In this document: piece by piece, positions 1 to 64,000 of the stretch | Layout of the letters: each line of letters starts with the position of its first letter | How positions within the stretch are numbered: the stretch's first letter is position 1 | Source: Thermodesulfobacteriota bacterium | GTDB taxonomy: Bacteria > Desulfobacterota > Binatia > Bin18 | Assembly (NCBI GenBank): GCA_964291405.2 | Contig: OZ219926.1 | Location: forward strand, 2,528,001-2,592,000 | Direction: 5' to 3' | Length of the DNA stretch: 64,000 nucleotides | Made by a program: the position numbers and the translations under genes | The notes under the pieces: generated by a model | Told to the model about the DNA's origin: nothing | Databases searched by the model: none | The model's input: the letters and a program-made list of their open reading frames with translations, nothing else

Positions 1-1170
1 GATTTCATGCCCGTCCACGACCAAAATGGTGTCGCGGCTGATCGTCTCGCGGACTTCCTTGCACAAGCGGAGCGGATGAACCGGGGTGGCGTCCGAGTGC
101 AGCAGCGGAGCCGAGCGCTCCCTATTGGAGCGTTGTTTGGCTGCAAGCTGGGCAACCCAGGCGGTTTCCTGATTGGGGTCGAACTTGCCACCGGCCTCTT
201 CCGTCAACTGCTGCAAAACGAGCTTGGCGTCACCGACAATGCCGACGGCCACCCCTCGATTATGACCAATGGCTCTACCATCCAGATTGACGTTGATAAA
301 CTTTGCCGCGGGAGAAAAACGGGGGGCGCGGAGAAACGACAGCATGGAGTTTGCCCGCGCCCCAATGACCAGCACCACGTCAGCCTCGCGAAAGGCCATG
401 GACCGAGCTGCGGGAAAGGCGCGATCATGATCTTCAGGAATGACGCCACGACCCTGCGGAGTGGTGAAAAAAGGAATGCCGGTGGACTCGACAAACCGTT
501 GCAGTTCCGCGCTAGCCTCCGACCACAGGATACCGCTGCCGGTCACAATGAGGGGCTTCTCGGCCTGGGCCAGAAGCTCAATCGTCTGTTTGACCAGGGC
601 CGGGTCTCCAGCCGGCCGACTTTCGATTCGATAGTTCTCCGGCCAGTAGACTTTCTCTTCGTCAACCTTATGCGCCAGCACATCGCCGGGCAGGTCGAGA
701 TATACCGGGCCTTTCTTACCGTCCATGGCTTCCCGAAAGGCAATACTGACATATTCGGGCACCCGCTGGGCCATATCAATACGATACGCCGCCTTGACCA
801 CGGGCTTCATCATGGCGACTTGGTCCATCTCCTGAAAGGCGTCAAGCGTGGTTGCCCGCATGGGAGCGGACCCGCCGATGGCAATAATCGGAGCGGAGTC
901 CGCCCAGGCGTTGGCCAGTCCGGTCACGGCGTTGGCCGTGCCAGGACCGGACGGGGTGATACAGATGCCGGGCTTGCCCGTGACCCTGGCGTAGGCGTGG
1001 GCCATCATGGCCGCGGCCTGTTCATGGCGGACATAAATACCCTGCATGCCCAGGTCGAGACAGGCCGCCGCGGTGCCGCTGGTCGGCCCGCCCATCATGA
1101 AGAAAATGGTATCGACGTTTTCTCGCTTGAAACTCTGTGCAATCAATTCTTCCCCTCGAACTGTGCCCAT
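1..1170 (-). CDS. Thiamine-diphosphate-dependent enzyme (2-hydroxyacyl-CoA lyase/oxalyl-CoA decarboxylase/ALS-like); 3' end beyond window
   Basis: Not in ORF track. Hand translation from ATG 1170 (AGGAGG RBS): MGTVRGEELIAQSFKRENVDTIFFMMGGP...VRHEQAAAMMAHAYARVTGKPGICITPSGPGTAN...AFQEMDQ...GPVYLDLPGD, typical ThDP N-terminal motifs. Confidence 0.9.
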   Translation of the reverse strand, partial: MGTVRGEELIAQSFKRENVDTIFFMMGGPTSGTAAACLDLGMQGIYVRHEQAAAMMAHAYARVTGKPGICITPSGPGTANAVTGLANAWADSAPIIAIGGSAPMRATTLDAFQEMDQVAMMKPVVKAAYRIDMAQRVPEYVSIAFREAMDGKKGPVYLDLPGDVLAHKVDEEKVYWPENYRIESRPAGDPALVKQTIELLAQAEKPLIVTGSGILWSEASAELQRFVESTGIPFFTTPQGRGVIPEDHDRAFPAARSMAFREADVVLVIGARANSMLSFLRAPRFSPAAKFINVNLDGRAIGHNRGVAVGIVGDAKLVLQQLTEEAGGKFDPNQETAWVAQLAAKQRSNRERSAPLLHSDATPVHPLRLCKEVRETISRDTILVVDGHEI

Positions 1171-1235
1171 AGTGTTCCTCCTTATTTCTCCAGCTTCTCT
1201 GTTTCCTCTACCATATCCGCCCCAGCCAGGCGGGT

Positions 1236-3827
1236 TTAACCCCACTCGAAACCCGCCCGCAGATAATAGAACCCGCCGTTATACCCATACGGCGAGACGA
1301 CCGGGTATTTCATGCCATGGCGGCCGGCATACTTGTTTTTGGTCGGATATGTATCGAACAGGTTTTGCGCGCCAAGCGCCAGGGTCACGCCGCCGAACAC
1401 GCCGTTGAAAAAAGTATAGGACGCCTCCAGGTCGAGCAGGGCGCGCGCGTGGGCGTGGACAGGGTTTGTGGGTCTGAATATCGGGAAATCTTTGAAATCG
1501 TCGTAGTAATGGAGTCGGGTGAGCAACCGCCACGGTCCCCAGCTATGATCTGCGGTCAGCGTGAAGCGGAACTCTGGGTCGGTATTCTCAATCTGGGCGG
1601 CCCGCAGGTCATTGGTGATTTGCGGGTTACGCTTGTCGACCTTGGTATTATTCCAGTTACCGGCAAAGGTGAACATGGTAGAGCCGGCCCTGCCGTCGAG
1701 CCACTCCAGGGGGTAGGTCGCTACCACATCGAACCCCTGGGTCGTCGTGCCGAAGTCGTTGTTGAAGTAACTGACCTGGCCGCCCACAATGTCGATACCG
1801 GTGGCGGCCAAGGCGGCTTTATCCGCCTCGGTCAGGAGGAAATTCTGGCTTAACATAATCCGCCGGCGCACCTCCATATTATAGTAGTCGGCGGTGACAG
1901 ACAGGGCGCCGAGCGTGATGACCGCGCCGAGGCTGAAGCTGGTTGAGTGTTCGGGGCTCAGCGGCTTGCCCCCCTTCTGTTGGGCAATCGGATCGTTACC
2001 CGACAGCACATAGGTTAAGTTCAGTTCGCCGGTTTCGGCGTTGAGGCTCGATGTTATATTCCGATAGTTGGCCTGTCCGACAGTTGGCGCCCGAAAGTTC
2101 GTCCCGATGGAGCCGCGCAGTGCCAGGTAGTCGTCAAGCAGGCTCCAGCGGGCGGCCAGCTTGCCATTGAGAGATTCACCGATGCCTTTATGGTGCTCAA
2201 ACCGACCGGCGGCGGTGAGCAACACATCGGTCAGGACATCGGCCTCCAGGTCGAGATACGCGCCAAAACTGTCCCGGCTGGACTCGGTCGCCTCCGCGGG
2301 CGACGTGCCTGGGTGGCCGGAGACCGCGACCGCGAGGCCCTGTCGGGCCAGCATGTCGTCACGGAGATAGGAATTCGGCTCCCCGGTTCCGCTCTCAAAG
2401 GTTTCTTCACGGTACTCCAGGCCGAAAGCGACGTTCAGCGGAGAGGCGAACAGGCCGATGTCGAATGGCCGGGAGAGGTCCAGGTTGAATATCTTGTCCC
2501 GCTCCTCGTACCTGCGGGTTCTGTACTGGGTCGGAATCGCGGCCTTGAGGCTGATCAGATTCGGATTCACGCTGTTCCTGAGATAGGTGTCCATACCGTT
2601 CTGACCGAACCCGGCGCTCATATCGTAGTGCCAGCCGTCCAGCAGAGTGAGGGCGCTACGCAGACTCCCACGCAGACCGAAGGCGAGGCTCCAGTCGTTC
2701 ACCACACCCCGGAACCGGGGTGTGAACCCGCCCGGAAATGCCTGGGCCAGGGCGTAGCAGTCGTCCAGGCCCAGCAGCGGGGCGAGGGCGGCCGGGCCCT
2801 GCGTCACATAATCGCTCGCCGTGACCGTCGGGCAGTTGCCGGACCGCCCGTCCGCGGACAGGTCGGCGACCAGTAGTTCATCGCCCTGCGCGAACACGCC
2901 GGGAAAACTGGCCGGATTGCGCCAGTAGAACGTGTCTTCAATCTCGCGCTCCGCATAGTTACCGAAGGCATACAGCTGATGGTCGTCGCCGAGGTCCAGG
3001 CCGAGGTTGCCGAAGAATTTATAGTCATACTTCACGTCCGGGGCGCCCCAGGGCTGGGTCGCCGATCTGCGGATAAAGGCGTTGCCGTTCTCGATCATGC
3101 GGCGGGCATCGTCGCGCTGCACGCTGCGGTTGGTCGAATCCGCGTTGGTGAACTCAAAACTGAAGTTGGCAAAACCGGCCTCGGTCAGCGGCAGGCCGAT
3201 GTTGGCCGCGACATTCAGCCGGTCGCCGTCGCCGTGGTAGTGCTGCCCCAGATTGGTTTCCAGGCTGCCGCCCTCGGGCGCGTCGCGCAGCACGAAATTC
3301 AGCACCCCGGCCACTGCGTCAGAGCCATACTGCGCGCCGGCTCCGTCGCGCAGGACCTCCACTCGTTTGAGGGCGATGGACGGGATGGAGGCGATATCCG
3401 TCCCGTGCGAACCGCTCGCCAACCCATAACTCCAGCGGGTAATCGCGGAGGAGCGGTGTCGGCGTTTGCCGTTGACCAGCACCAGGGTCGAGTCCGGCGG
3501 CAGGCCGCGCAGCTTGGCCGGGCGGACCAGGGCGGCCTCGACACCGATACCATACTGAAAGACCTTGTAGGATGGGACGGTCGCGGACAACAGGTCGTTC
3601 ATATCCGTGCTGCCGTAGTGCTTGAGGCTGTCACCGTCAATCACGTCTACCGGCACAGGCGAATCCGCCGCGGAGCGGCCCGCCGAGCGGGAACCGACCA
3701 CCCGGATTTCTTCGAGTCCGACAACCTCCTCTTCCTGCTCAGCCTGCTGCGCCCCGGCCGGCGGCGAGCCTATCAAAACCAGGAGCGACACCAGGAGACC
3801 GCGTAGCGACTGTCCCGGTTTCCTCAT
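1236..3827 (-). CDS. TonB-dependent outer-membrane receptor
   Basis: Signal peptide; plug motifs SPVPVDVI, LRGL.PD.TLVLVNGKRRH, IP..ALKRVEVLRDGAGAQYGSDAVAGVLNFVL; aromatic C-terminal beta strand. Confidence 0.93.
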   Translation of the reverse strand: MRKPGQSLRGLLVSLLVLIGSPPAGAQQAEQEEEVVGLEEIRVVGSRSAGRSAADSPVPVDVIDGDSLKHYGSTDMNDLLSATVPSYKVFQYGIGVEAALVRPAKLRGLPPDSTLVLVNGKRRHRSSAITRWSYGLASGSHGTDIASIPSIALKRVEVLRDGAGAQYGSDAVAGVLNFVLRDAPEGGSLETNLGQHYHGDGDRLNVAANIGLPLTEAGFANFSFEFTNADSTNRSVQRDDARRMIENGNAFIRRSATQPWGAPDVKYDYKFFGNLGLDLGDDHQLYAFGNYAEREIEDTFYWRNPASFPGVFAQGDELLVADLSADGRSGNCPTVTASDYVTQGPAALAPLLGLDDCYALAQAFPGGFTPRFRGVVNDWSLAFGLRGSLRSALTLLDGWHYDMSAGFGQNGMDTYLRNSVNPNLISLKAAIPTQYRTRRYEERDKIFNLDLSRPFDIGLFASPLNVAFGLEYREETFESGTGEPNSYLRDDMLARQGLAVAVSGHPGTSPAEATESSRDSFGAYLDLEADVLTDVLLTAAGRFEHHKGIGESLNGKLAARWSLLDDYLALRGSIGTNFRAPTVGQANYRNITSSLNAETGELNLTYVLSGNDPIAQQKGGKPLSPEHSTSFSLGAVITLGALSVTADYYNMEVRRRIMLSQNFLLTEADKAALAATGIDIVGGQVSYFNNDFGTTTQGFDVVATYPLEWLDGRAGSTMFTFAGNWNNTKVDKRNPQITNDLRAAQIENTDPEFRFTLTADHSWGPWRLLTRLHYYDDFKDFPIFRPTNPVHAHARALLDLEASYTFFNGVFGGVTLALGAQNLFDTYPTKNKYAGRHGMKYPVVSPYGYNGGFYYLRAGFEWG

Positions 3828-3874
3828 ATACTTCTCTCACCCATTGACTGAGCCTGGTGCGTGAGCGCCAGGTC

Positions 3875-6562
3875 TCAGAATGAATACGACGCCCTGAAAT
3901 AGTAGAACCCACCATTGTACCCATATGGTGAGGCGACCGGATACTTCTGGCCATAGTCGCGGGCATACCGGTTTTTGGTCGGATAGGTGTCGAGCAGGTT
4001 GTCCACGCCGGCCGCAAACCCGAGACCGTTCTGAAACATATACGACGCTTCTATGTCGAGCAGCGCGCGGGCATGGGCGTAGATGGGCTGGGTATCAATA
4101 TCTTGATGCCGCTCGGTGAAATCGTCGTAGTAATGCAGCCGGGTGAGGAACCGCCACGGTCCCCAGGTGTGGTTCGCCATCAGCGAGAAACGGAATTCCG
4201 GCTCAAGCTCTTCCAACTGATGTTTGCGCAGAGAACCGATGACCTGCGAATTGATCGAATCGAGATTGATTTTGGTGTCGTTCCAGTTACCGGCGAAGGT
4301 CAACATGGTCGTGCCGATGCTGCCGCCGAACAGTTCCAGCGGATAGGTGGCCACCAGATCGATGCCTTGCGTATAGGTCTCAAACGCGTTGGCGAAGAAC
4401 TTGACGGTCCGTACGCCGCTGGCGTCAACGCCCTGGGCCGCTAGGGCGGCGACATCGTCAGCGGTGATGCTCTGCGAATCGGTCAGCCCGATCCGGTTTC
4501 TGATTTCTATGTTGTAATAGTCCAGGGTGACGGACAGGGCATCAATGGAGAGCACCGCGCCAACGGAAAAGGAGAAGGAGGTTTCTGGCGTGAGCGGCTT
4601 GGCCCCCTTGTATTGGGCAATCGGGTCGCTACCCGGCAGGGTCGGCTGTTCGACGAGGTTGCCGTCGGCATCCAGGCCGAAGGTGGTGTCCCGGTAGTTT
4701 GCCTGTCCCACGGTCGGCGCCCGAAAGCCCGTACCAAAGGAGCCGCGTACGGCCAGGTATTCTTCGAGCAGGTCCCAGCGACCGGCCAGCTTGCCGTCCA
4801 GGGACTCGCCGATGCCTTCATGATGCTCGAAGCGGCCCGCGGCGCTGAGCAACACCTGCTCGATGACGTTGGCTTCCAGGTCGATATACGCCCCGAAACT
4901 GCCCCGGTTGGCCTCCATCCCATGCTCGGGCCGGATGCCGGGATACGCGTTGGTGCCGATGTCGAAGCCCTGCTGGGCCAGACCGCGGCGGTTCGGATCC
5001 CGACTCCCACCCCCGCATTCTCCTTCGTCATCAACGCACCAGGCGTTTTGCTCGCCGGTTTCGATCTCGTAGTCTTCCTCCCGGTACTCCAGTCCGAAGG
5101 CGACGTTCAGCGGGGAATAGAACAGCCCGATGTCGAACGGCCGGGAGAGGTCCAGGTTGAATATCTTGTCCTGCTGCTGGTAAGCGCGCGAGAAAAATTC
5201 GGTCGGAATCCCCTCTCGGAGGCGGGCGAGTTGCGGGTTGACGCTATTCCAGACCACATAGGTCGTGCGGTGCTGGCCGAACACGGCGCTCATGTCGTAG
5301 TTCCAGCCGTCGAGCAGCGAAGAGGCGCTCTGCAACGTCCCGCGCAGGCCGAAGGCGATACCCCAGTCTTCCACGCCGCCGCGCAGCCGCGGGATAAACC
5401 CGCCCGGAAAGGTCTGGCCCAACCAGTGGCAATCCGCGCCCAGCCCGCTCACAGCGGCTTGGCCGTTTTCCAGATAATCGCGTCCGGTGATGTTTTTCGG
5501 ACAGCCGCCGCTTCTGCCGTCCGGCGACAGGTCGGCGATCAACAAGGGGTCGTCCAGGGACCAGCCGCCGCCCGGACCGCTCGGGTCCGTAAAGACCCCC
5601 GGACGCGCGTACGGGCTACGCCAGTACCATGAGTCATAAATCTCCCGTTCCGCCCAACTGCCGAAGGCGTAGGCGTGGTGATGGTCGCCGAGGTCGAGGC
5701 CGAAATTGCCGAAGAATTTATAGTCGTACGGTACGTCCGGCGCGCCCCAGACCTGCACCGCAGACCTGCGGACGTGCTCGTTGCCGCTGGCGATTGCCGC
5801 CAGCGCGTCGGTGCGCTGCACGCTGCGGTTGGTCGAGTCAGCGTTGGTGAACTCGAAGCTGAGGTTGGCAAACCCGGCGTCGGTCAGCGGCAAGCCGATG
5901 TTGGCCGCCGTGCTCACCTGGTCGCCGTCACCCTGATAATACTGGCCCCAGCGGGCTTCGACCGTCCCGCCCTCGGGCGCGTCGCGCAGCACAAAATTCA
6001 GCACACCGGCCACCGCGTCGGAGCCGTACTGCGCACCCGCGCCGTCGCGCAGCACTTCCACCCGTTTAAGCGCGATGGACGGGATCGAGCGAATGTCGGC
6101 GCCGTGTGCCCCTTGGGCCTGCCCAAAGGTGAAGATGCTGATCGCGGAGGAGCGATGGCGGCGTTTGCCGTTGACCAGCACCAGGGTCGAGTCCGGCGGC
6201 AGCCCGCGCATCTTGGCCGGGCGGACCAGCGCGTTGGCGTCGCCGATGGCGTGCTGGGTGACATTATAGGACGGGATGGTTGCGGCCAGCAGGTTGTTCA
6301 GGTCGCGGACGCCGTAATTCTTGAAGTTGTCACCGTCAATGATATCTACCGGTACGGGCGAATCCGCTGCGGAACGGCCCAACGCCCGGGAGCCGACCAC
6401 TCGGAGTGTTTCAAGTCCGAGGATGGGTTCTGCTTGCTCTCCTTCCTGCTCGACCTCCGGCGCACCGGCCTGTTCCGCGTCTTGTGCCGTGGCCAGCGGT
6501 GTACTCATCAAGACCACGAAGGACACCACGAGTCCGTATTGCCATCGCCCCAATTTCTTCAT
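3875..6562 (-). CDS. TonB-dependent outer-membrane receptor (paralogue of neighbour)
   Basis: Same plug motifs; ends YFRASYSF; start placed at ATG 6562 (MKKLGRW) after GAGGAGGAG. Confidence 0.93.
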   Translation of the reverse strand: MKKLGRWQYGLVVSFVVLMSTPLATAQDAEQAGAPEVEQEGEQAEPILGLETLRVVGSRALGRSAADSPVPVDIIDGDNFKNYGVRDLNNLLAATIPSYNVTQHAIGDANALVRPAKMRGLPPDSTLVLVNGKRRHRSSAISIFTFGQAQGAHGADIRSIPSIALKRVEVLRDGAGAQYGSDAVAGVLNFVLRDAPEGGTVEARWGQYYQGDGDQVSTAANIGLPLTDAGFANLSFEFTNADSTNRSVQRTDALAAIASGNEHVRRSAVQVWGAPDVPYDYKFFGNFGLDLGDHHHAYAFGSWAEREIYDSWYWRSPYARPGVFTDPSGPGGGWSLDDPLLIADLSPDGRSGGCPKNITGRDYLENGQAAVSGLGADCHWLGQTFPGGFIPRLRGGVEDWGIAFGLRGTLQSASSLLDGWNYDMSAVFGQHRTTYVVWNSVNPQLARLREGIPTEFFSRAYQQQDKIFNLDLSRPFDIGLFYSPLNVAFGLEYREEDYEIETGEQNAWCVDDEGECGGGSRDPNRRGLAQQGFDIGTNAYPGIRPEHGMEANRGSFGAYIDLEANVIEQVLLSAAGRFEHHEGIGESLDGKLAGRWDLLEEYLAVRGSFGTGFRAPTVGQANYRDTTFGLDADGNLVEQPTLPGSDPIAQYKGAKPLTPETSFSFSVGAVLSIDALSVTLDYYNIEIRNRIGLTDSQSITADDVAALAAQGVDASGVRTVKFFANAFETYTQGIDLVATYPLELFGGSIGTTMLTFAGNWNDTKINLDSINSQVIGSLRKHQLEELEPEFRFSLMANHTWGPWRFLTRLHYYDDFTERHQDIDTQPIYAHARALLDIEASYMFQNGLGFAAGVDNLLDTYPTKNRYARDYGQKYPVASPYGYNGGFYYFRASYSF

Positions 6563-6589
6563 ACCGGCTCCTCCTCTCAGGTTTGGTCT

Positions 6590-6750
6590 CACGATTGACA
6601 TAAACCGTACGGTTCACGCCTTCTCGTAAGAACCGACAACCATGCCGCTCAAGATGGTGAACCAAGTCGCGGCGTTTCATTTGCTCGTGATAGACAATGG
6701 CTCACAGATAATCTCACGTCCTCGGATGGTCTCTATCCGCAAGAGTGCGA
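6590..6750 (-). pseudogene. hicA: hicB C-terminal remnant plus truncated hicA toxin
   Basis: MKRRDLVHHLERHGCRFLREGVNRTVYVN resembles the HicA N-terminus and then runs into the TonB leader; upstream frame ..IRGREIICEPLSITSK* overlaps it via ATGA. Confidence 0.6.
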
Positions 6751-6955
6751 TTTGCCTCTCCTATGTTGGTATATACATTCAGAATGCATATTTTCAAACA
6801 CGGCTATCAATTCTCCACTTATAAGGTCTCTCAAGGATATCTCGCACTGCGCGGATCTCCCGTCTATGCGTCATTCTGAATAGTTGCTTGCCCGCAGCAA
6901 GCGAAACCGTGTAAGACACAAACATACGAGATAACAGATCAAAAGGAGGAGCACG

Positions 6956-7717
6956 ATGGCAGGCGTATTAGCGGGAAAAATTGCGTTGATTACCGGAGCC
7001 GGTTCAGGGATCGGGCGCGCCTCTGCCCTCGCCTTTGCGCGGGAAGGTGCAACCGTGGTGGTCAGCGATATTATTGCCGACGGAGGCGAGGAGACTGTCC
7101 AACTCGTTAAGGCGGCGGGAGGAGAGGCCCGCTTTCTTCAAGTCGATGTCTCCCAAGCCGCTGAGGTTGAGGGGCTCATCACCCAGATCGTCGAAACGTA
7201 CGGACGCCTTGATTGCGCCTACAACAACGCGGGGATCGAAGGGGAAAACGTGTTGACCGCCGAAACCAGCGAAGAGGGCTGGGACCGTACCATGGCCATT
7301 AACCTCAAGGGCGTCTGGCTGTGCATGAAATATGAGATTCTTCAGATGCTCAAACAGGGCGGCGGTTCCATTGTGAACACCTCCTCGGCTTATGGCTTAG
7401 TGGGCGGCTACCGCCTACCGGCCTATATCGCCAGCAAGCATGGTGTGGTCGGGATTACGCGCTCGGCGGCGTTGGAATACGCGCAGAGCGGTATCCGCGT
7501 GAACTGCGTCTGTCCGGGCGCGATTGAGACGCCCATGGTCAGTCGGCTGACCGAGGGTCAGCCTGAGATGGCCGACAAGATCGCAGAGATGGAGCCGGTC
7601 GGTCGGATGGGTCAGCCGGGAGAAATCGCGGAAGCCGTGGTTTGGCTCAGCTCCGACGCAGCCTCCTTTGTGACCGGCCACACCATGTCGGCGGATGGCG
7701 GCTGGTTGGCCCAATAG
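6956..7717 (+). CDS. Classical short-chain dehydrogenase/reductase
   Basis: TGAGSGIG, NNAG, YIASK motifs; AAGGAGG RBS. Confidence 0.95.
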   Translation: MAGVLAGKIALITGAGSGIGRASALAFAREGATVVVSDIIADGGEETVQLVKAAGGEARFLQVDVSQAAEVEGLITQIVETYGRLDCAYNNAGIEGENVLTAETSEEGWDRTMAINLKGVWLCMKYEILQMLKQGGGSIVNTSSAYGLVGGYRLPAYIASKHGVVGITRSAALEYAQSGIRVNCVCPGAIETPMVSRLTEGQPEMADKIAEMEPVGRMGQPGEIAEAVVWLSSDAASFVTGHTMSADGGWLAQ

Positions 7718-7734
7718 GCCGCGCTGATCTCATC

Positions 7735-8181
7735 TCACCTCGTGACAGACTGGATTCTGAATGCTTTTCCTGATCGTCCAAGCATCCTCTTCCATCTCTC
7801 CATGTCTGTAACATTTTCGGTCACCAATGCGGCGTGCGCTCGCACCGCACACAGGGCAATTAAAATGTCATTAATATGATCCCGAGGTTCCACTTCTCCA
7901 TACTGCTGCTGATAGCGAGCAAGAAGCACCCCGCTTAAGATCCAGTCATCATGGTTCGGGGTCACCATATATCCTCGTCTTACGAACGCTTGGCTGATGC
8001 CATCGTAGTTCTTCTTATCGGCTCGTGTCCGCGCCCCCGCATAGAGTTCCTGCATGACTACCGAGCTCAAGCGTGCCCTGCCGCTGCGAAGCGCCCGTTG
8101 GAAGAGCGCTTCATCCGCTTCTCCCCGAATAATGGGAATTAACACGGAAGAGTCGAAGAGGAGAGCACGGCTCTGCGCCAC
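7735..8181 (-). CDS. vapC: PIN-domain (VapC-like) toxin
   Basis: FDSSVLI, VMQELYAG, NDILIA, LVTEN..D acidic PIN residues. Confidence 0.85.
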   Translation of the reverse strand: MAQSRALLFDSSVLIPIIRGEADEALFQRALRSGRARLSSVVMQELYAGARTRADKKNYDGISQAFVRRGYMVTPNHDDWILSGVLLARYQQQYGEVEPRDHINDILIALCAVRAHAALVTENVTDMERWKRMLGRSGKAFRIQSVTR

Positions 8182-8186
8182 GATCC

Positions 8187-8402
8187 CTACCCCTTCTTCG
8201 TACGCTTATAGGCATCCCGGAGGGTGCCCCGGTGACGGAGTTGTTGAATATGTTTCATGACCTCCTCTGCAAAAAGGCGGTCAGCAATAGCAATCCGGAT
8301 CGCCTCGGATTCGCTCTTTGCCTGTAATTGCTCGACAAGGCGCTGCACCTGATCCTCTTCCAGCATGACATTCTTACGGGTCAGCGGAACCGCTCGATTC
8401 AT
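8187..8402 (-). CDS. vapB: VapB-like antitoxin
   Basis: 71 aa, RKNVML beta strand then helices (SESEAIR), immediately upstream of PIN gene; AGGAGG RBS. Confidence 0.75.
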   Translation of the reverse strand: MNRAVPLTRKNVMLEEDQVQRLVEQLQAKSESEAIRIAIADRLFAEEVMKHIQQLRHRGTLRDAYKRTKKG

Positions 8403-8508
8403 AGGCTCTACCTCCTACGTATAATTTTCTAATATATTACACACTCTGGAGATGAGCAAGCGGAGGTGTCAAGTGAGCGGGGTGTAACCTGACCCCCTCT
8501 ATCCTTTA

Positions 8509-9006
8509 TCAGATGGCATCCTCAACAGAGAAGTGAAACTGAATACGCCTACCGTCTCGGCCTTCCATCTCTCGCCCTTTTGGTGGTTCGCTCGTAACGG
8601 CTTCAAGGCACGATTCCCAGAATTGAACGGCGGCAGAGTTCTGAGCATAGACTTGCAACTCCCACTGCCCAGGAAACTGTTTCAAGATCGCACGGACTGC
8701 ACTCCGCCCAATGCCGAGGCGTCGACTCTCAGGCTTGATGTAGAACTCCGCGAGTTGATAGACGGCGGACTCTGTAGAGGCCGGATCTCGGATGAGGGCA
8801 AACCCTACGGAATGGCCTCCGTACTGAATGATGAATGCGTACCGACCGGACTCGGACCAATAGGCGTCGAGGTACGAGTAGGGGGCCGAGGTGATCGTAC
8901 CGCTGGGAACATCTCGATAGCTACCGAGTTCGAGCAAGTATTCGTCAAGGAGCGACTTTATCAGGTCTGCATCCGAACTGCCCGCTACCACGAGTTCAGT
9001 CTGCAT
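8509..9006 (-). CDS. GNAT family acetyltransferase
   Basis: EFYIKPESRRLGIG acetyl-CoA motif A; N..A..FW. Confidence 0.85.
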   Translation of the reverse strand: MQTELVVAGSSDADLIKSLLDEYLLELGSYRDVPSGTITSAPYSYLDAYWSESGRYAFIIQYGGHSVGFALIRDPASTESAVYQLAEFYIKPESRRLGIGRSAVRAILKQFPGQWELQVYAQNSAAVQFWESCLEAVTSEPPKGREMEGRDGRRIQFHFSVEDAI

Positions 9007-9050
9007 ATAAGACAGAACTCCTACTTCCTTTGAATGGTTTTATGTCCCCC

Positions 9051-9464
9051 TCACCCAAACCGCACCACGGTCTCCGGGCTATGGGCTACGACCGAGACAA
9101 TCTGCCAGCGGTCGTCCGTCTTGCGCAGGGTGTAGGTTGCTCCTAATCGTTCCAGCTCTTCCCCGGCTTTGGTGTAGCGCACGGCAAGACCACTGAGGAG
9201 CGCGATCCGATCCGTCATCTCTTTGATCTGAATGTTCGTGACTTCGCTGCGCCCATAATTCCGGCCTTTGAGGTCCTGGATAATCTGCGCGAAGAGCTTT
9301 TCAATCTCCGCCTCGCTTGAAAGCAGGGTTACGCCTTGGTCTGCAATAAACAGACAAGGCGCGCGGTAGAACGGCACCATCGCCTTGGCCTCTCCCGAGT
9401 GAAACGTATCCAGATAGCTTGCGTAGAATTGTTGAATGTCCTCTTGTTGGTTTGTCATTGTCAT
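9051..9464 (-). CDS. NTF2-like (SnoaL/DUF4440-type) protein
   Basis: Helix then beta meander ending TYTLRKTDDRWQIVSV; AAGGAG RBS before 9464/9458. Confidence 0.7.
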   Translation of the reverse strand: MTMTNQQEDIQQFYASYLDTFHSGEAKAMVPFYRAPCLFIADQGVTLLSSEAEIEKLFAQIIQDLKGRNYGRSEVTNIQIKEMTDRIALLSGLAVRYTKAGEELERLGATYTLRKTDDRWQIVSVVAHSPETVVRFG

Positions 9465-9534
9465 AAGACTCCTTTCTGCGTGTAGTGTTGCACCCTTTAC
9501 CACCCGAACCGAGCCGGATACAAGCCAGAGCAGG

Positions 9535-10410
9535 ATGAAGCCGCCGCCGTTTGCCTACCACGCGCCGACGCAGCTTGACGAAGCGCTCGCTCTCCTGGAG
9601 CGCTATGGAGACGACGCAAAAGTATTGGCCGGCGGGCAGAGTCTGATGCCGCTACTGAATTTTCGGCTGAGCTATCCGTCCGCCCTGATCGATATCAACC
9701 GCGTGGCAGATTTATCGTATCTGCGGCAAGAGAACGGACAGGTCTGCATTGGCGCGTTGACCCGTCAGAGAACGATTGAGTTTTCGGAGCTGGTGCGCCG
9801 CCAGCTTCCGTTGCTGTATGAGGCAACCACGCTGGTCGGCCATCTGCCCATCCGCACCCGCGGCACCATCGGCGGTAGCCTGGCCCATGCCGACCCCGCG
9901 GCGGAGTATCCCACTGTTGCGCTGGTTTTAGACGCTGAACTGATCCTTCAGGGACCGAGCGGACAGCGAAGCATCTCTGCCGAAGAATTTTTCGTAAGCT
10001 ATCTGACAACCGCTCTCGCGTCGAACGAGGTCGTCACCGAAATCCGCTTTTCACCCACTCCGCCAACAAGCGGTTGGGCGTTCGAAGAAGTTGCCCGGCG
10101 GCACGGAGATTTCGCCCTCGTTGGCGTTGCTGGCGTGATTGATGCGGAGGGCGAGCAGTGTCGGACCGCGCGTCTGGCTGCCGCTGGAGTCGGGCCAACT
10201 CCAATTCGTCTGCGTGCCGCAGAGGATATCCTGGTGCAGGAGGGCGTGACTGAACAGGGCATTCAGCGGGCGGCAGCCAAGGCAGCCGAACTCGTTGAAC
10301 CCGATAGCGATATTCACGCCTCCACAGATTTTAGGCGTCATCTAACCGAGGTGCTGACCCGTCGGGCGATTCAGCGGGCACTCGAGCGCGGCCAGGAGCG
10401 CAGGGCATGA
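9535..10410 (+). CDS. Xanthine dehydrogenase/CoxM-family FAD subunit
   Basis: MKPPPFAYHAP, AGGQSL, RGTIGGSLAHADPAAE, RRHGDFA. Confidence 0.93.
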   Translation: MKPPPFAYHAPTQLDEALALLERYGDDAKVLAGGQSLMPLLNFRLSYPSALIDINRVADLSYLRQENGQVCIGALTRQRTIEFSELVRRQLPLLYEATTLVGHLPIRTRGTIGGSLAHADPAAEYPTVALVLDAELILQGPSGQRSISAEEFFVSYLTTALASNEVVTEIRFSPTPPTSGWAFEEVARRHGDFALVGVAGVIDAEGEQCRTARLAAAGVGPTPIRLRAAEDILVQEGVTEQGIQRAAAKAAELVEPDSDIHASTDFRRHLTEVLTRRAIQRALERGQERRA

Positions 10411-10949
10411 GCGAGCCGAACGAACACAGTCAGGCGAGACCGATCACACTCCGCGTAAACGGCACGGAGCACCGGGGGCAGGTGGAGCCGCGCAAACTGC
10501 TGGTCGATTTTCTGCGTGAAGACTTGGGCCTGACCGGCTCTCATGTCGGCTGTGAACACGGCATCTGCGGGGCGTGTACGATCCTCATCAATGGCGAAGC
10601 CGCCCGCTCGTGTCTAATGCTGGCCGTTCAGGCCGATGGCGCGGAACTGATGACCGTTGAGGGCTTGGCCCCTCAAGCGGGCGAGCCGCCCGCGCTCCCA
10701 GGAAAGACTGGCCAACTCCATCCCCTGCAAGCAGCCTTTTGGGAACACCACGGTCTTCAGTGCGGTTTCTGTACGCCGGGGATGCTCATGACTGCGTATG
10801 ATTTGCTCCAGACAAACGCGACGCCGAGCGAGGCAGAAATCCGCGCGGGCTTATCCGCGGTGCTGTGTCGCTGTACGGGCTATCAGGGGATTGTTGAGGC
10901 TGTTCAGGCCGCGGCAGAGACGCTTAAGTCACGCGGAGAGGGGCAATGA
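10407..10949 (+). CDS. CoxS-family 2x[2Fe-2S] subunit with 11-aa repeat-derived insertion
   Basis: GCEHGICGAC, QCGFCTPG, LCRCTGY; ATGA overlap with upstream gene. Confidence 0.95.
   Translation: MSEPNEHSQARPITLRVNGTEHRGQVEPRKLLVDFLREDLGLTGSHVGCEHGICGACTILINGEAARSCLMLAVQADGAELMTVEGLAPQAGEPPALPGKTGQLHPLQAAFWEHHGLQCGFCTPGMLMTAYDLLQTNATPSEAEIRAGLSAVLCRCTGYQGIVEAVQAAAETLKSRGEGQ
10674..10705. repeat. Palindromic REP-like element inside the 2Fe-2S gene
   Basis: GCGGGC-GAGCC-GCCCGC-GCTCCCAGG encodes AGEPPALPG where the window paralogue has only DGDS. Confidence 0.65.
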
Positions 10950-10967
10950 GGATGGAGCGGGACAGGA

Positions 10968-11009
10968 AACCCACCCCGGCGCTACGCGCCACCCCTCCGA
11001 GGAGGGGAT
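10968..11009. repeat. Intergenic REP-like double hairpin
   Basis: CCACCCC-GGCGCTACGCGCC-ACCCCTCC-GA-GGAGGGGA between small and large subunit genes. Confidence 0.6.
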
Positions 11010-11030
11010 GTGTTGGGCTGAGGGAGTAGC

Positions 11031-13397
11031 GTGGAAGAGTTGACGCCCAAATTCGTTGGTGCACGGGTGAAGCGACGGGAAGATCAACGTCTGCTGACCG
11101 GCCAGGGCGCGTATGTGGATGATCATCACCCGCCGGGTCTGCTCCATGCCGCCTTTCTGCGCAGTCCGTATGCGCACGCACGGATCACCCAACTCGATAT
11201 CTCAGCCGCCCAGACGCGTGAGGGCGTTGTCGCCGTCCTCACCAGCAAAGACCTTGTTCCGCTGGTCAAACCGGTTCGCGCCGCCTCAAAAATGCGGGAG
11301 TACAAGGAGACCAGCTTCCCACCCTTGGCCGTTGACAAGGTGCGGTATGTCGGCGAAGCGCTCGCCGTGGTCATTGCGGAAAATCGCTATCTCGCCGAAG
11401 ACGCCATTGAGTGGATTCGCGTTGAATACGACCCGCTGCCGACCGTGGCCAACGCACCGGACGCAGCCCAGCCGGATGCACCCCTGCTGCATGACGAAGC
11501 CGGGAGTAATGTCCTCTTGTCGCGCGAGTTTGCCCGAGGCGATGTAGATGCGGCACTCGCCGGTGCAGCAGTGCGGGTACGTGATCGGTTCCGGTTTCAG
11601 CGACACGCCACCGTGTGTATGGAAAATCGTGGCTGTCTGACTGACTACCATGCCGGTACGGAGGAGCTTACGCTGCGTTCCGCCACCCAATGTCCGGGCC
11701 TACTCCGGGATGCCTTGGCCGATCTGCTGGATATGCCCGAGCATTGTATTCGCGTGGTCGCCGCCGACGTGGGGGGCGGGTTCGGGGCCAAGTCTTCACT
11801 CTATCCCGAAGAGATTGTTCTGTGTGTGGTCGCCCGACTGCTGAAACGGCCGGTGAAATGGATCAGCGACCGACAGGAAGACCTCAAGACATCGACGCAG
11901 GCCTGGGATGAAATCGTGGATGCTGAACTGGGCCTTCAGGCTGACGGCACCATTATCGGTCTCAGAGCAGACGTGACAACGGATATTGGCGCGTACTCCA
12001 TTTATCCCTGGACGGCCACGGTTGAGCCGATCCAAACCATCAGCTTTCTGTCCGGCCCATACCGGATGCCGCACTATCGGGGACGCAATCGCGGGGTGGC
12101 CACGTGTAAGGCGCCGATGGGACCGTACCGTGGGGTGGGCCGTCCGATTACGACCTTTGTGCTGGAAAGTTTGATGGACCGGGCCGCGCGCCGGCTGGCC
12201 CTGGACCCGGCCGAACTGCGGCTCAAGAACTATATCCGGGCCGACGAATTTCCGTACAAAACGCCGTCCGGCCTTGTGTGGGATCAAGCCAGCCTGACCG
12301 AGTGCATGCAAAAGGCGCGGGACGTACTGGATTCTGACGCGACCGCACAGTGGCGCGTGCAGGCACGCGCCGCGGGGCGATGGGTCGGCGTTGGCTTTGC
12401 CACCTATATCGAACTGACCGGGGTAGGGTCGGCTATTCCCGTCTCACCGGGCATGCCGATTGCGACCGGAACCGAGGCCGCCTTCCTGCGCGTCGATCCG
12501 GCCGGGACCGTCATCGCCACCTTCAGCGTCGCCCCTCAGGGGCAGGGCCATGAGACCGCGCTGGCCCAGGTGGTGGCGGACGCGCTGGGCGTTTCCTTTG
12601 ACAGTGTTCGGGTGATCTGCGGCGACACCGCACTCGCGCCCCAAGGAACGGGAACCTATGCCAGCCGGAGCGCCGTGTTAGCCGGTGGCGCGGCCATACG
12701 GGCGGGTCAGGCGCTCAAGGAAAAGGCGCTGAAGATTGCCGGCCACATGATGGAGAGCAATCCGGCCGATCTGGATATTCGAGACAACCAGGTTTTCCTG
12801 CGTGACAAGCCGGAGCGCCGTCTGCCTTTTCGTGATGTCGCGAAGACGGCCTATGCCGGTCTGCGACGGCTGCCCAAAGACATGGAACCGGGGCTGGAGG
12901 TCACCCGCTTCTACGATCCGTTCTTTGGGACGGCTTCAAGCGCCACTCACGCTGCGGTCGTGGAGGTCGATACCGAGACGTACGCGGTCACAATCAAGCG
13001 CTATATTGTGGTTGAAGATTGCGGGCGTATCATTAACCCGCTGATCGTTGATGGCCAGGTCCGCGGCGGTGTGGCCCAGGGCATTGGGGCCGCTCTGTAT
13101 GAAGAAGTGGTGTACGACGACGAAGGTCAACTGCTGACCGGCTCGCTGATGGACTACCTCGTCCCAACCGCCTCCGAACTCCTGCCCATAGAAGTCCATC
13201 ACATTGAAACGCCCTCCCCGACTACGCTGGGCGGATTTCGCGGCATGGGAGAAGGCGGCACCATCGGTGCGCCGGCCGCGATTGCCAACGCGGTCTCCGA
13301 CGCCCTGGCTCACCTGGGCATAGAGATCAACGAGATTCCGATGACTCCGGAGAAATTGTTTCGGTTGGTGCGGGCGGCGGGGGCTGATGGGCGTTAG
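11031..13397 (+). CDS. Xanthine dehydrogenase/CoxL-family molybdopterin-binding subunit (not form I CODH)
   Basis: [29 protein letters not shown] motifs; lacks AYXCSFR. Confidence 0.93.
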
Positions 13398-13741
13398 TCT
13401 TCTTCCAAAGACCGCAGAAGCAGGTTGATACGCTCCGCCAACTCAGGGGCCTCATGAATGGCAACATCCCACACGATACCATAGTCTGTCCCGGTATAGT
13501 CATGAATGAGCCGGTCACGCATTCCCGCTATGCTTCTCCATGGAATATCTTGATCAAGGTCTCTAATATCTTGAGGGATCCGTTTAGCTGCTTCCCCAAT
13601 GATCTCCAGGCTTCGGACAAAGGCGCGTTTTGATTGTTCGTTATCGAGGAAGTCAGCAAAAGAGAGCTGATTCACATGCTCAATCAGAAACGCAGTTTCT
13701 TCGAGGATGTCGCGTAAGAGTTCAGTGACCAAGCGAGGCAT
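13394..13741 (-). CDS. hepT: HepT-like HEPN ribonuclease toxin (DUF86)
   Basis: [24 protein letters not shown] (RX4HXY). Confidence 0.9.
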
Positions 13742-14008
13742 AGCGAACTGTCGGTAGAATAATCTTCGCCTTTCGCTCCGAGAGCGCCTGATCTGTTACC
13801 AGGTCGATCTGTCGCTGTAGCGCCGTTTCTAGTATTTCGTATATGGCGTTGAAGTTTCTAAAAGTTCGCTGCGCCTCGTTCAACTCGACGTACACATCCA
13901 CATCGCTCTTCACGTCGGCCTCATCCCAAAGATCCCTATTTTTTTCACTCCATGAGCCCTGAGCGCTTCAGAATGGCTTTCAAGCAGTTCGATAATATCG
14001 TTGCCCAT
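13722..14008 (-). pseudogene. mntA: MntA-like minimal nucleotidyltransferase antitoxin, frameshifted
   Basis: MGNDIIELLESHSEALRAHGVKKIGIFG then other frame DEADVKSDVDVYVE; the S..R of GSX10DXD is missing near 13928. Confidence 0.8.
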
Positions 14009-14058
14009 TGCCTTTCTTTCTAGCACAGCTCAACTCCCAGGAGGAATACAATACCGCA

Positions 14059-14817
14059 TTACGTCCTCGTATACGAAGCGCCATTCACATCGACAATTGT
14101 CCCGGTTGCAAAATTTGCTTCGCCTGAGGCGAGGAAGGCGACGATGGCAGCCACCTCTTCTGGCTTGCCCACTCGGCCGAGTGGGCTCTGTTGGCGGATG
14201 GCTTCACCGCGGGGACTGGCAAGAATGGATGCGGACATATCGGTTTCCACAAAGCCCGGCGCGACAACATACACAAAGATGTTATGCGGGGCGAAGGCCT
14301 GGGCCAGCGATTGGCTCATAGCGTTGAGGGCGGCCTTACTCGCCGCGTAGGCAGGCGCTTTTGGCGTTCCCCGAAAAGCGCCCCGTGAGGAGATATTCAC
14401 CATTTGCCCTCCGCCGTGTTCCGCCATATGCCGGGCGGCCCAGAACATCACATTGGCCGGGCCGACCAGGTTCGTATCAAGCGAACGCTGCCACACGTCG
14501 TTCCATACCTCGTAGTCAACCCGAAGCGGCGGCTGCCACTCGTTGATAGCGGCGTTGTTCACAACAATCTGGAGTCCGCCCATTTGGCTGAGCACGGCAG
14601 ACATCAGCGCCTCCACGGCCTGTGCGTCGGCAAGGTCGGCTTGAAAGATCTGATGAGGGCCGTCAGGCAGGGTCGCCAGGGTGTGCTCGGCCGCTTCCTG
14701 GTTTTGATTGTAATGAACGGCTATATGCGCCCCTTCTTGGGCCAGTTTGAGTGCAACGGCTCGACCGATACCCCGTGACGCGCCGGTCACGAGCGCCACT
14801 TTCTCTGCTAGGGCCAT
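14059..14817 (-). CDS. Short-chain dehydrogenase/reductase
   Basis: TGASRGIG, NNAA, YAASK; start MALAEK after AAGGAGAGAGG. Confidence 0.93.
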   Translation of the reverse strand: MALAEKVALVTGASRGIGRAVALKLAQEGAHIAVHYNQNQEAAEHTLATLPDGPHQIFQADLADAQAVEALMSAVLSQMGGLQIVVNNAAINEWQPPLRVDYEVWNDVWQRSLDTNLVGPANVMFWAARHMAEHGGGQMVNISSRGAFRGTPKAPAYAASKAALNAMSQSLAQAFAPHNIFVYVVAPGFVETDMSASILASPRGEAIRQQSPLGRVGKPEEVAAIVAFLASGEANFATGTIVDVNGASYTRT

Positions 14818-14836
14818 ACGCCTCTCTCCTTCTATG

Positions 14837-15911
14837 CTAGGCGGCTTGTGCCTCACGCTCAGCCACCAGCGCCCGGATTCTCGGGATGAGCTCTTGGCCA
14901 AATTCCGTGACGTCATTAAACGGGTCAAATCCACGGATGAGCACGCCGCGCATGCCCAAGTCGTAATAGGCGGCGATGGATTCCGCGACTTGCTCAGGAG
15001 TCCCGACCAATGCAGTGGTATTACCGCTTGCCCCGGAGATCTTCACTAAGCCCATCCATAAGCGTTCGTCATAGACCTCTTGCTCGTCAGCCAACCGGGT
15101 CAGGCGACGGCTAAACTCGGCTTCGACTTTGAGCGGTAACTGGGGGCTAGATTCTTCTAAACGAGCCAGGACCCCACGCGCCTTGTCCCAGGCTGCTCCC
15201 TCAGTCGGCGCAATAATCGGCCGTAGAGACACATTAAAACGGGGCTGGCGGTTATACCGTGCCGCTTCTGCGGAGATACGGTCCATCATGGCTTTCAGCG
15301 AGGCGCGTGGCTCGCCAAAGAGGGCATACACATCAGCATGCCTGGCTCCAACCTGAATCGCAGCGTCGGAGGCCCCACCAAAATAGATGGGCACATGGGG
15401 CTGCTGGGCGGAGCGGACTTCAGAGAAAGCTTTCTTGACTGAATAATAGCGTCCCTCAAAGTTGAATGGCTTATCAGACGCCCACATCCGGCGCAGGATC
15501 TCCAGATATTCTTCTGTCCGGACATAGCGCTCGTCATGACTGAGCCAGTCACCGTCACGTTGTTGCTCAGCATCGGCTGTCCCCGAAATAATGTGTAGCC
15601 ACAGCCGTCCGCCTATCAGTGTATCGCACGTGGCGGCCAGTCCGCGTAGCGAGGGTCGGCATGACAAAGCCAGGACGGTGGGCGACCAGAAAGTTGAGCC
15701 GTTCGGTGTGGGCGGCAGCGTATTGGGCCACTTGAAAGCCTTCGGCAGAGGAGGACGTGTAGCCGACTAATACGGAGTCAAAACCGGCTTGCTCATGCGC
15801 CTGGGCAAAACGGCGTAGGTACTCCCGATCAATACCACCACCAATAACGTGTACCGTAGCCCCGCTAGCCGGTGGGGCCACACCGATCATGCCAAGGATA
15901 TTCATGGGCAT
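14837..15911 (-). pseudogene. LLM-class flavin monooxygenase (SsuD/SfnG-like), +1 frameshift near 15640
   Basis: FLVAHRPGF..PTLATR joins AATCDTLIGGRL..HIISG if one G is removed; YFGGASDAA, ALVGTPEQVA. Confidence 0.85.
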
Positions 15912-15921
15912 ACGACATCCT

Positions 15922-16170
15922 TTACATACTTTCCTTACGTTTCTGACGAATCAGATAGGTACACCGGCGCGTACCCGCCAGGATGTAGTCTGTTCGTTCG
16001 ACTGAAGCCGTTCTACCAAGTGCTTTTTGAAATACATCGAGTTCGGACTGACACAAGTCCTGACATTGTTGGGCGGTAGCACAAATCGGACAGTAGTTCT
16101 CTAATAAGAGAAAGATCCCGTCTTCATTCTGCTTCCAGTCTGCCATATAACCTTCGGCATCCCGAAGCAC
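15922..16170 (-). pseudogene. C-terminal fragment of ArsR/SufR-like HTH regulator
   Basis: LRDAEGYMA...ENYCPIC..A..C..LC.SEL..F...RC Cys pattern; N-terminal HTH absent. Confidence 0.65.
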
Positions 16171-16296
16171 AGCCAGCCACTTCCCTCCTGTTTCCCCTCT
16201 CCCTCAGGCAGAGGGCGATCTGTCCGTGTATTCTTCGATAGGACTCTTCCGGGTACTTAAGGGCGCTCAGGCCGTCCCTGGCGCTATCTTATGCTG

Positions 16297-17142
16297 TTAA
16301 TCGCGCTCAGCAACCCAACGGAGCATGGCCTGGAATTTCTCCGCTCCGTCCTTGAGTGAGGCTGCCACGTCGGTGAGGTCATCGTAGTAAGTCTTCTCTG
16401 AATTTTCTTCCAATGCAAGACCAGCCCGGTAGCTGTCGAGTGCTCCGCGTTCGAGCAGGTCCTTATAGCGTTTCACCATTACCGGATGGTTTTGTGACAT
16501 GAGACGCGCGATGTTCAAGCTCTCGCGGTCCAGTTCTTCGTTAGTCGCAAACACCTGTTGCACCAACCCCCAGTTAAAAGCGAGTTGAGCGTCTATCGGA
16601 TACGCTGCCATGGTCGCTAGCTTGGCGTTATTCATACCACAGACCTGGGTGAGCCGCTGCGAAATACGGCGTCCGGGATGTACCCCATATTTCGCGTGAT
16701 TGTCCATAAACACTGCACGCTCCGAGGCAAGTAAAACATCGCAACACAACGCGATCTCGAAGCCGCCCGTCACCGCTGGCCCATTGACTGCACCAATAAT
16801 TGGGAAAGGGCACTCCCACATCGCCCGAAACGGATCGCCAGCGGGAGTGATTCCCGCTTCCAGATATTCATCCAGCTTTCCAATATCGAGACCAACGGTA
16901 AACGCACGGCCCGCGGCACGTAAAATCACAGCGCGGACTCTGTCATTATTGGGGTCAGGGTTGCGCAAGGCTGTTATGCCGTCGAAAGCTTCTGCGATCG
17001 CGCGCATAAAACCGCTACTGAGTACATTAAATTCCTTAGGGTTATTCATTGTGACGACAAAGAGTCCCTCGCCTCCGTTCACTTCGTCTACGAGGACACT
17101 CTCGTTGTCGCCATAGCTGGCTATGCGTGTTTGATCTGTCAT
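16297..17142 (-). CDS. Enoyl-CoA hydratase/isomerase family
   Basis: AFTVGLDI, PIIGAVNGPAVTGGFEIALCCD; GGAGGT RBS. Confidence 0.9.
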   Translation of the reverse strand: MTDQTRIASYGDNESVLVDEVNGGEGLFVVTMNNPKEFNVLSSGFMRAIAEAFDGITALRNPDPNNDRVRAVILRAAGRAFTVGLDIGKLDEYLEAGITPAGDPFRAMWECPFPIIGAVNGPAVTGGFEIALCCDVLLASERAVFMDNHAKYGVHPGRRISQRLTQVCGMNNAKLATMAAYPIDAQLAFNWGLVQQVFATNEELDRESLNIARLMSQNHPVMVKRYKDLLERGALDSYRAGLALEENSEKTYYDDLTDVAASLKDGAEKFQAMLRWVAERD

Positions 17143-17317
17143 TTCATCACCTCCCGCTTATTACAGATAATCGGCCCAAAGTTTTGGTCCTCGCGTATAA
17201 GTCTGAGTTGTAGAGAGAATCAGAAAGATGGAAAAGCCCACAATATATCGGACACCAACAGGGACATGAGTCGTTGCATACGGGTTAGACACATCCGAGG
17301 AGGCAGGCTATTTCATT

Positions 17318-17349
17318 GGGGGTTAGGGATTAGGGGTTGGGGATTCGGG
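17318..17349. repeat. G-rich heptamer tandem repeat (GGGGATT-like)
   Basis: GGGGGTTAGGGATTAGGGGTTGGGGATTCGGG upstream of mrpA. Confidence 0.55.
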
Positions 17350-17399
17350 TCCCTTGCTCAGACTGTTCCGCAACCAGTAAGCATGGAGAGGTGAACGGA

Positions 17400-20141
17400 G
17401 TGCCTGGATTCCTCATCATCAGCCTGATTCTCCTCCCGTTACTCGGCTCACTCGTGTCATGGCCGGAGCGGTGGCGCCAGCGTCTGGCGCCGGCCTATGC
17501 CCTGGTCCCGATTCTTCAACTGCTGATCGTCATCTCGCTCTGGGCAACGGTCCAGGCAGGGGAAGGGATTCAGTGCTCCTGGCCGTGGGCTCCGAGCCTG
17601 GGGCTGTATGTGAGTTTCAGTCTGGACGGCCTGAGCTGGCTCTTCACCGGTCTGATCTCAGGCGTGGGCGTATTTGTTTTCATCTATGCCGCGTTCTACA
17701 TGGCTGACGATCCCACGCTGTCCCGCCTCTACCGTTTCCTGCTCTTGTTCAACGCCGCCATGATGGGTGTTGTGCTGGCCGACAACCTGATCTTATTGCT
17801 AGTCTTCTGGGAATTGACGAGCGTCTCGTCGTTTCTGCTCATCGGGTTCCGCTCACATCGGGCTGCTGCCTGTGAAGGAGCGATCAAGGCGTTCGGTCTG
17901 ACGGCGATCGGCGGTCTGGTCATGCTGTTCGGCATTTTAGCCGTATATGCCGAGCATGGGACGTTCGAGCTGTCGGTCCTGCTGGCAAATTCCTCCTCCA
18001 TATCCACGGCAGCAGGGCTGTGCTTCTTGGTTGGTGCTTTCGCCAAGTCGGCCCAGTTTCCGTTCCACATCTGGTTGCCGTCGGCCATGGAGGCACCGAC
18101 CCCGGTGAGCGCCTATCTGCACGCCGCCACCATGGTCAAAGCCGGTCTCTATCTGATCGCTCGGCTGACGCCGTTATTTGCAGATGATCCAACCTGGTCC
18201 GCCACGGTGACCAGCGTGGGGACAGTCACCCTGGTGTGGGGCGGGGTGTTGGCCTGCAAGCAGGTCGATCTCAAAGCCCTGCTGGCCAACTCAACCGTGA
18301 GCCAATTGGGGTTGATCGTCCTCCTCCTCGGCCTGCAAACCGAAATCGCGCTCTTTGCGGCCGTCCTGCATATCCTCAACCATGCGGCGTTTAAGGGCGC
18401 GCTGTTTCTGACGGCCGGGACGGTCGAGCACGAAGCAGGGACACGCGACCTGCGCCGGCTCGGCGGCCTGCGTCCCCTCATGCCAACCTTAACGCTGGCG
18501 GCGACCTTGGCCTCACTGTCCATGGCCGGCCTGCCGCCCCTGGGCGGCTTCCTGAGTAAAGAATTATTCTATGAGGGCGTCCTCGAAGCGAACCTGCTCC
18601 TCACAACACTGGCCGTCACTGCCAGTTGTCTGACTTTTTTGTACTCTTTCATTTTCTTTCACGGGACATTTTTCGCCCCGGCCTCCCATCCGTCTGAGCA
18701 ACCGCATTCCTCCCCTCATGCTGAGCATCACTCTACACTTGGTCTGATTGCGCCAATTGTCGTTCTGAGCGGCTTGGCCGTGCTATTCGGGCTCGTTCCC
18801 GGTCTGGCTGAAGCCCTGGTGACGCCGGCTTTTCGTGTGATTCACGGGGCTCCACCTCAGCTTCATCTTGCCTTGTGGCACGGTCTGACTCCGGCTCTGG
18901 GGTTGAGTGTGCTGACGATTGTCCTGGGGGGCGGCGCCTTTTTGCTGCGGCAGCGTTTTCTTCAGGCTGCACGCGAGTACCGGGCTGCGTATTCGTTCAA
19001 CCGGGTGTACACCGACGGCCTGACCGGCTTCACTCATCTCTTCCATTGGACACGGGCGCTCTACATGACCGGCTCGGTGACCGACTATATCCGCTATCTC
19101 CTGGTCGCCCTCATCGTGGGGCTCAGCATTCCCTTGTGGAATTTCTTTGAGGAGATGGCTCTCCGGGTGGATATCGTCCGCCCGGAATACCATGAGCTTG
19201 GCTTGGCCGGACTGATGGCGGTCGCCGGTATCATGTGCTGCCGGACTCGCTCGCGGATTGTTCTCGTGCTGTCACTCGGTCTGGTCGGCTCGCTCATGTC
19301 GATCTTTTTTGTACTTTTCAGTGCGCCGGACCTGGCCTTAACGCAGATCTTGGTCGAAGCGGTCAGCCTCGTCCTGTTTCTCCTGGTTCTGCGCTACTTC
19401 TCGATGATCAGGCCGCAGCCATACGCCCCGCGCGCGCGCCTGCTTAATATCGGTATCAGTGTGGGCACGGGTCTCGTGGTGGGCCTGCTACTTTTTGCGG
19501 CGAATGTCGGTCCTTCCATCCCTTCCGTTATTCCGTCCTACTATCTGGCGAACAGTCATCTGTTGGCCGGCGGGTACAACGTGGTCAACGTGATTCTGGT
19601 TGATTTCCGTGGCTTTGATACCATGGGAGAGATTACGGTGTTCAGCGTTGCCGTCCTTGGCGTCCTCGCCCTGGTCGAGCTGGGCGTCCGTGGGCAGCAG
19701 CCCTTGGGCACTATGTTTATGGTGTCCTTCCCCTCGCCGATTCTTCAGTCGTTTGCCCGGCTCACCCTCCATCTGATGCTGGTCTTTGCCCTTTATCTGT
19801 TGCTACGCGGCCATAATGCGCCGGGGGGCGGATTTATCGCCGGTGTGCTCACCGCGGTGGCGATGACGTTTCAGATGATGGCTTTTCACGCGGAATCCTT
19901 CTCGCGCGAGATGCCCTGGAAGCCGCTCCAGGTAGTTGCGGTCGGGCTCCTGCTGGCCGCCGGCACGGGTCTTGGCTCTGTATTTATTGGCTATCCGTTT
20001 CTGACCAGCGCGATCGGCCATTATACTTTTCCGCTGCTCGGTGATGTTGAACTGGCCACCGCCATGGGTTTTGACATCGGGGTGTACCTGGTCGTGGTTG
20101 GCACCTCGCTGGGCATTATTCGGGCCATTGCTGAGGATTAA
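17400..20141 (+). CDS. mrpA: Mrp Na+/H+ antiporter subunit A (MrpA-MrpB fusion)
   Basis: [53 protein letters not shown]; start GTG 17400 or 17391. Confidence 0.95.
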
Positions 20142-20144
20142 TCC

Positions 20145-20477
20145 GTGGAATTCGTAATTATCAGCGTGATCGGTGTCCTCTTTGGCTGCGGGACGTATTT
20201 GATCCTGCAGCGGCATTTATTACGGGTGGTCGTGGGCTTGTCCTTATACTCACACGCGGCCAATCTCGCGCTCATGATCTCGGGCGGTCTGAAGCGGGGC
20301 AATCCTCCTCTGCTCACGACCGAGGCACCGTACGTTGACCCACTCCCCCAGGCCCTCATTTTGACCGCGATTGTGATCAGCTTTGGTATGACGGCCTTTG
20401 CCACGGTCTTGGCCTTTCGGGTCAGACAGGTGTACGGATCGGATGCAGTGGACGAACTGGCGGGGGGAGAAGAGTGA
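20145..20477 (+). CDS. mrpC: Mrp antiporter subunit C
   Basis: DPLPQALILTAIVISF. Confidence 0.95.
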   Translation: MEFVIISVIGVLFGCGTYLILQRHLLRVVVGLSLYSHAANLALMISGGLKRGNPPLLTTEAPYVDPLPQALILTAIVISFGMTAFATVLAFRVRQVYGSDAVDELAGGEE

Positions 20478-20510
20478 GGGGGCTCGGGGGAAACCTCCCC
20501 CGCAAAAAGA
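20476..20510. repeat. Intergenic palindromic repeat, sister of 47266-47299
   Basis: GAGGGGGCTCGGGGGAAACCTCCCCCGCAAAAAGA. Confidence 0.7.
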
Positions 20511-20511
20511 T

Positions 20512-22017
20512 ATGATACCGCCAGACCTGTTCGTCCTGTTTATTATTGGGCCGGTTGTCGCGGCAGCTCTTCTCGCTGCCTTTCATAAATGGGACATCTT
20601 TCAGCGCGGGGTGAGCCTCGCTGTCAGTCTGGGGCTGTGGGGGCTATCCGTCGTGGGCCTGCTCTCTCTGCTGCAAGAGGGCCAGCAGGGGATTGTCGTG
20701 CTGCGTATGGGTAACTGGGCCGCGCCCTACGGCATTATCCTGGTTGCCGACGTCCTGAGTATGACCATGGTCGTCCTGACCATGACAATTGGGGTGGCGG
20801 TGGTGATTTTCTCGCTGCGCACAGTAGAACAGGAGCACCAGGAGCATTTTTATTATCCCCTCTTCTTTATTCTCATTATGGGCGTGAACGGCTCCTTTCT
20901 CACCGGAGATTTGTTCAACCTGTTCGTCTTTTTTGAAATCCTGCTGATCGCGTCGTTTGCGCTCCTGGCCCTTGGCTCACAACCCGGCCAACTGCGAGAG
21001 ACGGTCAAATACGTGGTTATCAACCTGATCGCCTCGACCTTTTTTCTGATCAGTCTGTCGGTTCTGTACCGGACGATGGGCACGCTCAATATGGCGGACT
21101 TGGCCTATAAGATTCAGACAACGTCCGGGGAGTTGGACCCGACGCTGACTATCCTGGCTCTGATCTTTTTGTTTGTGTTCGGTACCAAGGCGGCCATCTT
21201 TCCGCTCTATTTTTGGCTGCCCGGCCCGTATTTCCAGCCCTCAGCGGGCTTGAGCGCATTCTTTGGCGGGATTCTGACCAAGGTCGGCGTGTATGCCATT
21301 TTCCGGACCTTTACGCTGATCTTCCGCCATAACCCGGCCCTGACCCATGAACTGCTGCTGATTCTGGCTGCCCTGACCATGCTCCTGGGCGTTTTTGGGG
21401 CGCTGTCCCAGACGGACATGAAGCGGATTTTGTCCTACCACATCATCAGTCAGATCGGCTATCTCATTCTGGGTATCGGCCTGTTGACGCCGCAGGCATT
21501 GGCCGGTGCCCTCTTTTATATGGTGCCCTACGTCCTGGCGAAGTCCTCTCTCTTCCTGATTGCCGGCGTCGTGCAGGCAGCAACCGGTACGACCCACCTC
21601 AAAGCGGTGGGGGGCCTGCAATCCCACTCCATACCCCTGAGCGTTCTCTTTTTGCTGGCGGCCCTGAGCCTTGCCGGCATTCCTCCGCTGGCTGGGTTTT
21701 TCAGTAAATTTATCGTGTTGCAGGCAGGGGTGGAAATTGGTCGTTACGGCTATGTGGGGATTGGGCTCCTGGGCGGCCTCCTGACGTTGGCCTCCATGCT
21801 CAAAATCTGGAACGGAGTCTTCTGGGGCGAAGAGATGGGCGACCGCCGGCCCGTATCACTCTGGCCCCTCTTCCCCGGTATTGTCCTGCTCGTCTTTTTT
21901 ATTGTTGGGATTGGGCTGTTTCCGGGTATACTGTACAGCGTAGCCCAGACCGCTGCGGCACAAGTCGCTGACCCGCGTGTGTATATTGCGGCCGTCCTGG
22001 GAGCGGACGTCTTTTGA
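20512..22017 (+). CDS. mrpD: Mrp antiporter subunit D
   Basis: TGDLFNLFVFFEILL, KAAIFPL.FWLP, LTKVGVY. Confidence 0.95.
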   Translation: MIPPDLFVLFIIGPVVAAALLAAFHKWDIFQRGVSLAVSLGLWGLSVVGLLSLLQEGQQGIVVLRMGNWAAPYGIILVADVLSMTMVVLTMTIGVAVVIFSLRTVEQEHQEHFYYPLFFILIMGVNGSFLTGDLFNLFVFFEILLIASFALLALGSQPGQLRETVKYVVINLIASTFFLISLSVLYRTMGTLNMADLAYKIQTTSGELDPTLTILALIFLFVFGTKAAIFPLYFWLPGPYFQPSAGLSAFFGGILTKVGVYAIFRTFTLIFRHNPALTHELLLILAALTMLLGVFGALSQTDMKRILSYHIISQIGYLILGIGLLTPQALAGALFYMVPYVLAKSSLFLIAGVVQAATGTTHLKAVGGLQSHSIPLSVLFLLAALSLAGIPPLAGFFSKFIVLQAGVEIGRYGYVGIGLLGGLLTLASMLKIWNGVFWGEEMGDRRPVSLWPLFPGIVLLVFFIVGIGLFPGILYSVAQTAAAQVADPRVYIAAVLGADVF

Positions 22018-22512
22018 GTGCGAGGTCTTCTTATGGTGACTCGTTTTTTCTTTAACGTCATCCTGGCCCTTGCCTGGTGCCTGCTGCACGACGAGATATC
22101 CTTGCGTCAGTTCGTGATTGGCTTTCTGGTCGGCCTCTTGGCCATGCTGTTCTTCCCCCGCTCCTTTCACCAAGAGCGCCGCTATTTCCGCAAGGCCGCG
22201 CTGAGCGTACGCCTCGCTCTCTTCTTTACGAAGGAACTCCTGATTGCCAATTGGACCGTGGTCAGACAGGTCCTGGCGTTGAAGCTCGCCATACGGCCCG
22301 GCATTGTCGCCTACCCGCTGTCCTTGCAGAACGATGTCCTGATTACCTTGCTGGCGAATATGATTACCCTGACGCCGGGAACGCTGTCGGTCGAGGTGAG
22401 TCTAGATCGGCAGTTTTTATTTATTCACTTTCTCGATGTCGATGATGTGGAGGAAGAAATCCGCATCATTAAAGACGGCTTTGAACGCCATCTCCTGCTC
22501 ATTGCCCAATGA
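22018..22512 (+). CDS. mrpE: Mrp antiporter subunit E
   Basis: LANMITLTPGTL. Confidence 0.93.
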   Translation: MRGLLMVTRFFFNVILALAWCLLHDEISLRQFVIGFLVGLLAMLFFPRSFHQERRYFRKAALSVRLALFFTKELLIANWTVVRQVLALKLAIRPGIVAYPLSLQNDVLITLLANMITLTPGTLSVEVSLDRQFLFIHFLDVDDVEEEIRIIKDGFERHLLLIAQ

Positions 22513-22811
22513 TTACGCCATTTGTTTCTGTCATCGTGCTGGTTGGTATCACGCTCTCGATCTTACTGAGTGCGTATCGTGCCCTGCGTGGTCCCACGAT
22601 TCCCGACCGGGTTGTGGCCCTGGATAATATTGCGATCAATCTGGTGGCCGCTATTATCGTTGTTTCGATTCGGGCTCAGAGTGCGATATATATCGACGTG
22701 GCCCTGGTTCTCGCCATTCTCTCATTTTTAGGGACAGTCGCGGCAGCCAAATATCTGCTGAGAGGAACGGTCATTGATGGAAGTCCCCTACATACTCGAC
22801 GTCCTGGTTAG
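22509..22811 (+). CDS. mrpF: Mrp antiporter subunit F
   Basis: GPTIPDRVVALD, FLGTVA.AKY. Confidence 0.93.
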   Translation: MITPFVSVIVLVGITLSILLSAYRALRGPTIPDRVVALDNIAINLVAAIIVVSIRAQSAIYIDVALVLAILSFLGTVAAAKYLLRGTVIDGSPLHTRRPG

Positions 22812-23133
22812 CGTCCTCTTGCTGCTCGGCCTGTTTTTTCTCCTGACCGGGACCTTTGGCCTGTTACGGCTGAAAGATGTCTACACGCGCATGCACGCAA
22901 CGAGCAAGAGCACCACGTTTGGCGTGGCCGGGGTGGTCCTGGCCTCGCTGCTCTACCTGCGCTACCTGGGGCTCTCCTCGGGCCTGAAAGAGTCCCTGAT
23001 TGTTCTCTTTCTCTTTCTGACCGCCCCGGTTGGGGCGCATATGATCGCCCGAGCCGCCTACCGTGCCGGCGTTTCGTTGTGGCAGGGCGGCGTGGTGGAC
23101 GATTTCAAGAAATGGCTGGAGACAAACCGGTAG
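22777..23133 (+). CDS. mrpG: Mrp antiporter subunit G
   Basis: DVYTRMHA..K..T.G, TAPVGAH. Confidence 0.93.
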   Translation: MEVPYILDVLVSVLLLLGLFFLLTGTFGLLRLKDVYTRMHATSKSTTFGVAGVVLASLLYLRYLGLSSGLKESLIVLFLFLTAPVGAHMIARAAYRAGVSLWQGGVVDDFKKWLETNR

Positions 23134-23162
23134 AGTCCCGCCGCCGCCTTTTTTTCACTTAT

Positions 23163-24175
23163 TCAGTGGAGTCCGGGTATCACTTCTTTGGCGAAGAGTT
23201 CCATTGAGCGCTGGCTCTTGGCCGGGTCGAGGCCGGGCAGGTGCATGCCCAGGACAAGATGCGTGGTGCGCACTTCCTGGGTAAACCGCTCAATCTCCTG
23301 CCCGATTTCTTCCGGGGTACCGATCATGGGGCTGGCGAGCAAGCGCTCGGGATGCTCCCGCAACTCGGCTGGAGGCGGCAGTTGGCTGAACTGCTCAGCC
23401 CCAGGGAAATCCTTGGCCTCGGCCAGCCAACGACCATACCAACTCAGCATGTAGTGGAGATGATCCTGGGCTTCATCCCAGGCTTGATCGTGACTTGGGG
23501 CGGCATACGCCCAGCGCAACTGGGCAGCATGGTAATCCTTCGGGTCGCGCCCATGCCGGCGCAGCGCGGCATCGTACGCTTCCTGGACCGCTGAGGTTCC
23601 TCCGCCGAGAAAGTGACAGCCCAGACGCGCGGCCCGCTCGACCGCCTTTGGCGCGTTGGCACCGATCCACAAGGGCGGATGTGGGCTCTGGGCCGGTTTG
23701 GGCTGAAGGCGAATCTCTTTCAACTGGTAGTGCTTGCCCTCATAGGAGAAGGGATCCTGGGTCCAGATGCCCCGGATGACCTCAACTCCCTCCTCCATGC
23801 GCGAGCCGCGCTCCTTGCGCGGAATACCATAACCGGCAAACTCGACAGGGGCATACCCCTGTCCCAGCCCCAGGTCAAAGCGCCCTCCACGGTTGCCGCC
23901 GCGTCCTCAGCAACCCGCACGGCGTTGTGCAGGGGCAAGAGGATCAGAAATGTTCCAATACGCACCCGGCTCGTCATCGCGGACAGCGTCCCGGCAATCG
24001 GCAGCAGCGAGGGCGAGTAGCCGTCTTCAGCAAAGTGATGTTCCGTCAGCCAGATCGTGTCATAGCCGAGTTCCTCGGCCACCTGGGCCTGACGTAATTG
24101 CTCGGCATAGAATTGGGGAAACGGCTTGCGCCATTGGGGGGGATTCCGAAAGGGAAAGAGTAAACCGATATCCAT
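23163..24175 (-). pseudogene. LLM-class oxidoreductase split by a short deletion near 23888
   Basis: WLTEHHF, AVRVAEDAAATV then other frame GRFDLGLGQGY; the expected D-x-x-S-x segment is missing. Confidence 0.85.
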
Positions 24176-24204
24176 AACGCCCTCCTTGTTTTGAATACGG
24201 TTAT

Positions 24205-25320
24205 TCAGACTTCAATATTGTACAGCTTCGCCGCGGTGTCGTGCACAATCTTACGCCGGTCGGTTGCTGAGAGCTCATTGAACGTCTCATTAATAAAGTC
24301 CTGAGAACGCGGCCAGGTCGCGGCCGTATGTGGATAGTCCGACGACCACATGGCATTGTCCGGACCATAGATGTCAAGCGTCCGGATAAACAACGGCTCA
24401 TTAATAAAGGTCGCATACACCTGCCGCCGAACATAGTCGCTCGGCTTGAGGCTCAACTTCGCCGTCGTTCCCATAGATCCTAACCGCCCGTGTATGAGAT
24501 CCATACGCCACATAAAATACGACATCCAAGCGACGTCGTTCTCAGCCGAAACGATCTTGAGTTTGGGGAAACGCTCCAGGACACCGCCAAGGACAAAGAC
24601 CGCCAAGGACCGCTCGACCTCGTGGTACAGCGTGGTGGCCTGGAGGGCGAGGTTGCCGCTAAAGAAATCGACTCCGGTCCCCTTTCGGCCCGTCAGGATG
24701 TGCAGCGAGAGCGGCATGTTGAGATCTGATGCCGCCGCCCAGAAGGGATCATAGTCGGTATGGCTGTACGGCCGATCGTCCGGCGCCTCGGCCCAAATCA
24801 TCGCTCCTCTGACGCCTCTTTTGGCGCAGCGCTCAAGCTCTTTTACCCCGGCATCAATGTCTTCCAAGGTAATCAGTCCGAGTGGCAGCAGCCGTTTCGG
24901 ATCATGGCTGCAATACTCTGCCGACCAGTCATTATACGCGCGAAAACAGGAGAACCGCAGTTCTGCATCGTCCAGCATGTAGAGCGGCATCCCCATGGAG
25001 GTGTAGATCGCCTCGGCAACCACACCGTCACGGTCCTGGTCTTTCAGCCGGGCGGCTGGGTCCCATACACTGGCCGGGGCCTGATCCATGCCTTTTTTAT
25101 TATGTTCAGGGAGATCTTCTGACGGCACGCCCGCACCAAAAAACGCAGCCACTGGAAAGGGCGTAATATTCTCGCAGACAAAATACTCGCCCTCTTTCCC
25201 GTGGAGGTCTTTCACTGTATGCGGAGCCTTATCTCGAAACTTCTTATCGATCCGCTCCTGCCAGATGTTTATAGGTTCTACGAAATGTGAATCCGCCGAA
25301 ATGACACCATATTCCGCCAT
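24205..25320 (-). CDS. Amidohydrolase_2 family protein
   Basis: ISADSH, PLSLHI, GVLERFPKL, WSSDYPH. Confidence 0.9.
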   Translation of the reverse strand: MAEYGVISADSHFVEPINIWQERIDKKFRDKAPHTVKDLHGKEGEYFVCENITPFPVAAFFGAGVPSEDLPEHNKKGMDQAPASVWDPAARLKDQDRDGVVAEAIYTSMGMPLYMLDDAELRFSCFRAYNDWSAEYCSHDPKRLLPLGLITLEDIDAGVKELERCAKRGVRGAMIWAEAPDDRPYSHTDYDPFWAAASDLNMPLSLHILTGRKGTGVDFFSGNLALQATTLYHEVERSLAVFVLGGVLERFPKLKIVSAENDVAWMSYFMWRMDLIHGRLGSMGTTAKLSLKPSDYVRRQVYATFINEPLFIRTLDIYGPDNAMWSSDYPHTAATWPRSQDFINETFNELSATDRRKIVHDTAAKLYNIEV

Positions 25321-25438
25321 AAAACACCCTCCTTGTTTGGGACGGTTATTGGACAAAAACTCCCCGAGAACCTTCTGGTGCTGCTACGATACGGCGTCTT
25401 GCTCGATTTTTGCAAGAGATTTTTAGGAGCGTGTGTAC

Positions 25439-25472
25439 AAAAAAAGGGACAGTCCTCTCGAGCTGTCCCTTT
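25439..25472 (-). terminator. Rho-independent terminator after frc-like gene
   Basis: AAAGGGACAG/CTGTCCCTTT stem followed by a T run on the minus strand. Confidence 0.75.
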
Positions 25473-25500
25473 CTGTGCGTGAAGAGAATTGGGTGAGGCA

Positions 25501-26691
25501 CTAGATCAGCCCAGCTTCTCGCATCGTCGCGATGGCTTCTTCGTCATAGCCGAGTTCCGCTAAGACCTCAGCACTATGCTCGCCGAGCAGGGGCGCAGGC
25601 CGTAGCGGAACATCCGAGGCCGCCAGCTTGATGGGATTGCCGGCCATGGTGTACGTGCCGCGCGTGGGATGATCGAGTTCGAGAATCATGTCCCGTGCGC
25701 GCAAATGGGGATCGTTCATGACTTCGCCCGTGTCCTGACACGCCCCGCACGGCACCCCGGCCTCGGCTAAAATCTGCATGACTTCCTGTTTCGGTTTGCT
25801 CGATGTCCATGCTTCGATAAAAGCATTCACTTCAGCGGCGTGCTCAACCCGGGCCTCGGGGGTGTGATAGCGTGGGTCGTCAATCAAGTCTTCCCGTTGT
25901 ATGGCGCACAGCAAGGGGTCCCACATCTGCTGCTGGGCAATAATGAACACATAGTCGTTGGGCCCGCCGGGATGGCAACGATACGTTGTGGCGGGGACAA
26001 ACCCGAGTTGATTGCCCGTGCGTTCAACCGGTTTTCCATTGCGCTGGTGGTCGCGCAGGCTGACCCGAACCAGATTCACCACCGCGTCCTGCATGGACAC
26101 TTCGACCTGTTGGCCGGCTCCCGTGGTGTGGCGCTGCATCAGGGCGGCCAGGATGCCGATGACGCAGTGCATACCGGTGCCCGAGTCTCCCACACACGAC
26201 CAGGTGACGGTGGGCGGATTGTCGGGAAAACCGGTTACGCTCATCGAGCCGCCCATCGCCTGGGCGACGGGTTCAAAACTCTTGAACGAGCTATACGGCC
26301 CAGACGAACCAAAACCTTTGATGCTGGCGTAGACCAGGCGCGGATTGAGCTGTTTGAGGCGGTCATAGCCAAACCCGAGCCGTTCCATCGTGCCGGGTCC
26401 GAAGTTCTCCAGCACGACATCTGCGGTTGCCACCAGTTTTTGAAAGGCCTGCTTGCCTTCCGGCTGTTTGAGGTCAAGCGCGAGGCTGCGCTTGTTGGCA
26501 TTGAAAAAAAGGAAGAAGAGACTGTCCGTCCCCGGCCGGTCATTCAGACTCACGCGGGCGATATCGCCCCGTCCGGGCGGCTCGACCTTGATCACGTCGG
26601 CCCCGAGCCAGGCTAAAATCTGGCCACACGACGGGCCAGCCTGATTATGGGTCAAGTCCAGCACCCGGATACCATCAAGCGCAGTGCTCAT
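25501..26691 (-). CDS. frc: Formyl-CoA transferase-like class III CoA-transferase
   Basis: QAGPSC, GDSGTGMH (catalytic Asp), SMQDAVVNLVRVSLRDHQR resembling Frc. Confidence 0.75.
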   Translation of the reverse strand: MSTALDGIRVLDLTHNQAGPSCGQILAWLGADVIKVEPPGRGDIARVSLNDRPGTDSLFFLFFNANKRSLALDLKQPEGKQAFQKLVATADVVLENFGPGTMERLGFGYDRLKQLNPRLVYASIKGFGSSGPYSSFKSFEPVAQAMGGSMSVTGFPDNPPTVTWSCVGDSGTGMHCVIGILAALMQRHTTGAGQQVEVSMQDAVVNLVRVSLRDHQRNGKPVERTGNQLGFVPATTYRCHPGGPNDYVFIIAQQQMWDPLLCAIQREDLIDDPRYHTPEARVEHAAEVNAFIEAWTSSKPKQEVMQILAEAGVPCGACQDTGEVMNDPHLRARDMILELDHPTRGTYTMAGNPIKLAASDVPLRPAPLLGEHSAEVLAELGYDEEAIATMREAGLI

Positions 26692-26758
26692 TGTCTCACG
26701 CTCCCTTCCATAGTGTCACTCGCCTCTCCCCCGGTCTTGAGGGCCGCTTGGGGCCGCG

Positions 26759-27589
26759 TCAAAAATACCAGGCCAGAGTCAGCGACAGATTGACCTCGTC
26801 GTTATCGACCCGCACCGGCACAAAGACCCCTTCATCCTTCAGATTGAAAGAAACCCAGTCTTCGGCCAGATACCCGGTATAGCGCACCTCGCCCCGGAGG
26901 CCGAGCCGCGAGCCGAACATTTTTTCCAGTCCCGCGCCACTCGTCCACGCGGTAAAATTCTCGTTATGGGTATTGGCGCCGCTCGTGAACTCGTCGGGCT
27001 GGCACCACTCGATTTTGAGACAGCCGTGAAAACGGACGCGGAAGCGCGTCGCCACCCGGCGTACACCCGCCAGGGCGTATATGCTCGAATCGCCTATCAT
27101 CGTCTGAAGAAATTGCGGGCTGGTTCCCAGTTTGAAGGTCAGCCCGTAGCTGAAATTTTTGGCAAAGGACCAGTCGTCGGGCCAGCTCTCGCCCATCTGG
27201 TTGCGGCCCTCGGACTCGCCGATACCCTTGAGCCGCCCACGTGCGGACTCGCCGTGGAAGGCGATATCAAATTCGCTGTCCAGGAAGAGCCGCCCCTGGT
27301 CAAGCAGCGGCCAGCGATACCCGGCCAGCAAACCGAACCCATACCCGGTCGCGTCGGCGGAGTCGCGGTCGCGGTGCACCTTTCCGCTCTGGGAGGTCAT
27401 ATTGAGCGGGCTGGTATTGTCCACGGTCTTTCTGTACGAGGTGTCCAGCCATTCCGGGGTGCCGGTGATGCCCAGATAGAAGCGCCCCGAGTCGGCGAGG
27501 GCCGTAGCAACGGCGCTCGGGCTCGCCATGATGACACCCGCCAGCAGCATATATGAGAATTTTTTCCTCACTTTTGTCAACACCCCCAT
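26759..27589 (-). CDS. Outer-membrane beta-barrel protein
   Basis: Signal peptide, alternating amphipathic strands, C-terminal WYF. Confidence 0.7.
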   Translation of the reverse strand: MGVLTKVRKKFSYMLLAGVIMASPSAVATALADSGRFYLGITGTPEWLDTSYRKTVDNTSPLNMTSQSGKVHRDRDSADATGYGFGLLAGYRWPLLDQGRLFLDSEFDIAFHGESARGRLKGIGESEGRNQMGESWPDDWSFAKNFSYGLTFKLGTSPQFLQTMIGDSSIYALAGVRRVATRFRVRFHGCLKIEWCQPDEFTSGANTHNENFTAWTSGAGLEKMFGSRLGLRGEVRYTGYLAEDWVSFNLKDEGVFVPVRVDNDEVNLSLTLAWYF

Positions 27590-27832
27590 ACCTCCCTCTC
27601 TATCCTCTGCCCAAAATGAGCAATTTCAATCATTTGGAACGTAAAATCACTCTTCTTACATTTTGGGCTTCTGCTGGACATTTCATAGAGAGTGTATAGC
27701 AGTTTGACACCTTATTCCGCGCGGTGCAAATCAGGAGGAGAGAGTGGGGCGTGTGGATTGTCGATATGGTATATAGTGGTGCTATGGTGCCGACAGCAAT
27801 GAATCATCGCCTATGAATCGGAGTGTATCCCC

Positions 27833-28077
27833 ATGCCTCGCCTGACCATCAGTTTAGCCGACCGGACACACCGGGCACTGAAGGAAGCTGCGGCCGGCAG
27901 AATCGTTCCATGGATTCAATCATCGAGGAAAGCCTGGAACTGAGAGGAATCCGACCCTACGACACCGCCAAGGAGATCGTCGCCAAGGCACGAGCGCAGT
28001 CTGGATTGAAAGCTCCCGACGCGATGGCCCTGGCAGTCGAGAAAACAAGACGTTTTCGTGACGAGCAATCGCGCTGA
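27833..28077 (+). pseudogene. Ribbon-helix-helix (CopG-like) antitoxin, -1 frameshift near 27893, no toxin
   Basis: MPRLTISLADRTHRALKEAAA joins RQNRSMDSIIEESLELRGI if one C is added. Confidence 0.7.
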
Positions 28078-28282
28078 GCGGCGTCTCTGTGACTTCCCCT
28101 CGTGGTTTCGTGGATATGTTTTTGTCCCCCAAAGAAATCTGATCGGCTCTCCTCGTAGCCTCGCCTCCCCTTGAACGGAACGATAAAACGCATTCCTCCC
28201 GTTTGGTGGCTTACGCTTCACGAGCGATTTTAAGCCTTTATCCTATCTGTATTTTCTCTTTATCAAAAGAGTAACATCAGAA

Positions 28283-28340
28283 TTTTTGCCAAAAAATCTA
28301 TTGCCAAAAATATCTTTGTCATTTATTGTGATGCTACACT
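28283..28340 (+). promoter_or_regulatory. Putative promoter/operator of the paired-ATPase operon
   Basis: Two TTGCCAAAAA direct repeats; TTGCCA-17-TATTGT and extended -10 TGcTACACT; AT-rich. Confidence 0.45.
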
Positions 28341-28364
28341 AAAATCTCCACAGGAGATTCATAT

Positions 28365-29561
28365 ATGCGCAACATCACTGGACAGGCAGTCGTCGGTGAC
28401 GACCTCTATGGACGAGATTACGAATTGGACCGCCTCTGGGAAAAGCTGCAACAAGGCGAGCACATTCTGATGCTCGCCCCCAGGCGGGTGGGCAAGACCA
28501 GCTTGATGCTGGAACTCCGCCGCGCGCCCCGTGAGAATTGGGATGTTATCTATGTGGATGTTGAAAGTGGAGACGACCCGGCTGACTGCATAGCGGCTAT
28601 TATCGCTGCTCTGGCAGCCAATCCCCAATATCGAAGCCGTTTCGAGGCGATTCCATTCTCGAACGCTATCAAGGATGTCTTTGGACGCCTGTCCGCCAGT
28701 GTCGATACTGGAATATTACATGTCGAGCTCAAACAGGCGATTGGTCGTGAGTGGGAACACGCCGCAGACCAACTTACGGCGCGTCTGACGAGCCTGCCGA
28801 GCACTGGCAGCAATCTTCTGATCATCATTGATGAGCTGCCACTCCTCCTTTCGCAGATGCTGCAAGCTGAGGAGCGGAAACGTGACGCCGAACTGCTGCT
28901 GTCTCGGCTTCGGTCCTGGCGCCAAGCGCCGGAATTGCGCACCAAAGTCCGCACGCTTGTTGGCGGGTCAATCGGACTCGAAGGGGTTCTGAGGCGCATT
29001 GGCCTTTCGGGATTGATCAATGACCTCTCCCCGTTCCGCCTGGACTCGTGGGAGAGGCCGACCGCTGTCAAATTTCTGAAGGGCCTGGGCGGTGATTATA
29101 GTTTTCATCTCGACGAAGGAGCTATCGCGCATATCCTAGACCTGCTGCGGGACCCCGTCCCGTACCACGTGCAACTCTTCTTTGATGCACTCCGCTATGC
29201 TTGCCAAGGTCAGTCTTCCCGCGTTTCGTCGGAAGTGATTGAACGGTGTTTCGCGGAACGGCTGGCAGGAGCCAGTGGCACCGCCCATCTGGACCATTAC
29301 GCCGCACGCCTCGAAATTGCATTTGACGAGAACGAACACGAAGTGGCACTCGAAATCCTGAGCCGAGTCTGCCAGCGAGGGAACGGTTTGAATCTTGCGG
29401 AACTCGAAGACCTGCGACAGCAAAGCGAGCAAACGTTCCGGTCAGTGCTGCGCGATCTGGAGGCCGACGGTTACATAGAGTATGAAGACAGCCGTCTGAA
29501 ATTCTGCTCGAATCTCCTACGGGAATGGTGGCGGAAATACCACGGGAGTGTCGCGTCATGA
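28365..29561 (+). CDS. STAND-like/archaeal-type P-loop ATPase with C-terminal winged helix
   Basis: LYGRDYEL, Walker A APRRVGKTS, Walker B LIIIDE, PYHVQL, L..LEADGYI...LLREWW. Confidence 0.85.
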   Translation: MRNITGQAVVGDDLYGRDYELDRLWEKLQQGEHILMLAPRRVGKTSLMLELRRAPRENWDVIYVDVESGDDPADCIAAIIAALAANPQYRSRFEAIPFSNAIKDVFGRLSASVDTGILHVELKQAIGREWEHAADQLTARLTSLPSTGSNLLIIIDELPLLLSQMLQAEERKRDAELLLSRLRSWRQAPELRTKVRTLVGGSIGLEGVLRRIGLSGLINDLSPFRLDSWERPTAVKFLKGLGGDYSFHLDEGAIAHILDLLRDPVPYHVQLFFDALRYACQGQSSRVSSEVIERCFAERLAGASGTAHLDHYAARLEIAFDENEHEVALEILSRVCQRGNGLNLAELEDLRQQSEQTFRSVLRDLEADGYIEYEDSRLKFCSNLLREWWRKYHGSVAS

Positions 29562-32275
29562 TCCGCCAGCGCCTTTACAACCCAGCCCAGTTGACCCCTG
29601 ACGAGTTGAAGGCATCGTTCGTCGCTCGTAAGGGAACCCTTGCAGAGATGATCCGTCTGATCCGCGAACAGCCGTGCGGACGGCCGTGTCAGCACATGAT
29701 GCTCATCGGCTCACGCGGAATGGGAAAGACCACCCTGGGGTTGCGGTTTCTGCACGCGGTTGAAGAATCGCCCGACCTTGCCGCAGATTGGCAACCCGTC
29801 CCGTTCTATGAGGAAAGCTACGGTGTCGGCAACTTGGCGGACTTCTGGCTTGCCGCCCTGCGCCATCTGACCCGCGCCACCGGGGATCCACGATGGGAGG
29901 AAAGAGCCGACGCCCTAGCCCAGGACGAAAGAGACACAGAGCGGCTTGCCGCGTATGCACTCGCAGCGCTCCTGGACTTTTGCCAGGCAAGCGGAAAACG
30001 ATTGATCCTGTTCGTCGAGAATCTCGATACTGTCTTCGAGCAGTTACACGACGAGCGTGAAGTTCACGCGCTACGCGCAAATCTGATTGAGCGTTCCGAT
30101 ATCCTACTGGTCGGATCGGCTAACGCCGTCTTTGAAGCCATTCAAGGCTATGGCAAACCGCTTTACGAGTTCTTCCGGCTCTTCATGCTCGAAGGTCTGG
30201 GGCAGGAAGAGACTCTCCAGATACTTAAAGTGCTTGCGGACCTTGAAGACAAGCCGGAAATTTTAGAAACCCTACGTCGTGAGAGCGGCCGACTGGAGAC
30301 CCTACGTCGGCTGACGGGCGGGAACCCGCGTCTGCTGGTTCTTGCCTGTCGGCTACTGATCGAATCGCCGCTCGGCTCTGCCTTTGAGGATCTGGAACGG
30401 CTCATCGACGAACAGACGCCTTATTTCAAAGCCCGGATTGAAGAATTACCGGTCCAATCCCGCAAAGTATTTCACTGTCTCGCGGAAGGATGGAAGCCGA
30501 TGCTGGCGAGGGAGGTTGCCGACGCCGCGAATCTAAACTCCTCGCACGCTAGCGCCCAACTCAAGCAACTTGTCGAAAAGGGCTATGCAAGAGAGATCCG
30601 GCTACAGGGAGCAAAGCGGATACGATATGAAGTCAGCGACCGGTTCTACAACATCTACTATCTGCTGCGTTTCTCGCGTGCAGGCCGGTACCGATTGGAG
30701 CGACTCGTCGCCTTCCTTCACGATCTTTTCGGCCCATCCGGAATGCGGATGATGTATCCGGCGACGCTGGAAGCATTGCGCGAGCACGGCTTGCCCACCT
30801 GGGAAGTATCCAATTGGCTCAGTATTTTGGCTGGCTACGTGGCCAGAGACAAAGACTTCAAAGGACGAGAGGATTGGCTACGCGAAGCGCTCAACCTTGC
30901 TAGTAACATGATCGGTCCACACGCACCCGTAATCGAGGAAATCAGCAAAACCTTTCCAAGTCAGGATTCATCGAGTCCAAGTAGCCTTATAGACTGGATA
31001 CAACGCGGTCACGCGCTGTTTAAAGACCGGCGTTTTGCGGACGCGGAAGCGGCGTACCGAAAGGCAACCGGAGAAATGCCGAATGACGCTACCGCATGGA
31101 CCGGGCTCGGCAAGGCACTGTTTGAACTGGGACGTTTCGAAGATGCGATAACTGCCCTTGGGCGGATACCTTTTGTCAATCCAAACGACTCGGTGTACTT
31201 GCGTGGTGTGACCGTTACGGCTCTCGGGACCAAAGCTGACGCTCTCACTGAATTGGGCCGACATGAAGAGGCTATCGCCATCTGGGAACGAATTACCGAG
31301 TATGTCCGTGTGAACGACCCAGCGGACCTGCGTCAGGGGGCTGCCTCAAGTCTCATATTCAAGGGTCTTGCTCTCACTGAATTGGGCCGACATGAAGAGG
31401 CTATCGCCATCTGGGAACGAATTACCGAGTATGTCCGTGTGAACGACCCAGCGGACCTGCGTCAGGGGGCTGCCTTGATTCTCATGACCAAAGGTTTTTC
31501 TCTCTCCGAGTTGGATCGACGTGACGAAGCTGTCACGGCCTGGGAGCAAGTTGCCGAATATGTCCGCCCAGATGACCCGATAGATCTGCGTCACGCGGCC
31601 GCCGTGGCGCTCGGCGCCAAGGGAAGCATTCTCTCCGAGTTGGAATGCTATGATGAAGCTATCACGGCCTGGGAGCAAGTTGCCGAATATGTCCGCCCGG
31701 ATGACCCGTCGGAACGACGCCAATTAATTGCGAGCGGGCTGACACGTGACAGTGGTCTCTTGTATATGGATGGGAGGTACAGAGAGGCGGAGGCCGCTTG
31801 CAGAAATGCGGCCAATATCGGGCCAACATACAGTGAAGTATGGCTCATCCTGGCGGAAACGATTCTTTGCCAGGGCGACGAAGAGCGTCTGCCGGAGGCC
31901 GAGGAGTGCGCCCGCCGCGCGGTGGAACTGGCACCGAAGGATCCGAGCGCCTTTCATACGCTCTCCGATGTCTTGGCTTGTCGCGGGCAATGGACAGAAG
32001 CGCTAGACCAGCTTGAAAATGCTCTGTCCATCGGCGGAGACGATTTCCAGGAACAAAATCGGCCCGGTTTAACGGAGTCGTTGAGCCGGGCCGTCGCCAC
32101 CGGCCACGGCTCGCGCGTCAAGCGGATAATGGAGGAAGCCGGACTGGCCGAGCCAATGGAGCCGCTCTGGCACGCTGTACGGGAAGAATTGGGCGAGGAA
32201 CTTGAACCCCTGCCCGCGGAGATCAGGGATACCGTGACCGAAATCCGACAAGAATTTACCGAGAAAAGACGTTGA
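29558..32275 (+). CDS. STAND-like ATPase - wHTH - TPR-like repeat protein
   Basis: Walker A GSRGMGKTT, Walker B variant LFVENLD, TGGNPR, wHTH (QLKQLVEKGY), TPR-like C-terminus; ATGA overlap with upstream gene. Confidence 0.85.
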   Translation: MIRQRLYNPAQLTPDELKASFVARKGTLAEMIRLIREQPCGRPCQHMMLIGSRGMGKTTLGLRFLHAVEESPDLAADWQPVPFYEESYGVGNLADFWLAALRHLTRATGDPRWEERADALAQDERDTERLAAYALAALLDFCQASGKRLILFVENLDTVFEQLHDEREVHALRANLIERSDILLVGSANAVFEAIQGYGKPLYEFFRLFMLEGLGQEETLQILKVLADLEDKPEILETLRRESGRLETLRRLTGGNPRLLVLACRLLIESPLGSAFEDLERLIDEQTPYFKARIEELPVQSRKVFHCLAEGWKPMLAREVADAANLNSSHASAQLKQLVEKGYAREIRLQGAKRIRYEVSDRFYNIYYLLRFSRAGRYRLERLVAFLHDLFGPSGMRMMYPATLEALREHGLPTWEVSNWLSILAGYVARDKDFKGREDWLREALNLASNMIGPHAPVIEEISKTFPSQDSSSPSSLIDWIQRGHALFKDRRFADAEAAYRKATGEMPNDATAWTGLGKALFELGRFEDAITALGRIPFVNPNDSVYLRGVTVTALGTKADALTELGRHEEAIAIWERITEYVRVNDPADLRQGAASSLIFKGLALTELGRHEEAIAIWERITEYVRVNDPADLRQGAALILMTKGFSLSELDRRDEAVTAWEQVAEYVRPDDPIDLRHAAAVALGAKGSILSELECYDEAITAWEQVAEYVRPDDPSERRQLIASGLTRDSGLLYMDGRYREAEAACRNAANIGPTYSEVWLILAETILCQGDEERLPEAEECARRAVELAPKDPSAFHTLSDVLACRGQWTEALDQLENALSIGGDDFQEQNRPGLTESLSRAVATGHGSRVKRIMEEAGLAEPMEPLWHAVREELGEELEPLPAEIRDTVTEIRQEFTEKRR
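31241..31710 (+). repeat. 129-bp (43-aa) tandem coding repeats, four units
   Basis: 31241-31346 identical to 31370-31475; units starting 31501 and 31630 closely similar to each other. Confidence 0.9.
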
Positions 32276-32302
32276 ATACGATACAATGAACCCCGTGACT
32301 CT

Positions 32303-32692
32303 ATGGCAAGTGCAAGGACCAGACCATTTAATATCGCTGACCACCCCGGCAGCCCCGAGGAGATCGCCACGTACTTGGACGCCGTTCTGGAAGAAGGAGA
32401 TGACAAGCTCTTGCTGGTGGCGCTGCGCAACGTTGTTAAATCCAAGGGTTTTACCAAGGTCGCCCAAGGGGCTGGTTTACTACGCGAGACCTTGTACCAG
32501 TCCTTCTCGGAAGACGGTAATCCCCGGCTCTCCACCTTGAGCGGCGTTCTTGGGCAGTTGGGCATGCGGCTCAGCGTGCTTTACGGAGGAACAGTGTCCC
32601 GGATATGGGACATGTTGTCAGCGGCTTCAAGGGCGTTCCGAAGGTCGGATGGGTCGCAGGCGTTCAGCCAACAGCCTCGCCACATGGTCTGA
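32303..32692 (+). CDS. Addiction-module antidote HTH protein (orphan; C-terminus probably read-through)
   Basis: SPEEIATYL.A.LEEGD..LL..ALR, VAQ.AGL.RETLY..FS.DGNPRLSTL..VL..LG.RL. Confidence 0.75.
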   Translation: MASARTRPFNIADHPGSPEEIATYLDAVLEEGDDKLLLVALRNVVKSKGFTKVAQGAGLLRETLYQSFSEDGNPRLSTLSGVLGQLGMRLSVLYGGTVSRIWDMLSAASRAFRRSDGSQAFSQQPRHMV

Positions 32693-32846
32693 GATGGTCA
32701 GATTTGCTGTTCTTTCTGTTCCCCATTATAGGTCGGGAACAGCGGAACAGATTCTTTTTCAAGGTCTAACCCTTTGGAATCGCTGGACAGTTGCTGTTCC
32801 CGGTATGCTGCCGAAACCACTGTGTTTTCGGGACCCTCGGGAACAG

Positions 32847-32906
32847 CAAAATAGAGGTACGGATCGCCCCTTTTGCCAAAATAGAGGTACGGATCGCCCC
32901 TTTTGC
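32847..32906. repeat. Perfect 30-bp tandem duplication
   Basis: CAAAATAGAGGTACGGATCGCCCCTTTTGC x2 at the hsdR truncation point. Confidence 0.9.
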
Positions 32907-33042
32907 CGCGCACGATAATGCGGCCCTTGGTGAAGCTGACCTCACGGCGAATCTGCGCAGCCTCGTCCCAGCCGGCCCGGTGCAGGGCCGGGGTGATGTA
33001 CTTGGCGCAAACATCGCTTTCACTGAGGCGTGTCTTTTCCAT
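32905..33042 (-). pseudogene. hsdR: N-terminal stub of Type I restriction subunit R (EcoAI-like)
   Basis: LSESDVCAKYITPALHRAGWD...IRREVSFTKGRIIVRGK resembles the EcoAI-family HsdR start; AAGGAAG RBS. Confidence 0.8.
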
Positions 33043-33143
33043 GGCGAGCTTCCTTCATTCATCACATCCCACCCTCGTGCGCTAGCGCGCCGCCTCCACA
33101 TCCCTTGACCCTTGAGGAGAGTCTGCGCAACGGGCGTGTTCGA

Positions 33144-33182
33144 TTGACATGTGGTAGCATGCAAGTAGGTTTGTCACATGTC
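33144..33182 (+). promoter_or_regulatory. Sigma70-like promoter with inverted-repeat operator; probably leaderless
   Basis: TTGACA-16-TAGGTT ending 6 nt before ATG 33178; GACATGTG...CACATGTC inverted repeat. Confidence 0.55.
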
Positions 33183-33408
33183 GAAAATGATTCAGTTGCG
33201 AAACGTTCCCGATGCACTGCATAGGGTCCTCAAGTCCAGGGCTGCGCTGGCTGGGAAGTCGCTGTCTGACTATCTCATTGCGGAGATGCAGCGCCACGCC
33301 GAATATCCGACCGTAGAAGAGCTCCGCCAGCGCCTCCACGCCCGCACCCCGGTGCGTCCCACCCTTTCACCGGCCCACATAGTCCGGGAAGAACGGGACG
33401 GCCGGTGA
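33178..33408 (+). CDS. FitA-like ribbon-helix-helix antitoxin (orphan)
   Basis: MIQLRNVPDALHRVLKSRAALAGKSLSDYL; followed by GTG ATT GTT GAT TAG, a 4-codon PIN-like start. Confidence 0.85.
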   Translation: MSKMIQLRNVPDALHRVLKSRAALAGKSLSDYLIAEMQRHAEYPTVEELRQRLHARTPVRPTLSPAHIVREERDGR

Positions 33409-33415
33409 TTGTTGA

Positions 33416-33766
33416 TTAGGCCAATGGAATAAACAGCGACTTTCTGGGCCTGCCGTTGACCGCCCGGCTGATATGTCCCTGACCGGTGGTATCTTCGGCC
33501 AGCAGAATCTCGCCCGTGCCCAGAATGCGCTTCGTGCCGTCGCCAGTCTCGATCTCGACCTCCCCCTCAAGCATGACCACATACTGCCGACGCGGCGCGT
33601 TGTGAAAATCGAGGTCATAGTCACCGCCCGTTTCTCGAAAGATCACGCCGGTTGCCGGAATGAGCTCGGAGAGCCGCCCGACGACATTCCCGTCTTTGAG
33701 CGGAATCTCGACATCCTCAAAATGCGACTGGTTGTCCGGACCCGTATAGATGCGGGTGACTTTCAT
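33416..33766 (-). CDS. Cupin-fold protein
   Basis: HNAPRRQYVVMLEGEVEI, GEILLAEDTTGQGH. Confidence 0.8.
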   Translation of the reverse strand: MKVTRIYTGPDNQSHFEDVEIPLKDGNVVGRLSELIPATGVIFRETGGDYDLDFHNAPRRQYVVMLEGEVEIETGDGTKRILGTGEILLAEDTTGQGHISRAVNGRPRKSLFIPLA

Positions 33767-33940
33767 GCTGGGCCTCCCTTCCACAGGTTCTGAACTGTAT
33801 GATACCGGCCCCTTGAGTGTCAAATCATCCCGGATTTTCCGGTCCTTTTTCAGTCAGCTTACCTGGACAGTGCCACCACCCATGACTTATAGTTGGGCGG
33901 CTGTAATGAGAAGAGACCAGCGAAGATAGAGGAGACTCCT

Positions 33941-35023
33941 ATGCGCGCCGTAGTGATGCTGAACCATGAACTGACCGTTGAAGATATTTCCGTTCCAGAG
34001 CCCGGACCGGGCGAGGTCTTGGTCAAAACCCTGGCCTGTGGGATTTGCGGCTCGGACCTCCATGCGCTGAAGCATACGGAGAAGCTGGTCGAAGTCTCAG
34101 AGCGCTCCAACGGCGTGTTTAATATGGACCTCAGCCGGGGCATCGTCATGGGTCATGAGTTCTGTTTCGAGGTGGTTGACCACGGGCCGAACACGGACCG
34201 CACTCTCAAAGCCGGCACCCGCGCGGTGTCCATGCCGGTTCTCATTCGACCGACCGGTGTCGAGACGGTCGGCTATTCAAATGACAACCCAGGTGGCTAC
34301 GGGGAGTATATGCGCCTGAGTGAAAAGCTGTTGATTGAAGTCCCGAATGGCCTGCCGACACAGAAAGCTGCCCTGACCGAACCCATGGCAGTCGGCCTGC
34401 ATGCGGTTGAAATGGCGCGCCTGACAACAGACGACGTGCCGCTGGTTATCGGCTGTGGGCCGGTCGGTCTGGCTGTGGTCGCGTCGCTACGCATGAAAGG
34501 GGTGCAGCCCATTATCGCCGCGGATTTCTCCTCCCGCCGCCGCCAGCTTGCGCAGGCCGTGGGCGCGGATATCGTCATCGACCCCGCCGAGCAGTCGCCG
34601 TATACCAGTTGGCAGGAGGCTGCGGTCTGGGCCGACCCGAGCACGGCTCCGCCCCAGCCGCCCTGGGCTTCGGGTCCGCCGCTGCGGCCGGCCGTCATGT
34701 TTGAATGCGTCGGTGTCCCTGGGGTCATTGATCAGATTATGGCTGCGGCCCCACAGGGCACCCGGATTGTGGTTGTGGGCGTGTGTATGGAAAAGGACAG
34801 CTTTGAACCCATGTTCGGGATCAACAAAGAGTTGAATCTTCAATTCGTCCTGGGCTATAGCGGGGAAGAATATGCGTCCACCCTGCATCATATTGCAGAA
34901 GGCCAGATTATGACCGACCCATTAATTACGGGGACCGTAGGGATAGAGGGAGTTGCCCAGGCATTCAAAGACCTGCACTCGCCTGAGCAGCACGCGAAAA
35001 TTATCGTGGAACCCTGGCACTAA
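33941..35023 (+). CDS. Zinc-dependent medium-chain dehydrogenase
   Basis: CGICGSDLH, GHEF, GCGPVG; GAGGAG RBS. Confidence 0.92.
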   Translation: MRAVVMLNHELTVEDISVPEPGPGEVLVKTLACGICGSDLHALKHTEKLVEVSERSNGVFNMDLSRGIVMGHEFCFEVVDHGPNTDRTLKAGTRAVSMPVLIRPTGVETVGYSNDNPGGYGEYMRLSEKLLIEVPNGLPTQKAALTEPMAVGLHAVEMARLTTDDVPLVIGCGPVGLAVVASLRMKGVQPIIAADFSSRRRQLAQAVGADIVIDPAEQSPYTSWQEAAVWADPSTAPPQPPWASGPPLRPAVMFECVGVPGVIDQIMAAAPQGTRIVVVGVCMEKDSFEPMFGINKELNLQFVLGYSGEEYASTLHHIAEGQIMTDPLITGTVGIEGVAQAFKDLHSPEQHAKIIVEPWH

Positions 35024-35076
35024 AGAGTGAACGTGTCCTCCAATAAACATGCAAAGGCTGGACACGTTTACTCTTT
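35022..35076. mobile_element. 55-bp MITE-like palindrome, intergenic copy
   Basis: 17-bp arms AAAGAGTGAACGTGTCC / GGACACGTTTACTCTTT; sister at 60606-60659. Confidence 0.75.
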
Positions 35077-35092
35077 CCAACAGGAGGACAGT

Positions 35093-35731
35093 ATGGCTGA
35101 TATACAGAATTGGACCCTCCGGGGCGACTGGTTTGATGTGTGCAGTTGCGATATCGCCTGTCCGTGCGAATTCGCCCAGCCACCGACAAACAATCACTGC
35201 GAGGGCGTTCTGGCCTACCATGTCCGAGAGGGGATGTATGGCTCGACCCGTCTCGATGGACTGAATGTGATGGCCGTGGCCAATTTTAGCGGCAATATCT
35301 GGGCTGGTGAGGCCAAAATCTCACTGGGGCTGTTTATTGACGAACAGGCCGATACGCAGCAGCGTGAGGCGCTTCAACTCATCTTTTCCGGGCAGGCCGG
35401 CGGATTTATGGCCGGGTTTGCGCGCTCGATTGGTGAGGTGCGCGGGATTGAGTTTGTTCCGATCACTTTTGATATTGCCGATGACCTGGCCTTTTGGAAA
35501 GCGGAGATTCCCGACCGCGTCACGGCCTCTGCCGAAGCGTTGACCGGACCAACCACCCCGAAAGGGAAACGGGTGCAGTTGCTGAATCCGCCCGGCTCCG
35601 AAGTGGGGCCTGGCCAGGTCGCGACCTGGGGCAAAACGGTTGACAATCGGGTCACCGCCTACGGCTTTGAGTGGGATTGGGCCGGCAAATCAAGCAAGCA
35701 TATCCCTTTTGACTGGAGTGGACCTGCGTAG
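35093..35731 (+). CDS. DUF1326 family protein
   Basis: W...G.WFDVCSC...CPC....PT...C, G.YG...LDGL. Confidence 0.85.
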   Translation: MADIQNWTLRGDWFDVCSCDIACPCEFAQPPTNNHCEGVLAYHVREGMYGSTRLDGLNVMAVANFSGNIWAGEAKISLGLFIDEQADTQQREALQLIFSGQAGGFMAGFARSIGEVRGIEFVPITFDIADDLAFWKAEIPDRVTASAEALTGPTTPKGKRVQLLNPPGSEVGPGQVATWGKTVDNRVTAYGFEWDWAGKSSKHIPFDWSGPA

Positions 35732-35755
35732 GGGCAATTCATGAATTGCCCCTAC
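35728..35755. repeat. GTAG-type REP, perfect palindrome
   Basis: GTAGGGGCAATTCATGAATTGCCCCTAC. Confidence 0.85.
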
Positions 35756-35886
35756 TGAATGCAAAATGGCGGGAGAAGACTCGTGCAAGGGGCTCACGAG
35801 CTTCCCCCGCCACTGGAAGGAGGAAGAAAGAAGGAAAGCTATTACTCTGACGTATCAACACCTGTCAGTATTCAACCCGCCCTCAA

Positions 35887-36594
35887 CTATTCGGATAAAT
35901 ATTCCACTTTCTCTAAAAAAGCCTTGGCCCCCCCGGATGTTCCTTTGGTATTCATCTGAAAACCGAATCGGCTGATTGGGGGAACAACGGTCTGACCAAA
36001 CTGTGCGCGGAAGCTCTGGTCCAAATCGAATTCCGTCACCACCCGCTCCCCTACCGGCACCCCGCAGGGTGTACAGAAATAGCGTCCGCCGGTTTTATAG
36101 TAATTCCCGGTATAGGCCCGATTTCCCTGCTCTTTTTCTCCTAAGAAGAGACCGATGAAGTATGGAGCGTTGGGGATGAAGAGCGAGCCGCTCTTTATTT
36201 TCTTTGTCCCGAACGTGGTCATCACCGCAATAGGGACCGCCGTTATCCCCTGGCTCCAATCCGCCCCGCGCGGATAGCGCTCGACCCCCCAATGGATACG
36301 AATCCGCTTGACCTGAGACATATGCAGGGGCAACTCGAACAGGCCCGCCTTTCGTCGGGAGGTGTGTAAGACGAGGCGATTATCTTTGAAGTGCGGCTGT
36401 AAATCGTCCGCGTCAAGGCGAAAGGTAAATCCCTGCTGCTTCAACCATTCCTCTGCCGGACCATCCGGCTGGCCGGAGAAGTCAATCGTATGCAGCGGGG
36501 CCGCCGTGGCTCCGAAGGAGCCACACCACAACAGACAAAAACATAAAATCCCGAGAATCCATACTTTCCAACGCTGAAGGCTCCGTGTTCGCAT
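35887..36594 (-). CDS. Hypothetical secreted beta-rich protein
   Basis: Signal-peptide-like N-terminus, 235 aa open frame, AAGGGG RBS. Confidence 0.6.
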   Translation of the reverse strand: MRTRSLQRWKVWILGILCFCLLWCGSFGATAAPLHTIDFSGQPDGPAEEWLKQQGFTFRLDADDLQPHFKDNRLVLHTSRRKAGLFELPLHMSQVKRIRIHWGVERYPRGADWSQGITAVPIAVMTTFGTKKIKSGSLFIPNAPYFIGLFLGEKEQGNRAYTGNYYKTGGRYFCTPCGVPVGERVVTEFDLDQSFRAQFGQTVVPPISRFGFQMNTKGTSGGAKAFLEKVEYLSE

Positions 36595-36777
36595 ATTCCC
36601 CCTTACAAGGCAGAGCCGTCTATCTTGACGAGGCGTTGAGCCGTGCGCAAGGTCGCCCTCCAGACCGATTGCCCACCTCTACTTGCCGACTTGACGCTGT
36701 CCACATTCCGGTCGAGAATAACCCGCACCGTGTCACAAAAGACTCCAACCCACGTACCGATAGAGAGGAGAACACAT

Positions 36778-37770
36778 ATGGCTCAAATCGGACTCGCCTT
36801 GGCCGGTGGTATGTCGCCCACCGATGTTGTTGACTGTGTCAAATATGCGGAAGAGCAGAGCTATGCTTCAGCTTGGTTTGCAGAAGGCCATGGCGGAGAT
36901 CAATTCTCTGTTTTGACTGCCTGTGCTCTCGCAACCCAGCGCATCCGGCTTGGCACGAGTATCAGTAGTATTTTCGTCCGCAGCGTGCCGACCATTGCCA
37001 TGGCGGCCGCGTGCGTCGATCATTACTCCCAGCAGCGCTTTATTTTGGGGCTGGGCTCCAGCCATAAGGTGCAGGTCGAGCCGGAACACGGCATCCCGTA
37101 CGGGCAGCCGGTCCAGCGCATGCGGGAAACGGTCGAGATTATCCGCACGCTGCTGCGTGAGGGGGCGGTATCCTATCAGGGCGAGGTGGTGACCATTGAG
37201 CAGTTTGATCTCTGGTTTCAGCCCGCCCGTCCAGAAATTCCAATCTATATCTCAGCCGTCTTTCCGCAGATGCTCCAAGCCTGCGGTGAACTCGCCCAGG
37301 GCACCATTCTGGTGTGGAGTGCCCCGGAGGCGGGCAAGCTGGCCGCTGAAAACATCGCGATCGGTGCCCAGCGAGCCGGACGCCAGGCCGAAGACGTTGA
37401 TATTGTCTCGCTTCTCCCGATGAGCGTGGCCCAGGACCACCAAGAAGCCCTGGGGCGTATTCGACCCCTGGTCGCTTTCTACGCCGGATTCTTTCCGCGC
37501 TATAATCGTGTCATGGCCGAGCAGGGGTTTCCCGAGGAAGCCCAGGCCATTCGAGAGGCATGGCAGCAGGGGGACCGGCAAAAGGCGATCCAACTGGTTC
37601 CCGATCCGATGATAGAAACGGTCAGTGTCGTGGGGACGCCGACCGAATGCCGGGAGCGGGTCGAAGCCTATCGTCGCTCAGGCATCGTGCATCCGGTTAT
37701 TTTCCCTGTGAGCGAAGGCCCCAGCGGGAAACAGCACGTGCTGGATGCTGTTAGGGCATGTGCGCCCTAA
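36778..37770 (+). CDS. LLM-class (Mer/F420-type) oxidoreductase
   Basis: WFAEGHG, IRLGTSI, RFILGLGSS, VVGTP.ECRE; GAGGAG RBS; TTGACG-17-GAGAAT upstream. Confidence 0.9.
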   Translation: MAQIGLALAGGMSPTDVVDCVKYAEEQSYASAWFAEGHGGDQFSVLTACALATQRIRLGTSISSIFVRSVPTIAMAAACVDHYSQQRFILGLGSSHKVQVEPEHGIPYGQPVQRMRETVEIIRTLLREGAVSYQGEVVTIEQFDLWFQPARPEIPIYISAVFPQMLQACGELAQGTILVWSAPEAGKLAAENIAIGAQRAGRQAEDVDIVSLLPMSVAQDHQEALGRIRPLVAFYAGFFPRYNRVMAEQGFPEEAQAIREAWQQGDRQKAIQLVPDPMIETVSVVGTPTECRERVEAYRRSGIVHPVIFPVSEGPSGKQHVLDAVRACAP

Positions 37771-37792
37771 GTTGTTGACGAATACGTAGGGC

Positions 37793-38926
37793 TCACCCTT
37801 TGTCAATCAGAAACAGAAATTCTCGGTTCGGGCATTCTGCATCGCGCAACCATTCGTTCGTCCACTTCATTCCCGCCATAACATTGCGCTTGTAGTCAAC
37901 CTCGATAACATCAATGACTTCGCCCCTGAGAGATAAAATGTTGTGTAATTCGTCTGCCGTTGCCCGGCCGCCCGAACTGTAGGAGAGTATAATCCACCGT
38001 GCCGTCGTCGATTGTATTAGGCGTTCAATTGCCTCAACCGCAATGAATCGGCCCGTGCGAGGGTTTCTCTTGAATTCCTCAAATACTGATCCAGAGAGGG
38101 TGTCGGACGTGTCTCTTCTTCTCTTTGCCTTACCGAATAATTCCGGGAAGTCATTGAGACAGATAGTCGTCCATAAATGATAATAGGACGCATACCGAAC
38201 GCGTGACGGAGGCATCTTTTCGTTATTTGATCCATAGGGAGGATCAAAATAGGCAAGATCAACGTTGCAATTGGCAATGTCAAATATATCGCCACGATGA
38301 ATGTCGTGCTTACATTCGTAAGAAACCAAATCGGGCACTTCAAGATACAAATCGTGGAACGATCGTGGAGACCATTTCTGGAGATAGGAGACAAAATGAC
38401 CAAGCGTACTATCGACACGATCTAACCCTAGAATGAGACTCGTCAGCGCCACTGCCCTCTCAATCGGGGACAAAGAAAGACGGTCAATTTCTTGACGAAT
38501 TCCGTCCAATTTTCGCGTATTATGAATCTGCCAGGGTCTTTTCAGGCCGTCACTCTGAACAGAACTGCCGGCATTGGACTCGCCGCCATAGTGCTCGGTA
38601 AACCAGCCGTCTCTTGGCTGAACCTTGTTCAGACTGCGAATCAGTGTCGAATAACCTTCCTTTGGCCGGTCGCTGAGCAAATAGCATTGCCCGAAAACCT
38701 CTGACCATACCGCAATATCATTGCTGACAACCCGATACCCTGACTGGGCGAGTGCTTGGGATACACGAGTTGATCCTGAGAAGCCGTCAAGGACGCTCTT
38801 CGCCTCGGTTCGATGGGCCAAGTCGAGAATGTAGGAAAGCAGCTTCAATTTAGAGCCGGCATATTTTATGCCCTCTGTGGTCGGCCTATCGACTACGATG
38901 TCACTGAACAGCGATAAATTGTTCAT
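37793..38926 (-). CDS. N6-adenine DNA methyltransferase (D12/Dam-FokI class)
   Basis: IKYAGSK..LL, LDGFSGS, YFDPPY, LSYS, EFLF. Confidence 0.9.
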   Translation of the reverse strand: MNNLSLFSDIVVDRPTTEGIKYAGSKLKLLSYILDLAHRTEAKSVLDGFSGSTRVSQALAQSGYRVVSNDIAVWSEVFGQCYLLSDRPKEGYSTLIRSLNKVQPRDGWFTEHYGGESNAGSSVQSDGLKRPWQIHNTRKLDGIRQEIDRLSLSPIERAVALTSLILGLDRVDSTLGHFVSYLQKWSPRSFHDLYLEVPDLVSYECKHDIHRGDIFDIANCNVDLAYFDPPYGSNNEKMPPSRVRYASYYHLWTTICLNDFPELFGKAKRRRDTSDTLSGSVFEEFKRNPRTGRFIAVEAIERLIQSTTARWIILSYSSGGRATADELHNILSLRGEVIDVIEVDYKRNVMAGMKWTNEWLRDAECPNREFLFLIDKG

Positions 38927-39774
38927 CGAACAAGACCCGCACGTTCTTTCAATAGGAGAATATCCTCTTTGATCTTCCCGAGTGCCGTTTCATGACCATT
39001 TATGGACGAGACAAGCGCATGTGAGAAAAGTTGTACCAAAACGTTATTGTGCGAATAGTTAATCCAGCCGTTAGTAATGCTATCAAAAAATTTGAGACCA
39101 TTTTTAGTGTGCGTCCAAAGACCCCGTTGAAGTGCGTTTGCAGCAGCATCGCCATAACGCACCTCACAGATATAATCGCCTTCGGCGTCATGAAATCGAT
39201 AGACTGGATGCTTTCTCCCTCTTCCTACTCCTACATATCTAATCTGGGTGGTCGCACTACGTGCTTTGGCATAATCGAAAACCAAGATGTTACAGCGTTT
39301 ACTTTTTTCATCGTAAATTAACGGCAAGACATTGATATTGCTAAAGTCTGAAAAGGCAGGATCATTCATAATCTCCTGGACACGACCACCCTCAATGATG
39401 CCTCTGTTTTCTTTTTCAAGACGAGGAAACATGGAGTTATTCTTGTCGGTGGAGAGTTGCAGAGGCCCATCGCCATACGCTTTAAGGCTGACCGGAAATT
39501 CCTTTTTCGTAATCTCGTTAATTATCTTGATGTCTTCCTCTTGAGATTTAGCTCGAAACAAATCTTTTCCAACGTGTATGGAACGAAAATCATACATGTA
39601 CTGGTTAATAAATTCAGAGATCGCAATTTCGGCAAGATCGCCATGCGTTTTGTTGCCAATGAGCCGCATGGCCAATATATTGCTCAGTGTTGTGGTAATG
39701 AGTTCCGGTTGTTTGCTGACCAGAAGTTTGAGACGCGTTGTAAAGTCCTGGTATGCGGCGGCTGTGTCTGTCAC
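38923..39774 (-). CDS. Putative Type II restriction endonuclease
   Basis: AT-rich; ATGA-coupled to the MTase; GDLAE...EEDI...VSLK resembles a PD-SxK nuclease core. Confidence 0.6.
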   Translation of the reverse strand: MTDTAAAYQDFTTRLKLLVSKQPELITTTLSNILAMRLIGNKTHGDLAEIAISEFINQYMYDFRSIHVGKDLFRAKSQEEDIKIINEITKKEFPVSLKAYGDGPLQLSTDKNNSMFPRLEKENRGIIEGGRVQEIMNDPAFSDFSNINVLPLIYDEKSKRCNILVFDYAKARSATTQIRYVGVGRGRKHPVYRFHDAEGDYICEVRYGDAAANALQRGLWTHTKNGLKFFDSITNGWINYSHNNVLVQLFSHALVSSINGHETALGKIKEDILLLKERAGLVR

Positions 39775-39955
39775 AAGATTATCTCCACTGGGGCTATTTT
39801 TATTTTAAGCCGCTAACATACCCTGTCTCTTTTGGGTCTGCTACTCACCCAGAATAACTCTACATCATGACAAAAACGCAGCCTGATATAAAAACCGTTC
39901 ACGAGCGAATGGCGGGTAAATACGGACGGCTTTTACTGAGAGGAAAGAAATAACG

Positions 39956-42900
39956 GTGTCTCTACCTGGCGGCCCCTCTGACAAACTCGGCAATCGTTAC
40001 GAACTGTGGTGGACGGTCTCGCAACTTGTCCGAATCATGGACAGGCGGGCTGAAAGCATCCGAATTGAGGACCCGACGGTCGATAAAGCGGAGTTTGTCG
40101 TCACCGCTAGAGGTCATCAGGAGCTTCACCAAGCGAAGCGCAGTCATCCAACTGGTAAGTGGAGCCTGTCGTCTCTCGGAGGCGAGGGCCTACTCCAGGC
40201 GATGTTCGAGCAGCTTTCCCGAAACCCCAGCGCCCGGTTCGTCTTTGTCTCAGGTAGCGATGCCCCTGAGTTGAAAGAGCTGACGGAGCGGGCTGGGAGT
40301 GCGAAGAATCTGGAGGAGTTTGAGTCCGTATTTGTCAGCGCTCAGACTCAACGGGAAGCCTGTACGAAACTCAAAAGTTTCTGGGGTGGCACAGACACCG
40401 CCACGGCATACGAGATACTTCAGCGTATCGAAGTCCGTACCATTGATGAGAGAGGGCTTGAAGAACAGGTTCAAGGGTCGTTGCAGGTGCGGTTCTTGAC
40501 CAATCCGAATGACGTTTGCGACGCCCTGCGTAGCATTGTTGAAGATTCAATTCACCAGACAGTAGAGCGTGAATTTCTGATTTCTACCCTTCAGGGCAGG
40601 GGATTCACACTACGGAAGCTCACCAAACCGGATGACGCTCCTTCACTCATTTCCGAAGCAACAGCTTCCTATCTCGAAGCTGCCCGCCGAAAGCTCATCC
40701 AAGGCGCTCTCATCCCTCGTTCTTCGACTCAAGAGCTACTTGCCAAGATCAGAGAGAATATCGCCAAGGGAGCGGATTGCGTGCTGACCGGCGAGGCAGG
40801 AGGCGGTAAGACCGGTTGTGTCATTGAATGTGTGGAAGCCCTGCGTCAAGGCGATAGCCCTGTCGCGGCGCTTGCCTTTCGTCTGGACCGTCTGACCCCA
40901 GGATCGTCAACCAAAGAATTGGGCGAACAGCTTGGCTTGGAGGAATCGCCAGCGCTCGTACTAGCGACGGCGGCTGAGGCTATGTCGAGTGAGGCTGTTC
41001 TTGTGATTGACCAACTCGACGCGGTGAGCACCACATCCGGTCGCAGTGCAGACTTTTTTGAAGTTGTGGAAGACCTTTTGAGCGAGGTGCGAAGTCTACG
41101 GGCCAGAGTGAGATTTCATGTTGTGGTTGTCTGTAGGGAGTTTGACTGGAAGAACGATCATCGCCTACGCCCCCTCCTTCCTGAGAATTCTCCGAATATC
41201 GCCGTTACGGACTTCTCTCTGGACGAGGTGAAATCCGCACTTACTACCAGTGGTTTCGACACTGAGTTATTTGGCGCAAAACAACTGGAACTGCTTCGCC
41301 TTCCCCAGAACTTGGCGTTGTTCCTTGACGCTCATTACGATCCTCACTCGCGCCCAATGTTCTCTTCTCCCAAAGAACTGTTTGACCAGTACTGGAGAGA
41401 GAAGCGCCGGAAGGTCAACGAGCGTGCCGCTCCCTTATCCGATAACTGGGCCGACGTAATTCAGGTGTTGTGCGCTGAAATGACCACGACACAGCAACTC
41501 TCAGTAGCAAAGGAAAAGCTGGACCAGTTTCCAAACGACTATCTTGAGCAGATGGCCTCAGAGGGCGTGCTTTCGTCCGATGGAAAACGTTATAGCTTCG
41601 GCCATGAGTCATTTTTCGACTACAGCTTCGCCCGTGGCTTTGTCGCAAAAGAGGAATCTTTGCCCGCGTTCCTGGTGAACTCGGAGCAGCATCTCTTTCG
41701 ACGGGCGCAAGTGAGACAAGTTCTTGTCTATCTTCGTGATGCCGACCGGGGGCGGTATTGCAGGGAACTCAGCAGATTATTGGCATATGAGAGGATTCGC
41801 TTTCATCTCAAGGACCTTGCCGTTGCCCTAGCCGTTTCACTGCCAAACCCCGAAGAGAACGAATGGGATGTACTTGCACCGTGGATTGAACCTCAGCTTG
41901 ACACGCTCAGTAGCGGTAAGCCGAATCCAGACAAGTTCGGGTCAATAGTCTGGAACCATCTTTTCGGTTCGGAACCTTGGTTTGCGATTGCAGACGCCAA
42001 AGGGCTTATCTCTGACTGGCTCGCATCCAAGGATGAAGCTCTTGTCAACACAGGCGTGAATTATGTCAGTTTTCACCAGAGGCATTCAGGCGACAGAATA
42101 GCTGAGCTTCTTGAGCCATTTGTTGGGAAGGATGGTGATTGGTCTCAGCGGCTATGCAGCATTATGCAGCGGGCCAACTATGGAAAGAGCAGAAAGTTTT
42201 TCGATCTCTTTCTGAGGTTAATAGACGATGGCACTTTGGATAATGCCCATTCATCCACTAATAACCGTTCGTTTTGGCGCATGGTGTACGGATTAGGTGA
42301 GGAGCGGCCTGAGTGGATTCCCGAGGTGCTGGCCCATTGGTTACTCAGGCGATTCTCGATTATTCAAAAGACCGTGGATGGTGGAGGAAAACCTGATCGG
42401 CATAGCTGGCGTCATTTGTTCGGTCACGGTGAGTCTGGTTCAGAGCATATTTGTGATTCCGCAACCAAATTCCCCGACAAGTTTGCACATCATGTTCTGC
42501 CGGTAGTTCTGAAAATCAGCGATGAGACTGTCTACGAAGGGCAAACGCCACCAAAACGTGACGCCGTGTGGTCGTATTTCATTAACAGCGAGTATGTCCC
42601 AATTGACCAAGCATGTAGAAACGCGACTGCTGTAGCATTAGAAAAGCTCGCTGAAAGCAAGGTAGATGGTATTATCGAGATTCTTGCTGGGCTGCGGAGC
42701 CGAGATACTTACATGGCAAATTACCTTCTGCTTCGCGCCTATACAGCCGGGGCAGAGCACTTTGCCGACAGCGCAGTTTCCGATCTGTGTGACAAAACAT
42801 GGCGGTTTCACTGCGGATACTCTGATAGCCCCTACTGGATAGCGATTCAATTGATAGAAACAATCGCCCCACTTTGTTCCGACGAGAATCGCGCCAGACT

Positions 42901-44533
42901 CGAAAATACCATCCTTGATTATGTTCCCCATTACGAGCGTACTCCAGAAGGATATAAATCGAGAGGGCGCGCTTGTTTTGTTCTGCTGTCTGGTATCCCG
43001 GTCGAATTGCGGAGTAAGGAAGCCCAGGCTCGTTATGCGGAGCTTGAACGAAAGTTTGGAGCACCGGATTCTCCTCCAAAAGAGATCAAAGTTTATCAGG
43101 TGGGTTCCCCAATTGAGAAAAAAGCAGCGGAGAAAATGACGGACGAGCAATGGCTGGGGGCCATTCAAGAATATGACTCAGAGGAGAGCAAACACCGTTG
43201 GGAGAATCCTGAAAAGGGTGGTGCCTTGCCGCTTGCGCGAATGCTACAAGAGCGCGTCAAAGAAGAGCCGGAACGATTTGCCCGCTTGAGTCTTAGATTC
43301 CCTGCTGACACGAACCCAGTCTATCTGGAGCACTCTCTTATGGGCTTGAAGGAAACAGCAGGCTTCACGGAACTTAAACTACAAGTCTGCCGCAAAGCGT
43401 ACTCCGAGGCTCGTAAAGACTGTGGACAAGCAATAGCTGACTTGCTGGGCTCTATCGAAGAGGCACTTCCCGATGACGCTGTAGAGATGCTCGACTGGTT
43501 GGCAACCGAGCATCCCGAACCGGAGAAGGAGTTGTGGAGAGAAGAAGCCCCGAGCGGTAGCGTCTACTATGGCGGAGATATTCTTACACACGGCATAAAC
43601 ACAACACGTGGACGCGCTGCTTGGGCTATCTGTGGTCTCATTGGACGCGATGCCTCATATGTCGAACGCTTTCGTCCCACCATTGAACGAGTGGTCAACG
43701 ATAAGAGCTTAGCTGTTCGGGCCTGCGCGAGTTTGGCACTTTTGGTGATAATCAATCACGATTCGGAATTTGCTTTAGAACACTTCCTTCGGCTCGTCGA
43801 GCCTCGGGATAACCAAACTGACGATGAGCGTTTGCTGGCGACTCGGGACGTGGAGCGTTTCATCAATTACGGACTCTATGAATATTTTGAACGCCTCCGG
43901 CATGTTGTCGAACGGATGCTCCAGTCTGGCCATCCTGAAACGAGCAAGGCTGGTGCTCGGCTGGCGAGCATTGCGGTACTCCTTCATCACGACAACGCTG
44001 AGGCCCTTGTAGAAGAAGCGCTCCACGGTAACTCTTCGCAAAGGCTCGGGGTGGCCCAGGTGGCTTCTGCCCACATTGGCAAGGCTGAACACCGGCAATG
44101 GTCAGAGCAACAACTTCTACCGCTCTTCAACGATAGTGACAGAGAAGTCCGTCAAGAAGCGGCGAGTTGCTTCCGTTACTTGGAAGGACAATCCCTGGAA
44201 TCCTATGAAAATCTCATCAACGAGTTTTGCGATAGTGTGGCCTACCGGGAAGACTCGTCTTCCATACTTCACGCCCTTGAGGAATCTCCGCAAAAACTGC
44301 CCGGTATCACTCACACTGTCTGCGAGAAGTTTCTTGAACGATTCGGCGCTGAGACGAGGGATATGAGCACGCATCGAGCCTTTGATAGCCGCAACCTGGT
44401 AAAACTGATTCTCAGGACGTACCACCAACACCAACATGACGAGTGGGCTTCTCGATGCCTGGACCTGATAGACCAGATGTGTCTTGAGGGAACTTATGAA
44501 ATCAGGACCAATCTAGATGAGTATGAACGGTAA
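39956..44533 (+). CDS. Avs-like nuclease - STAND NTPase - helical-repeat protein
   Basis: N-terminal GNRYE...EF...HQAK (Mrr/Cap4-like QxK); Walker A GEAGGGKT; Walker B LVIDQLD; FGHESFFDY; long helical/HEAT-like C-terminus. Confidence 0.75.
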   Translation: MSLPGGPSDKLGNRYELWWTVSQLVRIMDRRAESIRIEDPTVDKAEFVVTARGHQELHQAKRSHPTGKWSLSSLGGEGLLQAMFEQLSRNPSARFVFVSGSDAPELKELTERAGSAKNLEEFESVFVSAQTQREACTKLKSFWGGTDTATAYEILQRIEVRTIDERGLEEQVQGSLQVRFLTNPNDVCDALRSIVEDSIHQTVEREFLISTLQGRGFTLRKLTKPDDAPSLISEATASYLEAARRKLIQGALIPRSSTQELLAKIRENIAKGADCVLTGEAGGGKTGCVIECVEALRQGDSPVAALAFRLDRLTPGSSTKELGEQLGLEESPALVLATAAEAMSSEAVLVIDQLDAVSTTSGRSADFFEVVEDLLSEVRSLRARVRFHVVVVCREFDWKNDHRLRPLLPENSPNIAVTDFSLDEVKSALTTSGFDTELFGAKQLELLRLPQNLALFLDAHYDPHSRPMFSSPKELFDQYWREKRRKVNERAAPLSDNWADVIQVLCAEMTTTQQLSVAKEKLDQFPNDYLEQMASEGVLSSDGKRYSFGHESFFDYSFARGFVAKEESLPAFLVNSEQHLFRRAQVRQVLVYLRDADRGRYCRELSRLLAYERIRFHLKDLAVALAVSLPNPEENEWDVLAPWIEPQLDTLSSGKPNPDKFGSIVWNHLFGSEPWFAIADAKGLISDWLASKDEALVNTGVNYVSFHQRHSGDRIAELLEPFVGKDGDWSQRLCSIMQRANYGKSRKFFDLFLRLIDDGTLDNAHSSTNNRSFWRMVYGLGEERPEWIPEVLAHWLLRRFSIIQKTVDGGGKPDRHSWRHLFGHGESGSEHICDSATKFPDKFAHHVLPVVLKISDETVYEGQTPPKRDAVWSYFINSEYVPIDQACRNATAVALEKLAESKVDGIIEILAGLRSRDTYMANYLLLRAYTAGAEHFADSAVSDLCDKTWRFHCGYSDSPYWIAIQLIETIAPLCSDENRARLENTILDYVPHYERTPEGYKSRGRACFVLLSGIPVELRSKEAQARYAELERKFGAPDSPPKEIKVYQVGSPIEKKAAEKMTDEQWLGAIQEYDSEESKHRWENPEKGGALPLARMLQERVKEEPERFARLSLRFPADTNPVYLEHSLMGLKETAGFTELKLQVCRKAYSEARKDCGQAIADLLGSIEEALPDDAVEMLDWLATEHPEPEKELWREEAPSGSVYYGGDILTHGINTTRGRAAWAICGLIGRDASYVERFRPTIERVVNDKSLAVRACASLALLVIINHDSEFALEHFLRLVEPRDNQTDDERLLATRDVERFINYGLYEYFERLRHVVERMLQSGHPETSKAGARLASIAVLLHHDNAEALVEEALHGNSSQRLGVAQVASAHIGKAEHRQWSEQQLLPLFNDSDREVRQEAASCFRYLEGQSLESYENLINEFCDSVAYREDSSSILHALEESPQKLPGITHTVCEKFLERFGAETRDMSTHRAFDSRNLVKLILRTYHQHQHDEWASRCLDLIDQMCLEGTYEIRTNLDEYER

Positions 44534-44561
44534 CGCGGATGGCGGTTGCGAATCGGGTGCA

Positions 44562-44592
44562 TGTTGGATTACGCTTCGCTAATCCAACCTAC
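44562..44592. repeat. GTAG-type REP
   Basis: Minus strand GTAG-GTTGGATTA-GCGAAGCG-TAATCCAAC. Confidence 0.75.
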
Positions 44593-44703
44593 AGGAACTG
44601 ATGTATGGTCGGGAGTCGGAATATTGGACAGGATACGCCAGAGCCGTTAGTTGTCCGATGACTGGACGGTCGTGATGAGAAATGAGCATAGAGATCAAGT
44701 GCC

Positions 44704-44868
44704 ATGAGTCAACAATACAGAAGCGGAGCCTTGGCGGCTGTGTACGAAGCCGCACTCGGTCTTCACGAGGCCGGCGCGATGGACAAACAGACGCTGGAGG
44801 TGTTCGACGAAATGTGTCTGACGCCAGTCGAACAACTGACATCGGATCAGAACCAGCCGCCGGAATAA
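44704..44868 (+). pseudogene. Truncated HigA-like antitoxin (HTH lost)
   Basis: Hand translation MSQQYRSGALAAVYEAALGLHEAGAMDKQTLEVFDEMCLTPVEQLTSDQ, with a stop before the HTH. Confidence 0.7.
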
Positions 44869-44898
44869 CCTTAGCCGAGGAATCCCCGCTCCCCGCCG

Positions 44899-44927
44899 CT
44901 GGATGCCGGATCACGTCCGGTATGACG
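44899..44927. repeat. GTCAT-type REP-like element
   Basis: CTGGATGCCGGATCACGTCCGGTATGACG. Confidence 0.6.
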
Positions 44928-44966
44928 AGGGCGGAACGGCAGGGCTCCAGCCAAGCATGAAACACC

Positions 44967-46205
44967 CTAGCGCGTCAGCGATGGGAAAAGCGGTTCCGTG
45001 CTGATAATACCCTCGTCAGAGAGCCGCTGTATCTCCTCTTTCGATAAGCCGAGCAGGCTGCCGAAGATACGCTCGTTGTGTTTGCCAAAGCTCGGGGCGG
45101 GTCGCCGTACGACCGAAGGCGTATCGGAAAATTGAGGAACGAAGCCCGGATAGAAGTGCGGCCCGGTTTCCTCTTTCTCGATTGTTAACAGAAACTCACG
45201 CGCGGCCAGGTGCGGGTCACTCAGCACTCCGGCCCCGGACAGCACGACTCCGGCTGCTATCCCTGCTTCTTGCAGGCGTTCCATCAGCGCAGTTGCCTCC
45301 TGCTCCTGCGTCCAGGCGCTGATGTATTGGTCGAGTTCTTCCTCGGCCGTCTTTCTCTCCTGTGCTGTATCGAACCGACCGTTTTGCGCCCAGGCCGGAT
45401 TCCCCAACACGTGACAGAAAGTACGCCAGTCCTCGTCCGACGTGACAGCAATCGTTAGCCACTCATCTTCGCCCTGACACGGATAACACCCGTGGGGCGC
45501 CATGCTGGGGTGACGATTGCCCAATCGCGTCTGAGAGCGGCCATTGATGGTATATTCCAGCAGCGCGGCGGCGTTGAACGGTAAGAGTCCCTCAACATGG
45601 GACAGATCAATCGAGACCCCTGCGCCGCGCCGTTCCTGTTCAAATGTCCCGACCAGCGCCGCGAAGCAGGCGTTGAGCGCCGACACCGGGTCGCCGATGG
45701 CGTTGCTGAGCATCTGGGGCGGGCCGTCTTCATAGCCACTGACCCCGGTTATCCCGGCCATGGCCTCGGTGGTCGTCCCAAAACCGAGGTATTCGCTCTC
45801 CGGGCCGCTATCCCCAAAGGCGGGCAGGGTGACCATCACGAGTTGCGGGTTGACCGCTTTCAGGGTGTCAAACTCAACGCCGAGTTTACGCAAACTGCGC
45901 GGCGGATAGTTGGCCACCAAGACATCGCTGATCCGGACCAGGTCGCGAAACAGCTCTCGTCCCCGCGGATGGGTGAGTTCCAGCGCAATGCCGTATTTAT
46001 TCCGATTAACCGTATTAAACGTTGGCGACTGCTCGTAGGGCCTGCCCCCGTCTTCCGTGACCTCAGGAGCGGCTCCGCGCCACCAGTCCATATGCGATGG
46101 GGATTCGACCTTAATGACTTCCGCACCAAAGTCAGCCAGCAGACAGGTCGCCAACGGGCCGGCCCAGCCATTGGTTAAATCCACGACGCGTAGCGGTTGT
46201 GTCAT
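44967..46205 (-). CDS. Class III (CaiB/BaiF) CoA-transferase, catalytic Asp present
   Basis: AGPLA...LADFGAEVIKVE, NRNK, AIGDPVSA. Confidence 0.92.
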   Translation of the reverse strand: MTQPLRVVDLTNGWAGPLATCLLADFGAEVIKVESPSHMDWWRGAAPEVTEDGGRPYEQSPTFNTVNRNKYGIALELTHPRGRELFRDLVRISDVLVANYPPRSLRKLGVEFDTLKAVNPQLVMVTLPAFGDSGPESEYLGFGTTTEAMAGITGVSGYEDGPPQMLSNAIGDPVSALNACFAALVGTFEQERRGAGVSIDLSHVEGLLPFNAAALLEYTINGRSQTRLGNRHPSMAPHGCYPCQGEDEWLTIAVTSDEDWRTFCHVLGNPAWAQNGRFDTAQERKTAEEELDQYISAWTQEQEATALMERLQEAGIAAGVVLSGAGVLSDPHLAAREFLLTIEKEETGPHFYPGFVPQFSDTPSVVRRPAPSFGKHNERIFGSLLGLSKEEIQRLSDEGIISTEPLFPSLTR

Positions 46206-46232
46206 ACGCTTGCTCCTGTGTCTTGATATTTC

Positions 46233-47477
46233 TCAGTTAATTGCGCCCGCAGCCCGGAGGCGATGCAAATCGGCGTTGCTATAGCCCAGCTTTTCGCCCA
46301 GCACACTCGCCGTGTGCTCCCCGACACGGGGCGCGCGATGGAGGCGGAGGATGGGCTGTCCGCTTTCACGGGACGGGGGACCGGGGATGGAAACGGTTCC
46401 TCCTCCGGGACACTCGACCTCGATAAACGCCTGACGCTCTTTGAGTTGGGCCCATTCGACGACCTCTTGGGCGGAAGGGATCGGCGACAACGGAATCCCA
46501 CGGGCTTGCGCGGCATGATAGATGTCCCACTTCTTGCGTTCGCGCATCCACGGAATAAGCGCTGCGTGTAATTCACCGGCACACGTTGCCAGGGTCGTGA
46601 TGTTCTGAAAGCGCGGATCACCTGCCAGGTCGGGCCGTTCGATCAGTTCGAGCAGAGCGACAATTTGATGCGGCAGGCCGGCATGTACGCCCACATAACC
46701 ATCCGCACATGGCAGCGTGACCAAATTCGGAAACGCCGCGTGGAATTGTTTACCCGAACGCTGGCGGACAAAGCCCGAATAGGAAAACGCCACAAAGTCA
46801 TACAGGGACGTGGCAATCAGGGCCTCCTGAATGGAGACCTCAACATGCTGCGCGGCATGCGTTGCGTTCCGGTTCCGTACGGCCTGCAGGGTGCCAATGG
46901 CGGCGTATAACCCGGCCACGTATTGGCCGAACGCGCCCCCCGGCTGGACCGGAGGACGATCCAGTTCACCCATCGGATAGGTCCAACTGCCCAAGGCAAA
47001 GGCCACACTGTCGGTCATCCGATAGTCGCGGTAGGGGCCGGATGCGCCGAAGTTCGAGATGGCAATACTCACCAGCCGTGGGTTGGCGGCCCGTAGCACC
47101 TCTTGGCCCAAACCCAGGCGTTCAAGGGTGCCCGGCCGGAAATTCTCGACGACAACATCAGCCCGTTCAACCAAGCCTAAGACCGCCTCGCGTCCAGGTT
47201 GACATGTGAGGTCAATCGCCACCGACTGTTTGCTGGTATTCAAGAAACAAAAGAGGCCGCTCTGCTCTTTTGTGGGGGAAGGGTCCCCCAAGCCCCCTCT
47301 GCCAGGCTGATCGTCAAAAAATGGCGGCAGGGCCCGCCCTCCTTCACCACCTGCCGGCGGTTCAATCTTGATGACCTCAGCCCCATAGTCGCCGAGCAAT
47401 TTTGTACAATAGGGCCCCGCAATGTAATGGGTGAGGTCAATAACGCGAATGCTACTCAAGGCTCGTTCCAGGGACAT
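46233..47477 (-). CDS. Class III CoA-transferase, catalytic Asp absent; contains repeat-derived insertion
   Basis: AGPYCTKLL.DYGAEVIKIEPP, ENFRPG; FGQYVAG at the usual GD position; AGGAGG RBS. Confidence 0.9.
   Translation of the reverse strand: MSLERALSSIRVIDLTHYIAGPYCTKLLGDYGAEVIKIEPPAGGEGGRALPPFFDDQPGRGGLGDPSPTKEQSGLFCFLNTSKQSVAIDLTCQPGREAVLGLVERADVVVENFRPGTLERLGLGQEVLRAANPRLVSIAISNFGASGPYRDYRMTDSVAFALGSWTYPMGELDRPPVQPGGAFGQYVAGLYAAIGTLQAVRNRNATHAAQHVEVSIQEALIATSLYDFVAFSYSGFVRQRSGKQFHAAFPNLVTLPCADGYVGVHAGLPHQIVALLELIERPDLAGDPRFQNITTLATCAGELHAALIPWMRERKKWDIYHAAQARGIPLSPIPSAQEVVEWAQLKERQAFIEVECPGGGTVSIPGPPSRESGQPILRLHRAPRVGEHTASVLGEKLGYSNADLHRLRAAGAIN
47266..47299. repeat. Palindromic repeat inserted in frame in CoA-transferase
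   Basis: Minus strand GAGGGGGCTTGGGGGACCCTTCCCCCACAAAAGA, sister of 20476-20510. Confidence 0.75.
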
Positions 47478-47709
47478 GCCGAACCTCCTGTCTTCCAATA
47501 CCCAAGGAAGATGTGAGTATTGGACATCTGTAACACGGCTGTCAAGCTTGACGTTGCACGGGTGACACCCTCCTTCCGTCGTTCTGCAGGCGACATCCAA
47601 AGCGAGGGCCGAGCGGATTGACGAAGGGGGAGTTCTCTCTATACACTGCTAAAGTGAACGTACACCTGTACGCGGAGTCACGGGGTTAACGCGCGCAGAG
47701 AGGACTCGC

Positions 47710-47946
47710 ATGATTATTGACTCAGAAACCTTCGGTGAAATAGAAAGCGCCGTCACCCAGGCGACCCAGGGGATAGGTTCCGCCACTCAGCTTGTCAAAG
47801 GACTCGGTCCCCAAACCGAAGAGGCCCGCACCTATATTGGCCGTCTGCTCAATCAGATCCTCGAAGTTCAGGTCTATGTCCAGCGCGCGGGCGCCGTCCT
47901 TGATGCGGTCAAAGAAGCTAATCAAGAAGAGTCGTCCCGCCAATAA
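47710..47946 (+). CDS. Small helical hypothetical protein
   Basis: 78 aa, GAGGA RBS, TTGACG-18-TACACT upstream. Confidence 0.6.
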   Translation: MIIDSETFGEIESAVTQATQGIGSATQLVKGLGPQTEEARTYIGRLLNQILEVQVYVQRAGAVLDAVKEANQEESSRQ

Positions 47947-48060
47947 GAGGAGCACGCGAATCGCTCCGCTCTCGGGCTTGCCTTTTCTCCCGCTTCGGAC
48001 AAAGGCATCTCACTCCCCGAGGATTGTCTGAGGCATTGAGAGTGAGATTCAGCACCCGCT

Positions 48061-48651
48061 ATGAATAGCAGCATTTTGCACATCCGTGATCGGCTCTCGA
48101 AGCATAACCCCGCTCTGGCCGATATTGATGCGCCGATGCGGGCGGCGGTAGCGCTGCTCCTGCAACCCCGCCCTGACGATGTGTACGTGTTCTTCATCCA
48201 CCGTGCCCACCATCCCCACGATCCCTGGTCCGGACACATGGCCTTTCCTGGAGGGCGTCAGGAGCCGGAGGACCCGGACCTGTTTGTCACCATCCAGCGC
48301 GAGACCTATGAAGAGGTGGGGATTGATCTTGCCGAGCATGGCGAATACCTCGGCCGTCTGGCCGAAGTGCAAGCCTCGGCGCGCGGAAAACAGATTGGCA
48401 TGGTGGTGTCTCCGTTTGTCTATCTCGTCTCTCGGGACGCCAGTCTGGTACTCGATCCGGTTGAAGTCCAGGACGTCATTTGGGTCCCGCTGTCATTCAT
48501 GCAACAGGACGGCGTAGAACAGATCGTCCAGCGCAAGCTCCAGACCGGATCGACCATTCAGGTGCCCGCGCTCCTCTACGGCGGGAAAACGATTTGGGGC
48601 CTGACCTACCGGATGCTGCGGGGATTTCTGGAGCTTATTGCCGAGCCGTGA
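48061..48651 (+). CDS. Nudix hydrolase, CoA pyrophosphatase (NudL-like)
   Basis: PWSGHMAFPGG, RETYEEVG, IWGLTYRML. Confidence 0.9.
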   Translation: MNSSILHIRDRLSKHNPALADIDAPMRAAVALLLQPRPDDVYVFFIHRAHHPHDPWSGHMAFPGGRQEPEDPDLFVTIQRETYEEVGIDLAEHGEYLGRLAEVQASARGKQIGMVVSPFVYLVSRDASLVLDPVEVQDVIWVPLSFMQQDGVEQIVQRKLQTGSTIQVPALLYGGKTIWGLTYRMLRGFLELIAEP

Positions 48652-48680
48652 GGAGAGATACGCTCGCCTCCCACGCGGTC

Positions 48681-49505
48681 TCAGAGTGCCTCGTGTAAGA
48701 ATTCGTGGACCACGCTGATAAATCCGTCCGGATTATCGAGCATGACGTGGTGGTAGGTGTTCGGCACCTCGACCCAGCGACTGTTGGGCAGACCGGCACA
48801 CATCCGCTCCAGCTTCTTGGGCGAGAGGACCGGGCTATGCTGTGCCTTCACAATCAGTGTGGGACAACTGATACGCGGGAGTAAAGACCAGCCATCGATG
48901 GGCTCCCGAAAGAGGGTGCGACGGTCAAGCTTGGCCGTCCATTTCCCGTTTGGGAGTTCGGTAAATGCAAAAGAAGCCAGGTAACGCAGCTTGTCTTCCG
49001 AGATAAAGGACTCGCGCGGGAAGACGCGAAAACGCGCAAGGGCTTCCTGAAATGAGTCAAAGACTCGAGCTGGTTTTTCTCCCATGCGGCGCAGGAGTTT
49101 GACGGCCGCTTCGGGATAGCCGGGCTCGATATCGACAAGAATCAAGGCGTCGAGCGCTCGGGCGTGCTCGGCCGCATAGATGAGGGTATTATGTCCGCCC
49201 ATTGAGTGGCCCAACAGCACGTGGCGTTCAATATCCAAGGTGTGGACCAGTTGGTGAAGGTCATCGACATAGTGCCGGGTGCTATAGGCTGGCGGCTCCG
49301 CGTGCTGGCTTTCGCCGTGCCCCCGCCAGTCCGGGGTGATCACTCGAAAGGACTCGGTAAAGGCCGGCGCAATAAAGTCCCACCAGCGGGTGTGGGCCGA
49401 CCCGCCATGGCAGAAAATAAACGGGCGCTTGCCTGCCGTCCCCCAATCGAGGTAGTGCAGGCGCAGGTCGTTGATCGTGACAAAGTGAGACTGGGGTTGG
49501 GACAT
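48681..49505 (-). CDS. Alpha/beta hydrolase
   Basis: HGG, DWRGHGES, GHSMGG, HHVMLDNP. Confidence 0.92.
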   Translation of the reverse strand: MSQPQSHFVTINDLRLHYLDWGTAGKRPFIFCHGGSAHTRWWDFIAPAFTESFRVITPDWRGHGESQHAEPPAYSTRHYVDDLHQLVHTLDIERHVLLGHSMGGHNTLIYAAEHARALDALILVDIEPGYPEAAVKLLRRMGEKPARVFDSFQEALARFRVFPRESFISEDKLRYLASFAFTELPNGKWTAKLDRRTLFREPIDGWSLLPRISCPTLIVKAQHSPVLSPKKLERMCAGLPNSRWVEVPNTYHHVMLDNPDGFISVVHEFLHEAL

Positions 49506-49519
49506 GGGTGCTGATAACC

Positions 49520-49551
49520 CCGCAGGGGCGTCACGAGTGTCGCCCCTGCGG
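49520..49551. repeat. REP-like palindrome
   Basis: CCGCAGGGGCG-TCACGAGTGT-CGCCCCTGCGG. Confidence 0.7.
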
Positions 49552-49577
49552 CTCTGTGCTTTTCCGAGAGTGCTTTC

Positions 49578-51860
49578 CTACGCCCCGTTCTTCTCCAGAA
49601 TCGCCTTGGCGACTTTGGCTGGAGACATGGGAAGCTCGGTCATCCGTACCCCGGTTGCCTGGTAAATGGCATTGGCAATCGCAGCGGGTGGCGGGATGAT
49701 CGGTACCTCGCCGACGCCACGAATGCCGATGGGATGACCGGGATTGGCCACCTCGACCAGAATGGTTTCGATCATGGGCAGGTCGAGACAGGTGGGCATG
49801 CGATAATCGAGAAAACCGGTATTCCGCATCGTCCCATCTTCAGCGTAGAAATACTCTTCGTTGAGTGCCCAGCCGACCCCCTGGGCCACCCCGCCCTGAA
49901 TCTGCCCCTCGACATAGCTGGGATGGACGGCCTTGCCGACATCCTGGGCGGCAGTATAGCGGAGAATATCGACTTTCCCGGTCTCGGGATCGACTTCCAC
50001 ATCAACCACGTGAGCGGCAAAGGCCGGTCCCACCCCACGCGGCCGAACGGACGCACGGCCCATAACCGGACCACCGGCGCGGGGAAATTTGGGAGCGATT
50101 TCCTTCAAGCTCAGGGATTCGTGGCCATTGCTCAGACAGGAGAGCACCCCGTCCTGGTAGGAGACGTCTTCCGGCTTGACTTTCCAGACTGTGGCGGCCC
50201 GCTGCTTCAGTTGTCCGACGGCATCTTGGGCGGCTTCATACACGGCCAGACCGGTGGCGAAGGTCACCCGACTGCCGCCGGTCGTATCGGTATGGCCAAT
50301 AGACTCCGTGTCTGCGACAACCGGGTGCATGTCTTCCGCCCGGAGGCCCAGGACCTCGGCCGCAATCATGGCGCACGAGGCCCGGCTACCACCGATATCG
50401 GGCGAGCCCGTCACCACATTGGCGGTACCATCGGTGTTAATGCTCACCGTGGCGCTCGACTGAAACGCGGCATTAAACCAGAAGCCGGTTGCCACTCCCC
50501 GCCCGCGGAGTTTTCCGTTTGCACTCTGGGGCGGTGGCGACTGATAGTGCTCACTGTTGTGAATGGCCTCAACCGTTTCGAGATAACCTATCCGTTTGAA
50601 TTGAGGCCCGGCGGGTTGGGCCGTTCCTTCCTTGGCGCCGTTGATGCGGCGTATTTCAAGCGGATCAAGCCCCAGCTTCTCCGCCAGTTCGTCAAGAATC
50701 GTTTCAGCCGCCAGAGCCGGGTTGGTGGCACCGGGAGCGCGATAGGCACACGTCTTGGGCTTGTTCAGCACGACATCGTAGCCGTCGATCTGAAAATTTT
50801 CCAAGTCGTACGGAGCCAGAACGGTCATACAACCCGCTGCCACTGGTGAACCGGGAAAGGCACCCGCTTCAAACAGGAGCTGGAGTTCGGCTGCCGTGAT
50901 TTTGCCCTCAAGGTTGACGCCGATCTTGGCACGAATATGCGAGCCTGGCGTTGGGCCTGTCGCGCGCAGCACCTCGCTCCGAGACATGACCATTTTCACC
51001 GGGCGGCCAGTCAGTTTGGACATGAGCAGGGCCACCGGTTCCAAATACACCGTGGTCTTGCCGCCAAAGCCGCCGCCGATCTCGGCCGGCACAACCTTGA
51101 TATCCCCGCGGTTCATTTGCAGCATCGTGCCGCACAACTCGCGTACGGCAAACGGCCCCTGGGTGCTGACCCAGACCGTTGCCTTGCCGTCCTGGTTATA
51201 CTGCGCCACCGCGTTATGGGGCTCGATATAGCCCTGATGGACCATGGTGGTTGCAAACTCGCGGTCAATCACGATCTCGGCCGCGGCAAACCCGGCAGCG
51301 AGGTCGCCTCGCGAGAACTGGATATGGTTGGCGATATTGGTTTCTTTATCATCCCCGGCATCGACGCCGGCGGTCCGCAGGTCCGGGTGGAGGATCACCG
51401 CGTCGTCCCGCATGGCTTCCCGCACGTTTTGGACAAAGGGCAGCGGCTCGTACTCTACTCTGATGAGCTTGAGCGCTTCCTCGGCAACGTGGGGACTGGT
51501 CGCCGCCACGGCCGCGACTGCATGGCCGTCGTACAGGACTTTGCCGCGGGCCATAATATTCGTAGCCAGGTGACGTGGGTTGACAAAGTTCTCGCCGACT
51601 TGCAGCATCCCCGGTTCAATCTCGGGAAAGTCCGCCCCGGTAATGACCGCTTTAACACCTGGCAGGGCTTGTGCCTCGGCGGTCTCGATTGATTTGATCC
51701 GCGCATGGGGATGTGGACTGCGCAACACTTTCCCGTGCAGGAGGCCCGGCAGGGTAATATCCGCTCCATAGCGGGCGCGTCCCGTGACTTTATCGACGCC
51801 GTCGTGCCGAATGGGACGGGTGCCAATCACCTTGAACTGATGCTCGTGCTGGGCTTCCAT
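49578..51860 (-). CDS. Xanthine-dehydrogenase-family Mo-binding subunit, copy 2
   Basis: HQGYIEPH, IGGGFGGK, AYRAPG, RGVGEVP. Confidence 0.93.
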   Translation of the reverse strand: MEAQHEHQFKVIGTRPIRHDGVDKVTGRARYGADITLPGLLHGKVLRSPHPHARIKSIETAEAQALPGVKAVITGADFPEIEPGMLQVGENFVNPRHLATNIMARGKVLYDGHAVAAVAATSPHVAEEALKLIRVEYEPLPFVQNVREAMRDDAVILHPDLRTAGVDAGDDKETNIANHIQFSRGDLAAGFAAAEIVIDREFATTMVHQGYIEPHNAVAQYNQDGKATVWVSTQGPFAVRELCGTMLQMNRGDIKVVPAEIGGGFGGKTTVYLEPVALLMSKLTGRPVKMVMSRSEVLRATGPTPGSHIRAKIGVNLEGKITAAELQLLFEAGAFPGSPVAAGCMTVLAPYDLENFQIDGYDVVLNKPKTCAYRAPGATNPALAAETILDELAEKLGLDPLEIRRINGAKEGTAQPAGPQFKRIGYLETVEAIHNSEHYQSPPPQSANGKLRGRGVATGFWFNAAFQSSATVSINTDGTANVVTGSPDIGGSRASCAMIAAEVLGLRAEDMHPVVADTESIGHTDTTGGSRVTFATGLAVYEAAQDAVGQLKQRAATVWKVKPEDVSYQDGVLSCLSNGHESLSLKEIAPKFPRAGGPVMGRASVRPRGVGPAFAAHVVDVEVDPETGKVDILRYTAAQDVGKAVHPSYVEGQIQGGVAQGVGWALNEEYFYAEDGTMRNTGFLDYRMPTCLDLPMIETILVEVANPGHPIGIRGVGEVPIIPPPAAIANAIYQATGVRMTELPMSPAKVAKAILEKNGA

Positions 51861-51877
51861 ATCCACCTCCCGTACAC

Positions 51878-51911
51878 AAAAACGGGGAAGAGCTGACCAC
51901 CCTTCCCCGTT
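51878..51911 (-). terminator. Intrinsic terminator-like hairpin between moaD and second large subunit
   Basis: AACGGGGAAG/CTTCCCCGTT stem then TTT on the minus strand. Confidence 0.65.
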
Positions 51912-51933
51912 CGAGAGTTATCGTAATAGCGGT

Positions 51934-52197
51934 TTACCCGCCTCCAATGGCTGGCACAAAATGGACTTCGCCTCCGTCTGGAACCGATTCGGTCAGCCCT
52001 TCCGTCCCGATCTCTCCGTTGATCGAAACCGCGATAGAGCCAACCAAATCGCCGTCCTCGACCACGCGACTCCGAAAGCCGGGGAACTGGCGTTCAAGGT
52101 CTTCGACTATTTCCCCCACCGTTTTCCCGGTGACAATCGTGCGGTCTTTACCACCGGTTAATTTACGCAGGAGTGAAGGGATATAGACAGTTGTCAT
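51934..52197 (-). CDS. MoaD/ThiS family sulfur carrier
   Basis: VYIPSLLR.LTGG, ubiquitin-like size, C-terminal PAIGGG. Confidence 0.88.
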   Translation of the reverse strand: MTTVYIPSLLRKLTGGKDRTIVTGKTVGEIVEDLERQFPGFRSRVVEDGDLVGSIAVSINGEIGTEGLTESVPDGGEVHFVPAIGGG

Positions 52198-52200
52198 TTG

Positions 52201-52281
52201 CTTGGGGATTGGGGAGCGGGTGTTGGGGATTAGGGAGTTGCGGTCTTCCCAACCCCCAGTCCCCAATCCCTGATCCCCCCA
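52201..52281. repeat. Inverted array of GGGGATT/AATCCCC heptamers
   Basis: G-rich heptamers 52203-52236 facing C-rich heptamers 52247-52280. Confidence 0.7.
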
Positions 52282-54552
52282 TTATCCGTTTTTCTCCAGG
52301 ATCGCCTTGGTCACGCGTGGGGGTGACATCGGCAGGTCCAACATGCGCACGCCGGTTGCGTTATAGATCGCGTTGGCGATGGCCGCCGGCGGAGGAACAA
52401 TTGGCACTTCGCCCACACCGCGCACACCCACCGGATGGCCGGGGTTCGGGACTTCAACCAAGACGGTTTCAATCATGGGCAGATCCAGACAGGTCGGCAT
52501 CCGATAATCCAGGAAGCCGGTGTTCTGCATACGTCCGTCCTCGCCATAGACGTATTCCTCGTTCAGCGCCCAGCCGACCCCTTGGGCTACGCCGCCTTGC
52601 ATCTGACCTTCCACGTAGCTGGGATGGACGGCCTTTCCGACGTCCTGGACAGCCGTGTAGCGCAGCACGTCCACTTTGCCGGTTTCCTCGTCCACAGCCA
52701 CGTCAACCACATGGGTTGCAAAGCCTGGCCCCACACCGCGTGGGTTGACGGACGCCCGACCCGCAACCGGCCCGCCGGTCCGTGGCAGTTTGCCGGCGAG
52801 TTCCTTGAGGGTCATGGATTCGTTACCGTTCTCAGTACAGGTGAAGACACCGTCCTGAAACGCAACCTTATCCGCGTCCACCTTCCAGGATTTGGCCGCC
52901 CGCTCCTTGAGTTGATTCAGCACGTCTTGAGCGGCTTCATACACGGCCGTCCCCGTGGCGAAGGTCACCCGGCTGCCGCCGGTCATATCCGTATGGCCAA
53001 TGGACTCGGTATCGGCCACGACCGGGTGGACTTCTTCTGCCTTAAGGCAGAGTACCTCGGCGGCAATCATGGCGCAGGACGCCCGCGTGCCACCAATATC
53101 GGTTGAACCGGTCACCACATTGGCGGTGCCGTCAGTGTTAATAGCGACGGTCGCGCTGGACTGAAAACCGGCGTTAAACCAGAAGCCCGAGGCCAAGCCC
53201 CGCCCGACCTGGCGGCCTTCGACCTGAGGCAGCTCGGACTTGAAATGGTCGCTGTCCTTGGCGGCTTCGAGCGTTTCGAGAAAGCCGATCTGGCCAAACT
53301 TTGGGCCCGCGGGCTGCGCCGTGCCCTCTTTAGCACCGTTGATGCGACGGAACTCCAGGGGATCAATCCCCAGCTTTTCGGCGAGTTCATCGATCACCGT
53401 CTCGGAACCCATGGCCGCGTTGGTTGCACCCGGAGCCCGGTAGGCCGCAGTCTTGGGCTTGTTGACCAACACGTCGTAGCCGTCGATTTGGAGATTCTCG
53501 ATGTCATACGGAGCAATAACGCACATACAGCCCGCGCCAACCGGGGAGCCCGGAAAGCCACCGGCCTCATAGGCCATCCAGACCTCGGCAGCCGTAATCT
53601 TGCCGTCCTTGTCCGCCCCCATCTTCACCTTGATATGTGAACCAGGGGTCGGTCCAGTGGCCTTGAGCACATCGGCGCGTCTCATGACCATTTTGACCGG
53701 CTTGCCCGTCTGCTTTGACAGCACCAGCGCAATCGGCTCGTAATAAATGGGAATCTTGCCCCCAAAACCGCCTCCGATTTCCGCAGGAATCACCTTGATC
53801 TTGCTCGGCGGCATGTCGAGCATAAAAGCCGTTTGATCCCGGGCCGTAAACGCGCCCTGGGTACTCACCCAGATCGTGCTCTGCCCGTCCGAACTGTACT
53901 GGGCCACGGCGTTGTGCGGCTCGATATAGCCCTGGTGAACCATGGACGTGTCAAACTCACGCTCAATGACCACCTCGGCGGCGGCAAAGCCCTCGGCCAG
54001 GTCACCGCGCGCGAACTGGATATGGTTGGCGACGTTCGTATCCGTGGGCTCCCCATCGTCACCCTTGCCCAAGCCGGGGATCAGGATCGGGGCCTTATCG
54101 TCCATGGCCTCAACCACGTTCTGTACGTGGGGCAGGACTTCATAGTCAACCTTGATCAGCTTTGTGGCTTCCTCGGCGATATGCGGGCTGGTGGCTGCGA
54201 CGGCGGCCACCACATGTCCGTCGTACAGGACCTTGTCCCGGGCCATACAGTTTAGGGATATATGCTGCGGGTTGATCGGCAGTTCTCCCATTGCCGCCAT
54301 ACCGGGGCCGATTTCCGGGAAGTCCTTGGCCGTGACGACCGCTTTCACCCCGGGCAGAGCCTCGGCCGCCGAGGTGTCGATCGATTTGATTCTGGCATGA
54401 GCGTGCGGGCTGCACAGAACCTTACCGTGCAAGAGGCCAGCCAGACTGATATCGGCGCCATACTGCGCCCGACCGGTGACTTTATCGGCCCCATCGTGCC
54501 GAATCGGACGCGTCCCGATGACTTTGAATTTATGTTCTTGTTGGGCAGCCAT
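52282..54552 (-). CDS. Xanthine-dehydrogenase-family Mo-binding subunit, copy 1
   Basis: Same motifs as copy 2, including AYRAPG. Confidence 0.93.
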   Translation of the reverse strand: MAAQQEHKFKVIGTRPIRHDGADKVTGRAQYGADISLAGLLHGKVLCSPHAHARIKSIDTSAAEALPGVKAVVTAKDFPEIGPGMAAMGELPINPQHISLNCMARDKVLYDGHVVAAVAATSPHIAEEATKLIKVDYEVLPHVQNVVEAMDDKAPILIPGLGKGDDGEPTDTNVANHIQFARGDLAEGFAAAEVVIEREFDTSMVHQGYIEPHNAVAQYSSDGQSTIWVSTQGAFTARDQTAFMLDMPPSKIKVIPAEIGGGFGGKIPIYYEPIALVLSKQTGKPVKMVMRRADVLKATGPTPGSHIKVKMGADKDGKITAAEVWMAYEAGGFPGSPVGAGCMCVIAPYDIENLQIDGYDVLVNKPKTAAYRAPGATNAAMGSETVIDELAEKLGIDPLEFRRINGAKEGTAQPAGPKFGQIGFLETLEAAKDSDHFKSELPQVEGRQVGRGLASGFWFNAGFQSSATVAINTDGTANVVTGSTDIGGTRASCAMIAAEVLCLKAEEVHPVVADTESIGHTDMTGGSRVTFATGTAVYEAAQDVLNQLKERAAKSWKVDADKVAFQDGVFTCTENGNESMTLKELAGKLPRTGGPVAGRASVNPRGVGPGFATHVVDVAVDEETGKVDVLRYTAVQDVGKAVHPSYVEGQMQGGVAQGVGWALNEEYVYGEDGRMQNTGFLDYRMPTCLDLPMIETVLVEVPNPGHPVGVRGVGEVPIVPPPAAIANAIYNATGVRMLDLPMSPPRVTKAILEKNG

Positions 54553-54554
54553 GT

Positions 54555-55031
54555 TTACCTCCCTTGCAGTTCAGCGGCGGCGTCTTGGACCGCTCTCACG
54601 ATCTTGTCATAGCCCGTGCAGCGGCAGAGATTGCCAGCCAGGGCGTAGCGAATTTCATGCTCAGTAGGGTTGGGGTTCCGGTCCAACAGCGCTTTGGATG
54701 TGACTAAAAAGCCGGGGGTGCAGATCCCGCACTGGAGGGCGGCATGCTCCAGGAATTTCTTCTGGAGCGGATGCAGGCTATCCCCGTCGGCCAAGCCTTC
54801 GACCGTGGTGATATCTTTGCCCTCGGCCTCAACCCCGAGCACGAGACAGGAGTCTGTGGGCCGTCCATCCAGAATGACGCTGCACGCGCCACAGTCGCCC
54901 GTCAGGCAGCCTTCTTTCGTGCCGGTATAGCCCACGACATCACGCAGCACTTCAAGCAGGCTCTGGCGCGGTTCACACAGGAACTCGGTCTCTTCCCCAT
55001 TAATGGTTGTTTGCACATGTACTTTCTTCAT
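54555..55031 (-). CDS. 2x[2Fe-2S] small subunit
   Basis: GCLTGDCGAC, QCGICTPG, NLCRCTGY. Confidence 0.95.
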   Translation of the reverse strand: MKKVHVQTTINGEETEFLCEPRQSLLEVLRDVVGYTGTKEGCLTGDCGACSVILDGRPTDSCLVLGVEAEGKDITTVEGLADGDSLHPLQKKFLEHAALQCGICTPGFLVTSKALLDRNPNPTEHEIRYALAGNLCRCTGYDKIVRAVQDAAAELQGR

Positions 55032-55054
55032 GTTTTTCCTGCCTTCCCAATAAC

Positions 55055-55924
55055 CTAGCGTGCCCGCGCCCGCGCGGCTGCTTCCTTCAAAGTGCGGCGG
55101 GTGAGAACACCGACCAGATGCGTCCGAAATTCTGCCGTGCCGCGCATATCACTAATGGGCGAGGCGGCTTGCTGAGCGAGCTGTGCCGCTGCATCGATAG
55201 CGGCGTCATCCAGCGTTTTCCCGACGAGAGAATCACCTGCTTCTTTGGCTAGAAGTGGCCGGGCGGCCACCGCGCCAAGACCGATACGGGCCGCGGTGCA
55301 GGTATCGCCATCAAGCGCCACGCACGAGCCCACGCCAACCACCGCGATATCCATCTCGTTCCGAGGGATAAAACGTTGGTAACAGTCAGACGCCTGCCCT
55401 TGCAGGGCGGGAATCTGGAATGCCACCAGTAACTCGTTCGGTGCGAGGACCGTTTGTCCGGGAGCGGTCACAAAATCTTCAACCGCCACCTCACGCGTGC
55501 CGTTGGGTCCAGCGATCTGACAGACCGCGCCCAAGGCAATCAGAGCCGGCGTCGTATCTGCGGCGGGGGAGCCGTTACACACATTCCCGCCCACCGAGGC
55601 CCGCGCCAGGATCTGATCGGAGCCGATCAGCGCGGCAGCCTCAGCCAGCCCCGGATAGTGCTGCTGCACCGTCGCGTCGGCAATAATCTCGCAGCACGCG
55701 CGCGCGGCTCCGAGTTGGAGCCCGCCTTGTGCATCAAAAGACAAGGCTTGGAGTTCTGGGATCTTTTTGGCGTCAATCACCTGTCCCGGTTGTCGTACAC
55801 CGGCACGCATCTGGATAATCAGATCCGTACCTCCTGCCAGCATACGCCCATTTTCGCCCGCCGCCGCCAAAACACTAATGGCCTGATCGAGCGAAGTCGG
55901 CGCTTCATAATTCAGTTCGTGCAA
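55055..55924 (-). CDS. FAD-binding medium subunit
   Basis: AGGTDL, ASVGGNVCNGSPAAD, PISDMRGTAEFR. Confidence 0.93.
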   Translation of the reverse strand: MHELNYEAPTSLDQAISVLAAAGENGRMLAGGTDLIIQMRAGVRQPGQVIDAKKIPELQALSFDAQGGLQLGAARACCEIIADATVQQHYPGLAEAAALIGSDQILARASVGGNVCNGSPAADTTPALIALGAVCQIAGPNGTREVAVEDFVTAPGQTVLAPNELLVAFQIPALQGQASDCYQRFIPRNEMDIAVVGVGSCVALDGDTCTAARIGLGAVAARPLLAKEAGDSLVGKTLDDAAIDAAAQLAQQAASPISDMRGTAEFRTHLVGVLTRRTLKEAAARARAR

Positions 55925-56038
55925 GGTCGCCTCCTTTTTGATTTTGATTCGTCTTCCGTCGTCTTCCTGCCCCTTCGCAGGCTCCTAGATTGCTATATAA
56001 AAGCGCCAGGAAGTGCAAGGGTTCCCGAACATTCCGTC

Positions 56039-56638
56039 TTATATTTTTCGTGCGCCAACCCACCGAGCGTACTCCCGAGGCGTATCAATATCGGCGCGAA
56101 TACCGGGATCGTCGAGCGCAAGCTCGCGCACCCGCTCCGGGTCTTTACGGACAACCACCTTGGCCCCTTTATCCAGCGGGGCCGCCAGAAGCTCTCCGTA
56201 GACACCCTTTGAGAACAGCACCGGATGGCCGCGACGGCCCTGGTAGGACGCAATAATAATGGGCAGGGGATCGGTCGCAAACGACACCAGGAGGGCCTGT
56301 ATGGTCTCGGCTTGGATAAGAGGATGATCAACCAGATTGACCACGGCGGCCTCGCTCTCGGACGACAGGGTCTGAATCCCTACTTGCAGAGAAGAGAGTT
56401 GGCCCAGTCGGTAGTGCGGGTTTACCACAGTCCGAAGAGCGGGATGTTTCGGGACGACCGCCCGAATCGGTTCTTCGTGCTCATGCGCTCCGAGTACGAC
56501 GATGAGTTCATCGACTCGGGCGGTCAAAAAGCTCGTACAAATATTTTCAATAAAGGTTCGCCCCTGGTAGTCGAGCAGCGCTTTGGGCGATCCCATCCGC
56601 CGGGACTCACCGGCGGCCAGGATAATTCCGGAAATCAT
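56039..56638 (-). CDS. mocA: MocA-like molybdenum cofactor nucleotidyltransferase
   Basis: GIILAAGESRRMGSPKALL, GHPVLF, DIDTP.EY. Confidence 0.8.
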   Translation of the reverse strand: MISGIILAAGESRRMGSPKALLDYQGRTFIENICTSFLTARVDELIVVLGAHEHEEPIRAVVPKHPALRTVVNPHYRLGQLSSLQVGIQTLSSESEAAVVNLVDHPLIQAETIQALLVSFATDPLPIIIASYQGRRGHPVLFSKGVYGELLAAPLDKGAKVVVRKDPERVRELALDDPGIRADIDTPREYARWVGARKI

Positions 56639-56666
56639 ACCGCGTGTTCGTTGAGAGCAAGAGCGA

Positions 56667-57828
56667 CTACGGAGTAAATTTGAGGGGTCCGTCGGGCCGG
56701 ACCTTGGCGGCCAGTGAAAGTGTATCGGCCGGGCCCTTGCGCCGGGCACGAACGATCTCGGCGGTAATGGCGACGGCAATCTCCGCCGGCGTTTCCGCCG
56801 CAATATCAAGCCCTAACGGCGTATGCACGCGGGCGACCGCCTCCGAGCTATAGCCCTGTTCAACCAGGCGTTCGAGCGTTCTTTTTGAGCGCCGCCGACT
56901 GCCGATCATACCAATATAGGCCGGATTCTTCTTGAGAGCTGTCTTGACCGAGGTCTCGTCCCACACATGACCGCGGGTGACCACAACGACAAAGGTCTGC
57001 TGGTTGATATGCAGGCTGTTCAGGACCTCCTCAAACGGTCCGACCCGCACCTCGGCGGCGCGAGGAAACCGCTCCCGATTGGCAAAGGCCCAGCGATCAT
57101 CCACCACAACCGTATGGAAGCCGAGCATGGCCCCTATCTCGCACAGCGGCTGCGCAATATGGCCGGCACCCACAATGAGCAAGGTCTGCACCCCGGTCTG
57201 CACGTCAACGAAAACACGCGGCCAATCCTCTTTTCGGACCACCGCGTCTTCCCGGACCTCACCCTGCGGCGACACGGCAAACAGTTGGGGTTTGCCGGAA
57301 GAGACAGATGAGGAAAATGTCTCGACCGTTTCTGCTGCGATGGAGACGGTCCGGCGTCAGCGACGCCCCGCCGTTTCCATCCTGGCCAAGAGACAGGCAG
57401 CTCTTTGTGCCGGGTTGGACTCCGCTGAGCGGGTCGAGCGCCGTGACCAGAGCCGCGGGCTGGTGAGCGCGTGTGGCCTCGGCCAAGGTATGCGCCAATT
57501 CCCGGTGTTCCTCCGGCTGCCAGAGGTCAAGCGCGACATCCATCACGCCACCACAGACCTGGATCTCGTCCTGATCAAAGTCGCCGGTTAAATCGACCTG
57601 AACAATGCGTGGGGGGAGTTTTTGGTCCAGAACCGGATAGGCCCGGCGGAGCACTTCTCCTTCGCCGCAGCCCCCGCCAATAGTCCCAAACGGCTGGCCT
57701 TCGGGTGGCACAACCATTTTCGCCCCGACCTCACGCGGTACGGAGCCACGCGTGCGGATAATGGTCGCCAACACAAAGGGCTTGCCAGCCGCCAAAATTT
57801 CTTCTGCACGTTCCCAGAGATCTTCCAC
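56667..57828 (-). pseudogene. xdhC: XdhC/CoxI family maturation factor, +1 frameshift near 57350
   Basis: GSVPREVGAKM, GTIGGGCGE, CGG; then GAGHIA, VTRGH.WD, YIGMIGSRR, PLGLDI.AETPAEIA; frames join if one G is removed from CCGGACC. Confidence 0.85.
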
Positions 57829-57893
57829 GTCACGAATCCTATCTGAACAGTTGGAGGGGGGGAAAGCAATGGAATACTGTCCGTTTTACGAGG

Positions 57894-59113
57894 TTATTGG
57901 AAGCGGGGCATAATCTGTTGGGCACGACTTTGTTCTGGATGGTTTCGTAGAACGGTTGCGATCACTGGAAAGTGCCGAGATCAAGACTATTGTTACTGAA
58001 GCAGAAATTTTATTTAAACCCGGGAAGTGGGGAACAAATAGAGACATGGTTGAATCAATGTGTTGACCGTGCCGGAAATATGACCCTTGCACTGACGGAT
58101 ATACTGAAATGAAAACGAGCTACACATATACGGTTCTTCGAAGGTCTGCAATACCTGAGCCGGGTCGCCGGTCAGCGGTCCAAGAAAAATTTTCTTGACC
58201 CCAGCCTCGGCAGCGCGCCCGACCTGATCGAGACAGTCTTGCGGTGTCCCAACGATGGCGAAGCGTTCGGCCAAATAGTCCTTCAGCCCCAGTTCATCAA
58301 CTATCTTGGCGTGGAACCGTTCAGCGCCGAGCAATTCGTGTTCATGCGGCCGGTAGGCGGCTTTGAGTTTTTCAATCGGCTCCCACAGTTCAGCAGGAAT
58401 ATGCTTGCCCTCTAAGGTTCGCCGAAAGGCATGGTTCGCACTCGCGGCCAGGGCCATGCGGATCTCATCCACTGCGGCCTGAGTGGTCTCAGCCACATTG
58501 GTTTTGGCAAAAAACCAGATATCCAAGTCGTCAAGTTTCCGCCCGGCAGCCTTAGCTCCAGCCTCGATACGCGCATAGGCGTCCTGCACAACCGTGGGGC
58601 TCAGTCCGCTGCCCACAATCACCCCATCGGCTAACTCACCCGCAGGGTCTTCGGCCCCTCGGCACAGACGTATAGAGGAACCGGTCTTTTCACCCAGACT
58701 TGGCGAACGGTTTTGCCTTGGAAGCGGGTTTCGCCGGCATAAAATCCTTTGATCGCCTCGAGCGCTTCACGAAACTCGGCGAGTCTGGCGGCCTTGAGAC
58801 CCACGTTATACACGGCACTGTCACCCGTCCCAATGCCAAGAAAAGCGCGGCCGTCCGACAGCTCGTTGATCGAGGCAATGGCCCCTGCCGTGACCGCGGG
58901 ATGGCGGGTCAGGGGATTGGTCACAAACGTTCCCATCCGCAGCCGCTGACTGTTCAGCGCACACTGGGTCAAGGTCACATAGCAGTCCGGCCACAGCCAA
59001 TGCGCGTCTGGCACGCCTACCATCTCAAAGCCCCAGTCTTCAATCTGGTGCACCAGCCCCGGCAAGTCAGGATAGCGGTGCGCAAGGGGAATGGTTGCGA
59101 ATTGGACGCTCAT
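57894..59113 (-). pseudogene. LLM-class oxidoreductase with short deletion near 58641 and a disrupted 3' end
   Basis: VTNPLTRHPAVTA, GIGTGDSAV, GPKTLR|GELADG; plausible native end QIMPRFQ* at 57894 separated by about 210 bp of AT-richer DNA. Confidence 0.8.
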
Positions 59114-59206
59114 CGGCTTTCTCCTTCCCAGTGTATCCTCATCCTAGCTTCTTCAGTTCAAGAGCACCATTGCCGCGGGTTTCCGCCTGACTTATGCTGC
59201 GTTCTC

Positions 59207-60265
59207 ATGCAGGTCCGTTTGCTTACCCAATTCAATACAAGTCCGGCCCAGAGCGTAGCAACGGACCAGCATTTTCTTCACACCGTAGTTGAGACGCAGC
59301 TTCCGATCTTGCGCGTCTATACATACCCGGAGGATGTGCTGCTGCTCGGTCGGTATCACGCTGCCGGCACACTCGGCCAAGACCCAGGTCTGACAATCGC
59401 TCGGCGTCTGACTGGCGGGCGAGCCTTTCCGAGTGGTAACGGGTTTGTCCAGTTCTCCCTCATCGTCCCGCACTGTTCATACTTCTTCTCCGCCGACCCG
59501 CGCCACATCGCGCCGTTTCAGATCCTCAATCGTTACGTCCGCGGGGTACTGCACGGCCTGAAAACAGGTGGGGTTGAAGTCTTCTATCCAGGGCAGGATT
59601 TTCTGACGGTCCAGCGGCTGCCGGTCGGCTGGCACTCTTTTGTGACGGAAGACAGCGGAGCCGTGCTGTATGAAGGAGGCGTGTTTGTCCAACGGGATAT
59701 GAGTCTTCTTCCTCATCTTCTTGATCGGGTTGACCCACAGGGGACTCTTCCCTGTCATCTCTTTATGCCGGACCAGGTCCACAATCTTGGCAAAGTCCTC
59801 GGACGGTCTCTTGCACCAGACCAGGCCGCTCGTCTGCTCTGGAGCGGCTTTACCCAGCAGTTCGGGCTGGAATGCCTCGACCACGACCTTAACCAAAACG
59901 AGCGTGCAGCCATTCTGAGAAAACAGGAACAGTCTGACCTCGTTCCGAACAGTCGTCCCCTGCGCTCCGATCTCCTATATGCAGCAACAAGGCAAACCCC
60001 ACTTGGAGAGCTTCAGATTCGTTTCTCTCTTACCCCTGAGCGGACGGTCGAGGCGATCCAGTTCTCGGGTGATTTCATTGCCAACCCGGCCGGGATACAG
60101 GCGTTGGAGCACAATCTCGAGGGCTGTCCACTGGAGAAGGCCGTACTTTGGCAGGTCATTGACCAGACCTTTCTTGAGCCGGACTATTATCTGATTGGAG
60201 CGGGGAAATTAGCCGACTTACCCGGAGTGATGCTAGGCGCTTCTCCAGTCCCGCCAGTCAGGTAG
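59207..60265 (+). CDS. Lipoate-protein ligase A-like protein
   Basis: LRVYT...VLLLGRY, RRLTGGRA, C-terminal FSGDFIA..LE..LEG domain; start inferred at MQVRLL. Confidence 0.65.
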   Translation: MQVRLLTQFNTSPAQSVATDQHFLHTVVETQLPILRVYTYPEDVLLLGRYHAAGTLGQDPGLTIARRLTGGRAFPSGNGFVQFSLIVPHCSYFFSADPRHIAPFQILNRYVRGVLHGLKTGGVEVFYPGQDFLTVQRLPVGWHSFVTEDSGAVLYEGGVFVQRDMSLLPHLLDRVDPQGTLPCHLFMPDQVHNLGKVLGRSLAPDQAARLLWSGFTQQFGLECLDHDLNQNERAAILRKQEQSDLVPNSRPLRSDLLYAATRQTPLGELQIRFSLTPERTVEAIQFSGDFIANPAGIQALEHNLEGCPLEKAVLWQVIDQTFLEPDYYLIGAGKLADLPGVMLGASPVPPVR

Positions 60266-60268
60266 ACT

Positions 60269-61153
60269 ATGGAGCAGACCAAGAACAACGTGCTACAGCT
60301 CGATCAGCTTGCAGCCGGATTGCTCGCCGACGATGACCACACGCGGCTTTCAGCGCTCGCTCGGCTTGAGGCGGAGAGCGCATTCACGTCTCTCCCGGAC
60401 GATGTGGTTCGGAGCCTTTTAGTGTGTTTGGGACATACGACGAAAAAAATCCAACGCGGTGCGGCGACCGTCCTCACCCGATTTGCCCCCCAACAGCCTG
60501 AAATTATTGAAGCGCTGACTCACCGGCTGACGGACCCGGACCCACGGTTGCGCTGGACCGCGGCTTTTACCCTCTCTCAGCTCGATCTGCCGAGCCCCTC
60601 GCCTCAAAGAGTAAACGTGTCCTCCAATCAGACACAACTGCTGGACACGTCTACTCTTCTTCCCGTTTTGATCGAAAACCTGGGCCATCAGGAAAGCGAC
60701 CTCCGCTGGGCAGCAGCAACTGCTGTCTTGCAGCTCGCCCGGCACCATGCTCAAGACGTTGCTCACGCCATGATCCAGCTTGCGAATACGGGTAATGCGG
60801 TGCAACGCCGTATGGCCCTCTACTGCCTGCGTGACCTGAAGCAAACGGATCAAATGGCCCAAGAAGCCTATCTCACCAGCCTGCGTGACGAGGACCCTAT
60901 GGTCCGCCTGGGTGGTCTATCCTGTTTGGGTAAGCTCCGATTGACCAGTGAAACAATTCGAGAAGCGATGATCCGGCTTTTAGAACACGACCCGGACCCG
61001 GGTGTCCGCCGTGCGGCTGCCGTGACCTGCGGACAGATCGGCGACACGGACACACATATCGTTGAAGCGTTGCGGCGAGCGTCTCAAGCGGCTGACACCA
61101 GCCTCAGCAAAGCATCGACCGGAGCACTGAAGAAACTGCTACCCCGGACGTAA
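60269..61153 (+). CDS. HEAT/PBS-lyase repeat protein with 18-aa repeat-derived insertion
   Basis: LTDPDPRLRWTAA, LRDEDPMVR, DPDPGVRRAAA. Confidence 0.85.
   Translation: MEQTKNNVLQLDQLAAGLLADDDHTRLSALARLEAESAFTSLPDDVVRSLLVCLGHTTKKIQRGAATVLTRFAPQQPEIIEALTHRLTDPDPRLRWTAAFTLSQLDLPSPSPQRVNVSSNQTQLLDTSTLLPVLIENLGHQESDLRWAAATAVLQLARHHAQDVAHAMIQLANTGNAVQRRMALYCLRDLKQTDQMAQEAYLTSLRDEDPMVRLGGLSCLGKLRLTSETIREAMIRLLEHDPDPGVRRAAAVTCGQIGDTDTHIVEALRRASQAADTSLSKASTGALKKLLPRT
60606..60659. mobile_element. 54-bp MITE-like palindrome, in-frame intragenic copy
   Basis: AAAGAGTAAACGTGTCC-TCCAATCAGACACAACTGCT-GGACACGTCTACTCTTC; sister of 35022-35076. Confidence 0.75.
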
Positions 61154-61171
61154 AACGTGGGTGATGAAGTT

Positions 61172-61408
61172 TTACGACAAATAGCCCATCGGCTCGTTTT
61201 TCAGCAGTTCAACAATCACCTGCTGCCGGGTCTTGGGCCGCGTTTGGTTTTGTCTCTTCCCATCCAAGACAAACAGACCGCGCTTATACGTTCCACCGCC
61301 GTGCTGACACGTGTCCCACAACCGCTGCCACCGCTCGGGCGAGCGGACCCACTGTCTGAGAATTTTCTCTTGGTTGGTCATCCTTCCGTCTTGACTGAAT
61401 TCTGACAT
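61172..61408 (-). CDS. Possible small hypothetical protein
   Basis: Fills the gap downstream of the MMPL gene in the same orientation; no recognised motif. Confidence 0.3.
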   Translation of the reverse strand: MSEFSQDGRMTNQEKILRQWVRSPERWQRLWDTCQHGGGTYKRGLFVLDGKRQNQTRPKTRQQVIVELLKNEPMGYLS

Positions 61409-61516
61409 GAGCGCAAGAGCCGTACCTGGAAAGTCAGGGTATGCGATGGAAGACCGCTTCCATTATGAGCAGGCTCTCCTTCTCCGTGTTAAACCAGGCT
61501 TACGGGGAAACCGGAC

Positions 61517-64000
61517 TTACGCGGTCTGCCCCTCTACACTCGGCTGTGGCGTTCCGACCAAAGCCGTTTTTTCCCCGTATACGAAGCGAGGTTTGAACGT
61601 ATTCAGGATCGCCGGCAGGACGGTCATCGAAACCAAGAGACAGGCGCCCATATTCAGCGACAGCATGGCTCCAAGATAAAAATTGGGCCGAAAATTCGAG
61701 GTGAGGAAGACCAAGAAGCTCGCCGTCACAACGAGTGCATTAAAAAAGATCGCTTTGCCCGACGTCGCCATAGTGGCTGCGGTAATCTCTTCCGGGTCAG
61801 TCAATCCAGAGCGGATTTTAATCCGGTATTTATTCAGGAAATGGATCGTATAATCGATGCCAATACCAATCACCATGGAGGCGGTCAACGATTTACCAAC
61901 CTCAAGGGGAATGCCAAGCAGCCCGAGCAGTCCAAAACTGAAGACCATGACTAAACTAATCGGGATAATATTAATCAGCCCAGCGACCCAGGAGCGAAAC
62001 ATAAACGCCGTCAATAAAAAGACGGCCACGAGTGAGACGACGAGACTGGCCAACTGCCCAGACACCACCAGTTCGCTGAAACGGGTGGTCAGATAGCCAT
62101 TGCCGGCGATCCCAAGCCGAAAACCGCTGTTGGTTTCCCAACCAATAACCGTCGGCTCAATGCCAGCCAGCCAGCGTCCAAAGCGGATAGACCACGGATC
62201 CTGTGAGCCAGTATCGGCTGTGCCGCTATCCCCTGCCTGCCCAAACTCACGCACGGCAAAGTCTTGCACAATCCCAACCACGCGTTCGATGTCCTGGGTG
62301 CTATCCGACCGCAAAAATATGGTCATGTTGGCGTGCTGATAGTCATAATCCACGATTTCATCAAAATCGTCCGGGTCGCCAGAGAAGGAATAGAGCAACA
62401 GGTACTGGGCGACGAGGTCTTGCGAGTCCGGAATCACCTCCATTTCGGGCCGATCCTCGTTCATCACCCGGTTCATGCGTTTGATATACTCGGCTAACGA
62501 TAGCGACCCGCCAACGATAGGGTCTTGTTCGACGACGGTTTGGAGGCGGTCGAGTGTGGCGAGCAGCACCGGGTCTTTGAGCAGATCGGGCTGATGGCCT
62601 TCAATCGCGATATACAGCGGTAGATTGCCTTGGAAGGTCTCGCCTAGGACGGTATCCGCAATCCGCACGGGACTGTGTGGATCGGACATCTTGATAAATG
62701 AGGTATCGACAAAAATGCGCTGCGCACCAAGCAGACACACCAGCATGACACTGGCTGTCACGCCCCCCACCACGAGTGGTTTTCGCGCAACGCCGACGCC
62801 TAAGCGGGAGAGCGTCCGTGCCGCCCAGCCCGTCGCCGCGAGGTCACCACTGCGGCCCATTTGGGCGCGCAAGCCACGGCTGACTTTGACCGGCAGGAGG
62901 CTCAACAGGGCCGGAAAAAAGGTGATGGAGAAGACCATCGCGGCCAGGACGCCAACAGAGGTGAAGATGCCAAAATAGCGGATCGGAAGAATGCTGGCGG
63001 TCAGGAAGGATAAAAACCCGGCCGCCGTCGTCAAGGAGGTGAAGACCACCGGCTGCCACATCTCTTGCATCGCGGCGAGGACCGCGTCGACTGAGGAAAC
63101 GTCCGGATGTTGCAAGACCTCATCGTAATAACGGCTCAGAATATGAATGCCATTTGCCACCCCAACCGCCATCAGGATAACCGGCATCATGGTGGAAATG
63201 GAATACATCGGAACACCCACGGCCGCCATAATGCCTAACGTCCAAATCACGGAGACGCCGACCACCGCCAAGGGGAGCAGGACGCCGCGCACACTCCGAT
63301 AGGTAAAATACAGCGTGCCGAGGACAATCACGAGAATGAGCGGGATGAAGGTCTCCATGTCCTGCCGCATCCCCTCCTCAAAGGTGACTTCCAGAGCGCC
63401 TTGGCCCGCAATATGGAATTCCTCTGGAGCGCCGGCCGCTTTTTTCGCCTCAACCATATCCCGGATCGTCGTATAAACAGCCATCCGTCTGGCCGTGCCC
63501 TCGATAGTCCCTCCGCCAGGTTCCATTTTGGCCGTGATGAGCATCCCGGTGCCGTCCTGGGAGACGACCCAATTGACGAACATCGAATTGTGAAAGAGGG
63601 CCTGCCGTAATGCGTCGAGTGACTCGGGTGAGTGAGGCACCGTTTCCATGAACGGATCAACGGCCATGCCGTCCGCCGTCCCGGTGATATTATCGAGCGT
63701 GGCCACACTCGCCACGTCTTCATCGCGGACGGCTTTGATGCCGGGCAACAGGGCGATCTTTTCCGAGAATTCTTTGATCGTCGCGAGCGTACGCGGATTG
63801 AAGACGCCGTTTTCGCCCGGATTTTTATTCAGAACTCCGATAACAATCAGATCGCGTATACCAAAGCGCTCCTCGACCAGGTCGTTATAGCTCATGACCG
63901 GATCGTTTTGGGGAATAAAGGCGTCAGCATCGCCCTCAAAGCGCAACGACTGCAGCTGGACCCAGGCCAGGCCGGTACAGCCCAGAACAAGGCAAATGAC
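61517..64000 (-). CDS. RND superfamily MMPL-type exporter; 5' end beyond window
   Basis: Two TM clusters (TSLTTAAGF, GIGIDYTIHF) with large periplasmic loops; frame stays open to the window end. Confidence 0.88.
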   Translation of the reverse strand, partial: VICLVLGCTGLAWVQLQSLRFEGDADAFIPQNDPVMSYNDLVEERFGIRDLIVIGVLNKNPGENGVFNPRTLATIKEFSEKIALLPGIKAVRDEDVASVATLDNITGTADGMAVDPFMETVPHSPESLDALRQALFHNSMFVNWVVSQDGTGMLITAKMEPGGGTIEGTARRMAVYTTIRDMVEAKKAAGAPEEFHIAGQGALEVTFEEGMRQDMETFIPLILVIVLGTLYFTYRSVRGVLLPLAVVGVSVIWTLGIMAAVGVPMYSISTMMPVILMAVGVANGIHILSRYYDEVLQHPDVSSVDAVLAAMQEMWQPVVFTSLTTAAGFLSFLTASILPIRYFGIFTSVGVLAAMVFSITFFPALLSLLPVKVSRGLRAQMGRSGDLAATGWAARTLSRLGVGVARKPLVVGGVTASVMLVCLLGAQRIFVDTSFIKMSDPHSPVRIADTVLGETFQGNLPLYIAIEGHQPDLLKDPVLLATLDRLQTVVEQDPIVGGSLSLAEYIKRMNRVMNEDRPEMEVIPDSQDLVAQYLLLYSFSGDPDDFDEIVDYDYQHANMTIFLRSDSTQDIERVVGIVQDFAVREFGQAGDSGTADTGSQDPWSIRFGRWLAGIEPTVIGWETNSGFRLGIAGNGYLTTRFSELVVSGQLASLVVSLVAVFLLTAFMFRSWVAGLINIIPISLVMVFSFGLLGLLGIPLEVGKSLTASMVIGIGIDYTIHFLNKYRIKIRSGLTDPEEITAATMATSGKAIFFNALVVTASFLVFLTSNFRPNFYLGAMLSLNMGACLLVSMTVLPAILNTFKPRFVYGEKTALVGTPQPSVEGQTA

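Follow-up and report, generated by a model that had tools for sequence, protein, structure and literature searches.

[quoted passage not shown] As reportedly defined by Leipe et al. in 2004, a STAND protein combines a P-loop NTPase with Walker A and B motifs, a helical domain with a GxP motif and then a winged helix directly after the NTPase, and a repeat sensor and an effector on one protein. In the characterised bacterial STANDs that we know of, the effector lies on the same protein or beside the receptor; in the Avs/AVAST systems it is N-terminal (a nuclease, protease, SIR2, TIR or similar), and a phage protein triggers protection. In plants, paired NLRs are linked and related NOD proteins, in which the sensor combines the recognition part with a degenerate nucleotide site, and the helper keeps an intact site. 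Many heteromeric AAA+ complexes include inactive paralogues. For the archaeal PF01637 proteins PAB2304 (PDB 2qen) and SSO1545 (2fna), we know of no function and of no description with a TPR-bearing paralogue.

PMC6468293 presents PH0952 (6mfv) as a predicted transcription factor, and gives both PH0952 and MalT an effector domain dedicated to DNA binding (ArsR-like or LuxR-type). ORC-CDC6/STAND components are proposed as DNA sensors in ParA-based systems called 'HINPO' in bioRxiv 10.64898/2026.10.19.760177.

The locus described here lies in a window of 64,000 nucleotides (contig OZ219926.1, positions 2,528,001 to 2,592,000) from a Thermodesulfobacteriota bacterium, and all the coordinates below refer to this window. 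An earlier note had pointed to two coupled ATPase genes as a candidate undescribed defence or signalling system. Gene A (28365-29561, forward strand) encodes a 398-aa AAA+ ATPase of the ORC/STAND type with a C-terminal winged helix, and an AGGAG is found 8 nt upstream of its ATG. Gene B (29558-32275, forward strand) encodes a 905-aa STAND-like NTPase. The open reading frame of B begins at 29525 in the ORF list; we set the gene start at 29558 because the ATG at this position forms the ATGA overlap already recognised by the note with the TGA stop of A (29558-29561), the database copy of B is also 905 aa long, and all aligned homologues except one, which has a longer N-terminus, start at the matching Met.

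The alignments bore out the Walker motifs that had been read in the two genes, including the contrast between IIDE and FVEN. In A, Walker A is APRRVGKTS (residues 38-46, G43-K44) and Walker B is LLIIIDE, with D156 and E157 invariant in 28/28 aligned sequences. In B, Walker A is GSRGMGKTT (residues 51-59) and Walker B is ILFVEN (E154-N155), where N155 is invariant in 19/19 and 22/22 aligned sequences and is preceded by E or D. This split, canonical in A and [E/D]-N in B, holds over four phyla; [E/D]-N is present in four of the five B proteins compared among plasmids and the window, and a short Segatella B keeps DE and has no TPRs. As B retains its Walker A and carries an invariant Asn in place of the catalytic Glu, it probably binds ATP and hydrolyses it poorly.

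Beyond the nucleotide site, B is organised in an NBD (residues 1-210), helical and winged-helix domains (216-372), an arm (377-465) and a TPR region (475-905); the AF2 model (pLDDT 85.8) places the winged helix at residues 299-372. The invariant TGGNPR (T253-R258) sits between helices of the helical domain, ahead of the winged helix, and is aligned with DPVP at residues 263-266 of A, where P266 is present in at least 90% of the rows; both motifs are GxP-like by alignment position. The winged helix of A spans residues 344-392 (AF2 model, pLDDT 90.7). Profile alignment (hhalign probability 98%, E 1.1e-13, 332 columns) identifies A and the N-terminal ~370 residues of B as paralogous modules of the ORC/STAND type. 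The winged helices claimed in the earlier note were found in both proteins, but they are intrinsic to this module and do not form an added output domain.

The module is widespread: among 1.84 billion cluster representatives (50% identity), at least 1,497 clusters match the A profile at E ≤ 1e-30, and the number rises to 4,095 at E ≤ 1e-10. In the N-terminal modules, identity across the 120 best-scoring proteins listed is 65-90% for A and 73-90% for B. Such strong N-terminal conservation is unusual for fast-evolving immune genes.

The best PDB matches of A by sequence profile were 2qen (E 1.4e-9) and 2fna (E 1.1e-8), and the same two led the Foldseek search with the A model (2qen, E 2.2e-10, TMq 0.61; 2fna, E 6.9e-8, TMq 0.58), followed by ORC/Cdc6 structures (ranks 3-8), CED-4 and NRC. 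Both archaeal proteins share with A an AAA+ module with a C-terminal winged helix and a PRRxGKT Walker A. The score of A on PF01637 (ATPase_2), 20.7 bits, falls short of the cut-off of 33.2, yet many close A homologues have a precomputed match to this family and the PDB matches are of that kind, so we regard A as a divergent relative and not as a scored member. ORC/Cdc6 proteins likewise have an AAA+ module with a helical insert and then a C-terminal winged helix, as in A, and the A-B pair resembles heteromeric AAA+ complexes in combining an active and a degenerate nucleotide site. Unlike ORC/Cdc6, which is essential, single-copy and origin-linked, A-B is patchy, mobile and multi-copy, includes TPRs in B, and displays no origin link; PF24389 ('ORC-CDC6-like') matches just the initial ~60 residues of B-type proteins.

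Searches of named families agreed with the expectation that no described system would be hit. No system-specific match of A or B was obtained in PADLOC-DB v2.0.0 or NCBIfam release 20: the best PADLOC matches were mad8 (1.9e-4) and PDC-S27 (2.5e-4), over short P-loop stretches, and NCBIfam returned nothing for A and, for B, just TPR noise far under the cut-offs. In Pfam, the generic AAA_16 passes for B (36.4 vs 32.6), and nSTAND1, nSTAND6 and ATPase_2 are all under the cut-offs for both proteins; neither reaches the gathering score of a curated STAND model (NACHT, NB-ARC, nSTAND). PGAP calls one Moraxella B homologue 'NACHT domain-containing'; PF05729 is not found in the B of the window and occurs, below threshold, in two homologues only. 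The reported absence of an effector also stood: no nuclease, TIR, SIR2 or protease family was found in A or B at E ≤ 0.01 in Pfam, PADLOC and NCBIfam. A-B matches no named system, and is a candidate for an undescribed pair with an immune-like or signalling role.

Set beside the STAND description, both proteins have the P-loop (GKT and DE in A, GKT and [E/D]N in B) and the GxP helical domain with winged helix, whereas sensor and effector are not joined on one protein: B has TPRs without an effector, and A has neither. The Foldseek top match of B is 6mfv_A, a STAND with a TPR sensor (841 columns, E 1.4e-10), in keeping with the STAND-like architecture first proposed for B; Avs3 and SAMD9 appear at ranks 37-43. 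With the Avs/AVAST proteins and further prokaryotic STANDs linked to defence, as covered in Lee et al. (Nature 2026, PMC13581612), B shares a P-loop NTPase, the helical domain with the GxP-like TGGNPR, a winged helix and a TPR-like mosaic sensor, but A-B has no N- or C-terminal effector domain, has an obligatory second gene for a paralogous sensor-less NTPase, and carries [E/D]-N in the Walker B. The Avs models of PADLOC v2 gave no match to A or B at E ≤ 0.01, and, in the accessible supplementary tables of PMC13581612, which list representatives and may be truncated, six RefSeq accessions of plasmid homologues and family terms such as COG1672 and AAA_16 are not found.

Coherently with the claim of a repeat sensor solely in the second gene, Pfam detected TPRs only in B, in stretches at about residues 480-830. 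The central TPR block (30908-31897, forward strand, residues 451-780) is variable: its identity to 97 full-length homologues spans 34-52%, compared with 56-95% (residues 1-450) and 58-81% (residues 781-900) in the flanking regions, and in blastn comparisons between loci the nucleotide similarity across the block vanishes or drops to 65-74%. Both dS and dN are raised in the block, with dN/dS at 0.22-0.33 and not above 1. Tandem Repeats Finder identified 129-bp (43-aa) TPR-type tandem repeats in about 3.5 copies (31241-31707, forward strand), of which the leading 1.8 copies are 100% identical. The central TPR block of B is a mosaic, with a fresh tandem duplication.

The two genes are inherited together in genomes, metagenomes and plasmids, which establishes the coupling asserted in the earlier note and answers its call to examine co-occurrence. 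A and B are directly adjacent and in order in 5/5 close genome loci and, in 13/14 loci fetched from a sample of 401 genomes of the phylum (A identity 22-32%), B directly follows A; a B-profile search of the same genomes gave 17 places, 15 with an A-type gene directly upstream. In metagenome loci the order is kept in 9/9 assessable cases, and a tenth stops at the contig edge. Pairs also occur on plasmids of Clostridium tagluense, C. estertheticum, Moraxella osloensis and Segatella copri, although plasmid copies are rare (8 records among 72,556). Over the phylum and these plasmids, the adjacency persists to identities as low as 22-30%; in the viral contigs and phage records searched, there was no A-B copy. 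When 20 loci were compared, only the A and B clusters were common to more than four, and no conserved third gene accompanies the pair.

A-type genes are present in 14 of the 401 genomes, and the pair in 14-15; they are patchily distributed, with several copies in some genomes and with some of the copies broken. This bears on the possibility that A-B is a dispensable, and hence patchy, ORC/RFC-like AAA+ complex outside conflict, acting as a chaperone or as an accessory of DNA metabolism. The high conservation of the N-terminal modules and the many loci that sit among ordinary metabolic genes suit such a cellular function, but the rarity of the pair within the phylum, the mobility and multiplicity of the cassette and the mosaic repeat domain of B make it very unlikely.

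A-B is a compact, horizontally mobile cassette of ~4 kb with sharp borders. We mapped it to 28268-32302 (forward strand; promoter, A and B) by comparing positions 26001-35000, with blastn, to loci whose flanks are unrelated (L001, L005, L036/L037 and L039): the left border falls at 28268-28285 and the right one at 32293-32302, depending on the locus compared, i.e., ~80-97 bp upstream of A and ~20-27 bp downstream of B. Contigs from two sequencing runs part from the window just before 28274/28275. At the syntenic site of a congeneric genome, nothing corresponds to the region 24186-33446; two cassette copies lie on one contig, and one genome contains two pairs. These features invite comparison with a selfish or maintenance module, either a toxin-antitoxin-like addiction pair or a DNA-handling AAA+ accessory of the MuB/TnsC/IstB type. 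The operon is compact, overlapping and apparently autoregulated, it sits in toxin-antitoxin-rich spots, MuB and TnsC are among the Foldseek matches of A, and IS elements or a recombinase are near some plasmid copies. Nevertheless, A and B are far bigger than typical toxin-antitoxin partners and are paralogues, the pair has no conserved transposase or integrase neighbour, and no terminal repeats stood out, which leaves this reading highly improbable.

Upstream of A, at the left edge of the cassette, two direct repeats of TTGCCAAAAA (28286-28296 and 28301-28310, forward strand), 15 bp apart and operator-like, were detected by TRF (period 15). The element is kept in 9/9 aligned cassette copies, with similarity ending just upstream, and is present in three further loci; most of the distant cassettes inspected have other short repeats at their promoters, and in three distant ones no promoter repeats are evident. 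A sigma-70-like promoter follows at 28316-28345 (forward strand), predicted by pattern match in a consensus scan (TTGTCA, 18-nt spacer, TAAAAT; 10/12).

A conserved operator-like element raises the question of whether A-B is a pair of STAND-type transcription regulators, in which the TPRs of B would sense a metabolite or protein, as in MalT and PH0952, and the winged helices of A and/or B would bind the promoter repeats and other genome sites to switch a regulon on or off. The conserved repeats with their 15-bp spacing and weak matches of the MarR, TrmB and IclR winged-helix types in A, B and homologues agree with this, and we retain the reading since, among solved structures, the nearest analogue of B is that of a predicted transcription factor: NOD, arm and TPR sensor follow one another in B as in PH0952/MalT, and 6mfv is its best full-length structural match, although the low TM-scores (0.19/0.24) restrict the likeness to architecture. 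On the other hand, no dedicated LuxR- or ArsR-like domain was found in A, B or the 10 B homologues scanned, the winged helix being part of the NTPase module, and PH0952 and MalT need no paralogous partner gene. No neighbour is conserved with A-B, and, since the cassette moves alone with close borders, its own promoter would be the sole conserved target; the patchy distribution, with several and sometimes broken copies, is also against a regulon switch. Overall, we consider a regulator pair unlikely but worth keeping in view.

The surroundings of the pair match those described in the earlier note (antitoxin remnants, an hsdR stub, and R-M and Avs-like genes 6-8 kb away). Within ~8 kb there are an antidote gene (32303-32692; PF21716, 1e-22), an N-terminal stub of a type I REase, hsdR (32698-33042, reverse strand; PADLOC REase_I 3.8e-13, covering positions 5-67 of the 807 in the profile), type II MTase and REase genes (37793-38926 and 38923-39774, respectively), and a second STAND-like gene of 1525 aa (39956-44533; PDC-M54A 5.8e-24). 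Elsewhere, the Moraxella copy has QatD, a kinase and a methylase nearby, the Segatella copy DUF262 and WYL genes, and the C. estertheticum copy GIY-YIG and DUF3800 genes. Counting specific PADLOC hits at E ≤ 1e-10, defence genes lie within 5 kb of 7/18 pair loci vs 4/15 random 10-kb control windows from three related genomes; in this small control the pair loci are not clearly richer, and the defence-island enrichment put forward as a check did not emerge.

As regards physical association, prediction of the A-B complex gave an ipSAE of 0.39 (runs 0.33, 0.47 and 0.39) vs 0.00 for the best control, a score at which most such predictions are wrong unless the two proteins were already likely to pair. 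The ipSAE mark is reached by 116/157 solved complexes and 2/215 mismatched pairs, and the passes at ≤0.60 comprise only 18/157 solved complexes and both passing mismatches. The runs share at least 61% of contacts, with partner pLDDT of at least 76. The model weakly suggests the hetero-oligomer proposed in the earlier note.

A role in conflict or defence against invading genetic elements is, in our view, the most likely for A-B, with a signalling or regulatory role as the main alternative. The specific reading that we favour, though we give it slightly less than an even chance, is a self-regulated two-protein NTP switch in conflict or defence, made of a poorly hydrolysing TPR sensor and a hydrolysing partner. 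The variable TPR solenoid of B would bind the trigger; A would be the hydrolysis-competent partner, produced in step with B via the ATGA overlap, and upon the trigger the two may assemble as a hetero-oligomer. As no enzymatic effector is encoded, the output would be placed in the ATPase of A and/or in winged-helix domains acting on DNA in an ORC-like manner, and this part is guesswork. Through the repeats conserved at its promoter, the operon is probably autorepressed.

A narrower version, an effector-less sensor-helper pair, appears rather doubtful to us: the TPR-bearing B, impaired in hydrolysis, would recognise an invader protein and draw the active A into a hetero-oligomer resembling ORC, which would halt the invader by clamping or remodelling DNA or by burning ATP, and the DNA-binding surface of this complex would also autoregulate the cassette. 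Here the analogy with plant NLR pairs concerns the pairing logic, with no evidence of common descent, and helper NLRs carry an executioner domain where A has none. HINPO offers another case of an AAA+ NTPase of the ORC/STAND clade with a proposed action on DNA in a conflict system, but its partners (HEPN, inactive nucleotidyltransferase and ParA) do not adjoin A-B.

A-B splits roles over two paralogous NTPases, a sensor with a degenerate site and a partner with an intact one. The cassette is 4 kb long with its own predicted promoter, and culturable Clostridium and Moraxella carry homologues on plasmids. As a regulator, A-B would represent STAND signalling in a new, two-protein form; as a defence system, it would bring a new output logic and a sensor/helper arrangement to bacteria, and, if the effector-less pair is true, bacterial immunity would gain a new mode and paired NLRs a counterpart in bacteria.

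The coupled two-ATPase module pointed out in the earlier note is real, and the observation is stronger than its author could know. Gene A (28365-29561, forward strand) is an ORF of 398 aa with an AGGAG located 8 nt upstream of its start, and gene B (29558-32275, forward strand) encodes 905 aa. The open frame of B begins at 29525 in the ORF list, and we placed the gene start at 29558 because the database copy is 905 aa long and the homologues start at this Met: its equivalent begins all the aligned B homologues but one, whose N-terminus is longer. The ATG at 29558 and the TGA of gene A form an ATGA overlap. Reading the protein sequences, we found a Walker A motif in both proteins (APRRVGKTS in A, GSRGMGKTT in B), a canonical Walker B in A (LLIIIDE) and an altered one in B (ILFVEN), and the Pfam models confined the TPRs to gene B, all as first noticed on the DNA. 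Among 28 aligned A sequences, G43, K44, D156, E157, R183, and S202 are invariant, as are G56, K57, E85, E86, N155, R173, and T253-G-G-N-P-R258 in the B alignments. On the Clostridium and Moraxella plasmids too, A has DE where B has [E/D]-N; the short Segatella B, of 298 aa, is without TPR and retains DE in its Walker B.

On A, Pfam gave sub-threshold matches only (AAA_16, AAA_22, nSTAND1, and ATPase_2), with a weak MarR-like match at the C-terminus. The PDB matches of a profile of 28 A sequences were 2qen (1.4e-9) and 2fna (1.1e-8), both archaeal AAA+/winged-helix proteins. The same two entries head the structural matches of the AlphaFold model of A (pLDDT 90.7), followed by ORC/Cdc6, CED-4, and the NB-ARC modules of plant NLRs. 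On B, above threshold, Pfam returned only the generic AAA_16 and many TPR models. The AlphaFold model of B (pLDDT 85.8) comprises a predicted NTPase (residues 1-210), a helical domain with a winged helix (216-372), a helical arm (377-465), and a TPR solenoid (475-905), and PH0952 (6mfv), a STAND protein whose sensor consists of TPRs, is its best match in Foldseek. No curated STAND family scores A or B as a member at Pfam thresholds. In its working, B resembles a STAND receptor, whereas A resembles an ORC/Cdc6-type or archaeal PF01637-type ATPase.

Homology between A and B spans the whole module, up to residue ~370 of B (profile-profile probability 98%, E 1.1e-13, 332 columns). The winged helix that the earlier note had read in both proteins is thus present, but it is intrinsic to the ORC/STAND module, as the whole-module homology indicates, and is not an appended output domain. 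An effector domain is absent in all 10 B homologues scanned. The likeness of A and B to the sensor/helper NLR pairs of plants is one of logic only.

The pairing itself is strongly conserved. B lies directly after A in 5/5 close loci on genome contigs. Of 401 genomes evenly sampled from the window's phylum, 14 carry an A-type gene (homologue of A), and 14 of its 16 places were fetched: at 13 of these, a B-type gene lies directly downstream on the same strand, with identities to the window's proteins of 22-32% for A and 24-34% for B, and locus L035 has an A-type gene without B. Searching the same 401 genomes with the B profile yielded 17 places in 15 genomes; 14 coincide with the A loci, one further place has an A-type gene upstream, and at L079 and L080 no A-type gene was found upstream within ~1.4 kb. 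Among the metagenome loci, B follows A in nine of ten, and the tenth stops 50 nt past A. Eight plasmid records carry an A-type gene and six were examined: in five, a B-type gene overlaps the end of A, its product being of 530 aa in C. tagluense, 943 aa in C. estertheticum, 699 aa in each of two M. osloensis plasmids, and 298 aa in S. copri, and the Methylomonas record holds only a B-type fragment of 93 aa. The expected co-occurrence of homologous pairs was therefore borne out in genome, metagenome, and plasmid loci. When all the predicted ORFs of 20 loci were clustered, no third conserved gene or effector emerged, save for the local synteny of close relatives. Fusion of the two genes was also considered and rejected: only two longer proteins were found, each joining the C-terminal half of A and B in one frame, and these are probably decayed or miscalled loci.

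The gene overlap, the strict co-occurrence, and the paralogy make it very likely that A and B act jointly. The proposal that they form a hetero-oligomer was addressed by a structure-based complex test, in which A+B obtained an ipSAE of 0.39 (runs 0.33, 0.47, and 0.39) and the best of three controls had 0.00, with at least 61% of contacts in agreement between the runs and a partner pLDDT of at least 76. Of 157 solved complexes, 116 attain the mark of this test, as do two of 215 mismatched pairs, and passes at 0.60 or below comprise only 18 of the 157 solved complexes plus both passing mismatches. Since heteromeric AAA+ complexes have already been solved, part of the A+B score may reflect likeness to known structures. 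The predicted complex stands above its controls, but the result is graded as weak support.

The two genes and their promoter form a cassette of ~4 kb with sharp limits. Compared with loci having unrelated flanks, blastn-level similarity starts at 28268-28285 and stops at 32293-32302, and contigs from two sequencing runs part from the window just before 28274/28275. One contig carries two copies in differing contexts (L003 and L004), and genome G005 of the phylum sample has two pairs. Furthermore, in the congeneric genome G110, the syntenic site (C1:679041-679076) lacks the ~9.3 kb at 24186-33446, and the flanks are 35 bp apart. This stretch contains an amidohydrolase, a CoA-transferase, an OMP barrel, the A-B pair, an antidote gene, and an hsdR stub, and the site, between a luciferase-like gene and an alcohol dehydrogenase, is variable. 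The luciferase-like monooxygenase (23163-24175, reverse strand) is split into two overlapping ORFs of 151 aa (profile 1-90) and 211 aa (127-309), probably by a frameshift or through an error of assembly. Several cassettes look broken, in B (L001, L002), in A (L005, L045, L083), or in both genes (L034), and some of those in metagenome-assembled genomes may be assembly errors. In plasmid p4 of Moraxella osloensis (L083), the A-type gene is split at 5636-7684 by an IS5 transposase gene and B is intact; PGAP names this B a "NACHT domain-containing protein".

The control region belongs to the cassette. A sigma-70-like promoter (28316-28345; TTGTCA, 18 nt, TAAAAT) lies upstream of the AGGAG and is accompanied by two TTGCCAAAAA repeats, 15 bp apart, at 28286-28310. 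The promoter region and both repeats are kept in 9/9 aligned cassettes, even where their proteins are only 69% identical, and similarity among these nine ends just before the first repeat. Most of the distant cassettes for which the 100 nt before the A-type gene were examined have short direct or inverted repeats of their own near the promoter (L022-L026, L030, L031, L064, and L065), and no evident repeat was found there in L027, L028, and L033. In L022-L026, two or three copies of TGTTGG or TTGGCA lie between the -10 region and the ribosome-binding site, the last overlapping the latter; in the Moraxella cassette, a palindromic unit occurs three times. The repeats differ from one protein subfamily to another. 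The density of TGCCAA/TTGGCA plus TGTTGG/CCAACA is 1.6 per 100 nt upstream vs 0.12 in the same loci, a descriptive count only, as the motif was picked after data inspection. From these sequences, we infer that the promoter repeats are operators, by which the winged-helix proteins of the cassette would regulate their own expression.

Within B, conservation is uneven. Over 97 full-length homologues compared with the window's B, identity per 30-residue bin is 56-95% at residues 1-450, and it is 34-52% at residues 451-780 and 58-81% at residues 781-900. The DNA of the TPR block is unalignable, or 65-74% identical, where the rest of the cassette is 86-91% identical, and a sponge-metagenome contig matches both sides of the block and not its middle. 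In pairwise estimates against four close cassettes, the block has a dS of 1.4-2.2 and a dN/dS of 0.22-0.33, vs 0.34-0.63 and 0.10-0.17 for the N-terminal 450 codons. Positive selection on the TPRs was rejected, since dN/dS is not above 1 and dS is raised too. The raised dS points to recombination or repeat turnover, or to repeat misalignment; on the alignments, the history of the block would be separate, and older or recombinant, or its repeats may be aligned non-orthologously. Amino-acid change in the block is not simply in excess. In the window, a 129-bp unit is repeated ~3.5 times at 31241-31707, and the identity of its first 1.8 copies indicates a very recent duplication.

As the earlier note expected, no named system was matched: PADLOC v2, NCBIfam release 20, and Pfam gave generic or sub-threshold matches only, and none of the PADLOC v2 and NCBIfam release 20 models names A or B. 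Searches of the literature on STAND, ORC-CDC6-like, Avs, and paired-NLR proteins did not retrieve a pair of this kind. A 2026 survey of prokaryotic STAND proteins reports 589 clades, 198 of them defence-associated (PMC13581612); the supplementary tables searched, which list representatives and may be truncated, include neither six accessions of plasmid homologues nor the family terms tried. Of 1.84 billion representatives of clusters at 50% identity, the A profile matched 14,065 at E <= 0.001, 4,095 at <= 1e-10, and 1,497 at <= 1e-30, and most of the best 150 matches listed are ~380-425 aa long. In the ESM Atlas, look-alike clusters with generic names span Bacteroidota, Campylobacterota, Pseudomonadota, and Actinomycetota. 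Among the public runs X1-X22, sponge metagenomes of several studies contain near-identical parts of the cassette (window 28250-32300), which suggests sponge-associated bacteria as hosts of its close family. In one RNA-library run, short contigs fall on parts of A and B at a depth of 2-5; they may be DNA carry-over and so are no proof of transcription, and the uncovered parts of the stretch in that run carry no meaning.

The flanks are as the earlier note described them, with antitoxin remnants, an hsdR stub, and R-M and Avs-like genes. A stand-alone antidote gene ("downstream of HI1420") lies at 32303-32692 (forward strand), with no toxin partner seen, and is followed by the N-terminal stub of a type I REase (32698-33042, reverse strand; profile positions 5-67 of 807). 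An element of ~346 bp (89-92% identity) is found upstream of the pair in the window (27741-28085) and downstream in L001 (14119-14462) and L004 (12009-12344); in L004 it spans an ORF of 81 aa that immediately precedes the gene for a PIN_3 toxin, and the window's copy is probably an antitoxin remnant. A complete type II R-M pair is present at 37793-39774 (reverse strand), with a D12-class MTase (MTase_II, 7.4e-162) and a REase (REase_II, 2e-135; both PADLOC). It sits in the lowest-GC segment of the window (0.46 at 38-40 kb), which suggests recent acquisition. Adjoining it, a gene for a STAND-like protein of 1525 aa (39956-44533, forward strand; weak AAA_22, nSTAND5, and HEAT; PADLOC candidate PDC-M54A, 5.8e-24) is a second NTPase receptor, unrelated to A-B.

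A role in defence is favored by the patchy distribution, mobility, multiple copies, decay, and mosaic repeat sensor of the pair, and by neighboring genes of defence or TA type, both in the window and on plasmids. In Moraxella, the plasmid neighbors include QatD, a KAP-type NTPase, a kinase, and a methylase; those in Segatella include DUF262 and WYL genes, and those in C. estertheticum DUF3800, GIY-YIG, and integrase genes. We compared 147 neighbor ORFs within 5 kb of 18 pair loci, leaving out L035 (without B) and L038 (whose downstream genes are as in L043, by ORF coordinates), with 143 ORFs from 15 random 10-kb windows of genomes G000, G039, and G110, leaving out L061-L063. Specific PADLOC matches at E <= 1e-10 were found at 7/18 pair loci (L001, L004, L027, L028, L030, L041, and L043) and in 4/15 control windows (L046, L047, L053, and L055), so that the proposed enrichment in defence islands was not demonstrated; matches to generic folds were deemed unspecific by eye (ABC ATPase to mad3/mad8, methyltransferase to mad2, sigma factor to MzaA, oxidoreductase to C3a156, and response regulator to CARF3). 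A phage or viral origin was rejected, as none of 41 pattern-matching stretches in viral contigs was confirmed, and tblastn gave no match in 50,697 phage records. Plasmid copies are rare. Because the control is unsupportive, viral and phage copies are absent from the collections searched, and plasmid copies are few, we give the reading of the pair as a defence system about an even chance. The main rival is that A and B are a STAND-type regulator pair.

Taken together, A and B are two paralogous ORC/STAND NTPases encoded by a compact and mobile unit, which is widespread and apparently regulates itself. The pair encodes no effector, its two members have split roles, and conflict or defence is the best guess for what it does.
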